A stretch of DNA of 64,000 bases, taken from positions 1,914 through 65,913 of the forward strand of contig PGYA01000012.1 in assembly GCA_002839435.1 (NCBI GenBank), given 5' to 3'. The notes under the pieces were generated by a model. The model was not told the origin of the DNA. It did not search any database and was given only the letters and a program-made list of their open reading frames with translations. Below, one piece after another: positions 1 to 64,000 of the stretch (positions are counted from its first letter, which is position 1; every line of letters starts with the position of its first letter). This stretch comes from Candidatus Riflebacteria bacterium HGW-Riflebacteria-2. GTDB taxonomy: Bacteria > Muiribacteriota > Ozemobacteria > Ozemobacterales > Ozemobacteraceae. Made by a program: the position numbers and the translations under genes.

Positions 1-45
1 TGTCATCCTGCGACTTCGCCTGGCGTGTTCGCACGGATGACGGCT
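1..45. repeat. Truncated fragment of a dispersed intergenic element. The window begins inside it
   Basis: Inverted arms GTCATCC (3-9) and GGATGAC (34-40). The 15-nt core CTGCGACTTCGCCTG (8-22) is identical to 63253-63267, which lies beside copy 3 of the palindromic element. Confidence 0.3.
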
Positions 46-131
46 GATTGCGACCGAAAATTGCCGATGCATTCAAAGATTGTTCAGGTCCTTGCCGAAG
101 GCTGCCGATGTATTTTCAGAAGGGGAAAAAA

Positions 132-1160
132 ATGACTGCAAAATCCTTGTTCACCTGTGGTTTGTCGGAACTTAAAAAAGTGCTGGCTGAGGCTGGAATG
201 CCTGCATTCCGAGCCAGTCAGATACATGAATGGATCTTCAAGAAGTTTGTTTTCTCGTTCGACGAGATGACGAACATTTCAGTTGCCGACCGTGCACGGC
301 TCAAGGAAGCTTTTCCCAAAATCCTGCCGCCCGTTCAGCGTTTTCTCAAAGACAGCGACGGCACCTGCAAGGTTGTGTTGAAACTGGCTGATGAGGCTCT
401 GATAGAGGCTGTGGCGATACCTGACGAAGACTCGATGACCTTCTGCCTGTCAACCCAGGTCGGTTGTGCAGTTGGTTGCCTGTTCTGCCGCACCGGTGAA
501 TCAGGGTTTACCCGCAATCTGACATCGGAAGAGATTCTTCTACAGGTAATGGTTCTGGTTAAGCGCACCGGTGTCAAACCGACTAATATAGTATTTATGG
601 GAATGGGCGAGCCGTTTTACAATCGGAGGGCCCTGTTTGAGGCGATCGATATGCTTACCGATCCGCAAGGACTGGCGATGGCGACCCGTCGCATTACCAT
701 TTCGACTGCAGGTGTGATCGAGGGCATAATGGAGCTGATCGAGCGGCCTGGAGAAGTTAATCTCGCAGTTTCACTGCATGTGGCCGACGACAATGGTCGC
801 AACGCGCTGGTTCCCATCAACAAACGCTACCCGCTCGCACGGCTGAAAGAAGCTATCAGCACCTACTGCACCAGCACCAGTCGTCGCGTCACGCTTGAAA
901 TGGTTCTTCTGCACAATATCAATGACCAGTATAACGATGCCCTCAATCTGGTCACTTTCTGTGAGGGTTTGCTTGTGCATATTAACATAGTTCGTTTCAA
1001 TCATTTCCCCGGGGCAAAATATCAGCCGGCTTCGGCGCAGAACGAAAAAGAGTTCCGCCGTATCCTCAAAAAAGCCGGTATCGCGGTAACTGTACGAAAA
1101 TCACGCGGGCAGGAAATATTAGCAGCCTGCGGACAGCTGGCAGGAAAAGAAAATGGCTAA
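132..1160 (+). CDS. rlmN: 23S rRNA (A2503-C2) methyltransferase RlmN, a radical SAM enzyme
   Basis: N-terminal IHEWIFKK motif and radical-SAM cluster CAVGCLFC. I set the start at the ATG at 132, preceded by a GGGGA RBS. The tracker start at 48 is an upstream extension. Confidence 0.9.
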   Translation: MTAKSLFTCGLSELKKVLAEAGMPAFRASQIHEWIFKKFVFSFDEMTNISVADRARLKEAFPKILPPVQRFLKDSDGTCKVVLKLADEALIEAVAIPDEDSMTFCLSTQVGCAVGCLFCRTGESGFTRNLTSEEILLQVMVLVKRTGVKPTNIVFMGMGEPFYNRRALFEAIDMLTDPQGLAMATRRITISTAGVIEGIMELIERPGEVNLAVSLHVADDNGRNALVPINKRYPLARLKEAISTYCTSTSRRVTLEMVLLHNINDQYNDALNLVTFCEGLLVHINIVRFNHFPGAKYQPASAQNEKEFRRILKKAGIAVTVRKSRGQEILAACGQLAGKENG

Positions 1161-2310
1161 GAAAAGCGGCGAATCTTGTATTTCTATTCTGTTGAAGATG
1201 ACGATACTTGTTCTCATTCTGGTAATAGTTGTGGTTGCCGGCGTCTTCTTTGCATACCAGAAGCTCAACGATTTTTTTAACCGCGGCGGAACCGTTATTG
1301 TTCCTGACTTCCGTGGTCGTCACGTCGCTGAGATATACAAGAGCCAGCCGGAAGGTATTGAAATAGTGCGGCGTGACGAAAAATACGACGATCGCCATCC
1401 AAAAGATCATGTAATCGCACAGTTTCCTGAGCCCGGCACAGTAGTGAAGCCCGGCAAGAAAGTGCTGCTGTCGATTTCGCTGGGCCTGCAGAAAGTCAAT
1501 GTTCCTGATCTAGTCGGCGCCAACATGCGTGAAGTCGATATGGCATTGATGAATTCGCAGCTGTCAATTGGCGATCGGGCCTATGTCTTTTCTGAAAAGA
1601 TTGCGCCAGATCGTATTGTTGGCCAGTCACCGCTTCCCTCAGAAGAATACGGAGTTAACAAGGAAGTAGATCTGTTGATCAGCCTTGGTCGGCGTCCAGA
1701 ATCATATCCTTTGCCCAGTCTTGTTGGTATCTCGCTGGATGACGGCAAAAACCGGCTGAAAGCCTGGGGTTTCAACTTCGGTCGCATTTTTTCCAAAAAA
1801 GATGCGACGCGTCCGAAATTTCAGGTCATTTCGACCAGCCCGGCGCCTTACACAACGGTACGCAAGGGTGATGTCATCAGCTTTCTGGTTTCATCCGGCG
1901 ATGATCCGGGCACGGCAACAGCTGAGGATCTCAAGCGCTTCGAAGTTTACGCTGGCGCAGTCGCGCAACCGGTCGTCAGCCGGCCGACGCCAACCCCTTC
2001 CCCTGACACGGCAGCAGAACCGCCAAAGATTCTCATCGCTGGCGATAATGTAACAGTGCCGCAGCCGGTAATCCCGCCGCCGCTTATACAAAGCGCTTCA
2101 GAACGAGAGATGAGCTTTGTCATGCCAGACGGATTCATGCCGAAAGAGGTCAAGTTCATTCATATTACCGATACCGGTCGGCAGCAGATTTATGCTGGAG
2201 CACACAAACCGCTCGAACTTGTTAAGGTTAAGGTGCCTCTCGTGCCGAATAGTAAAGTACAGATATATATTAACGATGTTCCCATCGAAGAACGAAGAAT
2301 CGAGCCATAA
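1153..2310 (+). CDS. Membrane-anchored protein with three PASTA domains and a Pro-rich C-terminal region
   Basis: N-terminal TM helix (ILVLILVIVVVAGVFF). Three roughly 65-aa repeats beginning VPDFRG / VPDLVG / LPSLVG and ending ...ISLG or ...SSG, which match the PASTA fold pattern. Overlaps the rlmN stop by 8 nt; RBS AGGAAAAG. Confidence 0.75.
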   Translation: MAKKSGESCISILLKMTILVLILVIVVVAGVFFAYQKLNDFFNRGGTVIVPDFRGRHVAEIYKSQPEGIEIVRRDEKYDDRHPKDHVIAQFPEPGTVVKPGKKVLLSISLGLQKVNVPDLVGANMREVDMALMNSQLSIGDRAYVFSEKIAPDRIVGQSPLPSEEYGVNKEVDLLISLGRRPESYPLPSLVGISLDDGKNRLKAWGFNFGRIFSKKDATRPKFQVISTSPAPYTTVRKGDVISFLVSSGDDPGTATAEDLKRFEVYAGAVAQPVVSRPTPTPSPDTAAEPPKILIAGDNVTVPQPVIPPPLIQSASEREMSFVMPDGFMPKEVKFIHITDTGRQQIYAGAHKPLELVKVKVPLVPNSKVQIYINDVPIEERRIEP

Positions 2311-2336
2311 AGCTGGCAGTCATTCAGGAGGCAGAA

Positions 2337-3587
2337 ATGATCGGTGAAGTAATTAACGGAAAGTACAGAGTAGAAGCTGCTTTCTCTGAAAGTCACATGT
2401 ATGAGATCTTTAGCGCGAGCGAGCTGGATACCGGCGCGACCGTAGTGATGAAGATACTTAAAGAGGAAATGGCCTGCAATTCTGAGCGCGTCAAGGGATT
2501 CAGCGACGAGATCAGGTCGTTTGCCAGCCTGTCGCACCCGCTTATCGCTGAAGTGCTAGATGTTGACATGTATGGTGACCGGCCTTATGTGGTTTCGCAG
2601 CTGGTTAAGGGCGATGATCTCTACAACATCATCAGAAACGAAGCTCTCGGCTTTGCTGAATGCTGCCGGATTATTCAGGAACTTGCCACAGTTCTGCAGC
2701 ATGCTGCCGACCAGAATATCGAGTGTCGCACCATCAAACTGTCTAACGTGCTGCGTGGCAGCGATGGCAAGATTACTGTGCTTTCATTCACGCATCCCCG
2801 TCTCAAGCTTGCCAGTCTAAGTAAGCGTTCGGCTACTTCGGGAATTCACTCTGACCTGTTTTTTCTCGGCGGCACTTTTTACGAAATGCTGACGGGCGAA
2901 TCGCTGATTCGGCGTCGTGGTGGTGTCAACGAGCTGTGGGATCTGAAACTCGAGCAGCGGCTGCGCATCAGGCATGCCGATCTGGCGCCTGAACAGCTGA
3001 CACGGGTCGTCGATTTTGTGCGCAAAACCCTGACGCGTGACATGAAATCGCGTTTCAACAGCCACGAGGAGTTTCTCAAGGCGTTGGCCGATCTCTCAGG
3101 CATTGTCAGAAGTAACGGCATCCGCAGCAAATCGCGCCAGCTTTCTATGGCTTCGCAGGTTGTCGACGCGCTCAATGGCCGCATGTCAAATGTGAACATG
3201 AATATGCCGACCGCCGAAAGCACAGGATCGCGCAGCATGACCGCTGCCCAGGCTCAGGCGCAGGGATACGATCAGGCTGACAACAACATGGTTGCCGGGT
3301 ATGCCCAGACCGCGATTGAGGGCAATCTGGCGCTGGTCGTCGATAATTCTGGCAGAGACCTGCCGCCTGGCGATGAAGATAATGCCACCTGTGATGCCGC
3401 CGCCGAAACTGGTTCTGCCCGCAAGTCGAAGCGCCCGCATCTGCGTCTGCTCAAGCCGAACCATAACGAAGGCGAAGCTCGCGCCGAAGTCTGGCAGGGA
3501 ACTGAAGACGCCCACTGGTTGCGTAATCCGGTGATTTTCATGGGACTCTGTCTCATCGTCATGGTAATGCTCATACTGTTCTGGTGA
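2337..3587 (+). CDS. Ser/Thr protein kinase-like pseudokinase, with a C-terminal TM anchor
   Basis: Kinase fold markers are retained: VVMK lysine, the alpha-C Glu, a hinge YVVSQLVKGDDLY, and the GTFYEMLTGE (APE-like) region. The glycine loop is degenerate (AFSESH). HRD is replaced by ECR and DFG by LSF. A long low-complexity middle region is followed by a C-terminal TM helix PVIFMGLCLIVMVMLILFW. A GGAGG RBS precedes the ATG. Confidence 0.7.
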   Translation: MIGEVINGKYRVEAAFSESHMYEIFSASELDTGATVVMKILKEEMACNSERVKGFSDEIRSFASLSHPLIAEVLDVDMYGDRPYVVSQLVKGDDLYNIIRNEALGFAECCRIIQELATVLQHAADQNIECRTIKLSNVLRGSDGKITVLSFTHPRLKLASLSKRSATSGIHSDLFFLGGTFYEMLTGESLIRRRGGVNELWDLKLEQRLRIRHADLAPEQLTRVVDFVRKTLTRDMKSRFNSHEEFLKALADLSGIVRSNGIRSKSRQLSMASQVVDALNGRMSNVNMNMPTAESTGSRSMTAAQAQAQGYDQADNNMVAGYAQTAIEGNLALVVDNSGRDLPPGDEDNATCDAAAETGSARKSKRPHLRLLKPNHNEGEARAEVWQGTEDAHWLRNPVIFMGLCLIVMVMLILFW

Positions 3588-3591
3588 CGCG

Positions 3592-4248
3592 ATGACCAGA
3601 AATATACTGCTGGCCCCTTCGATTCTGTCTGCCGATTTCGCGCGCATGGCAGAAGAGCTCAAAGTTGTTGAAGATTCTGGTGCCGACTGGGTGCATGTCG
3701 ATGTCATGGATGGGCATTTCGTACCCAACCTGACTTTTGGACCACCTCTGATCAAGGCATACCGCAAGCATACACGCCTGCCGTTTGATGTGCATCTTAT
3801 GATCGAGTCGCCAGAACGCTGGCTCGAGGCCTGGCGCGATGCCGGGGCGGACCGCATCACTTTTCATATCGAAGCCTGTCGGCATGCGCATCGATATCTC
3901 GCCGCCGTTCGCGAGATGGGTCTTGCTTCCGGCATCACGCTGAATCCACAGACCCCGCTATGCTCGATTGAGCATGTTCTGGAAGAGTGCGACCAGGTGC
4001 TGCTGATGACGGTAAACCCGGGTTTTGGCGGCCAGAAATTTATCGAACCGCTTATTGGCAAGATCAGCCGCTTGCGGGCGATGATCGATGAACGCGGCCT
4101 CAAGACGAAGATTCAGGTTGATGGCGGCGTCAGTTTGCAGAATGCGCAAAGAATTAGTGCGGCAGGTGCCGATATATTAGTTATGGGCTCGGCATTTTTT
4201 GCGGCCGAAGACAAAGCTCGCCTGGCGCGGGAAGTGCACAGCCTATAG
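3592..4248 (+). CDS. rpe: Ribulose-phosphate 3-epimerase
   Basis: Motifs DVMDGHFVPNLTFG and MTVNPGFGGQKF. Length 218 aa is typical. Confidence 0.9.
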   Translation: MTRNILLAPSILSADFARMAEELKVVEDSGADWVHVDVMDGHFVPNLTFGPPLIKAYRKHTRLPFDVHLMIESPERWLEAWRDAGADRITFHIEACRHAHRYLAAVREMGLASGITLNPQTPLCSIEHVLEECDQVLLMTVNPGFGGQKFIEPLIGKISRLRAMIDERGLKTKIQVDGGVSLQNAQRISAAGADILVMGSAFFAAEDKARLAREVHSL

Positions 4249-4288
4249 ATAAAGGGCTCAAGGTCGGTTCGTTGAAGATCGAGAAAAA

Positions 4289-4320
4289 CGATTACGATTA
4301 CGAGCACGAAAAGATAGAGG
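4289..4320 (+). promoter_or_regulatory. Leader motif CGATTACGATTACGAGCACGAAAAGATAGAGG immediately upstream of the TPR gene (one of three copies in the window)
   Basis: Direct hexamer repeat GATTAC x2 followed by GAGCACGAR-AAGAT-GAG. Nearly identical sequence occurs at 27178-27227 (minus sense, upstream of a lipoprotein gene) and at 54258-54282. Confidence 0.4.
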
Positions 4321-4329
4321 CAAGTAAAC

Positions 4330-5673
4330 ATGCTGCAACGCCCTGGAAACATTAACGGGCTGCTTGACCAGCTCGAAGAAAAGAGCCGGCAGAATCCGGC
4401 CGATCTCGATCTGCTGCAGAGACTTTCGCGGCTCTACATGCGTCACGGCAATAACAGCGGCGCCGAAACAGTGATCGAAAAAATTCTCAAAAGCGATCCT
4501 GACAACGCACAGGTGATGGTTGAACTGGCTGACTGCCAGATCCGCCGTGGTGCTTACGATGATGCGACCTACAATATCGAACGCGCCCTCGAACTGAAAC
4601 CCGGCATGACTTCTGCCTTTATTGCAATGTCCCGCCTGTATGAGGCGCAGGGTTGCGTGGAAAAGCAGGTTTCTTTTATGATGCGCGCGGCAAACGCCTC
4701 GCCCGACAAGATTGATATACGTCTTTCGCTGGCTGAAATGCTCAAACGCTATGGCGATGTCGGTGGCGCTATCGCTCAGTATAAGCTGATTCTTGAGCAG
4801 CAGAGCGATCTCGAGGCGGCCCTTTTCTCATTGGGCACCCTGCAACTAAGGCAGAATAGTGTTGTTGAAGCAGTCAGCTGTTTTCGCACAATAATTTCCA
4901 ATAATCCAGGCGCTTTCGATGCGCATTTCAATCTGGGCAGCTGCTATTTCCGGCAGCGCAAATACCAGATGGCGGCTGAGCATTTTCGCAGGTCGCAGCG
5001 CCAGCCGGATCTCGCTCAGCGCTCGATGTATCTGATGGCGCAGTGCTATTTAAAACAGCACGAATACGATCAAGCTATCGTTTCGCTCGAAAAACTGCTC
5101 GAGCTCGATGAAAACAATGTTTCTTATCTAAAAAGCCTGGCGGAAGCTTATGAAGCGGCCGGCGAAATTGATATGGCGAGAGATGTCTATCGCAGGCTGG
5201 TCATGGTTGCGCCGGAAAGGCCTGAATTTATGGTGCGCCTGGCATCGCTCACGATCGAACTCGGCGAGCACGATAAGGCTGAAAAAGCTCTGGATCAGCT
5301 GTTCCGGCTGCATCCCGGACATGTCGAAGGCCACCGCATTCTTGGCGATCTCTATGCCGGACGTGGTGATTTCCGCAGTGCGATCGAGGAATATCGCCGT
5401 ACTCTCATGATAAATGAGAACAACGCAAATGTATTTAACTCTCTGGCCAGAGTGTATAAGGCACTCGGCAACACCGAAGAAGAACAGCAGGCGCTTAAAC
5501 GAGCTGCCGATCTCGGTTGTGAAAACCCTGAAATGCTGCTGCGCCTCGGCCAGCTCGAGCGTAAACTACGAATGCCGAGCAGTCTCGACCGCTTTCGCCG
5601 CATCACCGAGCTGGTGCCTGACTCAAACTGCGCCCGCGAAGCCGAATATTTCATCCGGCACAAGGCCGCATAG
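4330..5673 (+). CDS. Tetratricopeptide-repeat (TPR) protein
   Basis: Multiple 34-aa TPR-like repeats along the protein (A..Y....G.Y..A pattern). No catalytic motif recognised. Confidence 0.8.
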   Translation: MLQRPGNINGLLDQLEEKSRQNPADLDLLQRLSRLYMRHGNNSGAETVIEKILKSDPDNAQVMVELADCQIRRGAYDDATYNIERALELKPGMTSAFIAMSRLYEAQGCVEKQVSFMMRAANASPDKIDIRLSLAEMLKRYGDVGGAIAQYKLILEQQSDLEAALFSLGTLQLRQNSVVEAVSCFRTIISNNPGAFDAHFNLGSCYFRQRKYQMAAEHFRRSQRQPDLAQRSMYLMAQCYLKQHEYDQAIVSLEKLLELDENNVSYLKSLAEAYEAAGEIDMARDVYRRLVMVAPERPEFMVRLASLTIELGEHDKAEKALDQLFRLHPGHVEGHRILGDLYAGRGDFRSAIEEYRRTLMINENNANVFNSLARVYKALGNTEEEQQALKRAADLGCENPEMLLRLGQLERKLRMPSSLDRFRRITELVPDSNCAREAEYFIRHKAA

Positions 5674-5704
5674 TTCTTTTCTCATAAGAGTTTAAGAATT
5701 TAAT

Positions 5705-5780
5705 GTCATTGCGAGGAGGGCATCAGCCCGACGCGGCAATCCTATTAGCAGAAGGATTGCTTCGCTTCGCTCGCAATGAC
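5705..5780. repeat. Dispersed palindromic intergenic element, copy 1 (REP/MITE-like)
   Basis: Outer inverted arms GTCATTGCGAG...CTCGCAATGAC. Inner arms GCAATCCT...AGGATTGC. Homologous copies at 56200-56270 and 63334-63414. Sits between convergent gene 3' ends. Confidence 0.55.
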
Positions 5781-5880
5781 AAATAACACCCAGATTCAAA
5801 TGTGACAGAGGACTGGAGACAAGGCTCGCACAAATCCACAGAGCCACAAAGATTAAGGGCACGGGCTGACATTAAAAGGG

Positions 5881-6609
5881 CTAGAACGGGCTGATGGCGA
5901 CTGCGATGGCGATAATCTGCAGGGCAAAGAAGAGCAGGTGAGCGGCGCGGCTGGTTTTTGCATGGCTGCTGAGAATACCTGCTGCAAACACGGGAATGGC
6001 TGCTGCCAGCGAAAACTTTGGCAGCAGGCTGTAGATAAAGATGAAGCTCAGGCAGCCCCAGGCAAAGTCATTGGCCCGGTCGTTGCGAAAACTGGCAATG
6101 TAGGCGATAATTGCTGCTATAACCGGTATTGCCAGCACTTGTCGATCGACAAACGGGCAGACGCCAAGCGGAAAATTCAGGTAAACGTAAAAAATAACCG
6201 CCCAGGCGAAGGGGTTGGGTGATTGTACTTCGTTACGTACAAACAGTACGCTGGCAACGAACCAGATGGCTGAACGCCCGGCCAGCACGATAAAAGTTAA
6301 GCCCAGCCCGACTTTCATGTAACTGAACCCCAGGATCATGGCCATACAGGCCTCGACAACCGGGTATTGCCAGGCAATCGGGGTCTGGCAGTAGCGACAG
6401 CGGCCGCGCAGCGTCAACCAGCTCAAGACTGGTATAAGGTCGATGGCGTGCAACTGGTGATTGCATTTCGGGCAGGCAGATGGCGGAAATATCACAGATT
6501 TGCCGCTGGCCATTCGCAGTATCACGACATTGCTGAAACTGCCGAGAAGACTGCCGAAGATAAAAAAGAATGGTGTCAGTAGTAGTTTGAGAGCTTCGTT
6601 TTCTGCCAT
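5881..6609 (-). CDS. pilD: Type IV prepilin peptidase (A24 family)
   Basis: N-terminal tetra-Cys motif CPKC...CRYC, and a polytopic membrane protein of about 240 aa. Confidence 0.85.
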   Translation of the reverse strand: MAENEALKLLLTPFFFIFGSLLGSFSNVVILRMASGKSVIFPPSACPKCNHQLHAIDLIPVLSWLTLRGRCRYCQTPIAWQYPVVEACMAMILGFSYMKVGLGLTFIVLAGRSAIWFVASVLFVRNEVQSPNPFAWAVIFYVYLNFPLGVCPFVDRQVLAIPVIAAIIAYIASFRNDRANDFAWGCLSFIFIYSLLPKFSLAAAIPVFAAGILSSHAKTSRAAHLLFFALQIIAIAVAISPF

Positions 6610-6736
6610 GCCTTATGTTTAGACTTATTTCTCTGCAGTTTCAATACCATTGCACAATCTTTTTGCATCGGCTTTGCTTTTTGTCGTAATCATTGTCATG
6701 ACAGAAAGTATAGCCGGTGCTGGTGATTTGCCGGAA

Positions 6737-6770
6737 TAAAAAAAGAGCGGCTTGCGCCGCTCAATTTTTT
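6737..6770. terminator. Bidirectional intrinsic terminator downstream of the pilin gene
   Basis: An A-run, then the stem GAGCGGC-ttgc-GCCGCTC, then a T-run. Confidence 0.5.
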
Positions 6771-6791
6771 AACAATTAGACAGTAGTAAGA

Positions 6792-7145
6792 CTACTCAAG
6801 CGGAATCGGACTCTCAACACTACCGTGAATGCCGCATGAAACCATACCATCTCTGATCAATTCTGCACCAGTGATTACACAACCAGCTTCTGCAGGAACA
6901 ATAGTGCTCTTGAGGTATTTGCCTGCTGACAGTGCGCCTTCGTCGTAGTCATTCATCATGGCGTTGGTGTCCATGTTGTACATTTCGACAGCACCCATGA
7001 CGACTCTCTGGTTGGCGAAGCATGCTTTCTGACGAGCCTGTTGACGTGCTTTGCGGAAGTTAGGAATCGCAATAGCGGCCAGGATACCAATAATGGCGAT
7101 AACGATCATAAGTTCGATCAACGTGAAGCCCTTGCGAGATCTCAT
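6792..7145 (-). CDS. pilA: Type IVa pilin (major pilin-like)
   Basis: Prepilin leader MRSRKG|FTLIELMIVIAIIGILAAIAIP, with Glu at +5 and a C-terminal Cys pair. I set the start at the ATG with an AAAGGAG RBS; the tracker start at 7163 lies upstream of that RBS. Confidence 0.85.
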   Translation of the reverse strand: MRSRKGFTLIELMIVIAIIGILAAIAIPNFRKARQQARQKACFANQRVVMGAVEMYNMDTNAMMNDYDEGALSAGKYLKSTIVPAEAGCVITGAELIRDGMVSCGIHGSVESPIPLE

Positions 7146-7195
7146 AATAAGAACTCCTTTCAATAAAAAATAACTTTAGAACTTCGGTCACCTTA

Positions 7196-7224
7196 AGACT
7201 AACTGAAAATGCTCGATTTGTCAA
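7196..7224 (-). promoter_or_regulatory. Candidate sigma70-type promoter for pilA
   Basis: On the minus strand: a perfect -35 TTGACA, a 17-nt spacer, then a weak -10 TAGTCT about 50 nt upstream of the ATG. Sequence-only guess. Confidence 0.25.
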
Positions 7225-7353
7225 TCCAACTTTGCTATGCACAATTCCTTGCGAATATTTGCAGGATTGTCGGGAGTACGGTTGATCTGTGGCGATCTGG
7301 AGTCCTTGACTCTTTAATCGGCAGATAGTAACCTCTGATTGAGGAATTGTACA

Positions 7354-7923
7354 ATGAAAAACAAATTGAATCTTGGGTGTGGCGAATTCAAAAAAGACGG
7401 TTACGTCAATGTCGATTGCTTTTCAGTTTCAGAGCCAGATGTAACACATGATCTGAATTCATTTCCCTACCCATTCGAAGATAACAGCTTTCTGGTGGTA
7501 GAAGCCGATCATTTGCTGGAACATCTCGATGATCCGTTCATGGTTATGCGCGAGCTCTATAGAATCTCGGCTGATGGTTGTCAGATAAAGCTGCGGATGC
7601 CGCATTTCTCTCGTGGTTTTACCCATTCGCAGCATCGTCGCGGATTTGACGTGTCTTTTCCTCTCTATTTCGATCCGACTTTCCCGGGTGGATATCAGGG
7701 AGTGCCGCTTAAACTTGAAAATATGACCTTGCGCTGGTTTGCCCAGCCCTATCTTAAAAAGCGGGTTTTACCGCCACTTTTTTATTTTGGCGGCCGTACG
7801 CTGGGTCGCGTGATTGATTTTTTTGCTAATCTGTCCCCGTTCGTCTGTTCACGGCTCTGGTGCTTCTGGGTGGGTGGTTTCGAAGAAATCGAGATTGTTT
7901 TTCGCGTAGAAAAAAAATCCTGA
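7354..7923 (+). CDS. Class I SAM-dependent methyltransferase (Methyltransf_11-like)
   Basis: LNLGCG (motif I), DVTHDLNSFPYPFEDNSF and ADHLLEHLDDP motifs. ATG at 7354 with a GAGGAA RBS. Confidence 0.7.
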   Translation: MKNKLNLGCGEFKKDGYVNVDCFSVSEPDVTHDLNSFPYPFEDNSFLVVEADHLLEHLDDPFMVMRELYRISADGCQIKLRMPHFSRGFTHSQHRRGFDVSFPLYFDPTFPGGYQGVPLKLENMTLRWFAQPYLKKRVLPPLFYFGGRTLGRVIDFFANLSPFVCSRLWCFWVGGFEEIEIVFRVEKKS

Positions 7924-7928
7924 TCAAC

Positions 7929-9656
7929 TCATTGCTGCCGTATTTTTCTGAACAAAACAAGCCAGAATCCCGATGCCAGTATGAAAAACAGGTACCCCGT
8001 CATTCTGCCTTTCGGCCTGACTCGATAAAGGTTGAGAGTGCTGTTGCCTTTCGGCAGAGTGATCAGCATAGTTCCGTCATCATGCGGTGCAATCTGCAAA
8101 TTTTGCTGCTGCACCGCACCGGATGAGTCTGTGTCGGTTATTGCCAGGCGCCAGTAAAGGTCATAATGCGTTAGTATGTTAACCGGCATTGCCTGAGTAA
8201 TATTCTCAAACCGGTAATTTGCCCAGCTGTTTCCCGATTCTGCTGGCGAGAAAATTTGCCCGTCAGGTAGAACCCTGAATTGGTGAGGTTGCCCGGAGAA
8301 CTCGCTTAACCCTCTGTATTTGGGCAGAGCGTTTGACAGAAACAGCGGATAGTTGCCTCTTTTCAGATAAACATCGAGCAAACCTTCCGGCCAGGGCTTG
8401 CCGGGCAGCGTGAAGATGGCGATCAGCCAGAGCCATGGCAGAATCATGCTGATAAATATCACGGCTGGTTTCCTGGCAAACAGGGCGTTTAAGCAGCTGC
8501 TGGCACCGGCAAGTGTTACCATCGAAGCAAGAAAAATGACGCGCCAGGGAAACTGAACATAATGTAGTCCTGGCAGAAGATCCCAGAGAAATTTTGATGG
8601 GCTGAAAGCCATCAGCAGCAGTGACAGTCCGGAAAGCAGTAGAGTCTTTTCGTAGCTCGAGGTTTCGTTTTTGAGCAGTGCAAACATGCCAATTCCGAAG
8701 ACCACAATACACAAGAATAAGAGCCATGGCCTGAAGTGCTCAAACCTTGAGCCGGAGTCAAGAAGGTATATGTCCTGGTGATTGGCAGAATCGAAGCTGA
8801 GATAGTTGAATATGAGGCCGAACCCACGGTAAACCGGTCTCGTCATCTGGTTCTCTATGATCAGCGGATTGTCGAGAAATGGTGTGTGTTTTCCACCGGG
8901 CGCCAGATTTGGCATGCAGGCGTCATTGAAGACTGTCTCGCTCATTGTTCCTATTGCCGGCATGATATATGGAGCCGCGAAAAAGAAGGAAAAACCGGCG
9001 GCTGCGAAGATAAGCGCCAGCGGCCGAAATCGCTTTTGCTGAGTATAACGGCAACAGAACAGGCCAAAAATAATGCTGGCGTAGAAAGACAGCAAGGTTG
9101 TCTGTAGATGGGTGTAAGCCATGACTCCAATGGTCAGTGCCAGGATATGCCAGCCATACTTTTCCTGCCTGGCAATTTTCTGCCAGCCGAGAATCACCCA
9201 TGGGAACAGGAAATACGCACAGACGTTCTGAAATTGAAAGGCAAAATGCAAAAAGAGCACGATGAGAGGGTTCGTCAGCATCAGAAGAAGCGCCGGCTTG
9301 AAGCTAAGTCGGCTTTTGTCGGTAAGATACCAGGCTCCCGCAAAACCAAGTAAAAAGAAAAGCAAAACTGTCAGCTTCGCCGCAATATATACAGGTGCAC
9401 CCAGAAACATGAAGAGCATTGCCACGAAAACTGGCAATGGCCCAAGGTAGCGAAAAAGCGGAACGCCACGCCCTTCAAAAGGTACTGCAAACCAGTCAGG
9501 AAAGCCAGGGTCGTCAGCAAAAGCCTGGGTAAAGCCGACACAGGTGCGTAGATGCACGGCGCTTTCAAATGCGTAGGGAAATGGCTGTCGCCAGAAAAAT
9601 GGCAGGAATATCAGCAGAAGGCAGAGCGCCAGCATTGATAGAATGTATTTATTCAT
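7929..9656 (-). CDS. Polytopic membrane protein, putative GT-C-type glycosyltransferase (divergent paralog of the tandem pair)
   Basis: At least 10 predicted TM helices. Shares conserved blocks with the two genes at 9807-13420 (DPGFPDW..GRG loop; FQFQNVCAYFLFPW vs FLFQNLCAYFLSPW). Has an extracytoplasmic C-terminal domain followed by a final TM helix. Confidence 0.55.
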   Translation of the reverse strand: MNKYILSMLALCLLLIFLPFFWRQPFPYAFESAVHLRTCVGFTQAFADDPGFPDWFAVPFEGRGVPLFRYLGPLPVFVAMLFMFLGAPVYIAAKLTVLLFFLLGFAGAWYLTDKSRLSFKPALLLMLTNPLIVLFLHFAFQFQNVCAYFLFPWVILGWQKIARQEKYGWHILALTIGVMAYTHLQTTLLSFYASIIFGLFCCRYTQQKRFRPLALIFAAAGFSFFFAAPYIMPAIGTMSETVFNDACMPNLAPGGKHTPFLDNPLIIENQMTRPVYRGFGLIFNYLSFDSANHQDIYLLDSGSRFEHFRPWLLFLCIVVFGIGMFALLKNETSSYEKTLLLSGLSLLLMAFSPSKFLWDLLPGLHYVQFPWRVIFLASMVTLAGASSCLNALFARKPAVIFISMILPWLWLIAIFTLPGKPWPEGLLDVYLKRGNYPLFLSNALPKYRGLSEFSGQPHQFRVLPDGQIFSPAESGNSWANYRFENITQAMPVNILTHYDLYWRLAITDTDSSGAVQQQNLQIAPHDDGTMLITLPKGNSTLNLYRVRPKGRMTGYLFFILASGFWLVLFRKIRQQ

Positions 9657-9806
9657 GTGGATAAGCTTGAGCAGCGAGGGTTTGCCTTAAAAAGAAACAA
9701 ATTAGGAAGAAATTATAGCAGATAGCTATTATAATAGATAAAAATTTTCAGCGGAAGAATTAAGTTCGTTTTTATAACATGCAAGCAGAATAACAGGGAG
9801 AAAAAT

Positions 9807-11594
9807 TTGCCTGTAAATAACAGGGGTTTCTGGTTGGGTTTTGCCGTGTTGGCCCTCATTCTGGGTCTGGGTTACTGGCTCTGGTTATCTCCGGTTGTTG
9901 GGGCGGCAGATGTTCGCGTTCATGTCCGTTCAGCCTGGGTATATTATGATGGGCTGGTAGATGGGCTTGATTACCCTGACTGGGATGCCACCGCCTACGG
10001 TGGACGTGGCAACCCGGCGCCGCGATTTATTGGGGCAGCGCCGCTTCTTTTTGCTTCCTTTCTGCAGATCTTTGGAATTGCGGCACTGGCAGCGGTTAAA
10101 ATTGTGGTTGCAATGTTTGCTCTGCTTGGCCTGGCCGGTGTCTATTTCTGGCTTGTCTCTATTGGCTCCGCTACAGCGTTTCCGTGGGCGGCATTGTTTT
10201 TTATGGTTCATCCGCTGGTCAGTTTTCATCTGGGCGTGGCTTTTCTTTTTCAGAATCTATGTGCATATTTTTTATCGCCGTGGCTATGGTGCGCGGCCGT
10301 GGCGGTCTGGCGGGGAGATCGCCGGGCTTATATGTTTGGCGGTCTGGCAATGGGTTTTATTGCCTGGTCACATCTTTACTTTGCTTTTATGGTTGGCTGC
10401 GCCTGGGTTTTGCTCATGTTGGTCAGCTGGCTTAAAACCAGGCAGCGCCGCTTCTTAACGGCTACTTTTCTTGTGCCTGTTCTGGCTATGATGTTTTCCG
10501 CTCCATATCTGCTGCCGGCAATGTTGACCAGTGGCGATGTGTATTACGAAGAAGTTTCGAAAGTTCTGCGCCCGGGTCGGCCAGGCTGTGAATTTATAGA
10601 TGAGCCGGTTGTTAATGATAAAAATCAGGTTTTATCATGGTGGCAGGCCTTGCAGGAGTTGACAAGATCCCCTGAAGAAGGTTTGCCCGCCCACCTGAGA
10701 AATACAGGCCAAGTAACTTCAATTTTGCAGATGAAATCATCAGAAAACCGATTGAAGGCTTTGCGGCCCTGGCTATTACTCTGTCTTATGTTGTGTTTTA
10801 TTCTTGCCTGCGTCGGCAGCTTGCGGCGTGATATCGTTGATAAAGAAAGCCCCGTGCCCTTATGGATTTGGCTTTTTGTCGGTAGTTGCTGTGCCTTTAT
10901 GAGTCTGCGATTCGCTTTTGTGATTTACTCTGTGCTGCCTGGCGCGATGGCTGTTCAATTTCCTTTCCGCTGGCTGCTGCCGGCCTTCGGTCTCTGGATT
11001 CCTCTGATAGCCGCCGGTGTGATGCCAGCGAATGTGGCAATTACTTCGGGATTTCGCGGCCAATTCATGGCATGGTTTTCGAGATTCTTTCTGGTGATAT
11101 TTTTACTGCTGGGAGTGCTTTTGCAGAGTCTGTTCTGGGTTCTTCCAGATGATTCCATGAAAAGCTTTTTTGCGGCACCTGGTCACCTGGCTCCATTTTA
11201 CCCGCGTGCTGTTCCGAAAACACGCGATGTCCCCGCTGTGGCCGGAGTTCCTCATCTTATCGATATCGCCTCGGGAAGCGGTGTCATTACCGGTTATCAG
11301 GCCGGCGTTGCCTGGTTCGAGGCACGGGGTGAAGCGCAGACGCCAATAGAACTGCATATAAATACTCATTATGACCCGGGCTGGCGCTTTACCAATTTAC
11401 GCACAGGTTCTGTTAAACCTCGTGTCGATGAGAAAGATGGAACCATGTTGTTGCATATTCCGGCTGGCAGCTGGTTTCTGACGATGGAACGGGCCTCGCC
11501 CAGGGGCAGATCGATCGGCTGGTTACTGATGCTTGTTTCTCTTTTTATAATGGCATTTTCTGCCAGGCAAGGCAGTAGACATGAGGATTGTTGA
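9807..11594 (+). CDS. Polytopic membrane protein, putative GT-C-type glycosyltransferase (tandem paralog 1)
   Basis: TTG start with a GGGAGA RBS. Conserved loop DGLDYPDWDATAYGGRGNPAPRF, multiple TM helices, a C-terminal beta-rich domain (INTHYDPGWRF) and a terminal TM helix. Confidence 0.6.
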   Translation: MPVNNRGFWLGFAVLALILGLGYWLWLSPVVGAADVRVHVRSAWVYYDGLVDGLDYPDWDATAYGGRGNPAPRFIGAAPLLFASFLQIFGIAALAAVKIVVAMFALLGLAGVYFWLVSIGSATAFPWAALFFMVHPLVSFHLGVAFLFQNLCAYFLSPWLWCAAVAVWRGDRRAYMFGGLAMGFIAWSHLYFAFMVGCAWVLLMLVSWLKTRQRRFLTATFLVPVLAMMFSAPYLLPAMLTSGDVYYEEVSKVLRPGRPGCEFIDEPVVNDKNQVLSWWQALQELTRSPEEGLPAHLRNTGQVTSILQMKSSENRLKALRPWLLLCLMLCFILACVGSLRRDIVDKESPVPLWIWLFVGSCCAFMSLRFAFVIYSVLPGAMAVQFPFRWLLPAFGLWIPLIAAGVMPANVAITSGFRGQFMAWFSRFFLVIFLLLGVLLQSLFWVLPDDSMKSFFAAPGHLAPFYPRAVPKTRDVPAVAGVPHLIDIASGSGVITGYQAGVAWFEARGEAQTPIELHINTHYDPGWRFTNLRTGSVKPRVDEKDGTMLLHIPAGSWFLTMERASPRGRSIGWLLMLVSLFIMAFSARQGSRHEDC

Positions 11595-11602
11595 GAACAA
11601 CT

Positions 11603-13420
11603 ATGCCGGCAGGTAGCAAACGGATCTGGTTCGCTTTTGCCGTTATCTCGCTGCTTATGGGGCTGGGATACTGGTTGTGGCTCTCGCCTATTGCCGGAGC
11701 GTTGGACATTCACGTTCATATCCGCTCAGCCTGGGTTTTTTATATGGGCCTGGCGGATGGCCTGAGCTACCCTGACTGGGATGCCACTGCCTACGGTGGT
11801 CGTGGCAACTCAATGCCACGCTTCCTTGGGCCATTACCACTGGTTGTGGCGTCATTCTTTCAATTGATGGGAATTGAAGTAGTGCTGGCAGTTAAAATTC
11901 TGGTTGTACTCTTTGCTGTGCTGGGTTTGCTTGGTGTTTATTACTGGCTTGCCTCTATTGGTCTTGCCAGAACTTTTCCGTGGGCGGCACTGTTTTTTAT
12001 GGTCAACCCGCTGATCAGTTTTCATCTGGGCGTGGCGTTTTTTTTCCAGAATCTGTGTGCCTATTTTTTGTCGCCGTGGCTCTGGTATGCTGCCGTTATG
12101 GTGTGGCGAAAAGAGCGCCGGGCCATTACTGCCGGAGCTCTGGTTTTAGGTTTTATCGCTTTGTCGCACCTTTACTTTGCCTTGATGGTAGGATATGCCT
12201 GGTTCTTGTTGATGCTGATAAGCTGGCTGAAACTCAGAGAGCGGCGTTTCTGGATAGCGGCGTTAGCTGTCCCTGTACTTGCCATGCTTGTTGCGGCTCC
12301 CTATATTTTACCGGCAATGCTTACCAGCAGTGAAGTTTACTACGCAGAAGTCGCTCAAATTTTACGTCCGGGGCAGCGGGTGCTTGGGTGTGAATTCATT
12401 GACGATCCGGTTCTTGATGAAAAAAAGAACGCTTTGCCCTGGCATCAGGCATTGTTTGAGCTGACAAAATCACCAGATGACGTATCATCGCCGGATATGA
12501 ATAGCACAGATGAAATTATGTCGCTTCTGCAGGTTATTTCATCAGAGCATCAGCTGCATATTCTACGCCCCTGGCTTTTACTCAGTCTTGTTCTGTGTTT
12601 TATTCTCGCCTGTGCCGGCAGTTTGCGGCAGGATGCCGTTGTTGACAAAAGCCATATTCCGTTGTGGATGTGGCTTTTCGTCGGTGGGTGCTGTGCCATA
12701 ATGAGTCTTCGCTTTTCTTACGGCATTTATTCCATACTGCCGGGGGCAATGGCTGTTCAATTCCCTTTTCGCTGGCTGTTGCCGGCCTTTGGGCTTTGGC
12801 TTCCGCTGGCAGGTGTGGCGGCTGGTTTCTTAGATACTGCCAGCTTTCGTTTAAAGCTTATTGTCTGGGTGGCAAGAATTTTGTTCCTGGTGATACTGCT
12901 GCTGGGGCTCGGGTTTCAGGGCTTCTTCTGGGCTCTTCCTGATGCTTCTTTGAAAAGTTCTTTTGCCGCTCCCGGCTATCTCGAGCCATTTTGCCCCCGC
13001 TCCGTCCCCAAAATGCGTGGAGTTCCTTATGTGGCTGGTGTTCCACATCGTATTCATATTGCTTCCGGCAGCGGAGTCATAACAGACTACCAGTCAGGCG
13101 TCGCATGGCTGCAGGCACAAGGCGATGCGCATACACCAGTTGAGCTTCATATCAATACTCATTATGACCCCGGCTGGAGACTTACCATGTCTAGCACTGG
13201 CCCGATTCAGCCTATTGTCAACAAAAACGATGGTACCATGCTGTTAAAGATTCCGGCTGGTGCCTGGCAGCTGACGATGGAAAGGGCATCGCCGGCAGGT
13301 CGAACGATCGGCTGGCTGCTGATGCTTCTATCTCTTTTAATCATGTTTCTTTCTTCCAGGCCGAAGCAGCGCGATAGGACAGAACTTACGCTCATGAAAA
13401 ACCCGCCTGCGCCCTTATGA
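11603..13420 (+). CDS. Polytopic membrane protein, putative GT-C-type glycosyltransferase (tandem paralog 2)
   Basis: More than 55% identical by eye to 9807-11594 over its full length (DGLSYPDWDATAYGGRGNSMPRF; INTHYDPGWRL). ATG at 11603, 8 nt after the upstream stop. The tracker start at 11588 is a TTG overlapping the upstream gene. Confidence 0.6.
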   Translation: MPAGSKRIWFAFAVISLLMGLGYWLWLSPIAGALDIHVHIRSAWVFYMGLADGLSYPDWDATAYGGRGNSMPRFLGPLPLVVASFFQLMGIEVVLAVKILVVLFAVLGLLGVYYWLASIGLARTFPWAALFFMVNPLISFHLGVAFFFQNLCAYFLSPWLWYAAVMVWRKERRAITAGALVLGFIALSHLYFALMVGYAWFLLMLISWLKLRERRFWIAALAVPVLAMLVAAPYILPAMLTSSEVYYAEVAQILRPGQRVLGCEFIDDPVLDEKKNALPWHQALFELTKSPDDVSSPDMNSTDEIMSLLQVISSEHQLHILRPWLLLSLVLCFILACAGSLRQDAVVDKSHIPLWMWLFVGGCCAIMSLRFSYGIYSILPGAMAVQFPFRWLLPAFGLWLPLAGVAAGFLDTASFRLKLIVWVARILFLVILLLGLGFQGFFWALPDASLKSSFAAPGYLEPFCPRSVPKMRGVPYVAGVPHRIHIASGSGVITDYQSGVAWLQAQGDAHTPVELHINTHYDPGWRLTMSSTGPIQPIVNKNDGTMLLKIPAGAWQLTMERASPAGRTIGWLLMLLSLLIMFLSSRPKQRDRTELTLMKNPPAPL

Positions 13421-13539
13421 AGCGAATCTCATCCAAAACTGAATTGTTATATAGAGCCCGCCAACCTGTTTGACTCGCCTGGTTATCTGTGCTAGATTTT
13501 GTCTGAATCCTGATTCTGCATAAACGAATTGAAGGCATT

Positions 13540-14439
13540 ATGAATAGAAAGACTGAAATTGAAAAAAGAGGAATCTCGATCGTTATTCCGGCATATAACG
13601 AAGAGCATTCAATCGCTGGAACTGTCGAACATACTTACGCTGTTCTTTCTTCCTACCCAGGGTTGCCTTTTGAGATCATCGTGGTTGACGATGGTTCAAC
13701 CGATAACACTGCGGCTAACGCTCCCATAGAAAAATGTATTCTCTATCAGCACCCCAAAAACTACGGATATGGGCGCACTTTATTGCTTGGCGTCGGCAAG
13801 GCGCGCTATCCATTTGTCGGCATCATCGACGCAGATAACACCTATAATCCAGAGATTTTCCGGCAGATGATACCGTTGATGGATATTTACGACATGGTCA
13901 TCGGCGCCCGGCAGATCAAAGATCAGACCGTGGTTGTTAAGATTTTGCGAAGGCTGTTGAAGTTTCTGCTTTATTTCTTTTGCGAGCACGTATCTCTCGA
14001 CCCGAACAGTGGCATCAGAATTTTCAAGAGAGCTCTGGTAGAGCAGGGTGGTCACCTTTTCAGCAAAGGGTTCTCCTTTTCGACATCTTTAACCTTTTTT
14101 GCCGCACTCAATCATCGTTTTATCGAATACATTCCGATCGAATATGGAGAACGAACAGGTGTTTCCAAAGTGAAGCATCTTAGAGACTCTATCAGGACTT
14201 TTCTTCTGATAGTCAGCATGTCGTTGATTTACCGCCCGGTCAAGTGCTTTTCAAGTCTTCTTCTGGTTTTTGCGGCAGGTGTAAGCACGCTGGCATCTTT
14301 TAAAGGAAAAATGGAACGAGAGACGTTTCTGGGGTTCATATTCTCTCTTGGGATCGGGGTTCTTACCCTGGCAGTCGCATTTTTAGCATTCATTCAAGGA
14401 AAGATGTATGAACACACCTTATCAGGACCAAGGACCTGA
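13540..14439 (+). CDS. GT2-family glycosyltransferase, polyprenyl-phosphate sugar synthase (DPM1/ArnC-like) with C-terminal TM helices
   Basis: ISIVIPAYNEE...VVDDGSTDNT and a DAD motif. Two C-terminal TM helices. Confidence 0.85.
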   Translation: MNRKTEIEKRGISIVIPAYNEEHSIAGTVEHTYAVLSSYPGLPFEIIVVDDGSTDNTAANAPIEKCILYQHPKNYGYGRTLLLGVGKARYPFVGIIDADNTYNPEIFRQMIPLMDIYDMVIGARQIKDQTVVVKILRRLLKFLLYFFCEHVSLDPNSGIRIFKRALVEQGGHLFSKGFSFSTSLTFFAALNHRFIEYIPIEYGERTGVSKVKHLRDSIRTFLLIVSMSLIYRPVKCFSSLLLVFAAGVSTLASFKGKMERETFLGFIFSLGIGVLTLAVAFLAFIQGKMYEHTLSGPRT

Positions 14440-15952
14440 CAAACCACTTGTAATTCTGATTCAGCCGCAGATGGGACTCTCCGGCGATTTTTCCCGACAT
14501 CTTCCTCTGAGCCTGTTATACGTGGCCGCGCCTCTGACAAAGATGTCAGTAGATATCGAGATTCTCGATACAAGAGTGCTGGAGGGAAACTGGCGCGAGG
14601 CCCTGCAGAAACTTTTACGGCGTAAGCCGATCTGGGTAGGGTTTACGGTTATGGCCGGGTACCCGGTCGCCCATTCACTCGAGATATCGAGATTTATCAA
14701 AAAGCATTCAGACAGTAGAATCGTCTGGGGCGGGGCAATGCCGACTACCGATGCAGTCTCGTGCCTGAGCGAGAATTCGGTTGATTTTGCGGTTGCCGGC
14801 AGTGGGATAGACGCTACCAGGCTGCTCACAGAAGCTATTTTGCAGGGGCAGACCGACAATAAAGACCTTCTCGGCAAAATTCCCGGTCTGGCCTATAAAA
14901 TAGCCGGCGAGCATTTTTTTAACGGCAGATATCATGGTTTTGAGCACGTTACCTATCGCGATCTGCCATATCATCTGATCAGAGATTATTCAGTCTACGG
15001 CCAGATCGGTTCGAAAGACCGTGTTTTCCCTATTTATAGTGCTTATGGCTGCCCGTACCGCTGTGCTTTCTGTATTTCGCCGGCCTTGTATCGTGAATTT
15101 TCACCCAAGTGGGTTCCTGTGGCCATAGAAGAGGTTGTCGATCACATTGCTTTTCTGCAGAGCAAATATGGCGCGACCAACATTTATTTTTACGATGACG
15201 ACTCTTTCGTTAATATTGAACATGTCAGAGCCATCGCCAACTCATTGAAACGTCGAAACATGCATGTTAAGCTGAGTTTTCGCGGCGCCCGCGTCGATGA
15301 AATCAAGCGCATGGACGATGCTTTTCTCGATCTGCTCAGCGAAACTGGGACAGAAATGCTGCATATCGGCGTTGAGTCAGGTAGTCAGAGAGTTCTCGAT
15401 CTTTTCCAAAAGGGAATAACCGTCGCGGATATTATCGAGATCAATCGCAAGCTGGCCAGGCACAAGAAGTTGCTTGCTGCCTACAACTGGATCATCGGCA
15501 CTCCCACCGAAACCATCGCAGAGATCAGACAGACAACCAGGCTTTTGACATTGCTTATCAAAGAGAATCCGCGTTGCTTTATTTTTCAGCCTAATATTTT
15601 CAGGGTCGTTCCCGGATCGGTTCTTGGTGAGACAGCAAAATCCATGGGTTACCGGTCTCCGGCAAATCTTGATGAATGGATAACTGCTGAAATTGAACAG
15701 AATATTTCTTCGCCATGGCTTTCTGATGAAGTGAAGAAGCTTATTGAAATGCTTCAGGTAGTTGCCTATTTTGTTGACGAAAAGGCGGCGCTGCTTTTAC
15801 AGACAGGGTCGATAAAAGATCGTCTGATCAAGTTCGCGTCAAAACTATATCAACCTCTGGCCAGATTCCGTTTTAAAAGCGGCTTCTCAGGCCTGCTGAT
15901 CGAAGCCAGACTCTTTTTTCTTGCACAAAAGCTGCTCAAATGGTGGCGCTAA
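14408..15952 (+). CDS. B12-binding-domain radical SAM enzyme (class B rSAM)
   Basis: Cobalamin-binding-like N-terminal domain, then the CxxxCxxC radical-SAM cluster motif in YSAYGCPYRCAFC. Overlaps the GT2 stop. Confidence 0.8.
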   Translation: MNTPYQDQGPDKPLVILIQPQMGLSGDFSRHLPLSLLYVAAPLTKMSVDIEILDTRVLEGNWREALQKLLRRKPIWVGFTVMAGYPVAHSLEISRFIKKHSDSRIVWGGAMPTTDAVSCLSENSVDFAVAGSGIDATRLLTEAILQGQTDNKDLLGKIPGLAYKIAGEHFFNGRYHGFEHVTYRDLPYHLIRDYSVYGQIGSKDRVFPIYSAYGCPYRCAFCISPALYREFSPKWVPVAIEEVVDHIAFLQSKYGATNIYFYDDDSFVNIEHVRAIANSLKRRNMHVKLSFRGARVDEIKRMDDAFLDLLSETGTEMLHIGVESGSQRVLDLFQKGITVADIIEINRKLARHKKLLAAYNWIIGTPTETIAEIRQTTRLLTLLIKENPRCFIFQPNIFRVVPGSVLGETAKSMGYRSPANLDEWITAEIEQNISSPWLSDEVKKLIEMLQVVAYFVDEKAALLLQTGSIKDRLIKFASKLYQPLARFRFKSGFSGLLIEARLFFLAQKLLKWWR

Positions 15953-15955
15953 GAA

Positions 15956-17833
15956 ATGTGCGGAATATGCGGTTTTATCCGCTCCGAGCCGCGCCAGGGC
16001 AATGACCTGGTAATAAAAGCGATGGCCGCGACTATTTGGCATCGCGGCAACGAAGCCAGTGGTGTTTTTGTTGAACCAGAACTGGCGTTTGGGCATCAGC
16101 GCCTGTCAATTCTCGATCTCGATGCCAGATCGAATCAGCCGATGGTTTCTGGCAATAAGAGATTCGTAATTACCTTTAATGGTGAGATTTATAATTTCCG
16201 TGAGTTAAGGTCGCGACTGCACGGGAAGTCTTTACATACAACATCTGATACCGAAGTCTTGCTCGAACTCTGGGCGCAATACGGGCCTGCCTGTCTGGCT
16301 GATCTCAATGGCATGTTTGCTTTCGCGGTTTACGACAGAGCGCTTAAAGAGCTTTATTGTGTAAGAGACCGCCTTGGTATAAAGCCTCTCGTCTACTGGG
16401 GGAACGGCAGTAATTTTGCTTTTGCATCTGAAGCCAAGGCTTTGCTCAAATATCCAGACTGTAGCAACCAGATCGATTACGCCGCCCTCTCAGATTATCT
16501 GTCGCTTGGCTATATTACCGGTGAAGCAACTATATATGCCGGGATGCAGAAGCTTTCACCCGGGCATTATCTCAAGATTGCCAACGGAAAAGTCAGGAAA
16601 ATATGTTACTGGGATATTGCGCAGAAGCTTGGATCTGCCAGAGAAAACGCGGCTGGCGATGAAATTATGTCGTTGCTTGAATCGGCGGTTAAGTATCGTC
16701 TGATCAGCGATGTGCCGGTCGGCTCATTTTTGAGCGGTGGCATCGACTCGGCTGCGGTGACAACGCTTGCCGCACGGCACTGTTCTGATATTCAGACGTT
16801 CACCATCGGATTTAATGAAGCTTCTTTTGATGAATCTGCCAATGCCGCAGAATTATCAAAAAGTCTTGGTCTGCCCAATCATGTTGATTTTTTTAATGAG
16901 CCGGATCTGGCATTTTTACAGCATCTGGTAAAATACTTTGACCAGCCGTTTGCAGATACTTCAGCTCTGCCTTTCTTTCAGTTATGCAGTAATACCAGTC
17001 GCAATATCAAAACGGTCATGTGCGGCGACGGCGGCGATGAACTTTTTGCCGGCTATGAGACGCGCCGGGCCGATCTTTTTGCCCTGGCCGGCTATCGCAA
17101 TTTCCCATTCTGGAATGGTTTTTTGCAATTGGCTTCTCGGCTGGTCAACCTGATACCGGCAGACCGCGGCAAGGTATCGATGCATTATAAGGTGCGGCAG
17201 TTTTGCGAATTTGCGCATCTACCACCGCCGCAAAGCCATTTTTCATGGCGTTTGCTGTTTAATGAGGATGAGAAAAGAACTCTTCTGGGCGCGCAGATTA
17301 ACGAACAGCTGAAAAATCACCAAACCTGGAATAACTATGCCAGCCTTTTCGCAAAAGTTGAAAAGTTGCCGATGCTGCAGCAGCAGGCTATTGTCGATCT
17401 GCAGACCTGGCTTGCCGACGATATTCTGTACAAAGCTGACCAGGCTTCCATGGCTCATACTCTGGAAGTGAGGGCGCCATTCCTTGATTACCGACTGGTT
17501 GAGGCGGCTTTTGCAATTCCAGAAAAGCTTAAGTTCAATGCGCGTACTACCAAGACCTTATTGCGGCGGAAATTGTCTGCCATACTGCCGGCGCATGTTC
17601 TGAAAAGAAAGAAGGAAGGTTTTGGCAGTCCGGTATCGATATGGCTCGAGGGCCGGCTTGCAGAAAATTTTCTCGACAGCATGCATGATCGTCAGTTTAA
17701 AGAAGTTTTTCCTGATACAGCCGGCATTGTGAAGCTGTATGACGAGCATTGTGCCCGTAAAAGGGACAATGGCTACCGTTTATGGGCGTTATTCATGTTT
17801 GCGCTCTGGCAAAAGGAGTGGCAGCAATCTTGA
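15956..17833 (+). CDS. Asparagine synthetase (glutamine-hydrolysing) family amidotransferase
   Basis: N-terminal MCGICGF nucleophile and an SGGIDS PP-loop. 625 aa. Sits in a glycan cluster, so a sugar or glycan amidotransferase role (WbpS-like) is as likely as housekeeping AsnB. Confidence 0.85.
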   Translation: MCGICGFIRSEPRQGNDLVIKAMAATIWHRGNEASGVFVEPELAFGHQRLSILDLDARSNQPMVSGNKRFVITFNGEIYNFRELRSRLHGKSLHTTSDTEVLLELWAQYGPACLADLNGMFAFAVYDRALKELYCVRDRLGIKPLVYWGNGSNFAFASEAKALLKYPDCSNQIDYAALSDYLSLGYITGEATIYAGMQKLSPGHYLKIANGKVRKICYWDIAQKLGSARENAAGDEIMSLLESAVKYRLISDVPVGSFLSGGIDSAAVTTLAARHCSDIQTFTIGFNEASFDESANAAELSKSLGLPNHVDFFNEPDLAFLQHLVKYFDQPFADTSALPFFQLCSNTSRNIKTVMCGDGGDELFAGYETRRADLFALAGYRNFPFWNGFLQLASRLVNLIPADRGKVSMHYKVRQFCEFAHLPPPQSHFSWRLLFNEDEKRTLLGAQINEQLKNHQTWNNYASLFAKVEKLPMLQQQAIVDLQTWLADDILYKADQASMAHTLEVRAPFLDYRLVEAAFAIPEKLKFNARTTKTLLRRKLSAILPAHVLKRKKEGFGSPVSIWLEGRLAENFLDSMHDRQFKEVFPDTAGIVKLYDEHCARKRDNGYRLWALFMFALWQKEWQQS

Positions 17834-19674
17834 AAGAAAATTCACCCGGAATATTCGAAACACGAAATAGTTTGATTCTGGCACTGCTGGCATTGGTTAT
17901 ACTGACTTTTGCGCCAGTAATGTCAGCAGACTATCTTTTTTTTGACGAACATATCTATATTCTCCGAAATCCTGTCATAGCCGCGCCTTTGTCATTTGAT
18001 TCACTGGCCAGGATTTTCACGTCGTTTGAAAAAAATATATATACCCCTTTGAGCATTGCCAGTTTCTGGCTCGAATACAATATGACGGGCTTCAACAGCG
18101 CGGTATCGCATTTTATAAATCTTCTCTTGCATCTGGGCTGTGCGCTTATGGTGTTTCTGGTTGTTGAAGCGCTGTTAAAGAACAGAAAAATCGCTTTCGT
18201 AGCCGCTGCGATATGGGCGATACATCCCGCTCAGGTCGAGTCCGTCGCCTGGGTGCTTGAACGCAGAAATCTGCTGTATGGACTTTTTTATTTCGCCTCT
18301 ATGGCAGCCTATCTCAGATATCTGCAGCGCTTTCGCGCCGTCGATATGGCTGTCGCCACGGTTTGTATGATTTTATCGGGCTTGTCAAAGAATCTCGCAC
18401 TGTTTTTGCCGCTTGTCTGGCTGATGCTCGACTGGTCGCAAAGCCGGGCCATGACGCGTACTGTTATTGTAGAAAAATTGCCGGCTGTTGTGGTCGCCAT
18501 AGTTTATTTGTCTTTGATGCTTTTTGGCGTTCAGGATGGAATTTCCGGACAAGGTCAGCAAACCTTCAACTGGCTTATCGCTACCTATACTATCGGGTTC
18601 TATGTTATGAAAACAATTTTCCCGATCGGCATTGCTCCCATATACGAGATTAACGCCGGTTCTGAGCCCTGGTTTTTATTTGGTCCAGTTTTTCTGCTGA
18701 TCACACTGGGCGTGGCGTGGTCTTTATGTCGTAAGAATCGGCTGGTTACTTTTGCCTGGCTGTTTTATCTGTTAAATATTGTTCCTCTGTCGGGCATTGT
18801 GGTAGTAGGGTATCCCTTCTATGCTGCCCTGCACTTTATATATGTCGCGCTGTTCGGCATAATCCTAGGTCTGGCTGTGCTGTTTTACAATTTGCTGTCT
18901 TCCTGCGCGAAAGTTCATGTGTTTATGCCGGTCAGTATTGTTTTGACAGTTGCTTTGTCTGTTGTTTCATTCCAGTATTCGCATGTATATACAAACTCGC
19001 GTACCCTTTTTGAGTATGCTCTTGAAATAGACCCGGACAACCGGTTTGCCCGAGGTCAGCTGGCAACTTTTCTGGCAAGTCAAAATGATTATGCCGAAGC
19101 AGGAAAGCATTATCAGGAGTTGATCAAGCGCTATCCCGACTATTTCAGCGGATATTATGGCATGGGGCGTGTTTATAGAAGAGCAGGTCAGTATGATGTC
19201 GCGCTTACCTATTTCAGCCGAGCCCTTGAACTGAATTCCAGGAGAGCTGATCTGCCTTTCGACCGGGGCCTGCTTTTGCTGACCGCCGGAGATTTTGCCG
19301 CGGCAGAAAAGGATTTCTCTCTGTCTCTGCAGAATAAATACTCTAATATGTCTCTGGTCTATTTCTGGCGTTCTGACGCAAGAAGGCGGCAGGGAAACTA
19401 CCTCGGCGCCATAGAGGATTTGCTGCTGGCAGCTGCAGACAATAAAGATGATTTCAGTATTAAAGTTGGTCTTGTCGAGCTTTATGTCGAAAGCGGGCAG
19501 GTTGCTGAAGCTGTATCTGCCCTTATGGCGGTTTGCCGGCAGTTTGCCGCCGACCCATCGCAGCAGCAGGAATATATGCAGATCATCAGTTCCCCGAGTC
19601 TGGCCGCAGTGCTCACCAGATCAGCACTATACCGGAACTATTTCAGATACCACTTTAAGTGGTATCCGCTCTAA
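17782..19674 (+). CDS. GT-C-fold membrane glycosyltransferase-like protein with C-terminal TPR repeats (TMTC / PMT-like architecture)
   Basis: About 10 TM helices with an early FDEHIY..NP loop (DE motif), then at least 4 TPR repeats. The start is uncertain: the ATG at 17782 overlaps asnB by 52 nt, and an alternative TTG at 17830 overlaps by only 4 nt. Confidence 0.6.
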   Translation: MGVIHVCALAKGVAAILKENSPGIFETRNSLILALLALVILTFAPVMSADYLFFDEHIYILRNPVIAAPLSFDSLARIFTSFEKNIYTPLSIASFWLEYNMTGFNSAVSHFINLLLHLGCALMVFLVVEALLKNRKIAFVAAAIWAIHPAQVESVAWVLERRNLLYGLFYFASMAAYLRYLQRFRAVDMAVATVCMILSGLSKNLALFLPLVWLMLDWSQSRAMTRTVIVEKLPAVVVAIVYLSLMLFGVQDGISGQGQQTFNWLIATYTIGFYVMKTIFPIGIAPIYEINAGSEPWFLFGPVFLLITLGVAWSLCRKNRLVTFAWLFYLLNIVPLSGIVVVGYPFYAALHFIYVALFGIILGLAVLFYNLLSSCAKVHVFMPVSIVLTVALSVVSFQYSHVYTNSRTLFEYALEIDPDNRFARGQLATFLASQNDYAEAGKHYQELIKRYPDYFSGYYGMGRVYRRAGQYDVALTYFSRALELNSRRADLPFDRGLLLLTAGDFAAAEKDFSLSLQNKYSNMSLVYFWRSDARRRQGNYLGAIEDLLLAAADNKDDFSIKVGLVELYVESGQVAEAVSALMAVCRQFAADPSQQQEYMQIISSPSLAAVLTRSALYRNYFRYHFKWYPL

Positions 19675-20792
19675 TTATCAGAAGATTTTCTGGCGATCAG
19701 AGACCATAAAACTTTGTTGGTATGGCGCAGGTTGGCAATTGTCATAGCATTCTCTTCAGCCAGTCCGATGACTTCTTCGCGTCTGAAATGGTATGAAATG
19801 GGAGCGTGAAAGAGATCAAAAACCGACATCCAGGTGGTTATGAACCGGTTTTTTGACCAGAGGTTCATGTGCTCATAAAGGGGGATTTTTTGGGCGAGCT
19901 CAGGAGCTGCTTTGCCGGCAGGAACATAAAAAAGCATGATGATAAACTGCAGCACGAAAGCCGGGAAAAAAGACAGTGCGAACAGCATTTTAAGTGGGAT
20001 TTTGTGGAGTAGAAATTTGGCCGGTTCGACGATATGCGTCATGAGGAAATTTCCTTCCCAGCTGTAGACGCAGATGGCGGTCTGGCCGCCATTGCGGGTT
20101 ACTCTGGCAAGTTCTCTGAAACCCTGTTTGTGGTCATGCACATGCTGTAGTGCGTGATCGCAGATGGCAATATCAACGAGATTCGATTGCAGTGGCATTT
20201 GCACCAGATCAGAGCGTATAAGCAGGAGCTCGCTGTCGCTGCATGATTGCAGGAGCTTGCGGGCGGCATATATTTCACGGCCGAGATCGAGGGCAATGAT
20301 GGTCTTAGCACCCATTTTGCTGAGGTGATATACTTCGCGGCCGCGGCCTGCACCGCCTACAAGAACGATTGCGCCTTTAACGGTCTCAGGCTCAATGGGA
20401 ATAAAATTTCTGAATGCCGCGCGGCTCAGGAACCCGTTACTTTCGAGATCACTCACGGTAAACGGATGGATTTCATCCCATTGGTATTCCCAGTTTTTCA
20501 GAACTGCAATCTGCTTGAGCTCATTCGTGTTGAGCTCTTTGTTTTCGTAGGCAAAGTCTTTCGGCGCAAAACCGAGAGCGGCGAGAGTTTCGATCTCTTT
20601 CTGGTTGAGCGCATGTTTGCTGTTTCTGGAAAATAAAACAGCCGCCCCATCGAGTACCGGATAAAGGCGGTTGCATTTTTGACAGCTGATTACGCCATTC
20701 TCGATCTGCTCGTCGCTTATGTTGCCGGCTTTTATCGAGAGGTTGCTGCCACAGTCCAGGCATTTGAGCCAGGAGACATGCTTTATTTTCAT
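19671..20792 (-). CDS. SAM-dependent methyltransferase with N-terminal Zn-ribbon
   Basis: N-terminal CLDCG...CQKCNRLYPVLDG (Trm112-like ribbon). Motif I VLVGGAGRGREV...ALDLG. Starts 13 nt downstream of the pilT stop. Confidence 0.7.
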   Translation of the reverse strand: MKIKHVSWLKCLDCGSNLSIKAGNISDEQIENGVISCQKCNRLYPVLDGAAVLFSRNSKHALNQKEIETLAALGFAPKDFAYENKELNTNELKQIAVLKNWEYQWDEIHPFTVSDLESNGFLSRAAFRNFIPIEPETVKGAIVLVGGAGRGREVYHLSKMGAKTIIALDLGREIYAARKLLQSCSDSELLLIRSDLVQMPLQSNLVDIAICDHALQHVHDHKQGFRELARVTRNGGQTAICVYSWEGNFLMTHIVEPAKFLLHKIPLKMLFALSFFPAFVLQFIIMLFYVPAGKAAPELAQKIPLYEHMNLWSKNRFITTWMSVFDLFHAPISYHFRREEVIGLAEENAMTIANLRHTNKVLWSLIARKSSDN

Positions 20793-20805
20793 CGGTCAGG
20801 CTTGA

Positions 20806-21867
20806 TCAGGCGCTTTTAAGCATTCTTTCGAGCTCTTTTGGATGCATGGTGTGAACCATAGCCTCTTCAAGCGTGATGTCGCCGCGCAGATACAGGTCTC
20901 TGAGAGACATCTCAAAGGTCATCATGCCTTCTTCGTGGCTGGTCTGCATGACAGTATAAAGACCTGAGATTTTCTGTTCGCGGATACAGTTGGCGACGGC
21001 CGGGTTGCCGATCAGAATTTCGTTACAGACGACGCGACCTTTGCCGCTGGCGATTGGCAGCAGCTGCTGGGCAACGACTGCGCGCAGAACGAACGAGAGC
21101 TGCGAGCGGATCTGCGACTGCTGGTGAGGCGGGAACATGTCGATGATACGGTTGATCGTCTGGGCGGCGTCAGTGGTATGCAGGGTGCCAAAGACAAGAT
21201 GGCCGGTTTCGGCCATGGTGCAGGCGGCGCCGACGGTTTCGAGGTCGCGCATTTCGCCTACCAGAATGACGTCGGGGTCTTCGCGCAGTACGCGGCGCAG
21301 CGCTTCGCCGAATGACTTGGTGTCAATGTGCAGTTCGCGCTGGTTGATGACTGAACGCTTGTGGTAGTGCAGGTATTCGATCGGGTCTTCGATCGTCATG
21401 ATGTGGCAGCGTCTGGATTCGTTGACGATATTGATCAGGCAGGCAAGCGAAGTTGATTTGCCTGAGCCGGTAGGGCCGGTAAACAGCACCAGTCCCTTGC
21501 GCATGCGCGTAAAATCGCGAAGTTTTTCCGGCAGGCGGAGCTCTTCAAGGCTCGGAATTTTGGTCGGAATAATTCGGAATGCAGCACCGATACAACCGCG
21601 CTGCTTATAAACGTTGACGCGGAATCGCCCGAAGCCATGCACCGAATATGACATGTCGAGTTCAAAATTTTCTTCAAACTCTTTCTGCTGTTCGGCAGTC
21701 AGCATGTTATATATCAGGGATCTTGTGTCCATCGGGGTCAGAACGTCGAGGTCAGTCTGGATAAGTTCGCCATCGACACGGATTACCGGTGGGGTACCCA
21801 CGGTAATGTGAAGGTCTGATGCCCCATTTTCAATGACCAGATTCAACAAATCGTTCAGGACAAACAT
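20806..21867 (-). CDS. pilT: Type IV pilus retraction ATPase PilT
   Basis: 353 aa, Walker A GPTGSGKST, Asp box, His box, and the PilT-specific AIRNLIRE-like region. AAGGAG RBS. Confidence 0.9.
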   Translation of the reverse strand: MFVLNDLLNLVIENGASDLHITVGTPPVIRVDGELIQTDLDVLTPMDTRSLIYNMLTAEQQKEFEENFELDMSYSVHGFGRFRVNVYKQRGCIGAAFRIIPTKIPSLEELRLPEKLRDFTRMRKGLVLFTGPTGSGKSTSLACLINIVNESRRCHIMTIEDPIEYLHYHKRSVINQRELHIDTKSFGEALRRVLREDPDVILVGEMRDLETVGAACTMAETGHLVFGTLHTTDAAQTINRIIDMFPPHQQSQIRSQLSFVLRAVVAQQLLPIASGKGRVVCNEILIGNPAVANCIREQKISGLYTVMQTSHEEGMMTFEMSLRDLYLRGDITLEEAMVHTMHPKELERMLKSA

Positions 21868-21926
21868 TTCCGCACTCCTTAATGGATCTTTTTTTTATAT
21901 TATTATCGAAAGTCTTTAAAAACAAC

Positions 21927-21973
21927 ACTCCCTCGCCTGCCGTGGCAGCGGGGGAGTGAGGGTTTCTTTTTTG
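21927..21973. terminator. Bidirectional intrinsic terminator between pilB and pilT
   Basis: Stem CACTCCCTCGCCTGCC / GGCAGCGGGGGAGTGAGGG followed by TTTCTTTTTTG. The reverse complement is also followed by a T-run. Confidence 0.45.
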
Positions 21974-21994
21974 TGGGAAAGAGTCTGCATCAAC

Positions 21995-23851
21995 TCAGTG
22001 CTCGCCCATGGTGACGCGAAGAACTTCTTCAAGAGACGTCATGCCGGTCAGGGCTTTGCGCAGGGCTGATTCACGCAGTGACAACATGCCTTCTTCGATC
22101 GACTGGCGGCGGATATCGTCGGTTGAGCCGCCGTTGAGAATGATGTCACGCAGGCGTTCTGACATCATCATGACTTCATATACGCCGACGCGGCCTCTGC
22201 TGCCTGAGTTGGCGCATGATTCGCAGCCTTTGCCCTTATAGAACATCATATTCTTTTCGTTGATGTGTGGAAGGTCAATTCGGCGGATAAGTTCGGGGGT
22301 GATACCGAACTGGGCGATCTGTTCGGCGCGCGGCTTGATTTCGAATTTGCAGTCTTTGCAGATTTTGCGGACAAGTCGCTGGGCCTGCACCAGAATTACC
22401 GAAGTGGTAACCATGAATGGCTCGATGCCCATGTTGACGATACGACCGATGGTGCCTGGCGCGTCGTTGGTGTGCAGGGTCGAGAGCACCAGATGGCCGG
22501 TCATCGACGCTTTGATAGCGATTTCTGCCGTTTCAAAGTCGCGAATTTCGCCGACCATGATTACGTCGGGATCCTGGCGCAGGAAAGAGCGCAGCGCCGC
22601 CGCGAAAGTCAGGCCGATTTCGGGTTTGCACTGTACCTGGTTGACGCCGTGCAGCATGTATTCAACCGGGTCTTCGGCCGTCATGACGTTGGTGTCGATT
22701 GAGTTAACCGAAGTCAGGGCCGAATAAAGGGTAGTGGTCTTGCCCGACCCGGTTGGGCCGGTAACCAGAATGATGCCATATGGTGACGCAACACCTGTTT
22801 TGAAGCGTTCAAGCGTTTTGGGCTCAAATCCGAGGTCTTCGAGGTTGACCTTCAGTGAGGTCTGGTCGAGAATACGCATAACGATCTTCTCGCCCCAGAT
22901 AACCGGCAGAACCGAGACGCGCAGATCGATCATGCGGTTGGAAACCTTGATCTTGATGCGGCCGTCCTGCGGCAGGCGCTTTTCGGCGATGTTCAGCGAT
23001 GACATGATTTTGATACGTGAAGTGATAGCGGCTGTCGCTTTTTTCGGCGGCTGCATGGCGGTATACATCATGCCGTCCTGGCGGTATCTGATGCGCAGTT
23101 CTTTTTCGAATGGCTCGATATGAATATCAGAAACACCGTTCTGAACTGCCTGTGAAATAACAAGGTTACACAGCCTGATGATCGGCGCGTCGTTTTCGCC
23201 GAGTTCGCCGAGGCCGTCGAGGTCTTCGTCGTCTGAGTGGCCGATGTCTTCAAGGTCGTCCATCAGTTTGTCCTGCTGGGCGACGGCGCCGTAGGCATCC
23301 TGCAGGGCCTTGTTGATATCGGTATGGGTGGCGACAACGGGTTTGACCATGAGGGCGGTCATCAGCTGAATGTCGTCGATCGCGATGATGTTGAGCGGAT
23401 CGACCATGGCCACGGTGAGCTTGTTTCCAACCTTATTGATCGGAATCAGCATGTGGCGCTTGGCAATATGTTCGGGAACCAGCTTGGCAATGACCGGGTC
23501 GATGAGGTAGTTCGACAGGTCGATGAAAGGAATGCGCAACTGCTTGGAAAGGATCTGGACGATGTCCTGTTCGGTGACGAGATGCATTTCGACGAGAACG
23601 GCGCCGAGGCGCTTGCCGCTTTTCTTTTGCAGGGCAAGAGCTTGTTGCAGCTGTTCTTCGTTGATCAGGCCTTCCTGGATCAGGGCGTCGCCAAGGCGCA
23701 GTTTCTTGGAAAGAATCGAGGTAGCCGCCGCAGATTTGGGTGCGGATGCCGACTGGCCTGGAGGTGGCCCTCCAGCCGGTGTCGCGGCCGGTGCTCCAGC
23801 GGGGTGTAGTCCGTCTGGTGCCCCTGGTGCGGCAGGAGGAGTTTGATTCAT
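21995..23851 (-). CDS. pilB: Type IV pilus assembly ATPase PilB (GspE family) with N-terminal Pro/Ala-rich low-complexity segment
   Basis: T2SSE_N domain, Walker A GPTGSGKTTT, and a C-terminal tetra-Cys motif (CKDC...CESC). The first roughly 45 aa are P/A/G-rich. Confidence 0.9.
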   Translation of the reverse strand: MNQTPPAAPGAPDGLHPAGAPAATPAGGPPPGQSASAPKSAAATSILSKKLRLGDALIQEGLINEEQLQQALALQKKSGKRLGAVLVEMHLVTEQDIVQILSKQLRIPFIDLSNYLIDPVIAKLVPEHIAKRHMLIPINKVGNKLTVAMVDPLNIIAIDDIQLMTALMVKPVVATHTDINKALQDAYGAVAQQDKLMDDLEDIGHSDDEDLDGLGELGENDAPIIRLCNLVISQAVQNGVSDIHIEPFEKELRIRYRQDGMMYTAMQPPKKATAAITSRIKIMSSLNIAEKRLPQDGRIKIKVSNRMIDLRVSVLPVIWGEKIVMRILDQTSLKVNLEDLGFEPKTLERFKTGVASPYGIILVTGPTGSGKTTTLYSALTSVNSIDTNVMTAEDPVEYMLHGVNQVQCKPEIGLTFAAALRSFLRQDPDVIMVGEIRDFETAEIAIKASMTGHLVLSTLHTNDAPGTIGRIVNMGIEPFMVTTSVILVQAQRLVRKICKDCKFEIKPRAEQIAQFGITPELIRRIDLPHINEKNMMFYKGKGCESCANSGSRGRVGVYEVMMMSERLRDIILNGGSTDDIRRQSIEEGMLSLRESALRKALTGMTSLEEVLRVTMGEH

Positions 23852-23925
23852 TTCTGCAGTTCCTTCCTTATTTCTTTACCAGAAATAATGCCTCATTTTA
23901 CCTAACTAAAGCAAGTAACCCGAGG

Positions 23926-24759
23926 TTACCCGCCAAAAATGCACTTTCTAATCACCTGCTCGGGCGCTGTCTGCCCGGTTAACAGTCTGAAAGATTCTAA
24001 TCCCTGTTCCAGCAGCAGCTCCCGGCCATCAATTACGCTACAGCCATTTTGCCGAGCTGTTGCCACCAACCTGGATTCTGGCGCATAATTAAAATCGACA
24101 TAAAACTTGCTTTTGCTGAGAAATTCTTTGAACTCTGCAACAAAATCATCTTTATGCCACCCCAGAGGGGTCGCGTTGATTATTATATCAGATTCTTCTA
24201 TTGCATGCTCTAAGTTTTTCTCATTCCATGCCAGTCTTTTTATATTATAGGGGGGTTCTGAGTCAATAGAGTCAGAGGAACTTCGGGCGATCTGGAAAAC
24301 GCGGGCGCCGCTGAGCAGTAAGGCCTGGCAGGCTGCTGCTGCCGCGCCGCCGCTTCCCATTACCAGGCCTGTCTGTGGCCGACCCAGCCGCTCGAGAATG
24401 CGCAGGCATCCGGTGGTGTCGGTGTTCCAGCCTTCGATGCGACCATCTTCGCAAAATTTCAGGCAGTTGACCGCTTTTATTACATCGGCCGGGCTGTACA
24501 GCGTGTCGCAAAATAACGCCGCCGCATGCTTGTGGGGACTGGTTACATTGATGCCTCTTACGCCCAGCGCCTTCAGGCCGGTGATGGCGTCGGCGAGGTC
24601 AGCTCGGCAGACGCGAAGGGGTACATAGACGGCGTCGATGCCGCAGAATGCAAAAGCCCGGTTCCAGAAAACCGGGCTGAGAGAATGGCTCACCGGGTCG
24701 CCGATAATGGCAAAAACCTGGCTGGCACCGTTTATTTCAAGGTTCGCGTTTTCTGACAA
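23926..24759 (-). CDS. aroE: Shikimate dehydrogenase
   Basis: GDPVSHSLSP and NVTSPHK motifs, with a GSGGAA Rossmann motif. TTG start with an AAGGT RBS. Confidence 0.85.
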   Translation of the reverse strand: MSENANLEINGASQVFAIIGDPVSHSLSPVFWNRAFAFCGIDAVYVPLRVCRADLADAITGLKALGVRGINVTSPHKHAAALFCDTLYSPADVIKAVNCLKFCEDGRIEGWNTDTTGCLRILERLGRPQTGLVMGSGGAAAAACQALLLSGARVFQIARSSSDSIDSEPPYNIKRLAWNEKNLEHAIEESDIIINATPLGWHKDDFVAEFKEFLSKSKFYVDFNYAPESRLVATARQNGCSVIDGRELLLEQGLESFRLLTGQTAPEQVIRKCIFGG

Positions 24760-24898
24760 GTTAAATTACCTTGCAGTATGTACAGGCTAATATAAGGGCG
24801 CCATGACAGCAAACCATTCACATTTTTAACGGCTGAAGCCGCAAGAAATGCGTAATGCTATAGGCACTCTGGGTTTGCTGAGATTTGTAGTATTTTGC

Positions 24899-25243
24899 TC
24901 AGCTGAAGCTCTTGACTGCTTCTTCTTCGCTTTCGAATACGTCGAAAACCTTGTCGAGGCGTGAGCGTTCGAGCAGTTCCATGACGGTTGGTGACAGATT
25001 GATGAGTTTGAGGTCGCCATTGCTCTTTTTCAGCTTTTTGAGCGCTGAAGCGAATACGCCGAGGCCCATGCTGTTGAGGTAGTTGACTTCCTGCAGGTCG
25101 ATAACGAGCTTTTTTTTGCCGTCATTGATCACCTGGTCGATTTTTTCTTTGAACTGATCGACCGTTTCGGTGCTGATTTCGCCGCGAATGACGATAAGAG
25201 TCACGTCGCTGCCTTTGGGTCTGACGTCTATCTTTACTTCCAT
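24899..25243 (-). CDS. STAS-domain anti-sigma-factor antagonist (SpoIIAA-like)
   Basis: MEVKIDVRP...LVIDLQEVNYLNSMGLGVF (conserved Ser in the phosphorylation loop). Start re-set to the ATG preceded by a GGGAGGG RBS. Confidence 0.8.
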   Translation of the reverse strand: MEVKIDVRPKGSDVTLIVIRGEISTETVDQFKEKIDQVINDGKKKLVIDLQEVNYLNSMGLGVFASALKKLKKSNGDLKLINLSPTVMELLERSRLDKVFDVFESEEEAVKSFS

Positions 25244-25355
25244 AACAACCCTCCCGGTATACTGTAATTTCGCCACTAAAACTAACTCATCTTTCTCTTA
25301 TATGCAAGAGAAAGACGAGTTAAAAAGAAAAGGGGAATCCAGTTTGGGTTTTACA

Positions 25356-26339
25356 CTAGAACTTTTTCGAGGCGGAAATCCTGTGCGCATCACCGAGAGT
25401 TTCGTCGGCGTATGAGTAGTCGAACCGCCAGGTGTCAAGTTTGAAGCTGGCGCCGAGGGTCAGGTCGCCGTCTTTGCTGCCGAGGCGCAGAGCTGCGTAG
25501 TCCTGCAGCCACCATTCAGCGCCGGCAAACAGCTTGGCATCCATGTCTTCAACTTTGTTGATGTCAGCGGCCAGGGTCAGGTTCGAGCGGGCCTTGTAGG
25601 CGACGCCGAAAGTAGTGGTAACCGGCACGTCGTCTTCGTGTTTGGAAGCAGTGTTCCATTCAAGAGTTTCGCCGAGGTCGCGGATCGACAGGCCGAGGGT
25701 GGTCTTTTCGCAGGCTTCATAGAGGAAGCCGAAATCGAGCCCCCAGCTGCTGGCCGAGTTGGTGAACAATTCGTGTTTGAGATACTTAACGTTGACGCCA
25801 CCGTAAAATTTGTCAGAGAGTTTGCGGGCGTAAGAACCGAAAGTGTTCTTTTCAGTATCTTTAAAGTAGCTGAATATCCAGACGTTTTCACCGGCTTTGT
25901 AGGTACCATCAGATCTGGTGGCAGGCTCGTCTCCGGTCAGGAGAGCAGTTCCATCCCAGTTGGTTGATGCCAGTCTGGTTTCCGGAATGCCATCGACGCC
26001 GAATGTCATGTGTGACAGCGCCACCACGCCGGTCTTTTTGCCGCTTTTATCCTTGAGGATGTGCGCGTAGTTGAAGAAGTTGTATTCGCGATCCATGGTC
26101 AGGTCGGCATGCATGAAAGAACCTTCCGACTGCTCGAGTCGGGCAAGACCGGCCGGGTTCCAGAAGGCTGCGGTTGAATCATCGGCGAGCGCGGTGAATG
26201 CGCTGCCCATGCCGAGTGCTCTGGCGCCTACGCCCATTTTCAGATAGGCTCCGGCCTGGCCGGCAGATTCGGCAAAGGCGGTGCTCATGGTTCCTACGCT
26301 GAGTGCAGCGAGGAAGAGCGTCTTTAAAACCTTTTTCAT
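25356..26339 (-). CDS. Outer-membrane beta-barrel protein, FadL/PorV-like N-terminal signature
   Basis: Signal peptide ending AFA. N-terminal motif GMGSAFTALADDSTAAFWNPAGLA, resembling the FadL/TodX/PorV consensus. Alternating amphipathic strands and a C-terminal Phe. It is only 327 aa, shorter than canonical FadL. Confidence 0.6.
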   Translation of the reverse strand: MKKVLKTLFLAALSVGTMSTAFAESAGQAGAYLKMGVGARALGMGSAFTALADDSTAAFWNPAGLARLEQSEGSFMHADLTMDREYNFFNYAHILKDKSGKKTGVVALSHMTFGVDGIPETRLASTNWDGTALLTGDEPATRSDGTYKAGENVWIFSYFKDTEKNTFGSYARKLSDKFYGGVNVKYLKHELFTNSASSWGLDFGFLYEACEKTTLGLSIRDLGETLEWNTASKHEDDVPVTTTFGVAYKARSNLTLAADINKVEDMDAKLFAGAEWWLQDYAALRLGSKDGDLTLGASFKLDTWRFDYSYADETLGDAHRISASKKF

Positions 26340-26423
26340 ATTGTTTCCCCTTACGAGTCGATAGAACTGGATATCAATCTATTCGGCAACTTTGTTGCAT
26401 TTATGAACGATATTTTCAAAAAA

Positions 26424-26458
26424 TTTATCTCAACCTCCGAGACCATTGAGGCTCGGCG
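26424..26458. terminator. Candidate terminator after lipoprotein gene 1
   Basis: On the minus strand: an imperfect stem CCGAG...CTCGG followed by a T-run. Confidence 0.3.
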
Positions 26459-26473
26459 CGCCGTGCCCTTAAT

Positions 26474-27169
26474 TCATATACCTGTCAGACCCATGTCCAT
26501 AAGGGTCTTGTAAATCTGAGCGACGGCACTGTCATTCGAATTGTCTTCTGACCTGGCAATGTTGATCTGCGTTTTCGCCTTATCGTCGTCGCCGACGCCG
26601 CCCCGCCAGAAGTAACAGAAAGCCAGCATGGCGTGCGCTTCGGCATTGCTGACCCCGATCGGATGCGTCGAAGTGAAGCGATAGGCAGTATTGCTGAGGC
26701 CGACTGCTTCGAGCAATTGAATCGCTTGCGTGATTCCGGCATTCTGGCCACGCTGAATCAGAGCGGCCGCGAGACCGATGCGAGCTTCATTGTCAGAAGC
26801 AGAAGCCTGAGTAAATGATGAATAGCCAGATTCAACCCCGGAAGATTTGGTCAATGACCAGCCAAGGCCGTTGTAAGCCTGAACTTTTTGAGTTTCGGTA
26901 ATATTGGTAATGGTCAGAACCTGATTGAACTTGTTGATTGCGCTGCTGAATGCGCCATAGCGAAAGTCTTCCCAGGCGGAAGCAAGCAGTGAATCAGGAT
27001 CGGTTTCACCGACTCCGCCGCCACCAGTGCCTCCCCCTCCGCCACCAGTACCGGGTGTCGGTATTTCTGGCGGAATAGTATAGCGGCCACTGCCGCCACC
27101 GCTGCCGCAGCCACTGGCGAGGAAGAATATCACTGCAATGGTCAGCACCACTATCGATTTTCTGTTCAT
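26474..27169 (-). CDS. Lipoprotein with Gly-rich linker (partner of giant surface protein 1)
   Basis: Lipobox LASGC, then a (G)n linker, then a roughly 170-aa domain homologous to the C-terminal domain of 37367-38119 (shared AYNG.GWS ... GVS.AEA.AMLA..FWR...GDD ... SED.S..S.VAQIY.TL...GL.GI). Confidence 0.65.
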   Translation of the reverse strand: MNRKSIVVLTIAVIFFLASGCGSGGGSGRYTIPPEIPTPGTGGGGGGTGGGGVGETDPDSLLASAWEDFRYGAFSSAINKFNQVLTITNITETQKVQAYNGLGWSLTKSSGVESGYSSFTQASASDNEARIGLAAALIQRGQNAGITQAIQLLEAVGLSNTAYRFTSTHPIGVSNAEAHAMLAFCYFWRGGVGDDDKAKTQINIARSEDNSNDSAVAQIYKTLMDMGLTGI

Positions 27170-27177
27170 CTTGCTAT

Positions 27178-27262
27178 CTCCATCTTCTCGTGCTCGTAAT
27201 CGTAATCGGTATCGTAATCGTAATCGGCATTTGGTGGGGGCGCGTCGCGACGCGCCCCTACG
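27178..27262 (-). promoter_or_regulatory. Leader region of lipoprotein 1: GC-rich palindrome plus tandem GATTAC motifs
   Basis: In the sense orientation: CGTAGGGGCGCGTCGCGACGCGCCCCCAC hairpin, then CCGATTACGATTACGATACCGATTACGATTACGAGCACGAGAAGATGGAG, then about 10 nt, then ATG. The same pair of elements recurs at 54148-54282. Confidence 0.4.
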
Positions 27263-27268
27263 GGGTTG

Positions 27269-30200
27269 TTATCGTAATACCGCGATTTTGTGCGTATATT
27301 TGGTCTTTTTACCCCAGTCGTCGGGATCTCTGACCGTGATGCGGGCGAAATACACGCCGTTGGCCACGGCTTTGCCGCCGGTGGCGCGCAGATCCCACAA
27401 TACTTCCTGAACGTGTGTATTGCCCTGTTTGCTGCTGCCACGCAGGCTGAGGTTGCGCTGGTCGGCAACCTTGTGGCCGGCGACGTCGTAGATATTGACT
27501 TCGACTTCGTTCCAGTCGATATCGTTGCGGTTGGTGCTGATGCGCATGCTGGCACGGTTGCGGGCCGGGTTCGGGTATTGCACGACATCATAGATATCCA
27601 GCGGGGGCTGGGCCACGAAGCGCAGTGCCGGGGTGACCGTCATATTGCCGGCCTTGTCGGCGATGCGCAGGCTGATTTCGTGCTCGCCGCCGATCAGGTT
27701 TTCAACCGGCACAAAGTTGGCGGTGATGCCGGCTTTGTCGATCATCAGCGGCTGCAGTTTGCCGTCGAGCATGGCCCAGGCTGAATCACGGTCGAGACCC
27801 GAAGCGAGTTCCTCGAGCTGCCAGCTGAAGGTCGGGCGGGCTTCGCGGATCGGTTCATCGCCGATCTCTGTCGTCATATTGGCGCGCGGCGCCAGAACGT
27901 CTTTCATCATAGCGAAGGTTCCGCCGGTAGTTTCTTCAAAGCTGGCAACTCCATCGCTTACTGCGAAGGCAACTGGTTTCCAGCCTGCCGCCTCGCTGCG
28001 ATACATGCCAATGCCATTGCCGATCTGGCTTTCTTCAAGTTTAAGACTCATTCTGACCGGCTTGATAATGCGCCCGGCCGGAACATTGAGACTGTAAGCG
28101 CTGCCAACTGGCGTCAGTTCAATTGAATTACCGCTGCTGCTGCCGCTCAGACTGCTGCCGCGCAAAGTCGAGCGTTGCTCGGCACTGAGGTCAGCCATAA
28201 TGCTCGGCACGATCGAGGGCAGTGTTGTGTCTTCGCCGACCCTGGCAAGTTCTTCGTGGAGAACTGTAACCACAGAATTGCTCTTAAGCGTTCCAGGTTC
28301 AAACACCACCTCGAAGTTCTCATCAACCGACTTGACCGAAGCTCTTACCGAAGCATTCACATAGGCGGTTGAGAAGCTCATGTTTGAGGTGCCGAGGTTG
28401 CTGGAAGTGTCACGAGCGCTGACTTTTATGGTTGCTACGCCAGGATAGTTAGAATCTAGATGAGCTCCACCAATGAATATCATGCTGTTCGGGCCCGGAT
28501 TCAATATCAGCGAGATGGCTGAGGCTCCGCTCTGGGTGATTGTGGCAGTTGGTGCGCCAGACAGCGCTTCATTGGACTTGACCACTACACTTATGTCGAA
28601 TTCATTAGCCGGGCTGCTGAAGGCACTGATAAGGAGTTCCGGTGGTTTTATGTCGCGACCGAAGAACGGCAGGCTGCTGTTGCTGAGGTTGCCGAAGTTA
28701 TCCTGAACTCCGGTAGCGGTAATTGTATATTCAGTGTCTTCTACGATGTCGTCGCGGCATGAAATAGTTACCGAACTCTTATCAGCCCGAACTGTAACAG
28801 AAAGAATAGTGAGTTCTGTACTGGCAGTGCCGGTCGTGAGCTTATAATTGGAAACTGTTCTAGCCGTAGTTTCTTCGATCTGTTCGCTGAACACGACGTT
28901 GAACTGTTTCTGTGAAGTCAGGCCATCATAGGTGATGGTAGTAATCTCAGGGCCTTTGGTGTCGGCCGTGAAGGTAGCTATGTTGTAGCCAGTTTCAAGT
29001 GGAACACCGTCGAGACTTGGATACCCCACGCTAACAGTTATTGTATAGGCAATTCCATCTGCAAATGGCATGGTAAATGGCAGAGTTACCTTGTTGCCAT
29101 CTATATTGTCTACGGTCATTGCGCCGACAGATATGCCCACCGGCAGGTTTTCGGCAGAAGAGATCGTGAAAGGCGTGCCTGATGCGATGCCTGTGAATAC
29201 ATCATGAGAGAAAGTCAGCAGGGCGGTTCTGTCATTAACCTGTGTGACTCCGGTAACTCTGAAGCGTGAAGTGGTAACTTTGATGTCCACAGTGATACCT
29301 GAGGGGTTGCCGGCCAGGTCAGTTACCGTAACCTGATAGACGCCATCCTGAACAAGCTGCTGGCTAGTGTCTTTCCCGTCCCATAGGGCTGTCAGGTCTG
29401 TTGCACCAGGGCCTCCCTCGAGAAGGATTTCTTTGATCAGCGTCGAGCCGACGGTAATTTTTGCCATTGCAGTGCCCGAAGCGATATCACTCGGATCTGT
29501 CGTGGTAGCTACAATTCTGAGCTTATTAGTGGCGCCCCATGGGCTGAAGCTAGAGACCTCAGTACCGGTATCGTGCCGGTATAGCCTGATGGCTGAGATG
29601 GGAGGCGAAACTGTATCTATTATCAGAGTGGCAGTCGCCTTGCTGTTGGCACCGCTGCCGGTGCCGACGTTGCCGGCGAGATCGACGAGCGAAACCATGT
29701 AATTCCCGTCTTCGAGGCGGCCTGGTGGTGTATTGGTATGTTTACCATCAAAGCTGATCGTATATCCGGTTGTGGTCTGGCCCATCTGATATGTCTCTGT
29801 GGCAACTCCGCTGGTAAGTCGCATTTTTACTGTGTCGCCGCCAGCCGGGCCGGATACGTCTACTTTTACGAATGAGCTGACAATTGGACTGAAGTAAGCG
29901 ACATTGTTTACGGTCTTGACATTGGCGAACTGCCATGAACTAACTTTAGGCTCTTTGCCATCGTAAGTTATTGTGCCGCGCGTGCTGCCTTCGTTGTTGG
30001 CATCGTCGTATACCCGCAGTTCGAAGCTGATCGGGCCAAGCACCCCATAGAAAAGACCAGTAGCAGTAGATTTGCCATCCCAGGCAGCAGTCCCGCTAAG
30101 CCTGTCGGGAGCAAGAGTAAGAGGAATGCTGGCGATTTCTGTGCCATTGGTCGGCTGAATTCTCAGCCAGAGGTCAGTTGCAACCGGTGCCTGTTGAAAG

Positions 30201-33200
30201 GTTACCGTTATGGTCGCAACATAAGGCTCGACATAAGGGCTGAAAGGCTGGTTTACCAGAACAGTATTGTCTTTGGCGGTTGTCTGCTGGTAGGTCGTTA
30301 CTTCGTAACCACTTATAATCGGGCCTTTCGATCTGATCGTGACTGGAATAGAGGCGATTCGGCTGTCGGGATCGTTTGCTCCACGGTTGCCTGCCTCATC
30401 GAAACCGCCAGATACGAAGTAGTAGTATGGCCCACCCTGCAGGGTGTTGGCGTCGAAGTTGGCGGAGTTGGTGAATAGTGCCGTTCTGCCGTCTTGCCAG
30501 TTGCGGAATACAAAGGACATTACGGCTGTGCCGTCGAGCCCAAGCCGCATCTGCGGTTCCAGGGTGCCACTATCACCGCGGTTCATGTCTTCATCAAAGA
30601 TGACTTTGAAATAGCTGCCGGCAGGCATTATGCCGATTGTGTAGGAGCCAAGAGTTGTGTTCGGCTGAATTACATCGATTGCCCTCGGCATTTTGTTATC
30701 GAACACCATCTGCGCTCGCGTGTCATCAAATCCATATTGTGAAACACCGCTGGTTGTTTTCTTGCTCAGGTCAAATGCTTCACTTGCCTGGCCGAAAGCC
30801 GGTGCTCCGACATTGAATATGTCAGTAAAATTGCTTACCTGAACGTATACATCGATTTTCTGGAGATCGCCAGCTTCAGGCAGAGTAGTGTTGGTGTATC
30901 GCGCTACGGTTCGTGTAACACCACCCTGATTATGATCGAGCCAGCTGACGAATTTTCCGGTGTCGATGCGGACATTGTCGGACGATCTGTACAGTTCAAG
31001 AATGGGAACGATATTGCGGGCGATGGGTATGCTTACATCAGCCGACAATGTTGCTGTTTCGAAGGCTACTTCATAGAAGAAGTTGTCAGCAGGATAACCT
31101 TTGAACAGCTTGGTGCTGCTGGCTGTAGTGACCGGGCTGATAGCAACCGTATGAATTCTCGCCGGAGCATAACCTGTTGGCAAATTCTTCTGCAGCAACG
31201 ATGCCTGACCGCTTGTGCCCGGGAAGGCTTCGCTTAAATTGCCCCACAGATCTCTGAATGCGCTGTTCGAGCAGGCCAGGAAAAAGTCGCTGGTTCCCCA
31301 GCTGAGAATAGACTTCAATGCTTCATCGCTAAGCGGAATTCTGATAGTAGTCGAAGCGTAATCATTAAGCTCTGTATAGCTGTTGGCTCCAGTCCACCGA
31401 ACCATAGGATTGGCCTGACTGAGGCTGCCGAGAGATATTGAGCGGCTGTTGGCGGTATCCGCCTTCTCATAGATGTAAACCCTGGAAAGATCTGCGGGCT
31501 GGGTTTTGGTCAAGGACAGGGTACTTTCGTTATGAGCGTCGTTGAATAGTCTGGCTCTTCTGTTCTGTATGTTGATTGTAAGCATCGGAATCCCGCCACT
31601 GAGGTCGAGCAGGCTGCCGGCAGCTACCTGGAAAGGAGTGCTCAGCGGCGTGAGACTGGCAACTACTGCGTTGGTTGGCGTTATCGGCATGACACTATTG
31701 CCCTCTGTGTCGCGTATGAGAGGCGTCAATCCGTTATACGGTGGTGGCTCAAATTCAGTGCCGGTGATCTGCAGGTGAAACTGAGTGCCAAGTCGACCAT
31801 ACTTAAGTGCTATCCAGTCCTGCGCTTCCTGTGAAAGTTCAACTTTTAAAGATCGCAAAGTATTGAGAGTGCTGTACGGGTCAAATGTGTCTGAGGCTAA
31901 AGTGTTGAAGCGATATCTATTGACCCAGGTCTCATTATTTGACGCCCGGTTGCCCCATATTGCGAGATTTTTCAGAGTTGTGTCATCCATTGTCGTGGCA
32001 TCCATATCTTTGTCGAATTCGATATAGAGCTGTTTGCTTATTTCATCGCTGAGATTGGCGACATAGCGCCCGCCAATGAGCTTCGGTCGAGTATAGAAGT
32101 CGTTCGGTATCAGAAGCTGCTGAAGGGTGATGTTGCGCGAAATCGGCTTCAGCCAGTTGCCGGACTCATCTTTTACGACATGAAAGATAGGGTCGAAGCC
32201 GGTTTGTGTGTCATTTGTCGAAAGTGAAATGTAAAGGGTTCTGCGACCCCAGTCGGCGATTATCGTTCTGCTGGGAGAAGCCAGCGTAATCTGCATTGTG
32301 TCGGTGATGCTCTCTGTTATCAGAAGGTCATTATTGGCAAGACTTAGGGCAAAGGCTGTTTTATTGCCTACCTCTATGTTGGTGTGGGCGTTTCTGTATC
32401 CTATCCTGATCTGTTCGATGTCAAAAGTCGCCGGATTTACCGGTTCAGAGAACACCAGGCTCAGGTTCATTCCGTCATAGGTGGCATACGACAGTTCAGG
32501 GCGTTTGCTGTCTACTGCAAGCTGAGTGTATTCGTCGTCTACATAAGCCTTGTTGCCATAACGGTCGACGACATAGATTCTGAAAGTATGGGTGGCGAGG
32601 TCATAATTGCCATTCTCAAGCCGGTAATGCGCATATTTGTTCGGAAAGGTTATGCCCCCATCTGTAGAAAAGCGTGTTGCATTAACTGCATTGGGCTTTA
32701 ATTGATAAGTAGTGGTGGCGCCAATGGGAGAAAGGTCAACATAGGCCTGTCCGTTTGGAAGAGCTTCAGTCAGCTCGACCCAGGCAGATATGCTGTCAGA
32801 TGCGACACCATTGCCGACATTCGCTACCCAGTTCTCCGTATTCTGTGGATTGACAACTTCTACCCGCTGAACAATTGTATTAATATTGATAAGCGGGGGT
32901 TGATTATCGAAAGTCAATGCCGGGCTTGGGACAAGCTTGCCGGAAGTGGTCTGGTTATCGGCATCGTCGGAGACAAAGATTTCATATCTCAGAATGTCGC
33001 CATTGACTATCAGCCATTCACCTTCACCAACTTCAATCGGAACAGCAGTGGTTCCGGTAGCGACCTCAAAGGTGGCCTGCCAGACGTTGGTTCCTGTTAC
33101 CTGAGTAAGGGGTGCTCTGAACACTTCCTGCGAGCCCAGCGAAGTATAAAGAACGACCGTAGCTGAGCCCGGGTCGGTAAAACGTTCAATTTCGGCTTCG

Positions 33201-36200
33201 ACCCTGATTATGTCACCAATGTTGGCGGTGTTGGCAATAAGATTGTCGCCGTTGTTTTCAACTACTATCATTTTTGCGCTGCCGGCTTTGATTCTGGGCA
33301 ACAGTGTGTCTATTCCGAACGGATTGGCCGGATCACATTCTATTACGGAGTTTGCCATGGTCAGCGCAGGGGTGTCAGGGTGTAATACCTTGACCGGAAA
33401 GCTGACTGTATTTGCATCCAGGCCGTAATCACTGGCCGAGGCGACGAATGTGGCAGAGTAGATGTATGGAGCTCCGCTGGCAGGAACATAGCTCAATGGT
33501 GTCCAGTAAGTTCTGATATCTCCATCGTAATATCTGGCAGTTGAATCGTCACTGGTGCTGTTCGTGATAGTGCGAATATCAGCGAGGACTTCTGCAACCG
33601 GATCATTGGCTTCATTGTAAAGCGAAGAGAGAACCGCTGTGATTTTAACGCTGTCGCCAGATGCTATATAGGTGACAGGATTGAGTATGTTGTTGAAGTT
33701 CCGGTCTACGAAGAGATCGGTCCGCGACTGTGGAAATCCTGCAAAAACAGGGGTTTTTGATAAAAACCTTATGGGTATGGTATAGGCGACGGACATGTTC
33801 TTGTTGATGTCAAAGGCGAGAATAACCAAAGAAGAGCGTGTACCTAGACCTTCTGGAACTGTCCATTGATAGGTGTATTCATTTCCACCAGAGGGGTTTG
33901 GCGGAAACAGTGTCGGACTTGGTGCCGTAAGGCCATTTTCATTGAAGAGATTTTCAAAGTCTATCTGTGGCAGAATTCCGTCATGATAATTCAGACGCAC
34001 CTTGATCTGTATTACATCGCCGAGATTGGCTTCGCCCTGGCGGCCGTTATCGACGACAAAGGTGATCGGGTAAATTTCGATTGTCGGTGGGCGATTGTCA
34101 ACGACAACACTGTTGGTCGTGTTGGAGACAACTTCATTGCCGTTAACATCGGTGAGCTTTACGGTAAGATATACTGTTTCGCCGTTTGTTGTGCCGGCTT
34201 TTGGCATGTATTCCTTCTGAACCTGCCATCCGCCCGGTGCAACCAGCGGGGTGACCATGCTGGCGGTGTCAGTATAGCCGAATTTGCTGAGATCAACAGT
34301 AATGGTGCCCATATCATTTGAGCTGCCCTGAATGTTCAGTTCAAGTTTTACCACATCTGTCGCTACAAAGTGTTCGGTTGTATAATAGCCGTCGAGATCG
34401 ACAACTCCATTGTCATTGGTATCAACCACCTGGGTGACGGTGATGCTGTTAACAACCAGGGGCTGGTTATCGACAAAAAGCTGTTCGGTGCTGGCAAGTC
34501 CTCGATTACCTGCGTTGTCGGTGATCTGCACGGTAAATGTCGTGCTGGCACCATCAGTAGTACCGGTAACAACCGTGTGTGTATAACCATAAAGACCGTC
34601 ACCGGCAATACCGTCGTTATTGGCGCCGTCATCAAGCAGTTGCTGAGCAGAACTGCCTCCGATTGCGGTAAGGTTAACCGTTGGTGCGCCACCATCGAGT
34701 CGCCCAAGGTCTACTTTGGCGAGAATACTCACCTTGTCGCCAATATTTACCACGCCCTGTTTCCCTTTGAGATCCTGGAAGGTCGCTGAGGCATATTCGA
34801 TGAAAGGTGGTCGGCAGTCGACTTCGAACGGCGACGACAACGAGTTCATTATGTTTCCCGCCTTGTCTGTAACTGAAGCCCTGAAAATATAGCTGGGATT
34901 TTCGGTTGCAGACTCGAGGCAGTCGTGAATAAGGTAATAACGTCGTAGTATGGCATCGTAACTCATTACGTATGAGCTGGCGCCGCCGACTAATGAGAGA
35001 TCGATCGTGCAGGTTCCAGCATCAGGTTCGTCTACGGGGACTATTAATTCAAGCCGGTCACCGATGTTAACTACTCCTGACTTATTGAGGTCGGTTAGCC
35101 AGTTTACAGCCATTGGACCAACATCGCAGGGACGGTTGTCTATTTTTACCTTTATCGTTCCAGGTCTGCTGTTGCCGGCATTATCAGTAGCGGCAAAGGT
35201 GAAATAATATTCATTGTTGAGAGTTCCGGCAGGAACATCTGTGGTATAACTGTATGAGGCGATACCGTCATAGACCATGTCGACTGCGGCTGCTTCGCCA
35301 AATTCGCTTAAATTAAGCTTTACAGATTCACTGTCATGCACTGAAGCAGATGAGCTGGCGAGCTGAACTCTGAAGGTGACACGATCATTAACTCTTACGA
35401 ACGGATGAGATGGAGTTAGAACCGGATCTGATATGTAGGATGATCCGATGACGAGCGGTGGTTCGTTATCGACCATGACCGGGCTCGATACCGTCTGAAC
35501 CATATTTCCGGAATCATCCACTGCATAAATGGTGAAGGCTACGTTCTGATCATAGGGAAAACCGGTGGTAGGGTCGCCAACAACATGGTCGAGGCGATAG
35601 GTAGTTCCTGAATAAGGAGCCAGAGTGCTGCTGGCAGTTCCCCCTATCCTTTCAAAGTTCACCCATACGCTGCCGTTATCAATGTTGGCGACACTGGCAG
35701 AAATCGCCAACTGGTCGCCATGCCGTATTATCTGATTCGGCCGGGAGACATTCTGAATCTGGGCGCCGCTGAGAGTGGGCGGGGTGTTATCGACATAAAC
35801 TATAGGCAGAATGACCTGACTGATCTGGTTGCCGGCAGTGTCTTTGGCAGTCAGTGTGAAGGCGCGTGGCATGGTGTTTTCAGAGGTATACTGAATTACG
35901 TTGTAGAGAAGCTCAAATGTGGTAGTAGCGGAATTGTTGAACGGAACGATCTGGTTAGCTACACCGCCAATGGCACTAAGATCTACGGTAATGATAACAT
36001 CGTTCATGACGCTCGACATATTGCCGTAAAAGTGCAGCTGGTCGTTGATTATAGCGATGTTGTCGCCGATGATGCCGCCGTTTTCAATCATTGCGACGCC
36101 CATTGGCAGTGAGAATTCTGGTGGTATATTGTCGAGGGCAAGCGGGTTTGATGTGCGCGGATTGCTTGGGTTGCCGGCATCATCCGTAGCTCTAACTTCA

Positions 36201-37180
36201 AAGGTTACGAAATTGCTTTGTAGATCTGGTACGTCGGCGAGGTAGTAGTCATACTGATAAACAGCCTCGGAGCCGGGTGTGTTGCCTGAAACCCTTATCA
36301 TGGTGATTCCGGTCGGGAACAGAGTTGCGTTATACATTACAACCTTGTCGAAGTCATAATTGCCGATAACTGCCTGAATCCTTATGGTATCTCCAGAGGT
36401 TACCCAGCTTTTGCCGGTGGTCATGTTTACGGCTGTAACCGACTGAATTTCAGGTTCAACTGTGTCATAGGAAACAGATAGATCCCAGCTGCGGCTGTTT
36501 CCTGCGTCATCTGTTGCAGCCACGCTTATCGGCGTCGCTGTGCCTTCACGGTTAAGTGGAAAGGTCAGGCTGAGGCGATATACCGGGGATGAATCGGGAC
36601 CACCAACCCTTGACATTATATGACTTGCGCCGAGTCCGATGTTCGTCAGGTTAGCTCTTGGAACGTCGCTGTCAAAAGAAGTGCTCATTTCCATGTCGAT
36701 CTGCAAATTGTCGCCGACCTTATAGACACTGCTGAGACCGGTTGCACCGGTGGTGGAAGGCCCATAAAGCGAATTGGGTCTGCGGTTATCGACCAGCAGA
36801 CTGCCACCTATTCGTACTCCGCCTTCATCGGCGAATTGAAAAGTCTGTACTGTGTTGTTTTCTACGCTGCCCGGAGAAACAGTTAGAAATGCTGAATAAA
36901 AATCGCCTGCTATGTTTACCAGTGGGAAATAGGGGTTCCCGAATGAACTCAGGTTGACATAAGGGTACTGGCTTGGATCAGCAGTGTTGGAACGGCACGT
37001 GAAAGTGATTGTATCACCAATGCCGGCAATGCCGTCACCGTTGAGATCTGAAGACAGTACGGCTGTCTGATTGGTAATGGCAGCCTGTCCTGTTCCTGTC
37101 GCGAACAGCAGGAGGAGCAGTATAAATACTCTCCTGATCAGAGTTTTATTCGATCCAGCGTTTGCCTTTTTTATCGTCAT
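27269..37180 (-). CDS. Giant secreted surface or adhesin-like protein (3303 aa) with T9SS-type C-terminal sorting domain
   Basis: ATG at 37180 with a GGAGGA RBS and signal peptide (the tracker TTG at 37279 is an extension). Dozens of Ig-like, Asp/Gly/Asn-rich repeats. The C-terminal roughly 100 aa matches the T9SS CTD / FlgD-Ig-like consensus: QYPNPA, VNIYDVAGHKVA, WDLR..GK.VANGVYFARI, ...KIAVLR. Confidence 0.8.
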   Translation of the reverse strand: MTIKKANAGSNKTLIRRVFILLLLLFATGTGQAAITNQTAVLSSDLNGDGIAGIGDTITFTCRSNTADPSQYPYVNLSSFGNPYFPLVNIAGDFYSAFLTVSPGSVENNTVQTFQFADEGGVRIGGSLLVDNRRPNSLYGPSTTGATGLSSVYKVGDNLQIDMEMSTSFDSDVPRANLTNIGLGASHIMSRVGGPDSSPVYRLSLTFPLNREGTATPISVAATDDAGNSRSWDLSVSYDTVEPEIQSVTAVNMTTGKSWVTSGDTIRIQAVIGNYDFDKVVMYNATLFPTGITMIRVSGNTPGSEAVYQYDYYLADVPDLQSNFVTFEVRATDDAGNPSNPRTSNPLALDNIPPEFSLPMGVAMIENGGIIGDNIAIINDQLHFYGNMSSVMNDVIITVDLSAIGGVANQIVPFNNSATTTFELLYNVIQYTSENTMPRAFTLTAKDTAGNQISQVILPIVYVDNTPPTLSGAQIQNVSRPNQIIRHGDQLAISASVANIDNGSVWVNFERIGGTASSTLAPYSGTTYRLDHVVGDPTTGFPYDQNVAFTIYAVDDSGNMVQTVSSPVMVDNEPPLVIGSSYISDPVLTPSHPFVRVNDRVTFRVQLASSSASVHDSESVKLNLSEFGEAAAVDMVYDGIASYSYTTDVPAGTLNNEYYFTFAATDNAGNSRPGTIKVKIDNRPCDVGPMAVNWLTDLNKSGVVNIGDRLELIVPVDEPDAGTCTIDLSLVGGASSYVMSYDAILRRYYLIHDCLESATENPSYIFRASVTDKAGNIMNSLSSPFEVDCRPPFIEYASATFQDLKGKQGVVNIGDKVSILAKVDLGRLDGGAPTVNLTAIGGSSAQQLLDDGANNDGIAGDGLYGYTHTVVTGTTDGASTTFTVQITDNAGNRGLASTEQLFVDNQPLVVNSITVTQVVDTNDNGVVDLDGYYTTEHFVATDVVKLELNIQGSSNDMGTITVDLSKFGYTDTASMVTPLVAPGGWQVQKEYMPKAGTTNGETVYLTVKLTDVNGNEVVSNTTNSVVVDNRPPTIEIYPITFVVDNGRQGEANLGDVIQIKVRLNYHDGILPQIDFENLFNENGLTAPSPTLFPPNPSGGNEYTYQWTVPEGLGTRSSLVILAFDINKNMSVAYTIPIRFLSKTPVFAGFPQSRTDLFVDRNFNNILNPVTYIASGDSVKITAVLSSLYNEANDPVAEVLADIRTITNSTSDDSTARYYDGDIRTYWTPLSYVPASGAPYIYSATFVASASDYGLDANTVSFPVKVLHPDTPALTMANSVIECDPANPFGIDTLLPRIKAGSAKMIVVENNGDNLIANTANIGDIIRVEAEIERFTDPGSATVVLYTSLGSQEVFRAPLTQVTGTNVWQATFEVATGTTAVPIEVGEGEWLIVNGDILRYEIFVSDDADNQTTSGKLVPSPALTFDNQPPLININTIVQRVEVVNPQNTENWVANVGNGVASDSISAWVELTEALPNGQAYVDLSPIGATTTYQLKPNAVNATRFSTDGGITFPNKYAHYRLENGNYDLATHTFRIYVVDRYGNKAYVDDEYTQLAVDSKRPELSYATYDGMNLSLVFSEPVNPATFDIEQIRIGYRNAHTNIEVGNKTAFALSLANNDLLITESITDTMQITLASPSRTIIADWGRRTLYISLSTNDTQTGFDPIFHVVKDESGNWLKPISRNITLQQLLIPNDFYTRPKLIGGRYVANLSDEISKQLYIEFDKDMDATTMDDTTLKNLAIWGNRASNNETWVNRYRFNTLASDTFDPYSTLNTLRSLKVELSQEAQDWIALKYGRLGTQFHLQITGTEFEPPPYNGLTPLIRDTEGNSVMPITPTNAVVASLTPLSTPFQVAAGSLLDLSGGIPMLTINIQNRRARLFNDAHNESTLSLTKTQPADLSRVYIYEKADTANSRSISLGSLSQANPMVRWTGANSYTELNDYASTTIRIPLSDEALKSILSWGTSDFFLACSNSAFRDLWGNLSEAFPGTSGQASLLQKNLPTGYAPARIHTVAISPVTTASSTKLFKGYPADNFFYEVAFETATLSADVSIPIARNIVPILELYRSSDNVRIDTGKFVSWLDHNQGGVTRTVARYTNTTLPEAGDLQKIDVYVQVSNFTDIFNVGAPAFGQASEAFDLSKKTTSGVSQYGFDDTRAQMVFDNKMPRAIDVIQPNTTLGSYTIGIMPAGSYFKVIFDEDMNRGDSGTLEPQMRLGLDGTAVMSFVFRNWQDGRTALFTNSANFDANTLQGGPYYYFVSGGFDEAGNRGANDPDSRIASIPVTIRSKGPIISGYEVTTYQQTTAKDNTVLVNQPFSPYVEPYVATITVTFQQAPVATDLWLRIQPTNGTEIASIPLTLAPDRLSGTAAWDGKSTATGLFYGVLGPISFELRVYDDANNEGSTRGTITYDGKEPKVSSWQFANVKTVNNVAYFSPIVSSFVKVDVSGPAGGDTVKMRLTSGVATETYQMGQTTTGYTISFDGKHTNTPPGRLEDGNYMVSLVDLAGNVGTGSGANSKATATLIIDTVSPPISAIRLYRHDTGTEVSSFSPWGATNKLRIVATTTDPSDIASGTAMAKITVGSTLIKEILLEGGPGATDLTALWDGKDTSQQLVQDGVYQVTVTDLAGNPSGITVDIKVTTSRFRVTGVTQVNDRTALLTFSHDVFTGIASGTPFTISSAENLPVGISVGAMTVDNIDGNKVTLPFTMPFADGIAYTITVSVGYPSLDGVPLETGYNIATFTADTKGPEITTITYDGLTSQKQFNVVFSEQIEETTARTVSNYKLTTGTASTELTILSVTVRADKSSVTISCRDDIVEDTEYTITATGVQDNFGNLSNSSLPFFGRDIKPPELLISAFSSPANEFDISVVVKSNEALSGAPTATITQSGASAISLILNPGPNSMIFIGGAHLDSNYPGVATIKVSARDTSSNLGTSNMSFSTAYVNASVRASVKSVDENFEVVFEPGTLKSNSVVTVLHEELARVGEDTTLPSIVPSIMADLSAEQRSTLRGSSLSGSSSGNSIELTPVGSAYSLNVPAGRIIKPVRMSLKLEESQIGNGIGMYRSEAAGWKPVAFAVSDGVASFEETTGGTFAMMKDVLAPRANMTTEIGDEPIREARPTFSWQLEELASGLDRDSAWAMLDGKLQPLMIDKAGITANFVPVENLIGGEHEISLRIADKAGNMTVTPALRFVAQPPLDIYDVVQYPNPARNRASMRISTNRNDIDWNEVEVNIYDVAGHKVADQRNLSLRGSSKQGNTHVQEVLWDLRATGGKAVANGVYFARITVRDPDDWGKKTKYTHKIAVLR

Positions 37181-37288
37181 AGCAATGGTTCCTCCGGGTG
37201 GAACTGATAGTTTTCGACTAGTCAGATAGTTCATCGGCAATTCCTGACGAAATCCGGAGTAAAAAAAATGATATGGCAATATCTGGCT

Positions 37289-37338
37289 AAAAGAGTGGCC
37301 GGCAGATCGATTTTTCGACCTGCCGGCCTATCCCTTTT
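37289..37338. terminator. Intrinsic terminator after lipoprotein gene 2, separating the two giant-gene cassettes
   Basis: Stem GGCCGGCAG / CTGCCGGCC with T-runs on both sides. Confidence 0.5.
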
Positions 37339-37366
37339 TCCCAGTCAATGTGGGAACATCAATTCA

Positions 37367-38119
37367 TCATATTCCGCTCAGACCTGCTGCTTTGAGGGTG
37401 TTATAGATCTGAGCTACTGAAGAAGTAGCAGAGGTGTCTTCGCTTTTTGCAATGAGTATCAGGCGGCGCGCTTCGACATCGTCGCCGGCATTGGCGCGCC
37501 AGAAATGTGCGTAGGCCAGCATGGCGCGCGCTTCGGCTGTGCTGACGCCAATTGCCTGATGCTCCAGTGTCAGCCGATATGTGTCTTTGTCGAGACCGAT
37601 ACCAATAAGAATGTTTACTGCTTCTGACATTCTACTCTGACTGCCCTGCTGAATTAGACCCAGAGCGTAACCGAGTAGTGATTCTTTGAGATCACCGGCC
37701 TGGATGAAGTCGGACATGCCGGAGAGGGTGTTGTAGTATTTGACTCGTGACCATCCGCGGCCGTTATAAGCCTCGCGGCGTTCATCAACGGTAGCTCTTG
37801 TATCATTTATAGCGTCTTCGAAGTAAAGCATGGCGCCGCCCCAGTTGCCTGAATCCATGGCGAGCCAGCCTTTGTCTATTTTCTGGCTGACGGTCAGGGT
37901 AGTATCGGTTCCTGTGCCAGTTCCAGTGCCAGTGCCAGTGCTGGTTCCGGTTCCTGTGCCGGTGCCGATGATGATGACCGGCCCGGCCGGGTTTTCGCCG
38001 GGCAGAGTCTGACGGCCAGTGCCGCCCCCGCCGCCACCGCAGCCGATAACAAGGCTGACGCCGATGATGAACATTACGAATGCAGTTTTAATAAGGTTTT
38101 TCGTGGTAAGTTTAAGCAT
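37367..38119 (-). CDS. Lipoprotein with (Gly-Thr)n linker (partner of giant surface protein 2)
   Basis: Lipobox VIGC, a G6 run, then a GTGTGTGTSTGTGTGTGTGT linker, then a domain paralogous to 26474-27169. The ATG lies 3 nt after the giant gene's stop, with a GAGGT RBS inside the giant gene's 3' end. Confidence 0.65.
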   Translation of the reverse strand: MLKLTTKNLIKTAFVMFIIGVSLVIGCGGGGGGTGRQTLPGENPAGPVIIIGTGTGTGTSTGTGTGTGTGTDTTLTVSQKIDKGWLAMDSGNWGGAMLYFEDAINDTRATVDERREAYNGRGWSRVKYYNTLSGMSDFIQAGDLKESLLGYALGLIQQGSQSRMSEAVNILIGIGLDKDTYRLTLEHQAIGVSTAEARAMLAYAHFWRANAGDDVEARRLILIAKSEDTSATSSVAQIYNTLKAAGLSGI

Positions 38120-38122
38120 TTT

Positions 38123-41100
38123 TTACCTCAGCACTGCCAGTTTGAAGTTTCGTTTCGTTTTGATCGAGGGGTCGTCCGGGTCACGGATTACGATTCGGGC
38201 GAAGTAGACGCCGTTGGCGACCTGCTTGCCTTCGCTGTTGCGCAGATCCCATGGGATATCGTAAAGGTAACGTTGCGCAACCACATTCTCTTTCACGGCC
38301 TTGATGTAATCGAGGCTGCCGACTTTATGACCGGCGACATCGTAGATGGTTACCGTCACCAGATCGCTGGTAAGATCGTCGCGGTTGGCACTGATTCTGA
38401 TGAACATGCGGCGGTTGGCCGGGTTCGGATATTGCATGATCTGACTGATGCTAAGCGGCAGCACAATCTGGAACCTGGTAGCCGCCATCAGGCCGGTATT
38501 GCCGGTGCGGTCAGCCGCTTTGATCACGAGATCATGGTCGCCGGCGACCAGGTCTGCGATTGGTTTGAACAAGAAGTTGCCATTCCCATCTACTTGAACC
38601 GGCTGACCAGGTCCACCGTCGATGCGGGCGATAACGGTTCTGGGGTCGATACCTGAGCCGGCTTCTTCGACACGGCCTCTGAATTCGGGTCTGGCAGTGC
38701 GGAATGGCTCACTCATTTCCATGTCGGCGGCAAGATTCAATCTTGGCGCAGCGATATCGCGCATTACCGCGAAGATCTGCGGTGAGCCGGTGCGGGCAGC
38801 GAATGCCCCTTCCTTATCACGACTGGCGGTTACAAAGTTCCAGCTGTCGCCAACCTGGTTGAACAGGGCGATACCGGTGGTAGAAGTGGCTTCGCCGCTG
38901 GTAAGGCTGACTCCGAATCCGTCTTTGACTTTTGCCTTGAGAATGCCGATTTCATAAGCGTCAGAAACTGGAACCAGTTCGCTGTGGTTTGGCAATACCG
39001 TTTCGCTGGCGAGATTACCACGAAGTGAGCCGATTGCTGCTCTGAACTGATTTTGCAGCGCCGTTCTTATTGCGCCACCAGTTGCTTCAGACTTTTCGAG
39101 TTCATGTTTGAGGATTTTTACGGTAGCGTCTGAATTCAGACTCTGCTCGCTGAAATCGAGGGCAAGCCTGTTGTCGGCAGATTTAAGAATCGAGGCTCGG
39201 GCCGATGATATGTAGGCTACCGTGAAGCTGTTGGTGCCGTAGCCGGTATTTTCTGCAATATCCTGTGCTTCGGCACTGAGCGTGCCGTTGCCATTGTATG
39301 AAGGATTAAGGCTGACTCCCAGCATATATGACATATTATCGGCGCCCTTCTGCATAGTTGCAGTAACCACACTCGGTGCGCCGCTCTGACTGACACTCAG
39401 GTCCGGAGCTGCTTTTAGCGGTTCGTTGCTGGTAACGACTACGATGATGTCGTTTTCATTGGCCGGGTTCGAGAAGGCTGATACGATAAGGGTCGGCGGC
39501 GTGCGGTCCTGGCCCTTGAAAGCTTTCGAAGTGCTGCTAATGTTGCCAAGATCGTCTTTGATATTGCTGGCAGTAATTGTATAATCTGCATTCTCTGTAA
39601 GAGCCGGGCTGACAGTGACAACTACGCTGCGTTTATCGCCTGCCACGACTACCTTGCTTACAGTATAGGTGCCGGTTGCGGCAGTTACTACATAGTTGGT
39701 TTTGGTGCCGGCGCTTACACTTTCGCAGGCTTCGTCGAATTCGACTCTGAATTCCTGCTGGCCGGCCAGACCGGTGAAAGAAACATCGGCGATAACCGGG
39801 CCACGGGCATCGGCGACCAGTGTCGCCTGAGAGGCTGTAGAAAGGACAGCGGCACCGAAGATGCTCTTGATGCTGGCCGCGACAGTGAAGTCGTATGATT
39901 GTGCATGGGTGAATGCTGCGACGTTAAAGTCGAGAGCACGTTCCTGGGTGCGCGCCAGTCCACTGATAGCGAGCGTTGGTGTGGCTGTTATCGGAGTTCC
40001 GCCCAGAGTGCCGGCATCGATATCGTGGTTGAACCAGATGCGTGCTGATGCTGAAGCCGTCTGTTCCATTCCCATAACTCTGAATGGCGTCGTTCTTGCA
40101 AAAACCGTTGTCGAGATGCCGGCCGGGTTGCCGGCGAGGTCGGTTGCCGTGAGCGTGTAATAACCATCTATTACCAGATTGCCGACGGCATCGGTACCGT
40201 TCCAGGTGGCGCTGGCGGTTCCGGCGTCTACCGGCAGGCGTTTAACCAGTGTACCAAGCTGGTCTCTGACTTCGATATACCAGATGTTGGTTTCGTCAAC
40301 CGGAGTAGTCGGAGAACTGGCTATTATATTGAGATCACCGGCTGAAGGAGCGAAAGAAGTGACAGTGAGTCCATTCTGCGTCATCACATAAGTTGCGACA
40401 TCAGGAGCCAGTGAATCGATTATCAGATCGAAGTCAAGAACAATGGTCAGACCGTCAGAAGCAAGTCCGGCGACGTTTCCGGCAGCGTCTACCATGTCGA
40501 GTTTGTAGGCTCCGTCAGGCATTCGATCAAATGGCGTGCGACTGTACTGGCCTTCGAAATTGCAGGACCATTTGTCGTTGCCGGCACTGGTCAGCAGATA
40601 AGTGTCGGTAGAATTGGTGCCGCGAATCCGCAGACGTGGCGCCATCGTCTCGAGGTTCGATAGAGAGAAGGTCGTGGTGAAATAGCGTTGCCGGTCAGGG
40701 CTGAAGTAGACTGAGTCGGTAGCCGTTTCCGCACCGACGATAGCGATGTCGCGCACCAGCGGGTCGTCGTTATCCATTGTCCAGAAGTGGCTTTCAAGAG
40801 AGAGATCGCCTTTGTCGTCGGCAACCCTTATGATATATGTGGTTGCCGTTGCCGGCCCATTCGTGCTTGTCCAGGCGAAACTCGCGATTAAACCATTGAG
40901 AACAAGAGGGTAAGAAGCGATTGTCGTGTTGGCGAGCATGAAATGCAGATGTATCGGTTCTGCATCAGGCGGTGCTGACAGCTGAAGTGTAATGGTAGCC
41001 ATGTTTGGTGTGTAGTTTAAGTTGAAAGGCTGGTCGGTCAGCATTTCCAGGCCACTGGCAAGGGTTGCGCTGGCGGTGGTTGACTGGTACGAAGTTGTAG

Positions 41101-44100
41101 TCCATGAGGCGACGATCGGGCCGCGTGAGCGAACGACCATGGTGCCGGCGTTGCTGGTGTCAAGTTTGTTGCCGGTGAGATCCCAGGCTACAACGCGGCA
41201 GTCGTAATCACCCTGTGGCAGGGCGTTGCTGATTGTGGCAGTATTTACGAACTGTGCTGTGCCAGATGCTGTCCAGCCTTTGAAAGTACAGGCGATCTGG
41301 GCTGTTGTTGTAGCAATAACCAGAGTCGGTGTAGCCGAAGACAGTTCATTCATGTGCTCGTTGAACTGCACTGTGAAGGTGGCGCCGCCGGCTGTAGCAC
41401 TGACGATCGGCAGGGCGGTCGAAGTCGTGGCGACCAGAACGATCGGAGCTGTGCGGTCGACGACAAACATCGTTATCGAAGCGGTGCCGGTGGCAAAGTT
41501 GCCGGCCATGTCGGCGGCGGTGATCAGGTAGTGCCCTTCTGCGATCGTGGCAGCGCTGGCGACTGAAATCGAATAGGTGCTGATGCCGGTGGTAAGATTG
41601 CTATACATGTTCCAGGTGTAAGGCAATGCCGTTGTCGTGGCTATTACCAGAACGAGAGAATCGGTTGCCGTTGAGGCACTGGTCTCAAATCTGACATTGA
41701 GTGCGCCGTGCAACTGCTCGTTGTAATAGAGCGGGTTGTTTATGGCATTGGAGACGGTACTGATGGCGGCAGTGGCAACTACCGGCTGGATGCCATCATA
41801 GACTATTGGCAGGGTGTAAGTGGCGCTGATGTTGCCAATATTGTCGATAAGCCTGAAGCTGTAAGATTCGGTGGCAGCTCCTGGATTGCCGAGAGCGCTT
41901 GAGTTAAGCGTGAACGTGCTGATGCCACCAACTGCACCGGGCACCACAGCTTCTGATGCGAGATTGTTTGAGCTGTCGTAGATTCTTATCAGGTGCGGTT
42001 CTTGATATGGATGTCCGCCGGCAGTGCGATAATTGAGTGACAAAGAGGCAATGTCGGGCCCGGCGGCAAAGGCTTCGAATGACAACGGACGATTGATCAG
42101 CGCTTGAGTTCCGTAAAGGTCGGTCTGGTTGCTGACCACCTGGAATGCTGTCAGGTCTGGTTCCTCAGTGAACAATACAATCGTGAACGAGCCCAGGTCG
42201 GGAACAATGTTGGGGTTGCCGGCATAGTCTCTGGCGCCGCTTATCTGATAACTGTAGGTTCCTGGTGTGAATGACTTGTCGATGGCGACAGTGTTGGTGA
42301 ATTCGCAGGTGCTTGAGCTTATCCATCTGGTGGCGCGCATGGTTATCGTGCCGCTGTCGGAAGCCAGCGTCAGGGTTGGCGAAGCAGCACCAGTATTCAT
42401 ACCTGAATCAAAGGTGAGTTGGAATATTCCTGTATTGGTGGCCACGACGCCGGTGCTCGTCGAAGGCAGACCGGCGATGATTGCCACAGCCGAAGCCAGT
42501 TTCGGTGCGTCGGTATCGATTATTAAAAGCGAGGTCGATGCAGTTCCGTCGGCTATGTTGCCGGCGGTATCGACGCCGGTGATCAGATAGGCGCCGTCCG
42601 GCAGTGTGGCTACATTACCGGTGCTGACATCGACGAGAGAAGATAACTGCATGCTATGTGACAAAGCGCCGGTTGTCATATCAGCAACATAGGTCGCGTT
42701 AGTATTTATATTTAACGCGAGAAGTCTCAATACATCTGGGTTGATTGTGGTGATGCCGATGCTTGTGTCTGCGACATTGGGCGAATGATACAGGGCTATA
42801 GCGGGAGCATATTCAGTATTGGTAGCAATGCCCGGTCCTGATGTCATGGCGATGGCTGTATTGATCGTTGGGGTGGCGGTGTCGTATCTGAACCCGAAAG
42901 AGGGAGAATAATCGCCGCCGGAGTCGCGAACGCGCAGAGTGTAGCTGGCGTCCTGTGGGTGCCCGCCTGCCCATGACCAGGATGCGTTTGCCGGTTCGAA
43001 AGGTATGATAGATGGAGTGGGCAGAGGCAGGCCGGTATAACTGCCGACATCTGTTGCTCCTGAAGAGACTATCAGATCGTAAGTGTCGAATGTAGTGCCG
43101 ATAAAGTCGATGCGGATGGTGGCTGAGCCTGGAGCTGTATAGAACGGATTATAGCCGAGATTAGCCTGCGGCGTGGTGCCATAGATATGGCTCTGATTAG
43201 TATAATTAGTTATGTTCACATAAGGTCCGGCAGTATAGACTTCGATGGTCTTAGTCTGGTCGCTGGCAGGGGTTCTTGTGTTGAATGCAAGGTCTCTTCC
43301 ACCGGTCATGGTGAATCGGTATTGGCCGGTTTCAAGAGCAGAAGTTATGTCGCCAATATTTTCGTAAATAGCAGTTGAAGCTACGGCAGGATTTACCCAG
43401 CCTACGAAACGCCAGTTGATGGTCGAAGCATTTCTAGTGAGAACAAGGTTTGGTTCCTGAGCCGGGTCTGCATCCATTGGCTCAGAGAAGGTTACAACCA
43501 GCCTCGTTTCAGAGGCCAAACATTTGCCAATGTAGTAAGGCCCGGGCTGTCCGGCCGAGTATTCTGGTACAATAGATAGGAGAACTGGTGCAGAGGCATC
43601 TGCGTAAACTTTGCGGGTTGCCGAACCGGTGCCGATATTGCCGGCAAGATCGACAACTGTAAAGGTATAGGGCCCGTCAGCATAGGTGCTGCCAGTGGCA
43701 AGAAAGTAGTTGCCAGGGGTGCCGCTATTGTTTAACAGCTGAGCCGAAGTTGCCGTGCCATTGTAAACGGCGAGACGGAGCGTATCGGTTGTGACTGCAG
43801 CAAAGTTGAGAATCAGGTCGCCATCAAGTGGATTGAAGTAAGTATACTCGGCAGTGGTTGAGCCGACTCCCAGTCCGCCGATAGTAAAGCTGGTCATTGC
43901 AGGAGGAAGGCCATCGTATACTATGTTGAGAACATTATCAGTGCGGTTGTAAAGAGAGTCTCTGATTCTCACGGCATAGCTTTTCGGGCCGATGTTTGCG
44001 GCGGCTATGGCAGAAATTGTTGCTGTGGCAAGGCTTCCGCTGATAGATAATGGTACGCTTCCTTGCAGCACGCCACTGATCGGGTCGTAGATCTCCAGGT

Positions 44101-47100
44101 AGTGAGGGAAGTTCTGCGTTGGCGCCGTTGTGTAGGTCACACTGAATATTGCGTTGCCTCCGATATACTGACTCCAGGGCTGGTCGATCAGTATGTCAGT
44201 TGAAATGGTGGGCTGAACTGTGCGCAAGACAACATCGCCGGCGCTGACTTCGGGGGCGTATGTGCGAACTTCAACCGGGAAAGCGGTTGCGCCGGTCGTT
44301 GTCATGACGTTGCCGGCGACGTCGGTGCCGCCGGAAACCTGATAATACCAGGTGCCGTTTGGCAGGGTAGAGGTAAAGGCAGAGTCATTAGTGAACTCGG
44401 CAGTCGCTGAAGCAGACCAGGAAGAGAACGTAAAAGTCATGGTCTCGGTCGAAGTTGCAAGCGTGAGAGTTGGAATGACCGCCTGGTTCATTGCTTCGTC
44501 GAAGTTCACGCGGAATATTGAACCGGCCGGGATTTTGCCGATGTAATCGTTCGGTATGATCGAGTTGACCATTACCACAGGCTTTTGCGTGTCAAGAATA
44601 ACTTCGGCTGAGGCAGTGTCGGTAAACCCTTCGACTGCTCCGTCGTTTTTGCTGTTCAGATCGTAAGCATAGGATGCAGTCATATCTTTGGTGTTGCCAA
44701 AAATGTCAGTTACGCCATAAATGTTTACTACCGCCGGAACACTCTGCAGGTTAGATGGCAGAGCAGCCGTGTTCTGGTAGCGGAAGACGCCACGTAGTCT
44801 GCCATCGACAGTACGTTCTGTGTAGTTGATGAATGTTCCTGAGGCAACCCAGGTGTTGCCGGCATCCTGTAAGAAAATGCCTGCTCTGGGTGTGGTCTGC
44901 CATTGCAACGGCAGCGGGATGCCATCCATATCAGGCGGGAACACTTCGACTTCAAATATAAGTTCACCTGCGAGCTTGGCACTGACTGGCGGCTTGTCGC
45001 TCATCGAAACGGCCGCCAGAGTTGCGCTTGTGGCTGGGGTTCCTGTGGCTACCTGCATTGCGCCCGGGTAGCTTGAAGGCAGATAGGCAAGGTTGGAGTT
45101 GCCCCACAGGTTGGTGAAGGCACCGGCCTGGATCGTCATTTCCCAGATCGGACTGGGATTGTTCTTATAGAGTGCAAGGATGTTTACCAGATCGTCGTCG
45201 TTAAGTTTCAGGGTTACGGTTGTGCTTGCAAACAGCGGATTAGTCGTAGATGCGAGAGGCTCCAGCTGTAGAACCTGGGTGCTGCCACTGTTGCTTTCGT
45301 GAAGAATTATCTTGCCATGAAAGCCGGTAACGCGGTTGTTGAAAGTAGGCACTGGCTCAATAAGATAGGGCGTCGCGTTGTTGTTGTATGGACTGTTCGA
45401 AAGCAGCAGCAGGTCGCTTGCAGAAAGAACCAGACTGCGTTCTCCTATACTCAATTTAGGATCATCAGGCGGCCCAAGGAATGCAAAGTTAGATACGGGG
45501 CGGTTATCCAAGCCTGCGAGGGGAGAACTCGGGTCAATATGGGTGACCGGTTTGCCGAGAAAGTCAATGACAAAAGGCTTAAGTGTGTTTCTGCAGGCAA
45601 TATAGAGTTTCTGGCTGGTATTGTTGGTAAGCTTTTTGGCTACCCAGCGGCGACCTGTTTCGCACAGAGAGATACGCAGATGGTTTGGACTTTGCCACAC
45701 GAATGTATCAGAAGCCTGTGCCGTACTCGAGGCCTGAAATACATAACCTAGATTGTAATCTACATTTGTTTCAAACGTTCCACTGGTGTCGGAAGCCAGC
45801 AGCAGCACTGCCGCCGTTGCTGCGAGGCTATCCAGATCCATGTTCTTGCTGAACAGCAGGTCTATGTTAATGGAATTAGGCCAGTTCTGTTCTACCGTAA
45901 AATGTGTTATGCGCGCAGGTTCGCGCCATGCCGAATCGGTGATGGTAATCGGGAAATATTCTACGGGTCGCAATTCGTTACCCCACATGTCAGTTACGGC
46001 TGAAGTAGCGGTATTGGTGACCTTGAGGTAAATCGGTGTAGATGCCCATCCAGCCATTGTTCTGAGATGGCTTATGTCAAGTTCAAGCTGAAAGCTTGAC
46101 CAGTCAAGAATTTCGTTCGGAGCAGTAGCATTGAAGGTAAGGCTTGCCGGCGCGCCGAGAGTAGAACTGCCAACAATCTGCCAGTTTTCGACAACAAAAG
46201 TGTCGTTGTCGAAATTCTCGGAAAGTGCTACTGAAAGAATGTTGCCATCAAATTCAGCGCTGACAAGTGTTGGCGCTATGTTGTCAATGAACAGGCGCTC
46301 GGAGGTGTAGGTTGCATTGCCGGCTTGATCAATGGCATACAGCCAGACTCTTCTTGAAACACCGTCTTCGATTGGGGGCAGTCGGTTTACGGTATAACCC
46401 GAAATGGTAACCGCGCTGCTGCTGTTCTCTGTTTTCAGATCGACTGTGCCGGTGCCGAATTCTCTGAAGTCGAGCCAGGCTTTGTGAATGATGAGATTGT
46501 CCGCAAAGGTTATTGATGCGATAAGGCCATCGCCGGTCGTGCTGCTGGCCAGGTTGTAGATCAGGATATCCGTGCTGGTAGTCGCCAGATAATAGTTGGG
46601 AAAGAGGTTTATGCCGGTGGTGAGAGCTGTCGGCATGATGTTTCGCACGACAAAATCACCTGTTGTGTAAGTTGTCGTGCTTACATTGTTGACATTATCG
46701 ACTGCTCTTACTCTGTAAAGAAGCTCTTCAGTTATTACAGGCCAGGCAGTCGCTGAATGAGTGGCAATTGTAATTGTGCCTTCATGCCGATTGTTGGCAG
46801 AATTGAAGGTTAGTGTCGTTGTGGCATAATCGACTTCTACACCGGCGGTGAGTGACGCAAGATTTCCGTAAAGTACTGCATCCTGATAATAGGTTGCGCT
46901 TGCCCAGACCATCACGACATCGCCCGGGCCAGCGAAACCGGGGTTAACCAGACCGTTGTCCTGCCAGAGAACGAGACCTGCAAGGTTATCGTCCAATATC
47001 ACCGGCCGACAGTCGATTTCAGTAAAAAGCTGCGAATTCGATGAGGCAGAATTCCCGGCATCATCCAAGATGGATGCAGTAAATCGTACGTTTGTGTATT

Positions 47101-50100
47101 CTGTTGGACTGTCAAGAGTAATTACTTCTGAAGCTATCCACAGTGATCCGGCTCCGGTAACTTCGGTATTGATCATTGGATAACTGGCATTATTTATACC
47201 GATCATGCGAAGGTCGATTGTCACGCTGTCACTGGAGATAGTCGTATCGCTGTCCAGGCGGAGGGTGAAGGTCAATTCCTCGCCGCTGCGAATGATTCCC
47301 GGCTGGCTGTTCCCGGAAACCGTGAGAGCTGTTGCCACCTGTGGTGCCGAACTGTCGATAAAGATTGTGGGATCGGTGCTGGCAGTTGCATAGTTCTGAT
47401 CGTTGTCACGAGCAGTTATAAGCCATGATGTGTCGGTTCCATTGACGTTTCCGGCTGCAATTGTCGCTGTGTATTCATAACGATTAAATCCACCATCGAC
47501 TGCGGTAAAAGTCATCGCCTGAGCGCTGCTCAGGCCGAGATTGCTCAGGTTTATTGTCGGTACGACATTCTCGTTGTTCCTGACTCGTGCGGTGAATAGA
47601 ATGCTGTCGCCAACTTTGGCGGTTGATCCGCCGCCGACAACAGTTGCAGTGGGAGTTGCATTGGCATTGAAAACCGGTGGCCAGTTATCGACTTTTCGCA
47701 TTCCTGATTGTGTGAAGGTTACATTTCCTGAAACGTCTCTTACTGTTGCTGCAAAACGATGGCTGCTGGAGTCATATTCATAAGGTATGGTGTTGTCCAG
47801 GGAGTATGTGAAAATTCTGTTACCGGCAGTATAAGTCATGGTAGCCACATTCGAGAGTCCAAACTTGCTGAGATCCAATGTGGCGCTGGTGATAGCAACA
47901 TCAGCTTCGTCTGTTAACGGATCGAGAGTGACAGTAATATCAATGATTTTGTTCAAATTGATGATGCTTATGTCAGTGTCATCTGGCGGGTCATTGCGAT
48001 AAGATACATTCAGATCGAAGTCAGTGACTTTGACGGGCTGGTTGTCAATGTTTACGAATATAGTTTCTGTGTCAGTGTTGCCAGCGTCATCGGTAGCTGT
48101 TACCAGGAATGGAACATTGTTCTGGCGGTCGAGGATTCCTTCACTGAGACCTCCAGATACCGTATACACATACCAGCCTTGCGCGCTTGGATAGCCGCCG
48201 ATATTGGAAGGCATCATATTCTCGTTGTTGCCAAGGCCCAGACTAGTCAGATCGATGGTAACCGTGACCGGATTGCTTGCCACCTGGGCTAGAAGGTTAA
48301 GTGAGTTTCCTATGATTAGGAACGTGGCAGGATTACCATTGGTTACTATTGCGGTGCTTGCTATGTTGGGCGGTTCGTTGTCAATTGTCAGGGCATTTGT
48401 ATAGTAATCATCGTAAAGATGTCCAATAAGGTCAGCACCATGTATCGAATTTATAGTGTCGTTGAACGAGACTCTAAAAGATACAAAGGTATCAACTCTT
48501 GGCGGACTGGCAGGGGACAGTCTTGCGTCAAGAAGGGTTTGCGGCGGGGTGCGGTAGACTCCGCCTCCTACAGACAGCAGCGTTGTAAACGTTGACAAAC
48601 CTACGGAAGACAGGTCAACTGTAATGGAACCGTTTTCGATGCCCGTTGCGTTACATTGTACTGTGAATTCATCGTCAACTTTTATTATAGAGCTGTTTTG
48701 CGGATTTGCGCTGGTCAACTGTATCCCTGTTACGACAGGAGGGTTACTGTCAACACCAATCGCAGGAGTCGTTGTTCGGGCAACTATGTTGCCTGCAGTG
48801 TCCCTGGCATAAATTGTGAACGAGTATTTGGCGCCATCCTCAAGTGACCCCTGAGCAATGTTGAAATCTGCCTGATAGCTGGCTATGTCGGGGACGATCT
48901 GGTTTAGCCTGAACTCAGAGGCCCCTCCTATGGGTGTTAAATCTACAAAAACTACAGTTCCGTTGTCGGGGGGGGAATCCAGGACAAGCTCAGACCAGAA
49001 TCTGATGAAACCGGTTGTTGTGGCTACATCGGTTATCGGAGATATTACGCCTTCACTATATACTGTACCAGAGGCGTTGATTATACTTGGCCTCAGCAGG
49101 TCTACCGTAATTTCTATTGTTCTGGTTACAACATTACCACTGTTGTCTCTGACATTAAAAGTTATAGGAACAACACCGGAAAGGTTAGTTGCCCTGAGTT
49201 CGACGATCAAAGACCACTCTGCCGGGAGACCAGGCCCGTTAGACTGAGACAACGGCATAGGATAAGGATTGTCAATAGCAGGGTTTGCTGCAAGATTGGT
49301 TAAAAGCGGAGCAGTAACTGATGCCGTGTCAAAATCATAGTTGCTAACACTGACTTTCAGTTGCAGGCGATCGCCGGGTCTGGCAATAGCATTACCTGAA
49401 AGAATAGTAACGCTTGCATCTGCTATCACAGGGTAAGCGTTATCCAGTTGAATCTGATTAGTAGAATAGACGACAGCAGGATGAACCGCTATTGGATCAT
49501 CAAGCGTGATGTTCAACGTTACAGGCCCATTGGTATCAGTGTTAGCAGGAAGAGTATAGTTAAGGGTGAAAGTGCCTCCACCATCTGTCATCACCACTGC
49601 AGCAGGCAGAGCAGCGCTGATAGGGGTAAGATCGACAGTTGCTGTCGTTCCAGGCTGGTAACATGCGTCAGTAATAGACACTGTCAAAAGATTTCCTACG
49701 ATGCTTGCGGCGGCCGGGACAGGATTCGCTCTAACTTGAATGAGGTCGAAAGGTCTAGCTCCCAGCGTTACCTGTGTTGAAACAGCATCTAAGATATCAA
49801 TAACTCCATTTACATTGCTGTCCCACCGCGCAGATACTGTAAAGCTGGTTAAAGCTGTTGTTGTGTTCGGTGTAATACTGGGTGCCGGGCGAAAATTGAG
49901 ATTTTGAGCTACAGTACTGTATGTTGTGCCATTTACAATCGCCAATGGTTCATTGTTGGAGAGTCCAATTGCTGAGAGATCAACAGTAGGGAAACTTCCA
50001 AGAGTATTTGTTGCTATACAACTTATGACGATACTGTCACCGACGTTAGCAACTCCATTGCCATCGTTGTCATTGAGAGTGAGCTGTGCCGAATTGATCT

Positions 50101-50185
50101 GTATTTGGGCAAATGCAGCTTCTGGTATAAATATTGTCAGCAATATCAACATTAAAGCGAAGAACAGCAGACTCGATCGCTTCAT
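38123..50185 (-). CDS. Giant secreted surface or adhesin-like protein (4020 aa) with T9SS-type C-terminal sorting domain
   Basis: ATG with GAGGAG RBS and signal peptide MKRSSLLFFALMLILLTIFIPEAAFA. N-terminal domain paralogous to giant 1. Long arrays of Ig-like repeats. C-terminal QYPNPA...VTIYDVAGHKVG...NGVYFARI...KLAVLR. Confidence 0.8.
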   Translation of the reverse strand: MKRSSLLFFALMLILLTIFIPEAAFAQIQINSAQLTLNDNDGNGVANVGDSIVISCIATNTLGSFPTVDLSAIGLSNNEPLAIVNGTTYSTVAQNLNFRPAPSITPNTTTALTSFTVSARWDSNVNGVIDILDAVSTQVTLGARPFDLIQVRANPVPAAASIVGNLLTVSITDACYQPGTTATVDLTPISAALPAAVVMTDGGGTFTLNYTLPANTDTNGPVTLNITLDDPIAVHPAVVYSTNQIQLDNAYPVIADASVTILSGNAIARPGDRLQLKVSVSNYDFDTASVTAPLLTNLAANPAIDNPYPMPLSQSNGPGLPAEWSLIVELRATNLSGVVPITFNVRDNSGNVVTRTIEITVDLLRPSIINASGTVYSEGVISPITDVATTTGFIRFWSELVLDSPPDNGTVVFVDLTPIGGASEFRLNQIVPDIASYQADFNIAQGSLEDGAKYSFTIYARDTAGNIVARTTTPAIGVDSNPPVVTGIQLTSANPQNSSIIKVDDEFTVQCNATGIENGSITVDLSSVGLSTFTTLLSVGGGVYRTPPQTLLDARLSPASPPRVDTFVSFRVSFNDTINSIHGADLIGHLYDDYYTNALTIDNEPPNIASTAIVTNGNPATFLIIGNSLNLLAQVASNPVTVTIDLTSLGLGNNENMMPSNIGGYPSAQGWYVYTVSGGLSEGILDRQNNVPFLVTATDDAGNTDTETIFVNIDNQPVKVTDFDLNVSYRNDPPDDTDISIINLNKIIDITVTLDPLTDEADVAITSATLDLSKFGLSNVATMTYTAGNRIFTYSLDNTIPYEYDSSSHRFAATVRDVSGNVTFTQSGMRKVDNWPPVFNANATPTATVVGGGSTAKVGDSILFTARVRNNENVVPTINLSNLGLSSAQAMTFTAVDGGFNRYEYTATIAAGNVNGTDTSWLITARDNDQNYATASTDPTIFIDSSAPQVATALTVSGNSQPGIIRSGEELTFTLRLDSDTTISSDSVTIDLRMIGINNASYPMINTEVTGAGSLWIASEVITLDSPTEYTNVRFTASILDDAGNSASSNSQLFTEIDCRPVILDDNLAGLVLWQDNGLVNPGFAGPGDVVMVWASATYYQDAVLYGNLASLTAGVEVDYATTTLTFNSANNRHEGTITIATHSATAWPVITEELLYRVRAVDNVNNVSTTTYTTGDFVVRNIMPTALTTGINLFPNYYLATTSTDILIYNLASSTTGDGLIASITFADNLIIHKAWLDFREFGTGTVDLKTENSSSAVTISGYTVNRLPPIEDGVSRRVWLYAIDQAGNATYTSERLFIDNIAPTLVSAEFDGNILSVALSENFDNDTFVVENWQIVGSSTLGAPASLTFNATAPNEILDWSSFQLELDISHLRTMAGWASTPIYLKVTNTATSAVTDMWGNELRPVEYFPITITDSAWREPARITHFTVEQNWPNSINIDLLFSKNMDLDSLAATAAVLLLASDTSGTFETNVDYNLGYVFQASSTAQASDTFVWQSPNHLRISLCETGRRWVAKKLTNNTSQKLYIACRNTLKPFVIDFLGKPVTHIDPSSPLAGLDNRPVSNFAFLGPPDDPKLSIGERSLVLSASDLLLLSNSPYNNNATPYLIEPVPTFNNRVTGFHGKIILHESNSGSTQVLQLEPLASTTNPLFASTTVTLKLNDDDLVNILALYKNNPSPIWEMTIQAGAFTNLWGNSNLAYLPSSYPGAMQVATGTPATSATLAAVSMSDKPPVSAKLAGELIFEVEVFPPDMDGIPLPLQWQTTPRAGIFLQDAGNTWVASGTFINYTERTVDGRLRGVFRYQNTAALPSNLQSVPAVVNIYGVTDIFGNTKDMTASYAYDLNSKNDGAVEGFTDTASAEVILDTQKPVVMVNSIIPNDYIGKIPAGSIFRVNFDEAMNQAVIPTLTLATSTETMTFTFSSWSASATAEFTNDSAFTSTLPNGTWYYQVSGGTDVAGNVMTTTGATAFPVEVRTYAPEVSAGDVVLRTVQPTISTDILIDQPWSQYIGGNAIFSVTYTTAPTQNFPHYLEIYDPISGVLQGSVPLSISGSLATATISAIAAANIGPKSYAVRIRDSLYNRTDNVLNIVYDGLPPAMTSFTIGGLGVGSTTAEYTYFNPLDGDLILNFAAVTTDTLRLAVYNGTATSAQLLNNSGTPGNYFLATGSTYADGPYTFTVVDLAGNIGTGSATRKVYADASAPVLLSIVPEYSAGQPGPYYIGKCLASETRLVVTFSEPMDADPAQEPNLVLTRNASTINWRFVGWVNPAVASTAIYENIGDITSALETGQYRFTMTGGRDLAFNTRTPASDQTKTIEVYTAGPYVNITNYTNQSHIYGTTPQANLGYNPFYTAPGSATIRIDFIGTTFDTYDLIVSSGATDVGSYTGLPLPTPSIIPFEPANASWSWAGGHPQDASYTLRVRDSGGDYSPSFGFRYDTATPTINTAIAMTSGPGIATNTEYAPAIALYHSPNVADTSIGITTINPDVLRLLALNINTNATYVADMTTGALSHSMQLSSLVDVSTGNVATLPDGAYLITGVDTAGNIADGTASTSLLIIDTDAPKLASAVAIIAGLPSTSTGVVATNTGIFQLTFDSGMNTGAASPTLTLASDSGTITMRATRWISSSTCEFTNTVAIDKSFTPGTYSYQISGARDYAGNPNIVPDLGSFTIVLFTEEPDLTAFQVVSNQTDLYGTQALINRPLSFEAFAAGPDIASLSLNYRTAGGHPYQEPHLIRIYDSSNNLASEAVVPGAVGGISTFTLNSSALGNPGAATESYSFRLIDNIGNISATYTLPIVYDGIQPVVATAAISTVSNAINNPLYYNEQLHGALNVRFETSASTATDSLVLVIATTTALPYTWNMYSNLTTGISTYSISVASAATIAEGHYLITAADMAGNFATGTASITMFVVDRTAPIVLVATTSTALPIVSATAGGATFTVQFNEHMNELSSATPTLVIATTTAQIACTFKGWTASGTAQFVNTATISNALPQGDYDCRVVAWDLTGNKLDTSNAGTMVVRSRGPIVASWTTTSYQSTTASATLASGLEMLTDQPFNLNYTPNMATITLQLSAPPDAEPIHLHFMLANTTIASYPLVLNGLIASFAWTSTNGPATATTYIIRVADDKGDLSLESHFWTMDNDDPLVRDIAIVGAETATDSVYFSPDRQRYFTTTFSLSNLETMAPRLRIRGTNSTDTYLLTSAGNDKWSCNFEGQYSRTPFDRMPDGAYKLDMVDAAGNVAGLASDGLTIVLDFDLIIDSLAPDVATYVMTQNGLTVTSFAPSAGDLNIIASSPTTPVDETNIWYIEVRDQLGTLVKRLPVDAGTASATWNGTDAVGNLVIDGYYTLTATDLAGNPAGISTTVFARTTPFRVMGMEQTASASARIWFNHDIDAGTLGGTPITATPTLAISGLARTQERALDFNVAAFTHAQSYDFTVAASIKSIFGAAVLSTASQATLVADARGPVIADVSFTGLAGQQEFRVEFDEACESVSAGTKTNYVVTAATGTYTVSKVVVAGDKRSVVVTVSPALTENADYTITASNIKDDLGNISSTSKAFKGQDRTPPTLIVSAFSNPANENDIIVVVTSNEPLKAAPDLSVSQSGAPSVVTATMQKGADNMSYMLGVSLNPSYNGNGTLSAEAQDIAENTGYGTNSFTVAYISSARASILKSADNRLALDFSEQSLNSDATVKILKHELEKSEATGGAIRTALQNQFRAAIGSLRGNLASETVLPNHSELVPVSDAYEIGILKAKVKDGFGVSLTSGEATSTTGIALFNQVGDSWNFVTASRDKEGAFAARTGSPQIFAVMRDIAAPRLNLAADMEMSEPFRTARPEFRGRVEEAGSGIDPRTVIARIDGGPGQPVQVDGNGNFLFKPIADLVAGDHDLVIKAADRTGNTGLMAATRFQIVLPLSISQIMQYPNPANRRMFIRISANRDDLTSDLVTVTIYDVAGHKVGSLDYIKAVKENVVAQRYLYDIPWDLRNSEGKQVANGVYFARIVIRDPDDPSIKTKRNFKLAVLR

Positions 50186-50422
50186 TTTATCTCCTCGGAT
50201 TCAGCCCTGGGACCCGGTCGCAGCGACGCCGGCAGGGAACATTTTCGCAGATCAGATAATTAGTCCTTCTGTATATCGGCGCCCGTCAGCAGATTGCTTA
50301 GCAACAAAAAAGGCGCGACCCAGATTGCGCAGATTTTCCGATTGAACGCAAAGAACCGATTTGCAGCTGGAGAGATCAATTCGGATGATATATAATGAGA
50401 AATATCAGGTGAGGAGAATATA

Positions 50423-50620
50423 ATGCCTCCAAAAATTCGAGAACTGATTAGTGAGCTTGAACGGGCTGGCTTTGTTGATCGTGGCGGCAAGGGGAGTCAT
50501 AGAAACTTTGTTCACGCCGACTTATCGGAACCAGTAACGATCTCGGGCAAGCCGTCGGGCGATGCAAAATTTTATCAGATCAAAGCGGTTAAGCTTGCTC
50601 TCAAGGAGATTAAAAAATGA
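50423..50620 (+). CDS. hicA: HicA-family toxin (mRNA interferase) of a type II TA system
   Basis: 65 aa with LERAGFVDRGGKGSHRNF (HicA GSH motif). GGAG RBS. Confidence 0.7.
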   Translation: MPPKIRELISELERAGFVDRGGKGSHRNFVHADLSEPVTISGKPSGDAKFYQIKAVKLALKEIKK

Positions 50621-50856
50621 AAGACAGCGCTCGGTATGTAAAAATCGTTGAGTGGTCAAATGAAGACCAGTGCTATGTCGGGAGCGCGCCTGGTTTGATT
50701 TTAGGCGGCTGTCACGGTGATGATGAGAGAGCGGTCTTTGCCGAACTCTGCCAGATCGTAGAAGAGGCTATTGAGCTGTATAAAGCTGACGGTAAAAAAC
50801 TGCCGCCACCGACAGCCGGAAAAGACCTCGCCTCACGCCTCCTTAATGTGGCATGA
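50617..50856 (+). CDS. hicB: HicB-family antitoxin (UPF0150 / RNase H-like fold only, no obvious DNA-binding tail)
   Basis: YVKIVEWSNEDQCYVGSAPGL..GCHGDDE..A..EL.E..EL. ATGA overlap with hicA. Confidence 0.7.
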   Translation: MKDSARYVKIVEWSNEDQCYVGSAPGLILGGCHGDDERAVFAELCQIVEEAIELYKADGKKLPPPTAGKDLASRLLNVA

Positions 50857-51716
50857 ATAAAGCTATGAAAGAAAAGAACCGGTTTTTTGCAGAGGTGGAA
50901 GCTGTCGATGCCAGGCTGCTGCAGGCGAGCGCGGCTGGAAACAGCTATTCGCTGCGGCAGCGCGATGCCGATCGTATTGTGTTGTTTTCTCTGGCCGGCC
51001 ATATGATCAATATTGTCAACAAGGAGCTTGGCTGTGGCCCTGATTTTATCATGTGCGGGCAGCTGCCGTCTCTCGATCAGCCGCTGGCCGAAGATGGCTG
51101 GAAGCTGGCCGATAACTGCCTGAAGATTCCTTTCCTGACTCAGCTCAAGCTTGCTGGTGGCCGCATTTATGACTCGACCGAACGTTTCGCGATAAGAGAT
51201 TTTCCCGGGCACATGAAAAGTCTCATTGCCCGCCAGATCCGCAAAGAAAAAACAGCTGAGCTGAGCGAGCTCGAAGGCCGTCTCAACCGGCTCTCCGAAA
51301 CAATTCAAAAGCATCTTATCGAATTGTCAGAGCTGCCTCTGATCGGTGTTATCGGTTTTGGCAGCGGGTTTCCAGCTTGCGGCGACGCGGCCTTGTGCGG
51401 GTTGCTTCTGACTGCGCGCAATATGGCATTGGGCAGGCGCTTTCGGGTTGGCTGGTACAAGCGGCTGACGGTTGAGTTGAAGCGCTTCGTGCATCGCACT
51501 GGCCCATATGGCCGGAACTGGCTACATTACGCCATCGAGGGCCGCATGACTGAGATGCAGCAGCACTTTTTCCATGCCATGCTGCGCGATTTCGAATGCT
51601 CTGACGAAATTGTCGTAAAAAAAATAGCCGCTGACCGGCTGGTCAACGGTATTGCCTTTCTTATGGGAGTCAATTCAGCCCTGGATATGGTTCAGGCCGG
51701 CTTTTTCAACCCTTGA
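50853..51716 (+). CDS. Hypothetical protein (287 aa), translationally coupled to hicB
   Basis: ATGA overlap with the hicB stop. No recognisable motif; Cys-containing, soluble. The long antisense ORF at 50712-51314 is rejected. Confidence 0.45.
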   Translation: MNKAMKEKNRFFAEVEAVDARLLQASAAGNSYSLRQRDADRIVLFSLAGHMINIVNKELGCGPDFIMCGQLPSLDQPLAEDGWKLADNCLKIPFLTQLKLAGGRIYDSTERFAIRDFPGHMKSLIARQIRKEKTAELSELEGRLNRLSETIQKHLIELSELPLIGVIGFGSGFPACGDAALCGLLLTARNMALGRRFRVGWYKRLTVELKRFVHRTGPYGRNWLHYAIEGRMTEMQQHFFHAMLRDFECSDEIVVKKIAADRLVNGIAFLMGVNSALDMVQAGFFNP

Positions 51717-51781
51717 TGAATTGATGCCATGGCATAGTTGCCCGGAAGGGCTTTGATTATCAGTATGTGGGGGTGATCTGA

Positions 51782-53449
51782 GTGAAGCTTTCGTGCCTGT
51801 CTCTGTGTTTGTCTGGCTGTTTTTTGTGTCTTGCCCTCGCGCTGCCGCCGGTTTTTGCAGAGGGGTTGTCAACCAGTATCAGCGATATTAACAGCGGGCG
51901 TTTTCCGGTGGTAAATACCCATCTTAAAATTTTCTGCAAAGAGCCTGTGGCGTTAACGCGCGAAGATTTCACTCTTAGCGAAGACGGCAAGCCGGTTAAG
52001 GACTTTTCGGTAACAATTGCCAAACCCGTTCAGTATTACATGCTAACTATCGATCGCTCGTCGAGTATCAAAGAAGATATGCCCGTCATCAAGCAGGCGG
52101 TTCTGCAGTTTCTTCAGACTATTCCTGCCGAGGTGCATATTGGTGTTATCTCTTTTGCCAGCGATGTTCAGCTGGAACACGAATTCTCTCTGGACCGGAA
52201 CAGTATCTTTCAGGCCGTTCAGAATATTCGGGCCTGGGGTGGTACCACACTGTTCGACTCCATCTTTGATGGGGTGCAGCGCCTGCAGAATACCGGAAAA
52301 TCCAGCGATCAGAAAACAATTGTCTGCCTGAGTGATGGTGCCGATATGAACCCGCGCGGCACTGGCCCAATGTCGCAGAAGACTTTGCCAGAAGTGACTG
52401 AGTTTGCCCGCAAGAATTCTATTCGTGTAATCGCCATCGGTCTTGGCAATGATATCGACGAGGTATCTTTAAAGGCCATTGCCCAGCAGACAAACGGCGC
52501 CTATCTTTGTGCTCCTACCGTTCAGCAGCTGGCTGGCGCCTATCAGGCTGTTTCCCGGCGTGCGCGTCTCGAGAGTTTTTACAGCGTCGAACATACCTCA
52601 CCCAGGCCAGAACGGGATGGCACAACGCGTAAGATTCAGATATCGAGTCGATTCAAAGGCATGCAGGATCAGGGCAATGGAACCTATGTTGCACCGACCA
52701 TACCAGAGCCAGAACCTGCGCGGGCCAAAAAGCCCGAAAAAAAGTGGCACGGCATTAAGAATCGGCCGCATGGTATCGAATCGCGGCCGCACGGCATAGG
52801 GCATAGAGTTTTCGAACCGCCGGATGAGCCTGGCTATCAGTGGATTGGCAACAAAGACGACGGGATTAGAATACAACATCTCAGTTCTCTAAAAGAGTAC
52901 GAAATGGTAACATTCAAGAATGGCCAGCCCAATGGCCTCGTTGGCAGCTGGCTGCAAGATGGTTCGCCTACCGGCTACCATGGCACTATGGTTGATGGCA
53001 AGTGGCATGGTCAGAGAATATGTATTCATAGCAGGGCTAATCGCTATGATCTGGAAACTTTCGAGCATGGCGTCAGACATGGCCGACAGGAATCATACGA
53101 CCTGGACGGCAGCCCTGATGGTTATTTTGGTGAAATGGTCGATGGCAAATGGCATGGCCAGAGAATCTGTATTCATAGCAGGGCCAATTCGTATGATCTG
53201 GAAACCTTCGAGCATGGTGTCGAGCATGGCCCACAGGGTTCCTATGATATGGACGGAATCCCCAGTGGTTATTTCGGCGAAAAATTCAATGGAGAGTGGC
53301 ATGGAGACAGAATCTACGTGCATCCTCGGGCGGCAAAAGGATGGAGCTGTGAGACTTTCGATCAGGGTGCCTCACAAGGTCCGGCCGGAATTTACGACGA
53401 TGACGGCAATCTCTATGTTCGTCCGGGAGAAGATTCTCAAGATGACTGA
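51782..53449 (+). CDS. Secreted von Willebrand factor A (vWA) domain protein with C-terminal MORN-like tandem repeats
   Basis: GTG start with a GGGGG RBS and a signal peptide. MIDAS motif DRSSS...GGT...SDGAD. Three or four repeats of roughly 45 aa (GxMVDGKWHGQRICIHSRANxYDLETFEHGV.HG.QxSYD.DG.P.GYFGE), two of them nearly identical. Confidence 0.75.
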   Translation: MKLSCLSLCLSGCFLCLALALPPVFAEGLSTSISDINSGRFPVVNTHLKIFCKEPVALTREDFTLSEDGKPVKDFSVTIAKPVQYYMLTIDRSSSIKEDMPVIKQAVLQFLQTIPAEVHIGVISFASDVQLEHEFSLDRNSIFQAVQNIRAWGGTTLFDSIFDGVQRLQNTGKSSDQKTIVCLSDGADMNPRGTGPMSQKTLPEVTEFARKNSIRVIAIGLGNDIDEVSLKAIAQQTNGAYLCAPTVQQLAGAYQAVSRRARLESFYSVEHTSPRPERDGTTRKIQISSRFKGMQDQGNGTYVAPTIPEPEPARAKKPEKKWHGIKNRPHGIESRPHGIGHRVFEPPDEPGYQWIGNKDDGIRIQHLSSLKEYEMVTFKNGQPNGLVGSWLQDGSPTGYHGTMVDGKWHGQRICIHSRANRYDLETFEHGVRHGRQESYDLDGSPDGYFGEMVDGKWHGQRICIHSRANSYDLETFEHGVEHGPQGSYDMDGIPSGYFGEKFNGEWHGDRIYVHPRAAKGWSCETFDQGASQGPAGIYDDDGNLYVRPGEDSQDD

Positions 53450-53495
53450 CACAGAGAAGCCAGGCTGAATATTACCGGAGTGCCCGTACGCAATG

Positions 53496-54017
53496 TTACG
53501 CGGCGGGTCGGTAGAGGGGGTTGAAGGCCGAGGTGGTCTGAAAGAAGATGTCGTCGGCCGAGCGCAGGCGCGGGATGGCCTGCTGTTTATTCAGCGGGTC
53601 GAGTTCGTGGTTTTTCTGTTCGGCGAGCATTTTGTCGAAGTCGTTGAGGAACTTTTCGAGTTCGCCGTTGTTTTTGCCTGCGGCGGCCGGGTGTTCGAGC
53701 ACCTGCTTTTTGAGGGCGCCGATTTCCTCGGGTGAGAAGCGGTTGCTGACATTTTTCATGAATGCTTTGTTTTCTTCAGTCATGCCCTGATTCATGATGC
53801 GGCCGGCAATAACGGTGGCTGCGAAAGCAATCTGGTTGTCTCTTGGCATCGAGTCGGTCATGTTCCAGAAGCGGTTAACGAGATCATCGCTCTTGAAAGC
53901 CTTGTCGCGCAGGCGCTTTTCGTCAGCCTCAAAACTGATGCTGGTTTCAGGTCTGCTGTTGTTCTTGTTGCCAGTCAATGGCCGAAAGAGTTCCTGGTTA
54001 ATGTTGCCGATATTCAT
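53496..54017 (-). CDS. Hypothetical protein (173 aa)
   Basis: ATG with a GGAGG RBS (the tracker start at 54035 is an upstream TTG). No recognisable domain; hydrophilic, with predicted coiled-coil or helical character. Confidence 0.45.
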   Translation of the reverse strand: MNIGNINQELFRPLTGNKNNSRPETSISFEADEKRLRDKAFKSDDLVNRFWNMTDSMPRDNQIAFAATVIAGRIMNQGMTEENKAFMKNVSNRFSPEEIGALKKQVLEHPAAAGKNNGELEKFLNDFDKMLAEQKNHELDPLNKQQAIPRLRSADDIFFQTTSAFNPLYRPAA

Positions 54018-54147
54018 ATTGTTGCCTCCATGCAATTATTTTCTTCGTTAGTTATCGGCAGAATGCCCGGCATGGTTTAGAGAAAAAAGCAGGCGAAGAA
54101 AGAAGAGGAGTTATCCGCAGATGGCGCAGATTACACAGATTAAAAAT

Positions 54148-54177
54148 CGTAGGGGCAAGTCGCGACTTGCCCCTACG
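54148..54177. repeat. GC-rich perfect palindrome CGTAGGGGCAAGTCGCGACTTGCCCCTACG
   Basis: Same architecture and core (GTCGCGAC flanked by GGGGC/GCCCC and CGTAG/CTACG) as 27233-27262. Confidence 0.5.
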
Positions 54178-54257
54178 GAAAATATTGCGATGTGCCCTGA
54201 CGATGATTGGCCGCAAACACGGATTTCGCAAAAAACGATACCGATACCGAACTGGTA

Positions 54258-54282
54258 CCGATTACGATTACGAGAACGAGAA
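54258..54282 (+). promoter_or_regulatory. Third copy of the GATTAC leader motif (CCGATTACGATTACGAGAACGAGAA)
   Basis: Preceded by CGATACCGATACC as at 27178-27227. No credible downstream + strand gene. The only candidate is a 38-aa ORF antisense to the hisS 3' end. Confidence 0.35.
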
Positions 54283-54291
54283 CAACAGAAC

Positions 54292-54319
54292 GCAGGGGTT
54301 CAACATGTTGAACCCCTGC
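54292..54319. terminator. Perfect palindrome GCAGGGGTTCAAC-ATG-TTGAACCCCTGC, probable hisS terminator
   Basis: 12-bp stem, 22 nt downstream of the hisS stop on the minus strand, followed on that strand by a moderately T-rich tract. Confidence 0.4.
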
Positions 54320-54340
54320 GCTGGAAATCTGGATTTAACG

Positions 54341-55693
54341 CTAATTTTGCAGGATACGGGCGGCGGTGTCGGGGTAATTGAGTTTGTGCTGTTCGCCGGA
54401 AACCAGGTGTTTGAGTGAAAGCACCTTGTCGGCAGCTTCACTGGCGCCCATAATGGCGACCCAGGTGGCTCCTATACTTTCAGCGTAGGCGATCTGTTTC
54501 CCGAGCTTCGGGGTTTCGGGGTAGATTTCGACCTTGACGCCATGCTCGCGCAGGCTGTTGGCGGCATCAATGACCGCACTGTCGGCGACGTCGTCGAAAT
54601 GGCAGATTACCAGGTCAGGTCCGCAGGCGATCTGGCCGAAGAGTCCTTTTTCCTCGAGCACCAGCAGGAGTCGTTCAAAGCCGATCGAGAAGCCGACCGC
54701 CGGAATCTCGCTGCCCTTGAACATGCCGATCAGGCCATCATAGCGGCCACCGCCGCCGAGACTGCCGGAAAAATCAGAGGAACGAATCTCGAAGATCGGG
54801 CCGGTGTAATAGCCGAGTCCGCGGGCAAGAGACGCGTCGATACTGTAATGCCCGGCGGCCTTTGAGCTGTCGAGCAGAGTTGTTAGCGATTCGAGCTGGG
54901 CAATGGCGGCAATAGCCTCGTCGTTGCTGGCGAGCGCCTGTTTAAGACGCTGTAGTTCGCTGGCCTCGTCAAGGCCGCAGGGACGCTGAATGAGGTCGAG
55001 CAGGGCGCGTGACTGAGCCGGGCTGATACCACGCTGTTCGAGTTCTTTTTCGACGCCTTCGATGCCGACCTTGTCGAGTTTATCGACGGCGACCAGTGTC
55101 AAAGCCTCGCTTTCGAGGGCGATACCGGCGGCTTTGATCAGGCATTTCAGAAGCTGGCGATGATTGAGGTGAATTTCAAAGTTGCTGAAACCAAGTTTGA
55201 GCAGCACTTCGGCGACAGCGGAGCAGACTTCTGCTTCAGCGATCAGCGATTTGCTGCCGGTAATATCGACATCGCACTGCCAGAATTCACGGAAGCGACC
55301 GCGGCCTGGCCGGTCGGCGCGCCATACTGGCTGAATCTGGTAGCGTTTGAAAAATTTCGGAAGTTCGGGATTGTTGGCGATAAGTCGTGCCAGCGGCACG
55401 GTCAGGTCATAGCGCAGACCAAGATCGGAGAGATCTTTTTCGCTGACTTCGGGGGTTTCGAGCGCGCGGGCAAGTTTGTCGCGGCGGTGCAGGATTCTGA
55501 ACAGGAGCTGATCGCCTTCATCGCCGTATTTGCCGAGCAGGGTCGAAAGGTTTTCGATCGAGGGTGTCTCGACCGGCACGAACCCGTATTTTTCGTAGGT
55601 CTGCTGGATGGTGTTGATAACATAGCGTCGCCGCACCAGTTCGGCCGGCAGAAAATCGCGCATTCCGCTGGGCGGTTTGGTTGAGATCGCCAT
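54341..55693 (-). CDS. hisS: Histidine--tRNA ligase
   Basis: N-terminal GMRDFLP, class II aaRS motifs, and 450 aa. Confidence 0.9.
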   Translation of the reverse strand: MAISTKPPSGMRDFLPAELVRRRYVINTIQQTYEKYGFVPVETPSIENLSTLLGKYGDEGDQLLFRILHRRDKLARALETPEVSEKDLSDLGLRYDLTVPLARLIANNPELPKFFKRYQIQPVWRADRPGRGRFREFWQCDVDITGSKSLIAEAEVCSAVAEVLLKLGFSNFEIHLNHRQLLKCLIKAAGIALESEALTLVAVDKLDKVGIEGVEKELEQRGISPAQSRALLDLIQRPCGLDEASELQRLKQALASNDEAIAAIAQLESLTTLLDSSKAAGHYSIDASLARGLGYYTGPIFEIRSSDFSGSLGGGGRYDGLIGMFKGSEIPAVGFSIGFERLLLVLEEKGLFGQIACGPDLVICHFDDVADSAVIDAANSLREHGVKVEIYPETPKLGKQIAYAESIGATWVAIMGASEAADKVLSLKHLVSGEQHKLNYPDTAARILQN

Positions 55694-55954
55694 AGAGTCG
55701 CTCAGCGCCCGCGCAGCAGGCAGGCTCCTTCGCGGCGTTGCCAGCCGGGAGTGTTGAGCATACCCTTTGGCATTTCGATCATCTGGTAATTGCCGTCGAT
55801 TCCTATGCTGAACTGATTCTGAGAAGTATTCATAGTTTTGCTCCTGAAAATGATTTTCTCAATACATATCGGAACAAATCACCATATCGCTTAATTTACT
55901 ATGCATATGGCTGTATTATCGTTGTCGATTTTCGCACAAAGCCACAGAGAAGCA

Positions 55955-56016
55955 AAGAAGAAGAAGAAGAAGAAGAAGAAGAAGAAGAAGAAGAAGAAGA
56001 AGAAGAAGAAGAAGAG
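55955..56016. repeat. (AAG/GAA)n trinucleotide microsatellite, about 20 units
   Basis: An uninterrupted aagaag... tract in the 676-bp intergenic region upstream of hisS. It reads as poly-Glu or poly-Ser in spurious ORFs on either strand. Confidence 0.9.
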
Positions 56017-56199
56017 TATCCGCAGTCGCCCACAGGATGTGGGTGATACTTGGGCGCATCAGGATGGAAGCGCCCGGGTGATTGCGCGGATTGCGCCGAC
56101 TTATTAGAGGTTGGCTGTCCGTGAAGATTGATTCTGGACTTCATTTGTGTTCTTGCCTTAGATGAAGCACTTTGTAGCAGCAATTCTCAGACAATAATC

Positions 56200-56270
56200 G
56201 TCATTGCGAAGGGCGAAGCCCTGAAGCAATAACATTGACAATAGGATTGCTTCGCTGCGCTCGCAATGAC
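56200..56270. repeat. Dispersed palindromic intergenic element, copy 2
   Basis: GTCATTGCGAA...GATTGCTTCGCTGCGCTCGCAATGAC. Downstream of the PP2C gene's 3' end. Confidence 0.55.
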
Positions 56271-56369
56271 AAAAAGTACAAACTCTTTACACCCAGCCTT
56301 ACTTGATGACAGTTTAACTACTCACCGAGAATTGCTGACTTTGTGGCTTTGTGCGGGGTTCGATATCTT

Positions 56370-57119
56370 TCAGGATTTTATGCGGTCGAGGAGGGGTTTT
56401 AGTTTGCGGGCGGCGGCGAGGGTGGCGAGGCCGGCGCCGGCGGCAATGGAGAGCGGCAGCCATAGTTTGCATGAATAGGCGCGGTTGTAGTGCTCGAAAA
56501 GTTCTATTTCATGCGGGATGCCGGCGGTCAGGTCGGTTTCATCGAGCCTGAGCAGGATGGCGCTGCAGTCATCGCCGTCGTAAACAGAGGTTGTCTGTTG
56601 CTCAAAAGTTGCGAAACCATTGACGTTGGTTGCGGCGAGCATGCCGTTTAGTGCGGGCTGCAGTTGCTGCGAGCTGAGCGCTGCCGCGGCGCCTTCAGAT
56701 ACGAGCATAAGCGCTGTACCGGTTGCGGCCGGAACGGCAAACTCGCGTTGTTCGAGCCAGTTCTGTTCTGGCAGGGCAGAGAGCAGGCGGCAGGCACCGG
56801 TTGCGAAAACGGCGACGGTGCCGCGGCTGATCCAGGCAGCAGCGACGTCGCAGCGACTGTTTGTGAGTTCAGGGGTTGCATTCTGGCTGGCGAGTTCAAA
56901 CGCCTCGCGTAGTCGGAAAAGGTTTTCGTCGCCGCCGGTTACCGGCGCGATTTCGCGCAGGCGCTGGAAGACAGCGGCGGCAGTGTATTCTGCCAGCCGC
57001 TTCCCGGCCAGGCCATGGCCGTCAGCGATGATTGCCAGGCGCAGATCAGGGTCAACGAACAGGTGATCCTGGTTGTCGTCTCTGATGCTGCCGGTATGCG
57101 AGAAAGATTGAACCTGCAT
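56370..57119 (-). CDS. PP2C-family Ser/Thr phosphatase with C-terminal TM helix
   Basis: SHTGSIRDDNQDHLFV...LAIIADGHG (PP2C motifs 1 and 2) and a C-terminal hydrophobic helix LWLPLSIAAGAGLATLAAA. ATG 1 nt after the upstream gene's stop. The tracker start at 57170 is an extension. Confidence 0.75.
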   Translation of the reverse strand: MQVQSFSHTGSIRDDNQDHLFVDPDLRLAIIADGHGLAGKRLAEYTAAAVFQRLREIAPVTGGDENLFRLREAFELASQNATPELTNSRCDVAAAWISRGTVAVFATGACRLLSALPEQNWLEQREFAVPAATGTALMLVSEGAAAALSSQQLQPALNGMLAATNVNGFATFEQQTTSVYDGDDCSAILLRLDETDLTAGIPHEIELFEHYNRAYSCKLWLPLSIAAGAGLATLAAARKLKPLLDRIKS

Positions 57120-57120
57120 G

Positions 57121-60100
57121 TCAGATTCCGGCGGGGGCCTTGTGGTCGAGCATGCGGGTGTGGGCGGCAACGAGTTGCTGAACTTTTTCGACGACGTCGA
57201 GCAGGCCTTTCGAGCGCAGGCCGGCGATCAGCGCATCGACGAAGACGAGCTTGACCTTGGGATGAGTTGGTTCGACGTAGCCGGCGCCGCGGTCGTCACC
57301 GAGAATCCAGTAGGTCAGGCGGTCGCAATAGGGCACCCAATTCGAGAAGTCGCTGAAATCAGAGTAGGCGCTGAGTTTTGGAATGACGATCTGCGGCACA
57401 TACTCGATCTGGTTGGCAGCGTTGATATAGATGCGCTCGTTCTCAGGCACGATGGGCGCGATCTTGAGATTGGGCAGCGTGACCTTGAAGCGGGCCTTGC
57501 CAAAGTGGTTGATAGCGATCTTTTCGGCGATGGTTTCCCATCTGGCGTTGATTTCGCGGACTTCGTGGGCGTAGTTGAACAGCGCCTTCTGAAAGATTTC
57601 GTTGGTTTTGAGCTCTTCGATGCAGTTCTCGAGCGCCATGAAATGCGAATGGTTGAACAGGCTGCCGAGCATCTGGCCGAGGCCGTTGTTGATGAAGTGG
57701 CGGCGGGTGAGGTGCTGCGCCGCTTTTTCGGGGGAAATGTGCAGGCGGTCGTTTATCAGCCACTCAGTAGCCTGGCGGGCTGTTGTCATGGCCTCGGACG
57801 ACTTCCAGAGTTCTGACTGTTCGTTGAACTGCCAGGGTTTGAAACGGTCGGGGTAGGCGTTTTCGATGACCTGTGAGAGGTTCTGGTTAAAGAGGTCGAG
57901 CAGTTTGGAAAGGCCGTTAGTATGGAATTCACGTATGGAAATGCGCTTGGGGATTTCTTCGATCGGCATGCCCAGGCGTTCTTCGATGAGCCAGCGGGTG
58001 GCGCTGGCAGCGACTTCGAGGCGGTCTTCCTGAAACCAGATCAGGGGTTCTTCTTCGGCGAACTGCCAGGGCTTGAACACATTGGGGTAAAGGTTGTTTA
58101 CCAGCTGAAAACATGAATCACTGAACTTTTCGAGCAGGCTGCCGAGGTTGTTTTCCTTGAAGATGGCGCGACTGAGCATGACCGGCAGGTCGCCGCGACT
58201 GCAGCCGAGTTTTTCGCTCATCAGCCATTCAAGCGCTTCTCTGGCACAGGACATGAGGTCGCGGTTTTCCAGCCACTGTTCGGTTTCTCCGAACTGCCAG
58301 GGCTTGAATTTGCCGGGAGCTGCGAGTTCGATCATGGCGGCGCGACTGCGGTTGGCCCACAGGTATATTTGCTCAAGGCCGGTATCGACAATGAACTGCT
58401 CGGAAAAGTATTCGGGCAGTTCTTCGGGCTTCTGAATGCGGAAGCGCAGCTTTTCGAGGGCGGCTTTAATGGCGAGTGATGCCCAGATCGGAGCCTGACT
58501 GGGGTCGGCAAAGATGCACGCAGGTATTTCGCCGTGTTTCTCGAAGATCATGCCGATGACATCGGCGATGTCAGCTTCGCTCATTTCCGCCGGCATTTTG
58601 CCGAAGTAGCTGTTGAAGCCTTCGAGAGTGCGCTCGAGGTTGCGCATCTGCATGAGTTCGCGCACCTGTAGAACTGGAAGGTGTAGCTTTTCAGCGAGTT
58701 TTTCATCGCTCAGGAAGAGATATTCCTTCTCAAGCGCAGTGATGATCGTCTTGATGACAGGGTCGTTGAGGTCGATGGTTGCGCGTTTCTGCTGTGATGG
58801 CTGCGCCGCGCTGACCTGAGCCTGCATGGTATTGGGCTGCATTGCTGCCGACATTGGTTGCATCTGAACCGGCAGAATATAGTTCGTGCCTCCGCCACCA
58901 AGCATGCCTGAAAGTGGAATCCGCTTTTCATCATCGTCGGAAGGAGTTACATAGACGACTTCTTCGAGTGTCGATTCGCCGGCGATGGCAAGATCTATCG
59001 CCATTTCGCGCAGGGTGCGCATGCCTTCGAGGCGTGCGACGCGCTTGATGGCCATTTCGGTGCCGCCTTCCATAATGACGTCTTTCATTGAAGCGGTTAC
59101 AACCATGGTTTCATAGACGCCAGTACGGCCAAGGGTGCCGGTCTGGTTGCAATCACGGCAGCCGACGCCTTTATAGAATTTTGTTCCGATCAGTTTGCCG
59201 GGGTTGAGGTTGAGGCGCTGCATGATGCTCTGCGAAGGCCGGTATTCGGTTTTGCAGGTCGGGCAGTTGCGGTGCAAAAGTTTCTGAGCGACAACGACGC
59301 GCACGGCTGCGGTTACCAGGTAGGCTGGCACGCCCATGTTGATGAGGCGGTTGATGCTGGCTGGCGCGTTGTTGGTATGCAGTGTCGATAATACCTTGTG
59401 GCCGGTTAGAGAGGCTCTGAATGCTATTTCAGCGGTCTCTAGATCGCGGATTTCGCCGACGAGAATGACGTCGGGATCCTGACGCAGAGCCGTGCGCAGG
59501 CCGCTGGCAAAATCGAGACCGATTTTGTCGTTGATCTGAACCTGGGTAATGCCAGGTATTCGGTATTCAACCGGGTTCTCGATAGTGAAAATATTGATTT
59601 CGTTACTCGAAAAATATTTGAGCATGCCGAACAGGGTCGTGGTTTTACCAGCGCCAGTCGGGCCGGTGACAAGGATCAGGCCATAAGGTTCATCGAGCGC
59701 AGATTTGAGGCGCACGAGATCTTCTGGAAAAAAGCCGATGTTATCGAGTTCGAACTTGGTTTCGCGCTGGAGAAGGCGCAGAACCGCCTTTTCGCCAAGC
59801 AGGCTTGGCACGGTGCTGACGCGGAAGTCGATTTCCTTGTCCTGCATTTTTACTTTCAGGCGGCCATCCTGGGGAAGACGGCGTTCAGCGATGTCGAGAT
59901 GCGAGAGAATTTTTATGCGGCTGATCAGTGGCGCAATCAAACTTTTGGGGCCAGTCATCGCGTCATGCAGCATGCCGTCTACTCTGAAGCGCACCAGCAA
60001 TATGTCTTCGCGTGGTTCTACGTGAATGTCGGAAGCGCGTTTGAGAATAGCCTGCTTGAAAACAGCGTTGAGAAACTGCACGACTGCGCTCTGCTCGGAA

Positions 60101-60624
60101 GTCTTGCGGACGACCTCGATGCCTGAATCGGCCGCTTCCTGCAACTCGCTGCGTGATTCATCGCCGGCTACCGAGAAGCCTTCCCATGAGTAAAGTTGCC
60201 TGATGGCCAGCTCTATCTGGTTTTTGGGGGCGATAAGTATTTCAAGTTTACATTGAGTGAGAAATGCGATCATGTCGGTTGCCATGATGTCGAAGGGGTC
60301 GGCCATTACGACGGTGAGCTTGTTGCCTTCGCGCTTGTAGGGGATCATTTTATACTGTTTGGCTTGGTAATCGGGGATCAGCTGCAGAATTTTTGCATCG
60401 ACCTTGATGTTGGTAAGGTCGATGACGGAAATGCCGAGGAATTCAGCCCAGAGTTCGAGAATCTGGCGCTCAGAAAGAAAACCCAGCCTGATAATTATAT
60501 CTTCGAGCCGTTCGAGAGTCTGGGCCTTGATGATTCTGGCTTTTTCAAGTTGTTCTTCGCTGAGCAGGCCCTTTTGCAGCATCAGGCTTTCGACAGTCTG
60601 TTTGGTGGTAGCAATGTTGTTCAT
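57121..60624 (-). CDS. GspE/PilB-family secretion ATPase with roughly 600-aa C-terminal extension containing three tandem repeats
   Basis: T2SSE_N domain, Walker A GPTGAGKTTT, Asp and His boxes, tetra-Cys (CPTC...CRDC). Then a Q/M/A-rich linker, then three roughly 75-aa repeats (YP..FKPWQF...W......A..A.EWL...RLG...E........F..NGL..LL..F), then a roughly 200-aa tail. 1167 aa in total. GGAGA RBS. Confidence 0.8.
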   Translation of the reverse strand: MNNIATTKQTVESLMLQKGLLSEEQLEKARIIKAQTLERLEDIIIRLGFLSERQILELWAEFLGISVIDLTNIKVDAKILQLIPDYQAKQYKMIPYKREGNKLTVVMADPFDIMATDMIAFLTQCKLEILIAPKNQIELAIRQLYSWEGFSVAGDESRSELQEAADSGIEVVRKTSEQSAVVQFLNAVFKQAILKRASDIHVEPREDILLVRFRVDGMLHDAMTGPKSLIAPLISRIKILSHLDIAERRLPQDGRLKVKMQDKEIDFRVSTVPSLLGEKAVLRLLQRETKFELDNIGFFPEDLVRLKSALDEPYGLILVTGPTGAGKTTTLFGMLKYFSSNEINIFTIENPVEYRIPGITQVQINDKIGLDFASGLRTALRQDPDVILVGEIRDLETAEIAFRASLTGHKVLSTLHTNNAPASINRLINMGVPAYLVTAAVRVVVAQKLLHRNCPTCKTEYRPSQSIMQRLNLNPGKLIGTKFYKGVGCRDCNQTGTLGRTGVYETMVVTASMKDVIMEGGTEMAIKRVARLEGMRTLREMAIDLAIAGESTLEEVVYVTPSDDDEKRIPLSGMLGGGGTNYILPVQMQPMSAAMQPNTMQAQVSAAQPSQQKRATIDLNDPVIKTIITALEKEYLFLSDEKLAEKLHLPVLQVRELMQMRNLERTLEGFNSYFGKMPAEMSEADIADVIGMIFEKHGEIPACIFADPSQAPIWASLAIKAALEKLRFRIQKPEELPEYFSEQFIVDTGLEQIYLWANRSRAAMIELAAPGKFKPWQFGETEQWLENRDLMSCAREALEWLMSEKLGCSRGDLPVMLSRAIFKENNLGSLLEKFSDSCFQLVNNLYPNVFKPWQFAEEEPLIWFQEDRLEVAASATRWLIEERLGMPIEEIPKRISIREFHTNGLSKLLDLFNQNLSQVIENAYPDRFKPWQFNEQSELWKSSEAMTTARQATEWLINDRLHISPEKAAQHLTRRHFINNGLGQMLGSLFNHSHFMALENCIEELKTNEIFQKALFNYAHEVREINARWETIAEKIAINHFGKARFKVTLPNLKIAPIVPENERIYINAANQIEYVPQIVIPKLSAYSDFSDFSNWVPYCDRLTYWILGDDRGAGYVEPTHPKVKLVFVDALIAGLRSKGLLDVVEKVQQLVAAHTRMLDHKAPAGI

Positions 60625-60639
60625 GGTTTTCTCCAGCTC

Positions 60640-61395
60640 TTACCTGACTTCGACGCGGAAAGAACGCCGTTCGAGCGATCTGGTGGCGTCCTGGGTGTCG
60701 TGATAGGCGAATAAATGGAACTCAACGTGGCCGACCCGTTTTGGATGGAAGGTGACAATGACTTTGTCGGCGGATCTGTTGACAGAATGCACTGAAATGC
60801 GGTTGTCGTTGTAGACATAATCGATCTGCCAGTCGAGTTCATAGGTGCCAGAATAGCGCGGCAGTTCTATGTCGAACATCTGGTTGAGGCGGGTTTCGAT
60901 GAGCTGCTGCGGCTTGATTGCCGGCGGTAGCAGTCTGATTATACAGTCATTGGAAACCAGGTGCCGCGGCGAGAGCATGGCCATGCCATGGATTTTATAA
61001 ATGCTGTGGGGAAGGGCCTCGCCGTTGCGGTCAACGGTAAGCCAGGTCAGTTGCTGTGAACGGGTTTCGCCGCGTTTCAGTGGAATGGTGTGTGGGGCAT
61101 CGGCCCAGGTATAGCCCTGCGACCATCGGTATATCTGGGTATGCCCGTGGTAGGCAGCGAGATCCCATTGCTGGCCGGTCGGATAATGGACATTGATCGT
61201 GTGATTGGTGCGGTTGCGGATGGTAATGGTGAAAGTCGCGATGGTTCCAGATATCAGTTCAGACTTTTCTGGTGTAATGGTTACCTGCAGATCGGCAGGA
61301 TTGATAAATTCCCATTTGCGCAATCTTTCTGCGGGAAGAATGGTGGTAGACAGCAGTAATATGAGGAGCACACATAATGTATGTTGGTATTTCAT
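60640..61395 (-). CDS. Secreted hypothetical protein (252 aa), first gene of the atypical ATPase operon
   Basis: Signal peptide MKYQHTLCVLLILLLSTTILPA when started at the internal ATG at 61395. The tracker extension to 61629 has no signal peptide logic. Beta-rich, no known motif. 15 nt upstream of the ATPase gene. Confidence 0.5.
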   Translation of the reverse strand: MKYQHTLCVLLILLLSTTILPAERLRKWEFINPADLQVTITPEKSELISGTIATFTITIRNRTNHTINVHYPTGQQWDLAAYHGHTQIYRWSQGYTWADAPHTIPLKRGETRSQQLTWLTVDRNGEALPHSIYKIHGMAMLSPRHLVSNDCIIRLLPPAIKPQQLIETRLNQMFDIELPRYSGTYELDWQIDYVYNDNRISVHSVNRSADKVIVTFHPKRVGHVEFHLFAYHDTQDATRSLERRSFRVEVR

Positions 61396-61589
61396 AGACA
61401 AGATGATACAACACCTGCCCGACTCTGCAAAGCATTTGCTGGTTATTTTAGAAACCTGCGATATTTTCGATCCCGATCCCGATCCCGGCGGTGGGGCATT
61501 GACACTATTCGGAAGGATTCTTATAATTGGAAGGTAATTGTACCGTTTGATCTGAAAGTCGCTTTGTTTTAAGAGCGGAGGGAAATAAT

Positions 61590-63179
61590 ATGAAGCTGTT
61601 TGATACAAAAGCTTTGCGAAGAGTCTCACTGTTGACTGTGGTCATGTTCGTGCTGTCCACTTTCGGCGCGTATGCCCAGGTTCCTGAAGTAACCATACCG
61701 GTTTCCAACACCCAGCCGGTGGATCTTTCGATTCTCAATAACGTTCTGCCTGAACTTAACAACCTGCAGAGCAACCTGAGAACGGCTCAGAGTACTCTGG
61801 TAAGCCTTGAGAGAGTTTCGGCGCCTCTTTACGACAAGATCGCGCCCAGCAACATGCAGGCAATGAGCATTGGCGAGCGCCTCAAAGCGATTCTCGGCAA
61901 TGCCAAATCGTTGCTCGGCAACACTCTCAATACATCTGGCCAGCAGGCCAAGGCTGCTATAGCCGCAGGCGAGTCCCCGCTTATGCTCTCATACGATCAA
62001 CAGCTTGCTTATGGGGTTGAACAGCTTGGCGTGCAGGCGAGCAAGATTCAGTCGAGTGGCAAGATGGGGCCGGCTCTTGACAAGATCAAGGCGATTCTGG
62101 CCACGATCAAGAACTCCATGCAGAATATCATCACTGCCATTCGGGCCAAGATTTTTGCCGTCGGCCAGAAGGTCGGCTTGATCAGCAAGGATAAAACCTT
62201 CGAAAATGGCAAGGTTAAAGACGCTGAGGGAAGCGGCGAAAAGATGATGCTCGATGCTTCGGCTGACGTGCAGTATGCCGATACATTTTCGGGCAAGATG
62301 GCCAAGGGTGTCAGCGAAGGAACCCAGGCTGCCAAGACTTCTCTCAAAAACAGCTTCTCGTTCAGCAATCTTGCAATTACCACTACAGTAGCCGTTGGAA
62401 CCAACCTGGCAATCGACATGATACATGGCAACAAGCCCTCGTTTTCGAAGGCGGTTAAATCTGTTGCTTCTCTCGAATTCGCCGGTAACGTGGTTGGCTC
62501 AGCTCTTGGTGCCGCCGGTGGCCAGTTCACCGCGACTCTGGTCAAGACTTTCATTCCGGGGCCGGTTGGCGCACTTGTCGGTTCGGTTATTCCGATAATG
62601 TTTGCTTCTGCTTCCGGTCAGATGGGTTCCAACCTGATCAGTGGCCTCAAGAATGGCGAATTTTCAGTAGCCAAGGCTTTCAAGGCTATCGACAAGGTTG
62701 ATCTCGTAGGATCTTCGATTGGTTCAGCCATTGGTATGGCGCTTGGCGCTCCGATACCGGTAATCGGGCCGATAATCGGTGGTATCGTCGGTGGTTTCCT
62801 GGGCAGTAAGGTTGCTAAGCTTATTGCCGGCTTTACCAAGGGTGGCAAGATCACCAATATTTTTGGCAAGGGCAGTCAGGTTGCCGAACAGACAAGCAGT
62901 AACGTAGGTTTCCCGGTTACCATAGGCTCTGTGGCAGGAACTGCTCGCGGAACCGGCCCGGCAGTAATGGGCAGCGTTTCGGCAGATGCGGCGCCGGTGA
63001 CGGTAGCAGCTTCGAGTGAGCGCCTGGTCGAAGTCGAAAAGAAATACTACGATACTTACCTTCAGTATAACCGCATGGTTGAAGCCAATGACCAGGACGG
63101 CGCCAAAAAGATATTCGAAGAACTCAAGAAATATTCAGACGAATACACTGCACTCAAAAAGCAGCTCAAGGCTGAATAA
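61590..63179 (+). CDS. Secreted protein with glycine-zipper segments and C-terminal coiled coil (529 aa)
   Basis: GGAGGG RBS and a signal peptide ending AYA. Two G/A/S/I-rich segments (GxxxG-type zippers, e.g. IGPIIGGIVGGFLGSKV). The C-terminus is Lys/Glu-rich and helical. Confidence 0.55.
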   Translation: MKLFDTKALRRVSLLTVVMFVLSTFGAYAQVPEVTIPVSNTQPVDLSILNNVLPELNNLQSNLRTAQSTLVSLERVSAPLYDKIAPSNMQAMSIGERLKAILGNAKSLLGNTLNTSGQQAKAAIAAGESPLMLSYDQQLAYGVEQLGVQASKIQSSGKMGPALDKIKAILATIKNSMQNIITAIRAKIFAVGQKVGLISKDKTFENGKVKDAEGSGEKMMLDASADVQYADTFSGKMAKGVSEGTQAAKTSLKNSFSFSNLAITTTVAVGTNLAIDMIHGNKPSFSKAVKSVASLEFAGNVVGSALGAAGGQFTATLVKTFIPGPVGALVGSVIPIMFASASGQMGSNLISGLKNGEFSVAKAFKAIDKVDLVGSSIGSAIGMALGAPIPVIGPIIGGIVGGFLGSKVAKLIAGFTKGGKITNIFGKGSQVAEQTSSNVGFPVTIGSVAGTARGTGPAVMGSVSADAAPVTVAASSERLVEVEKKYYDTYLQYNRMVEANDQDGAKKIFEELKKYSDEYTALKKQLKAE

Positions 63180-63188
63180 TCGCACAAT

Positions 63189-63237
63189 AAAAGCCGGGGC
63201 AGTTCTTTTCGAAGAACTGCCCCGGCTTTTATTTTTT
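63189..63237 (+). terminator. Rho-independent terminator
   Basis: 18-bp stem AAAGCCGGGGCAGTTCTT / AAGAACTGCCCCGGCTTT with a TTCG loop, followed by TATTTTTT. Confidence 0.75.
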
Positions 63238-63333
63238 CCGTCATTCTGGATTCTGCGACTTCGCCTGACGATTGATTTTGTTCGAGGGTTTAAAAGATCA
63301 GTGCTCAGTCATAAATGAGCGAATAAATTCGCG

Positions 63334-63414
63334 GTCATTGCGAGGAGGGCCTCAGCCCGACGAAGCAATCTCACAGACGAGAGATTGCTTCGTCATTACG
63401 CTCCTTGTAATGAC
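63334..63414. repeat. Dispersed palindromic intergenic element, copy 3 (with adjacent related fragment 63241-63270)
   Basis: GTCATTGCGAGGAGGGCCTCAGCCCGACGAAGCAATCTC...GAGATTGCTTCGTCATTACG...GTAATGAC. The first 37 nt match copy 1 at 33 of 37 positions. Confidence 0.55.
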
Positions 63415-63499
63415 AATTTTTAAACATGCTTTCAATTTAGTCAAAAGAGTAGTATCATATCGCAACCTTTTGTTTTGAGCTGTTTTTTGAGGTATTTCA

Positions 63500-64000
63500 G
63501 TGAATATACTAGTGCTCGGTTCTGGTGCCAGAGAGCATTCGATGGTGCATGCCCTGTCGCGCTCCCCGTCGGTACATCAGATCGTTGCCTGCCCAGGTAA
63601 TGCTGGAATGGGTAATACTGGCATCTGTCGCCGCGTACCGTTCAAAGATAATGCCGAGCTGGTGCGCTTCTGTAAAGACAAAATCGAGCTGGCGGTTGTC
63701 GGCTCTTCGAAATTCGTCGAAGACGGAACTGTCGATGCTCTCGTGCTTGCCGGCATTCCGGTTATCGGGCCCGCCGAAGATGCCGGTCGCATCGAGACCA
63801 GCAAGGCTTTTGCCGCCAAGTTTATGGCTCGCCAGCACCTGCCTTCGCCGCGCACACACATAGTGGTCAATGCCGATGAGATAGCGGCCGCGTTCGCTGC
63901 CGACAACGAAATTCGCGTTGTTAAATGTGACGGTTTTTCGCATGGAAGTGGTGTCGTTGTCGCTGATAGTCTCGAAGAAGCAAAAGCAGCGGCGCTGAAA
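63500..64000 (+). CDS. purD: Phosphoribosylamine--glycine ligase (5' partial; continues beyond the window)
   Basis: GTG start with a GAGGT RBS. Translation VNILVLGSGAREHSMVHALSRSP...ACPGNAG matches the PurD N-terminus. Not in the ORF track because it is open-ended. Confidence 0.85.
   Translation, partial: MNILVLGSGAREHSMVHALSRSPSVHQIVACPGNAGMGNTGICRRVPFKDNAELVRFCKDKIELAVVGSSKFVEDGTVDALVLAGIPVIGPAEDAGRIETSKAFAAKFMARQHLPSPRTHIVVNADEIAAAFAADNEIRVVKCDGFSHGSGVVVADSLEEAKAAALK

Follow-up and report, generated by a model that had tools for sequence, protein, structure and literature searches.

The window, a stretch of 64,000 nucleotides from a Riflebacteria genome that has the Ca. Rifleibacterium amylolyticum CH46 MAG as a near relative, contains at positions 27178-27262 the junction between the gene of a giant secreted protein and the gene of its lipoprotein. 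The giant gene encodes 3336 aa on the minus strand and ends with a stop codon at 27269-27271, and the ATG of the lipoprotein gene is found at 27169-27167 on the same strand. Read from stop codon to ATG, the junction holds a G+C-rich palindrome, an array of hexamers and a ribosome-binding site. Related sequences occur at two further places in the window. At locus 1 an array precedes a TPR gene with its ATG at 4330 (plus strand), and at locus 3 arrays and palindromes share the gap that separates hisS (54341-55693) from the gene at 53496-54035, both on the minus strand, with the array reading on the plus strand; the junction itself is called locus 2. The features are listed in Table 1. No tRNA or tmRNA genes were detected in the whole window, which also gave no Rfam match at the gathering score, and permissive local Rfam searches returned chance-level matches only (E = 0.26 and 0.69).

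Table 1. Repeats and ribosome-binding sites at the three loci of the window.
Feature	Position	Strand	Remarks
Microsatellite, 4 units: CGATTA CGATTA CGAGCA CGAAAA	4289-4312	+	Between rpe stop codon and TPR gene
Ribosome-binding site GAGG, TPR gene	4317-4320	+	Just 3′ of the hexamer array
Ribosome-binding site GGAG, lipoprotein gene	27178-27181	-	Sole junction part kept across all four relatives' junctions examined
Microsatellite, 7 units: CGATTA CGATTA CGATAC CGATTA CGATTA CGAGCA CGAGAA	27185-27226	-	Lipoprotein leader; unpaired in predicted fold
REP-like GTAG-headed palindrome (GTAGGGGCGCGTCGCGACGCGCCCCCAC on minus)	27234-27261	-	94% complementary; 6-7 nt after giant-gene stop; predicted hairpin
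REP-like perfect palindrome CGTAGGGGCAAGTCGCGACTTGCCCCTACG	54148-54177		Minus-strand reading: followed by ATTTTTAATC, terminator-like
CGATAC-type array: CGATAC CGATAC CGAACT	54236-54253	+	Minus-strand reverse complement gives a small hairpin, then a T-run
Hexamer array: CGATTA CGATTA CGAGAA CGAGAA	54259-54282	+	Antisense to both flanking genes; 58 nt past hisS stop codon
Palindrome sharing its outer stem but not its core with the other two, CGCAGGGGTTCAACATGTTGAACCCCTGCG	54291-54320		First terminator-like hairpin after hisS (minus)

The array units are CGATTA, CGAGCA and variants of these, all fitting CGA-N-N-A with a period of 6 bp, and the arrays are compound in that (GATTAC)n is followed by (GAGCAC)m. 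The exact sequence GATTACGATTACGA is present at 4290 (plus), 27194 and 27212 (both minus) and 54260 (plus), and when up to two mismatches are allowed the window contains nine overlapping matches against 0.26 expected. As recognised in the sequence-only reading of this DNA, the array at locus 2 is duplicated in tandem with four GATTAC units (CGATTACGATTACGATACCGATTACGATTACGAGCACGAGAA), and a GATTAC leader stands close to the starts of both the TPR gene and the lipoprotein gene, the array ending 17 nt and 15 nt before the respective ATG. The same reading joined palindrome and leader into one two-part regulatory element present at three loci. The sequences are indeed there beyond chance, but both parts meet at two loci only and at unequal spacing, the distance from palindrome to array being 7 nt at locus 2, whereas at locus 3 the CGATAC array is 58 nt and the GATTAC array 81 nt away. 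What had been taken for a third leader copy at 54258-54282 is a genuine array, but it lacks the tail AAGAT(A/G)GAG, which is restricted to loci 1 and 2 and contains their ribosome-binding sites, and it is upstream of no gene in its own orientation. A CRISPR-like nature of the repeats was rejected on the grounds of their 6-nt units and the lack of spacers. An array translated as a peptide or N-terminal extension was also considered and discarded: the GAT TAC frame at locus 1 does not coincide with that of the TPR ORF, and at locus 2 it meets a stop codon overlapping the ATG.

The palindrome has the composition GTAGGGGC-NN-GTCGCGAC-NN-GCCCCTAC at 27234-27261 and 54149-54176, against 0 occurrences expected. 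Both copies had been described as perfect and near-identical, which is correct for 54148-54177, but the copy at locus 2 is 94% complementary and the NN positions differ between the two, being CG..CG in one and AA..TT in the other, a compensatory change. Overlooked at first was the third palindrome (CGCAGGGGTTCAACATGTTGAACCCCTGCG), the core of which recurs at position 524 of L044. The 64-kb window thus has two copies with one core and one copy with another, all of them 28-30 nt long, 94-100% complementary and predicted to form hairpins, and all in co-directional gaps at 6-7, 20 and 163 nt past the upstream stop codon. The family extends to at least 120 metagenome contigs, and the NN pairs are complementary in 118 of the 127 family copies among the matches listed. 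Next to some of these copies, or around them, are RAYT-like ORFs (15 copies inside and 3 beside such an ORF, of the 127 listed), which match NCBIfam NF047646 with E = 8e-19 and a score of 68 bits, under the equivalog cut-off of 80.

Nearest to the window palindrome among known elements are GTAG-tagged REPs (repetitive extragenic palindromes), which are associated with RAYT genes (for REP-associated tyrosine transposases; Nunvar 2010; Di Nocera et al. 2013, PMC3733652). REPs are short stem-loops of 20-40 bp that occur in many copies per genome, mostly behind ORFs and between genes in co-directional or convergent arrangement, and those described have a GTAG tag that is unpaired at one end (PMC3733652). 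The window palindrome resembles them in being G+C-rich, 28-30 bp long here and headed by GTAG, in its extragenic placement downstream of ORFs in co-directional gaps, in having several related copies with a common outer stem, in a plausible role as an RNA hairpin, and in the RAYT-like genes at 18 of the 127 metagenome copies among the matches listed. It differs in that the 5′ GTAG is paired with a 3′ CTAC, so that the tag is present on both strands and the element is fully symmetric; the third palindrome has GCAG and CTGC in these places. Whereas GTAG REPs flank the RAYT gene, the 15 copies inside a RAYT-like frame encode ..GRGGSRPAPT.. as part of it, and in contrast to GTAG REPs the 64-kb window has only 2-3 copies and no RAYT gene was found within it. 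The palindrome is a GTAG-headed, G+C-rich, REP-like repeat, and its family is linked to RAYT-like tyrosine-transposase genes, often residing inside them, and is common to very many environmental metagenomes.

In minus-strand RNA the palindrome at locus 2 is predicted to fold into a G+C-rich hairpin of 9-13 bp, which is followed by CACCAAATGCC. The absence of a T-run there sets it apart from Rho-independent terminators, and it is therefore not a canonical intrinsic terminator. The earlier suggestion that the palindrome serves as a terminator or attenuator behind the giant gene is reasonable for a hairpin at this distance from the stop codon. The giant-gene stop codon is followed by strong hairpins of differing sequence in the related contigs L119, L121, L122 and L123 as well. 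Newbury et al. in 1987 and Liang, Rudd and Deutscher in 2015 are said to have described how REP hairpins act inside E. coli operons to stabilise mRNA, to attenuate and to modulate translation, the reported examples including the REP between malE and malF and others no farther than about 15 nt from a stop codon. Locus 2 is like these in having a stable hairpin between co-directional genes of a cluster, 6-7 nt past the upstream stop codon, and unlike them in that the organism is uncultivated and known from sequence. The hairpin at locus 2 may act on the mRNA by protecting the 3′ end or by partially attenuating read-through, an effect that would uncouple the giant gene from the lipoprotein gene. 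Rho-independent terminators do have counterparts at locus 3 on the minus strand, that of hisS, with three terminator-like sites with T-rich tails against 0.5 expected; a terminator-like site spans 54262-54240 (minus) in the CGATAC-array region, and the fold of 54200-54345 (minus) has z = -6.35. In the plus orientation, in which locus 3 was originally read, no hairpin is terminator-like. The locus 3 hairpins would accordingly constitute the terminator region of hisS on the strand opposite to the array reading.

The leaders of loci 1 and 2 fold no better than shuffled sequences (z = -1.05 and -1.34), so the RNA fold that had been proposed as a check of the leader brings out no structure; the arrays are predicted to stay unpaired and to leave the ribosome-binding site and AUG free. 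The arrays in these two leaders would be a length-variable and unstructured spacer in front of a conserved ribosome-binding site, with an effect on expression that is probably one of tuning at most. The idea of a shared translational leader agrees with this to the extent that at loci 1 and 2 the array does stand in the 5′ leader, immediately ahead of the ribosome-binding site, but a leader that defines a regulon is not supported.

Comparison with relatives shows how quickly the arrays change. At locus 2 the related contig L121 lacks exactly 18 nt, or three units, of the array, while its lipoprotein is 100% identical. In L122, with a lipoprotein 89% identical, other hexamers are found (CGACAACGAGAACGACAACGAGAAG) together with a variant palindrome, and neither array nor palindrome is present in L123/L124 (85%) and L125 (80%). 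The sequence GGAGATAG(C/T)A..ATG is kept in L122, L123/L124 and L125, where array and palindrome are not. At locus 1 the window has two GATTAC units and CH46 three, and among the relatives L248, L249 and L250 the array is mutated, rearranged (as in L249) or absent, L250 having a gap of 24 nt with only the ribosome-binding site. Here the array is retained down to 75% protein identity and lost at 63%, at which the ribosome-binding site is still retained. Overall the array is replaced or absent at orthologous sites in relatives at 63-89% protein identity, and it is the ribosome-binding site that is the sole conserved part at the two junctions. With short head-to-tail units and copy numbers that differ between strains, the array is a hexanucleotide microsatellite which expands and contracts by whole units and turns over at orthologous sites. 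The changes in unit number would come about by replication slippage.

In its 6-nt head-to-tail units and its whole-unit differences between strains and species, the array is like VNTRs and other simple-sequence repeats. Cell-surface protein genes are typical targets of contingency loci, and the genes concerned here encode cell-surface proteins. The array could then be a contingency locus, a phase-variation switch or rheostat in which slippage shifts the distance from hairpin to ribosome-binding site in 6-nt steps and so tunes the lipoprotein, a reading to which the two alleles 18 nt apart among contigs encoding an identical lipoprotein would be well suited. In contrast to VNTR contingency loci, the array is located between a hairpin and the ribosome-binding site and has no evident link to a promoter spacer or an ORF, so that nothing points to an on/off mechanism. 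Such arrays also occur downstream of genes and antisense to them, and two alleles are all that have been seen; this explanation is regarded as improbable. The arrays differ from VNTRs further in that one pair of units is common to about a dozen phyla, that they are compound and that they often form inverted pairs of fixed polarity.

An exact 20-mer of the array recurs in about 12 phyla, mostly of uncultivated bacteria, with at least 118 stretches that carry it; it is mostly intergenic and in either orientation to the genes. Placement was counted for 133 matches in about 12 phyla. The arrays are in 29 convergent, 39 co-directional and 6 divergent gaps, against 51, 201 and 67 background gaps, respectively, at the same loci, which is a roughly 6-fold enrichment in convergent over divergent gaps (odds ratio 6.3, p = 4e-5), these counts being approximate because genes in the fetched loci are simple longest-ORF calls. 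Within co-directional gaps 16 arrays are sense and 23 antisense (p = 0.34), and in Riflebacteria about 5 cases are sense and about 6 antisense. The array is without a preferred orientation to genes and avoids the promoter-bearing divergent gaps.

These distributions bear on what the direct repeats were initially thought to be, namely a response-regulator operator or part of an ECF-sigma promoter that defines a regulon and keeps a fixed distance and orientation to gene starts. The closeness of direct repeats to two gene starts of the window did suggest as much. Response-regulator direct repeats are usually 10-11 bp apart, about one helical turn, whereas a period of 6 bp places successive units on different faces of the helix, and too little space is left before the ribosome-binding site for a promoter and an untranslated leader. 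The array is moreover unconserved at orthologous sites and variable in copy number within one population, it is orientation-neutral and depleted in divergent gaps, locus 3 is antisense to both of its neighbours, and the 20-mer is beside unrelated genes in about 12 phyla. A binding site of this kind is hardly credible. The extended leader TTACGAGCACGARAAGATRGAG has 0 matches in the metagenome collection (metagenome_contigs; a weak negative, as the source sample is possibly outside the collection), and the 20-mer has no linked gene. A false lead is hereby removed: neither a regulon nor an operator is supported here, and the likeness of the three loci stems from repeat DNA.

A functional 5′-leader module, in which the array sets the translation of the downstream gene as a standby platform for ribosomes or as a platform for an RNA-binding protein (ACGA repeats at 6 nt), draws on the arrays at loci 1 and 2, which abut the ribosome-binding site, end 15-17 nt before the ATG and are unpaired in the predicted fold with ribosome-binding site and AUG free. 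It gains from 10 of 35 sense-upstream cases elsewhere, in which 10-21 nt separate the end of the array from a putative start, and from the retention of the locus 1 array to 75% protein identity. But half of the copies are antisense and their RNA would read GUGCUC/GUAAUC instead, arrays favour convergent over divergent gaps, orthologous leaders that keep the ribosome-binding site have lost or exchanged the array, and the extended leader is unmatched in the metagenome collection. A module of this sort is accordingly doubtful, though less so than a contingency locus.

Slightly less doubtful, and still unlikely, is that the arrays are ends or bodies of a MITE-like non-autonomous element with inverted terminal arrays (GTGCTC..GTAATCG / CGATTAC..GAGCAC) that is moved in trans and exchanged between phyla, the copies in the window then being solo or decayed. 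In about 20% of cases an inverted partner of the array lies no more than 150 nt away, and the pairs have a strongly preferred polarity, GATTAC forming the inner and GAGCAC the outer side (about 45 versus 9, p ~7e-7). Such an element would also fit identical units in about 12 phyla, the differences in presence and absence at orthologous gaps of relatives, and the REP-like placement. It is less easily reconciled with the arms, which vary in unit number and show neither defined ends nor target-site duplications, or with the spacers between the arms, whose sequences show no relation to one another and whose lengths vary from 11 nt to about 150 nt; and unit-wise changes in length are typical of slippage and not of transposition. 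No recurrent transposase or other gene was found near the arrays when 471 neighbouring ORFs were clustered, which brought up only such common families as two-component systems, aminotransferases and dehydrogenases. In viral contigs there were two array matches, of which one (L127) is genuine and intergenic, and no palindrome; since arrays are almost absent and the palindrome is absent there, phage-borne spread is not supported. A 42-nt model array gave only partial, chance-like matches in the phage collection, and in plasmids it matched mainly Ralstonia megaplasmids, the one match examined in sequence (H1) being a coding His-rich tract (HDHEHEHEH...) and not the intergenic element.

Outside Riflebacteria the arrays and palindromes are found to be largely separate. 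Only one palindrome of this type is present among the 118 array loci, and none of the 127 palindrome copies among the matches listed has an array within 120 nt. The junction is probably best understood as two independent, fast-evolving classes of intergenic repeats and not as a dedicated regulatory site. That array and palindrome nevertheless share gaps is explained by permissive gaps in this lineage, which collect a mosaic of repeat 'words' in the manner of BIMEs. Mosaics mentioned in PMC3733652 (section 7), namely BIMEs and intergenic repeat regions of Neisseria, resemble the present case in the packing of unrelated short repeats into permissive gaps, examples of which are 54036-54340 and 55694-56369 in the window and 150-750 in L044; they differ in their component 'words'.

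Slippage accounts for the change in copy number of the arrays and does not account for two hexamer units recurring in about 12 phyla. Nor does it account for the strong polarity of the inverted pairs, a pattern that points to an active process or a selected function. As a tentative proposal, held with less confidence than the two independent repeat classes, (CGATTA)n(CGAGCA)m may be an undescribed cross-phylum class of intergenic elements with a biology of its own, because its units occur in at least about 12 phyla with REP-like placement, fixed inverted polarity and no linked gene. Full-text literature searches, of incomplete coverage, returned nothing relevant for the strings GATTACGATTAC or GAGCACGAGCACGAG and their relatives, and none came up for Riflebacteria, hexanucleotide repeats or tandem repeats. 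Conserved trans-acting machinery could be behind the arrays, be it an enzyme that mobilises them or a protein that binds DNA or RNA and recognises ACGA every 6 nt, and it might also account for other 'word' repeats in the gaps of these environmental lineages. If such dedicated machinery exists, the arrays would make up a bacterial repeat system that is both widespread and of a new kind. Recognising repeats of this type is of practical use because they give rise to spurious ORFs and broken assemblies and can mimic regulatory motifs in motif scans.

A further gap of the window, 6610-6791, contains only remnants of repeats, where CH46 has (TATCGG)5(TCGTAA)4, nine units in all, and L149 has a TATCGG array and a palindrome. 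In the Rifleibacterium lineage the order hairpin, array and gene start is observed in sense orientation at three gaps, locus 2 and those of CH46 and L149 at 6610-6791, and this recurrence could mean function and not mere tolerance.

The sequences described in the sequence-only reading, GATTAC repeats at three loci (loci 1 to 3) and palindromes at loci 2 and 3, are present in the window as described; the array core GATTACGATTACGA gave nine overlapping matches with up to two mismatches against 0.26 expected, and no palindrome was expected. A period-6 scan for CGA found intergenic arrays of CGATTA, CGAGCA (GATTAC and GAGCAC in another phase) and variant units at these three loci only. The 28-30-nt palindrome, claimed to be perfect at both loci, is so at locus 3 and has one mismatch at locus 2, and a third palindrome had been overlooked. 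Only two loci carry both parts of the proposed two-part element, and the spacing differs, 7 nt versus 58-81 nt, and at locus 3 the array and the order of palindrome then array belong to the plus-strand reading, antisense to both neighbouring genes. The leader tail AAGAT(A/G)GAG, which includes the ribosome-binding site, is found at loci 1 and 2 and is absent at locus 3.

Table. Repeat features and gene context in the window
Feature	Position (nt)	Strand	Remark
Array core GATTACGATTACGA, exact	4290, 54260	+	Pattern search
Array core GATTACGATTACGA, exact	27194, 27212	-	Pattern search
CGA array, locus 1	4289-4312	+	Period-6 scan
CGA array, locus 2	27185-27226	-	Period-6 scan; 7 units
CGA arrays, locus 3	54236-54253, 54259-54282	+	Period-6 scan
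Palindrome GTAGGGGC-NN-GTCGCGAC-NN-GCCCCTAC	27234-27261		One mismatch
Same palindrome	54149-54176		Perfect
Third palindrome CGCAGGGGTTCAACATGTTGAACCCCTGCG	54291-54320		Outer stem shared with the other two, core different
Locus 1	rpe 3592-4248; ATG 4330		Between rpe stop codon and TPR gene
Locus 2	stop codon 27269-27271; ATG 27169	- (both genes)	Between 3336-aa gene and 231-aa lipoprotein gene
Locus 3	hisS 54341-55693; 179-aa ORF 53496-54035	- (both)	Between hisS and 179-aa ORF
Tandem giant genes	27269-37279, 38123-50185		3336 and 4020 aa
HicA toxin gene; overlapping partner ORF	50423-50620; 50617-50856		Partner 79 aa
Mini-ORF ATGGAGATAGCAAGATGA	27167-27184	-	MEIAR-stop
(GAA)18 microsatellite	55962-56015		CACAAAGCCACAGAG-type words on its flanks
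CCGCAGATGGCGCAGATTACACAGATTAAAAATC word	54117-54147		Adjoins locus 3 palindrome
~75-nt hairpin elements	5704-5781, 56200-56275, 63345-63415		GTCATTGCGAGG...GATTGCTTCGC...CGCAATGAC
Words related to ~75-nt elements	1-45, 63232-63270

Almost all lipoprotein and TPR-protein homologues are from Riflebacteria MAGs, and the Ca. Rifleibacterium amylolyticum MAG CH46 has a scaffold that matches window 2601-6663 at 81% and 20806-24089 at 91.5% identity. At locus 2, two contigs encoding an identical lipoprotein (L119, L120) equal the window base for base, and in a third (L121) a block of exactly 18 nt, GATTACGATTACGATACC, is missing. With a lipoprotein 89% identical (L122), CGACAACGAGAACGACAACGAGAAG replaces the GATTAC array and the palindrome is a variant; L123 and L124 (85%) and L125 (80%) have neither CGA array nor GTAG palindrome, L125 carrying (GTAGTGATC)3 instead. 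Retained in all of these is GGAGATAG(C/T)A..ATG. At locus 1, there are three GATTAC units in CH46 and two in the window, in an otherwise about 90% identical spacer; L248 (86%) has three with one mutated, in L249 (75%) the array is rearranged and broken by an inserted hairpin-like tract, and in L250 (63%) the junction is 24 nt with a ribosome-binding site only. In a third gap (window 6610-6791) there are just remnants (..ATCGG....TCGTAATC..), where CH46 has (TATCGG)5 (TCGTAA)4 and another hairpin; in the Riflebacteria contig L149 a TATCGG array adjoins the palindrome GTAGGGGCGCGTCGCGACGCGCCCCTAC. Array and palindrome evolve independently and quickly, and the turnover of the arrays at loci 1 and 2 and in this gap is the behaviour of microsatellite and insertion-prone repeat DNA; a contingency locus is ranked lower. 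The arrays had been proposed as a response-regulator or ECF-sigma site or a shared leader; replacement or loss of this kind at orthologous junctions is not expected of a conserved operator or leader, and the operator reading is ranked lower.

Both repeat types are real and belong to widespread families. A search for GATTACGATTACGAGNACGA with one genome per species gave at least 118 stretches, those listed coming nearly all from MAGs of Acidobacteriota, Planctomycetota, Verrucomicrobiota, Kiritimatiellia, Victivallales, Hydrogenedentota, Sumerlaeota, Riflebacteria, Desulfobacterota, Nitrospirota, Chloroflexota, Bacillota and Bacteroidota/Melioribacteraceae. The listed matches are flanked by compound arrays (GATTAC)n(GAGCAC/GAGTAC/GAGGAC)m of 4-15 units, in which CGATTA (424) and CGAGCA (304) are commonest and position 6 is A in 84% of units. 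By simple longest-ORF calls, ORFs of 150 aa or more contain 24 of 133 listed matches, and 74 could be assigned to gaps: 29 convergent (51 other gaps at the same loci), 39 co-directional (201 others) and six divergent (67 others), a convergent-to-divergent odds ratio of 6.3 (p = 4e-5). The co-directional matches were 16 sense and 23 antisense (p = 0.34), and sense and antisense were about equal in Riflebacteria alone. The array is orientation-neutral and avoids promoter regions. For about 20% of listed arrays an inverted partner lies no more than 150 nt away; the polarity GTGCTC..GTAATCG - spacer - CGATTAC..GAGCAC is strongly favoured over the opposite by 16:2 (at least four units) and about 45:9 (at least three). 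No recurrent protein family was found among the neighbours of listed arrays, and a MITE-like mobile element is ranked lower. Almost no arrays were found in viral contigs, the sole genuine intergenic one (IMG/VR contig L127, 2150-2260) lying amid other word repeats and ending some 19 nt short of a putative ATG. Among isolate plasmids, most matches fell in Ralstonia megaplasmids, and the one inspected in sequence is part of a coding His-rich tract and not an intergenic array. A conserved ~30-nt tract, GAACCGATAACTTTCGTCAAGCGCTCTAG, regularly 3′ of the array in a Sumerlaeia MAG and an unclassified MAG, bin.378 (L018, L083, L093, L117), points to composite elements, specific to these lineages, with the array as their basis. 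A full-text literature search with incomplete coverage returned nothing relevant on the array, which is therefore not claimed as undescribed.

The palindrome pattern GTAGGGGCNNGTCGCGACNNGCCCCTAC was found in at least 120 metagenome contigs. Of 127 listed copies, 118 have complementary NN positions (GG..CC 34, GC..GC 34, AG..CT 27, CG..CG 11, others), showing that the symmetry is maintained. The family is linked to genes resembling REP-associated tyrosine transposases (RAYT): among listed copies, 15 lie inside (L151 4994-5518, L246 876-1451 and 13 further metagenome loci) and three next to ORFs some 175-190 aa long, exemplified by MKFDP..VMPNHFH..GRGGSRPAPT.., in which the palindrome encodes ..GRGGSRPAPT... 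Palindrome-bearing ORFs matched NCBIfam NF047646, 'REP-associated tyrosine transposase', at E = 8e-19 and 3e-17, the scores of 68 and 63 bits lying below the equivalog cut-off of 80; Pfam gave nothing at E 1e-5 or better. GTAG-tagged REPs are known from several phyla, among them Chloroflexi and the PVC group, and mostly follow ORFs in gaps between co-directional and convergent genes; they are plausible RNA hairpins and often adjoin RAYT genes (Di Nocera et al. 2013, PMC3733652). The window palindromes fit this description with two differences: their GTAG is paired with CTAC, and, unusually, the RAYT-like frame itself contains many family members, whereas described REPs flank the gene. None of the 127 listed copies has a CGA array within 120 nt and, among the at least 118 array loci listed, one (L044) has such a palindrome, its core TTCAACATGTTGAA being as at window 54291; the two-part association is therefore limited to Riflebacteria, where gaps with both parts are mosaics of several repeat words. 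Recurrence of the same two hexamers over about a dozen phyla, the inverted-pair polarity and the palindromes in RAYT-like genes leave room for a more novel reading of the array. Elsewhere, L211 1005-1125 has three tandem palindromes of 46-nt period, each followed by ..TTCGTTTTCATC.., and many other metagenome copies lie within a larger inverted repeat, GTGAAAATAG..GTGTCGG[palindrome]GGTTCGTTTTCATC.

In coding-strand RNA of the locus 2 junction the palindrome is the sole predicted hairpin, and array, ribosome-binding site and AUG are predicted to be unpaired. Folding of the leader as a whole was not stronger than that of shuffled sequences (z = -1.05; locus 1, z = -1.34); a functional leader or RNA-binding-protein platform is ranked below an array that would serve as an unstructured spacer of variable length before the ribosome-binding site. 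For the terminator or attenuator proposed between the giant 3336-aa gene and the lipoprotein gene, the hairpin is predicted to fold, 6-7 nt past the stop codon, but no T-run follows it. Different strong hairpins directly 3′ of this stop codon in relatives suggest that presence of a hairpin matters more than its sequence. The palindromes may act as RNA hairpins, at locus 2 in 3′-end protection or attenuation, with a possible effect on giant-gene translation termination since the stop codon is so near. On the hisS strand of locus 3, which folds strongly (z = -6.35 and -3.70), three terminator-like sites against 0.5 expected, each with a T-rich tail, correspond to two palindromes and a small hairpin from the CGATAC array reverse complement, and the palindromes may form the hisS terminator region. 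The locus 2 and locus 3 gaps yielded no sigma-70-like promoter, and window and local Rfam searches gave no family for these repeats.

The C-terminal part of the 3336-aa product carries Ig-like domains together with a weak Por_Secre_tail (T9SS sorting-domain) match. A small ORF comes after each giant gene (231 and 250 aa), the former with a lipoprotein-type signal peptide, and the cluster is surrounded by type II/IV secretion ATPase, prepilin peptidase and pilin genes. The mini-ORF overlaps the lipoprotein start codon (ATGA), probably by chance. Upstream of the second giant gene, a 667-nt gap holds the HicA gene (PF07927, E = 3e-10) and its partner, which had no Pfam hit. Window 7235-20805 (~13.5 kb), missing between syntenic blocks of CH46 locus L081, codes for a GT2 glycosyltransferase, a B12-binding radical-SAM protein, asparagine synthase, a TPR protein, a methyltransferase and several ORFs lacking a Pfam hit. 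A word mosaic matching the (GAA)18, CACAAAGCCACAGAG and CCGCAGATGGCGCAGATTACACAGATTAAAAATC regions of the window fills a gap of 600 nt in L044 (150-750), and two of the three ~75-nt hairpin elements match CH46 locus L089 (~4912-5028) at 76-81% identity.

Follow-up and report, generated by a model that had tools for sequence, protein, structure and literature searches.

Paired TPR lipoproteins adjoining giant proteins with T9SS-like C-terminal domains in Candidatus Riflebacteria

This study was concerned with a gene cluster of Candidatus Riflebacteria bacterium HGW-Riflebacteria-2 in which two small lipoproteins are each encoded directly behind a giant Ig-repeat protein. The question raised by this arrangement is whether the lipoproteins serve the giants and, if so, in what capacity. 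T9SS cargo proteins with cargo-specific partners encoded next door are on record, namely SprB with SprF and PG1035 with PorP (PMC9143113). CTD-type sorting signals and PorV-like barrels are widespread outside Bacteroidota, and cargo handling there is hardly known. A literature search found no description of the lipoprotein family studied here and no link between Riflebacteria and T9SS. The window referred to below is the whole stretch of DNA that was analysed, 64 kb in length.

The gene cluster and its lipoproteins

The first giant, G1 (38123..50185, minus strand), is a secreted Ig-repeat protein of 4020 aa with Big_13, Big_5 and FlgD_ig matches, a sub-threshold Por_Secre_tail match and a T9SS-like C-terminal domain (CTD). 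The second, G2 (27269..37180, minus strand), is an Ig-repeat CTD giant of about 3300 aa, which likely starts at the ATG at 37180 behind GGAGG; the mechanical ORF reaches a TTG at 37279. In the curated models the CTDs score below threshold, which was counted against a reading of the lipoproteins as cargo partners: PF18962 (Por_Secre_tail) gave 22.8 and 21.2 bits for G1 and G2 (cut-off 27), and TIGR04183 gave 18.9 bits (cut-off 23). Local alignments of both C-termini with the CTD end of the PorU model were strong (E 9e-16 for G1 and 5.5e-18 for G2). The C-terminal strand is nearly identical between G1 and G2, and across lineages the giants end in conserved residues (KIAVLR, KLAVLR and KLAVVR). 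No T9SS translocon (SprA/Sov), PorKLMN motor or PorU sortase was found within the window.

The A-type lipoprotein lipoA (37367..38119, minus strand; 250 aa, defined from the ORF and orthologs) lies behind G1, and the B-type lipoprotein lipoB (26474..27169, minus strand; 231 aa) lies behind G2. lipoA is 100% identical to the hypothetical protein CVV42_06565 of Candidatus Riflebacteria bacterium HGW-Riflebacteria-2, and the two lipoproteins are paralogs (43% identity over 168 aa, E 7e-39 in BLASTP). By the lipobox criterion used, an N-terminal signal peptide ending in [LVI][ASTVI][GAS]C, both are predicted bacterial lipoproteins (Lgt/LspA substrates). The lipoboxes are LVIG-C27 in lipoA (...SLVIG-C27, behind a signal peptide of aa1-26) and LASG-C21 in lipoB (...FLASG-C21), and this Cys is the sole invariant column in an alignment of 31 family members (31/31). 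The Gly at +2 suggests outer-membrane sorting, by analogy with E. coli only. No other convincing lipoproteins were found in the window.

The ATG of lipoA follows the stop codon of G1 after a 3-nt gap, with both ORFs in one frame, and the SD GAGG of lipoA is made by the last codons of G1. Judged from the sequence, lipoA is translationally coupled to the upstream G1. A terminator-like hairpin 3' of lipoA (37297..37328, minus strand), with a 14-bp stem containing 10 G-C pairs and the tail ACTCTTTTAG, is a consensus match only. The cluster is closed, after lipoB, by a gene for an outer-membrane beta-barrel of the PorV/PorQ family (25356..26339, minus strand), which matched the family-level PorV/PorQ model NCBIfam NF033709 with 123.1 bits (cut-off 90; E 1.8e-35). 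The pilB and pilT genes are located 2.5-5 kb downstream (20806-23851).

The TPR domain and the tether

The first-pass annotation had described a helical domain common to the two lipoproteins, and the three blocks given for it, AYNG.GWS, GVS.AEA.AMLA..FWR and SED.S..S.VAQIY.TL, are all present and are kept in orthologs. The suspicion of a TPR-like fold voiced there was borne out by structure prediction. In lipoA the domain (aa75-250; 37370..37897, minus strand) was modelled by AF2 as nine helices with a pLDDT of 95.9 and a pTM of 0.89, and its approximately 175 aa comprise about four TPR units and, in addition, a capping helix; a non-helical loop or insert between helices 6 and 7 is conserved. 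The top Foldseek matches were consensus TPR, MamA, p67phox and PilF, with a probability of 1.0 and TM scores of 0.6-0.7 for the first three, a best E of 5e-4 and TM scores of 0.63-0.70 to CTPR4. In lipoB the TPR domain spans 26477-27001. On the predicted structure, the domain of lipoA and lipoB is a divergent four-repeat TPR and not a new fold.

The earlier description of the domain as unrecognised holds in part. Scans of both proteins found no Pfam or NCBIfam family model that covers it; lipoA had no Pfam match and lipoB reached 21 bits for TPR_19 (cut-off 25). The fold, however, is that of a TPR, and distant family members exceed the Pfam TPR_1/2/8/19 thresholds, for example P0025 for TPR_1 (33.1 vs 27.8) and P0032 for TPR_19 (44 vs 25). 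Among PDB sequences the family profile matched generic or designed TPRs only, with designed CTPRs at up to 2e-32. A library of 1.84 billion proteins gave 333 profile matches, of which approximately 90 are clusters of single-domain lipoproteins 200-280 aa in length.

Between the lipobox Cys and the TPR domain lies a tether that is predicted to be disordered, with a pLDDT below 50 over most of its length in the full-length AF2 model. Thus, the flexible tether behind C27 and C21, as first proposed, agrees with the prediction, and the tether strings quoted at that time are exact: GGGGGG...GTGTGTGTSTGTGTGTGTGT for lipoA and GSGGGSG...GTGGGGGGTGGGGVG for lipoB, whose tether is aa21-56 (27002-27109). 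Behind a Gly6 run, lipoA carries the conserved linear motif GRQTLPGENPAGP (aa35-47; 37979..38017, minus strand). Its consensus, GRQxLPGENPxGP, is near-invariant across all A-type orthologs and is positioned between the Gly run and a (GT)n spacer; the B-type version is GRYTIPPEIPTPG. In approximately 660 kb of sampled DNA, occurrences of the consensus were confined to lipoproteins of this family. Motif residues 10-17 had a pLDDT of about 50 and the remaining tether was below 50 in the full-length AF2 model, so no confident docking of the motif onto the protein's own TPR groove was seen. The first-pass annotation recorded neither this motif nor that lipoA is translationally coupled with the giant gene upstream.

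Recurrence of the pairing in other loci

A lipoprotein of this family adjoins an Ig-repeat giant of 1,400-4,000 aa with a T9SS-like CTD in approximately 30 loci of Riflebacteria and unclassified MAGs. Orthologs of lipoA were found in 20+ Riflebacteria loci and orthologs of lipoB in seven loci besides the window (eight B-type loci in all), and the five MAGs that yielded both types had one A and one B each. In each of the 20 readable loci, the A-type ATG either comes 3-4 nt past the stop codon of the giant or shares a 4-nt overlap with it. B-type genes are separated from the giant by 30-163 nt (8/8 loci) and are followed by a PorV/PorQ-family gene in seven of the eight; in the B-type locus L031 no PorV match was found in the approximately 10 kb of downstream DNA read. 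A distant short-tether branch falls outside both clades, A and B; there the lipoprotein gene either overlaps the upstream gene or follows it after 11-42 nt. With the window giants, the upstream proteins of distant lineages have only their C-terminal 470-495 aa in common, at 24-27% identity (E-values from 1e-36 to 3e-24). When NJ trees were built from the TPR domains of the lipoproteins and from the last 500 aa of the giants, both showed the same division into A clade, B clade and distant branch, which indicates that the lipoprotein-giant pair duplicated and diverged as a unit. In L003, a locus of the distant short-tether branch, the nearest named relatives of the aconitase are at most 66% identical and come from mixed phyla.

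The lipoproteins had been called partners of CTD proteins from the window alone, and the giant was found beside them in essentially every locus examined, both in Riflebacteria and in distant unclassified lineages. Because of this adjacency, the outcome named beforehand as adverse to the proposal, a generic TPR domain with no association to CTD proteins elsewhere, is not what was observed. Two departures from the pattern were counted against the cargo-partner reading. In L021 an OmpH-like gene, not a CTD giant, precedes the A-type gene, and a G2 ortholog follows it. In L044 and L045 the lipoprotein lies behind CarboxypepD_reg proteins ending in ...NVRF, and the adjacent CTD protein is in convergent orientation only.

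Possible roles of the lipoproteins

TPR domains are scaffolds that bind peptides and proteins. The recurrent pairing suggests that the lipoproteins are unannotated dedicated helpers that sort or anchor the giants, and for the reading as a whole, a cargo-dedicated TPR adaptor or anchor for the adjoining CTD giant, we see about even chances. lipoA and lipoB would be paralogous outer-membrane lipoproteins built of a lipid-anchored Cys, a disordered tether and a four-repeat TPR protein-binding domain, and each would be the dedicated, co-expressed partner of the giant encoded directly upstream. Two such units would be present, G1-lipoA (translationally coupled) and G2-lipoB-PorV-like. The TPR domain would bind its cognate giant at the outer membrane, with the conserved C-terminal module of approximately 500 aa, including the CTD, as the likeliest target, and the lipoprotein may then hand the giant over to, or keep it on, a CTD sorting route of the PorV type. 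Within the tether, GRQxLPGENPxGP would serve as a docking-type linear motif, and the spacer, (Gly-Thr)n or Gly-rich and drifting in length, would set the reach of the TPR domain from the membrane.

A more specific version can be put forward tentatively. The TPR lipoprotein may represent a previously unrecognised class of cargo-dedicated component in CTD-dependent sorting or anchoring outside Bacteroidota, with a minimal module of giant and lipoprotein, in some cases plus a PorV/PorQ-like barrel. The GRQxLPGENPxGP motif would dock to either the barrel or the giant, whose conserved C-terminal module would sit in the TPR groove, and adhesin-like proteins of 300-400 kDa would be anchored non-covalently at the surface. 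With its coupled, co-diverging pair of giant CTD protein and TPR lipoprotein, the cluster provides a concrete candidate, open to testing, for an adaptor or anchor specific to its cargo. Since the carriers are uncultured, the immediate impact is on annotation and hypothesis generation, not mechanism. The annotation signature consists of a lipobox, a run of Gly, GRQxLPGENP as an optional element and a body of four TPRs with AYNG[LR]GW and IGVS.AEAHAMLAY.YFWR, and it serves the approximately 90 clusters now called "hypothetical" or "TPR repeat protein."

Among known systems, SprF/SprB and PorP/PG1035 (PMC9143113) are alike in that a dedicated accessory outer-membrane protein is encoded beside a very large CTD surface protein, and in that paralogous partner genes accompany paralogous cargo genes. 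SprF and PorP have been proposed to bind or anchor their cargo independently of covalent A-LPS attachment (PMC9143113), and are likened here to lipoA and lipoB. However, SprF and PorP are beta-barrels, whereas the partner of the window giants is a TPR lipoprotein; their hosts are Bacteroidota, whereas the family is carried by Riflebacteria and unclassified MAGs; and their cargo has a type B CTD, while the CTD of the window giants resembles type A (Por_Secre_tail/FlgD_ig-like). The window system also differs in the extra PorV/PorQ-family barrel encoded after lipoB. PorW/SprE and PorE (PMC8754138, PMC7192894) are TPR-bearing lipoproteins in CTD-dependent secretion at the outer membrane. PorW and PorE differ from lipoA and lipoB in being core components, multi-domain and far larger, that occur once per genome and are not cargo-linked (the PorE architecture compared was multi-domain, with TPR, beta-propeller and OmpA_C). 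An assignment of the family to PorW/SprE or PorE was rejected, with NF052312 matching one of 31 members (E 2.8e-4) and the family proteins being single-domain and 200-270 aa long. Generic TPRs (CTPR, MamA, p67phox) have the fold in common with lipoA and lipoB, which are too divergent for Pfam and carry the conserved insert between helices 6 and 7.

The secretin pilotins PilF/PilW/Tgl, BamD and NlpI are similar in another way, being protein-binding adaptors at the outer membrane that have a lipobox, a body made up wholly of TPRs and a length of approximately 200-290 aa; lipoA had Foldseek TM scores of 0.56 to PilF (2ho1) and 0.49 to BamD (5waq). These proteins lack the long disordered tether with the conserved GRQxLPGENP and the family signatures AYNG[LR]GW, H..IGVS.AEAHAMLAY.YFWR and C-terminal GL[TS]GI, their sequence matches to the family are generic, and their genomic partner is different. 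A role of lipoA and lipoB in general envelope biogenesis, as TPR lipoproteins that are either pilotins of the PilW/PilF/Tgl type or BamD-like and happen to be encoded close to the giants, would account for their size, lipobox and TPR content, the weak NCBIfam matches to PilW (15/31 members) and BamD (13/31), and the nearby pilB and pilT. The scores are, however, far under the cut-offs. For example, P0025 reached 28.7 bits for PilW against a TIGR02521 cut-off of 154, the best E-value for a TIGR02521/NF033762-type pilotin among family members was 2.6e-9, and lipoA and lipoB had no TIGR02521 or NF033762 match at E<=1. For BamD (YfiO), judged by TIGR03302 or Pfam YfiO, the matches in those 13 members were weak (best E 8.5e-8), with no match in lipoA or lipoB. 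Moreover, pil genes are near in the window only, the neighbour conserved across lineages is a CTD giant, not pil or bam genes, and two paralogs co-diverge with two giants. This explanation is already disfavoured, and we consider it very improbable. It is also quite unlikely that the lipoproteins are operon hitch-hikers that do not interact with the giants and act on another cell-wall or glycan process needed during giant production. L044/L045 and L021 do place the family beside other secreted or outer-membrane proteins, but adjacency at a 3-4-nt gap persists across Riflebacteria, a comparably tight order is kept in distant lineages, and the lipoproteins co-duplicated with the giants' C-terminal module. 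A possible, if rather doubtful, alternative to a stable anchor is a periplasmic holdase or targeting receptor with transient contact: on the inner side of the outer membrane, the lipoprotein would recognise the C-terminal sorting signal of its giant, either the CTD or ...K[IL]AVLR-COOH, before letting the giant go. Analogous cases are BamD, which recognises OMP beta-signals, and the TPRs of PEX5 and Hop, which bind C-terminal peptides. The conserved extreme C-termini of the giants fit such a receptor, as do the generic TPR similarity to BamD and PilW and the Gly at +2, which, with no known surface-export signal present, would by E. coli Lol rules give a default periplasm-facing outer-membrane location. 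On the other hand, coupling as tight as this suggests that the two proteins are made in stoichiometric amounts, as is more usual for stable complexes, and the near-identical C-terminal strand of G1 and G2 leaves the retention of two co-diverging paralogs unexplained.

The dedicated adaptor or anchor reading treats the tether as a spacer of drifting length, and the first-pass annotation had called the same tether hypervariable and slippage-prone. In lipoA the spacer is (Gly-Thr)10 with one Ser (aa52-71; 37907..37966, minus strand), encoded by an imperfect GGNACN hexamer array that was found by TRF and pattern search. The array is where a repeat of this type had been noted, at about 37900-37970: TRF returned a period-6 array at 37906-37967 (10.3 copies, 78% matches), and (GGNACN)4 with at most one mismatch occurred eight times in the window, always at 37902-37966 on the minus strand, with no occurrence in 100 shuffles. 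As a contingency locus, the tether would undergo frequent in-frame slipped-strand changes that adaptively vary the reach of the domain within populations. Its length does vary among orthologs in the GT/GS region (tethers of 40-59 aa in A-type and 29-36 aa in B-type proteins), and one 12-nt unit separates L036 from L037 and L038, which are approximately 96-97% identical as judged by eye from the alignment; L037 has 3.2 perfect 12-mers in the repeat. This variation is moderate and not hypervariable, and signs of high-frequency switching were absent. The long perfect repeat tract of a contingency locus was not found, as the codons of the array are scrambled and perfect units number at most 3.2 in lipoA and 2-3.8 in any ortholog. 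Because the DNA repeat is imperfect, the spacer length appears to drift, and the tract lacks the look of a contingency locus, an explanation we regard as unlikely; such drift is usual for low-complexity linkers. The DNA repeat is absent from B-type and distant-branch tethers, and L037 and L038, found on separate metagenome contigs (Ga0209200_1016922 and Ga0116142_10004903), have the same tether sequence.

Association of the lipoproteins with CTD giants

The two paralogous lipoprotein genes, lipoA (37367-38119, 250 aa) and lipoB (26474-27169, 231 aa), belong to a minus-strand cluster in the order G1, lipoA, G2, lipoB and a PorV/PorQ-family gene. G1 (50185-38123, 4020 aa) and G2 (about 3300 aa; mechanical ORF from the TTG at 37279, likely start at the ATG at 37180 behind GGAGG, end at 27269) encode giant Ig-repeat secreted proteins, whose matches to the T9SS-like C-terminal domain (CTD) score below curated cut-offs. 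The PorV/PorQ-family gene (26339-25356) encodes a 327-aa beta-barrel protein (NF033709, 123 bits against a cut-off of 90). The lipoA product matches hypothetical protein CVV42_06565 of Candidatus Riflebacteria bacterium HGW-Riflebacteria-2 at 100% identity. No T9SS core genes were recognisable within the 64-kb window.

The Shine-Dalgarno sequence of lipoA, GAGG, is built from the last Leu-Arg codons of G1 (...CTG AGG TAA AAA ATG..., 38117-38128, minus strand), and the G1 stop and lipoA start are in-frame with one AAA codon between them. A strong terminator-like hairpin, identified by consensus match only, lies 3' of lipoA (37328-37297, minus strand; 14 bp, 10 G-C pairs, tail ACTCTTTTAG), and a second, also by consensus match only, lies 3' of the PorV-like gene (25323-25282, minus strand). 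These hairpins suggest two transcription units, G1-lipoA and G2-lipoB-PorV-like. The G2-lipoB spacer (27170-27268, minus strand) contains a perfect G+C palindrome without a T-run, GGGGCGCG-TCGCGA-CGCGCCCC, directly after the G2 stop, followed by a (TTACGA)~5.5 tandem hexamer (TRF 27194-27226), and may serve as an attenuator or in RNA processing or stability.

When 1.84 billion cluster representatives were searched with a profile, 333 proteins matched at E<=1e-3. About 90 of these are single-domain proteins of 195-280 aa matching over the whole domain; the remainder are long multi-TPR proteins matching one repeat at a time. Neighbourhoods were obtained through exact-protein look-ups, a GTDB species genome scan (27 loci) and a metagenome scan (6 loci), and were annotated using HMMs made from the window sequences. 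The first-pass annotation had viewed the lipoproteins as partners of CTD proteins, and this association was found throughout the loci examined, with the exceptions noted below. For the A type (lipoA orthologs), the ATG lies 3-4 nt past the stop of a CTD-terminated giant, or overlaps it by 4 nt, in all 20 loci with readable upstream DNA; the 3-4-nt spacing in the window recurs in 19 other A-type loci, and L002 has the overlap instead. Downstream, a G2 ortholog is present in every locus reaching far enough. The B type (lipoB orthologs) is separated by 30-163 nt from a CTD-terminated giant in 8 of 8 loci, and the PorV-like gene is next in 7 of these (L031 is without it). In the distant short-tether branch, which lies outside both types (L003-L008, L042, L043), the lipoprotein gene is 11-42 nt 3' of a giant or overlaps it. 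These giants are 1,370-1,670-aa Big_13/FlgD_ig proteins ending ...ANGVY...K[IL]AV[LV]R, and additional CTD giants follow the lipoprotein gene in L042 and L043. The upstream proteins of L003 and L007 have only their last 470-495 aa in common with G1/G2 (24-27% identity, E 1e-36 to 3e-24). What accompanies the lipoprotein from lineage to lineage is therefore the conserved C-terminal module, including the CTD, and not the N-terminal Ig arrays, which differ.

The sole A-type gene not behind a CTD giant is in L021 (8671-10540), where an OmpH/Skp-like 334-aa ORF is upstream instead of G1 and a G2 ortholog still lies 3' of the lipoprotein. Also upstream are two large ORFs (1165 and 1675 aa), for which Pfam gave nothing significant and one faint SGL match (E 0.006). 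The other exception is a divergent sub-branch, L044 (240-4705) and L045 (273-5222), in which two TPR-lipoprotein paralogs alternate with CarboxypepD_reg proteins with the OMP-like ending ...GGGVNVRF; a 1500-1600-aa CTD protein (Big_5/BNR) abuts the cluster in convergent orientation.

Neighbor-joining trees of 21 lipoprotein TPR domains and of the last 500 aa of their upstream giants agree on three clades, one associated with A, one with B and one formed by the distant short-tether branch. By this agreement, the duplication involved giant and lipoprotein together and preceded the divergence of the sampled Riflebacteria, each lipoprotein having kept its own giant since. The genomes yielding both types (5 MAGs) contain exactly one A and one B.

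Two observations concern the loci themselves. A nucleoside-diphosphate kinase gene lies immediately 5' of the pair in L003 (4748-5197) and L007 (5069-5509), and 5' with one TPR gene between in L043 (421-873), which suggests that these unclassified lineages are mutually related. In addition, L015, L021, L025 and L030 carry the typical Riflebacteria operon under MAG names that belong to other phyla (Methylomirabilis, Avigastranaerophilus and Erysipelotrichia); these contigs are probably mis-binned or mislabelled.

Domain fold, tether and post-Cys motif

The helical domain reported to be common to both lipoproteins is 43% identical over 168 aa (E 7e-39), and the sequence blocks first used to describe it are conserved in orthologs. 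An AF2 model of lipoA residues 75-250 (10-sequence alignment; pLDDT 95.9, pTM 0.89) has nine helices, the sixth and seventh separated by a non-helical insert. Foldseek against the PDB returned TPR proteins only, namely consensus CTPR (TM 0.63/0.70), MamA, p67phox, PilF, LapB and BamD (10-21% identity, best E 5e-4), and profile searches of PDB sequences likewise returned TPR proteins. Based on these matches, the modelled domain is a divergent TPR unit, made up of four repeats and a capping helix. LipoA had no match in the Pfam or NCBIfam scans, lipoB matched TPR_19 below threshold in Pfam, and more distant members exceed the Pfam TPR_1/2/8/19 thresholds; NCBIfam matches to PilW, BamD, MamA, Tgl and similar models were all far sub-threshold. 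Thus, the description of the domain as unrecognised holds for curated family models, of which Pfam and NCBIfam have none, but not for the fold, which is ordinary.

Both proteins have the lipobox Cys (VIG-C27 in lipoA, ASG-C21 in lipoB) and flexible tether originally described: GGGGGG...(GT)n with one Ser in lipoA and GSGGGSG...GTGGGGGGTGGGGVG in lipoB. A lipobox is present in all sampled single-domain members, and its Cys is the sole invariant alignment column. The family has two kinds of N-terminus. In the Riflebacteria type, the Cys is followed by a Gly run, a near-invariant motif (GRQ[TIV]LPGENPxGP in the A type, GRYTIPPEIPTPG in the B type) and a low-complexity spacer, which is (GT)n, (ST)n, T-rich, (PPGGT)n, PEP-rich or D-rich; the whole tether spans 40-59 aa in A-type members and 29-36 aa in B-type members. 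The distant branch has a Gly-rich tether of 6-28 aa without the motif. The motif, overlooked in the first-pass annotation, appears to be more conserved than the TPR domain (46-81% identity among A-type orthologs) and was confined to these lipoproteins in the ~660 kb of DNA sampled. In the full-length AF2 model the tether is predicted to be disordered, with pLDDT <50 at mature residues 1-9 and 18-45 and only ~50 over the motif, and therefore gives no confident case of self-docking by the motif.

The GGNACN-type DNA repeat was also recovered, as a period-6 TRF array (37906-37967, 10.3 copies, 78% matches) containing all eight overlapping matches to (GGNACN)4 with <=1 mismatch, versus 0 in 100 shuffles. 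The antisense strand carries a 60-aa ORF containing a (PV)n run (37830-38012, plus strand), which is the reverse-complement reading of the (GT)n tether and not a gene. The number of GT-type dipeptides varies between A-type orthologs, and L036 differs from L037/L038 by one 12-nt (GTGT) unit in a gene ~96-97% identical (by eye, alignment), which indicates that in-frame gain or loss of tether units does happen on short time scales. The tract does not resemble a contingency locus: the arrays are codon-scrambled with <=2-3.8 perfect units, and no DNA repeat underlies the B-type or distant-branch tethers. We read the variation as the usual drift in length of a low-complexity linker whose composition is under selection. 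The earlier term "hypervariable" fits only the comparison of deep lineages, where composition shifts among GT, ST, PPGGT, PEP and D-rich. The first-pass observation is confirmed, and its interpretation is supported in part.

Proposed role of the lipoprotein

Four facts underlie the proposal: the proteins are TPR lipoproteins; their linkage with CTD giants is tight and ancient; lipoA shows translational coupling; and lipoprotein and giant co-diverge. On this basis we infer that each lipoprotein would attach, at the outer membrane, to the giant with which it is paired, most plausibly via the giant's conserved C-terminal module. It would serve on a PorV-type route as an adaptor or anchor dedicated to that cargo, with the tether providing a docking motif plus a spacer. 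The tight coupling favours a stoichiometric partner of the giant. The main rival reading, compatible with the same data, is that the lipoprotein acts transiently as a targeting receptor or holdase, by analogy with BamD, which binds a C-terminal beta-signal. A general PilW/BamD-type role is disfavoured by both the scores and the gene context, and pure hitch-hiking of the lipoprotein with the giant is disfavoured by their co-duplication.

Functionally, the closest analogue is found in type B CTD cargo, which is paired with PorP-like proteins, as in SprB-SprF and PG1035-PorP (PMC9143113). There too, the outer-membrane partner is adjacent, paralogous and cargo-specific; however, it is a beta-barrel rather than a TPR lipoprotein, and the phylum and the CTD type are different. 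No literature was found on Riflebacteria T9SS or on this TPR lipoprotein family. The giant-plus-lipoprotein cassette and the tether motif are new and moderately interesting, and merit an annotation model.

Other genes in the window

Elsewhere the window contains housekeeping genes, type IV pilus genes and genes related to glycans. A PilB/GspE-type ATPase of 1167 aa (57121-60624, minus strand) has a C-terminal extension of ~600 aa with three ...FKPWQF... repeats, unlike the ordinary 618-aa PilB at 21995-23851. A secreted VWA-domain protein of 555 aa (51782-53449, plus strand) ends in three near-identical repeats (...GYFGEMVDGKWHGQRICIHSRAN.YDLETFEHGV.HG...). Upstream of the pil genes, the cluster at 7929-19674 resembles a locus for glycan or envelope modification. 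It encodes three paralogs of the PTPS_related membrane-protein type (575, 595 and 610 aa), together with a GT2 glycosyltransferase, a B12/radical-SAM enzyme, an asparagine synthase and a membrane TPR protein.
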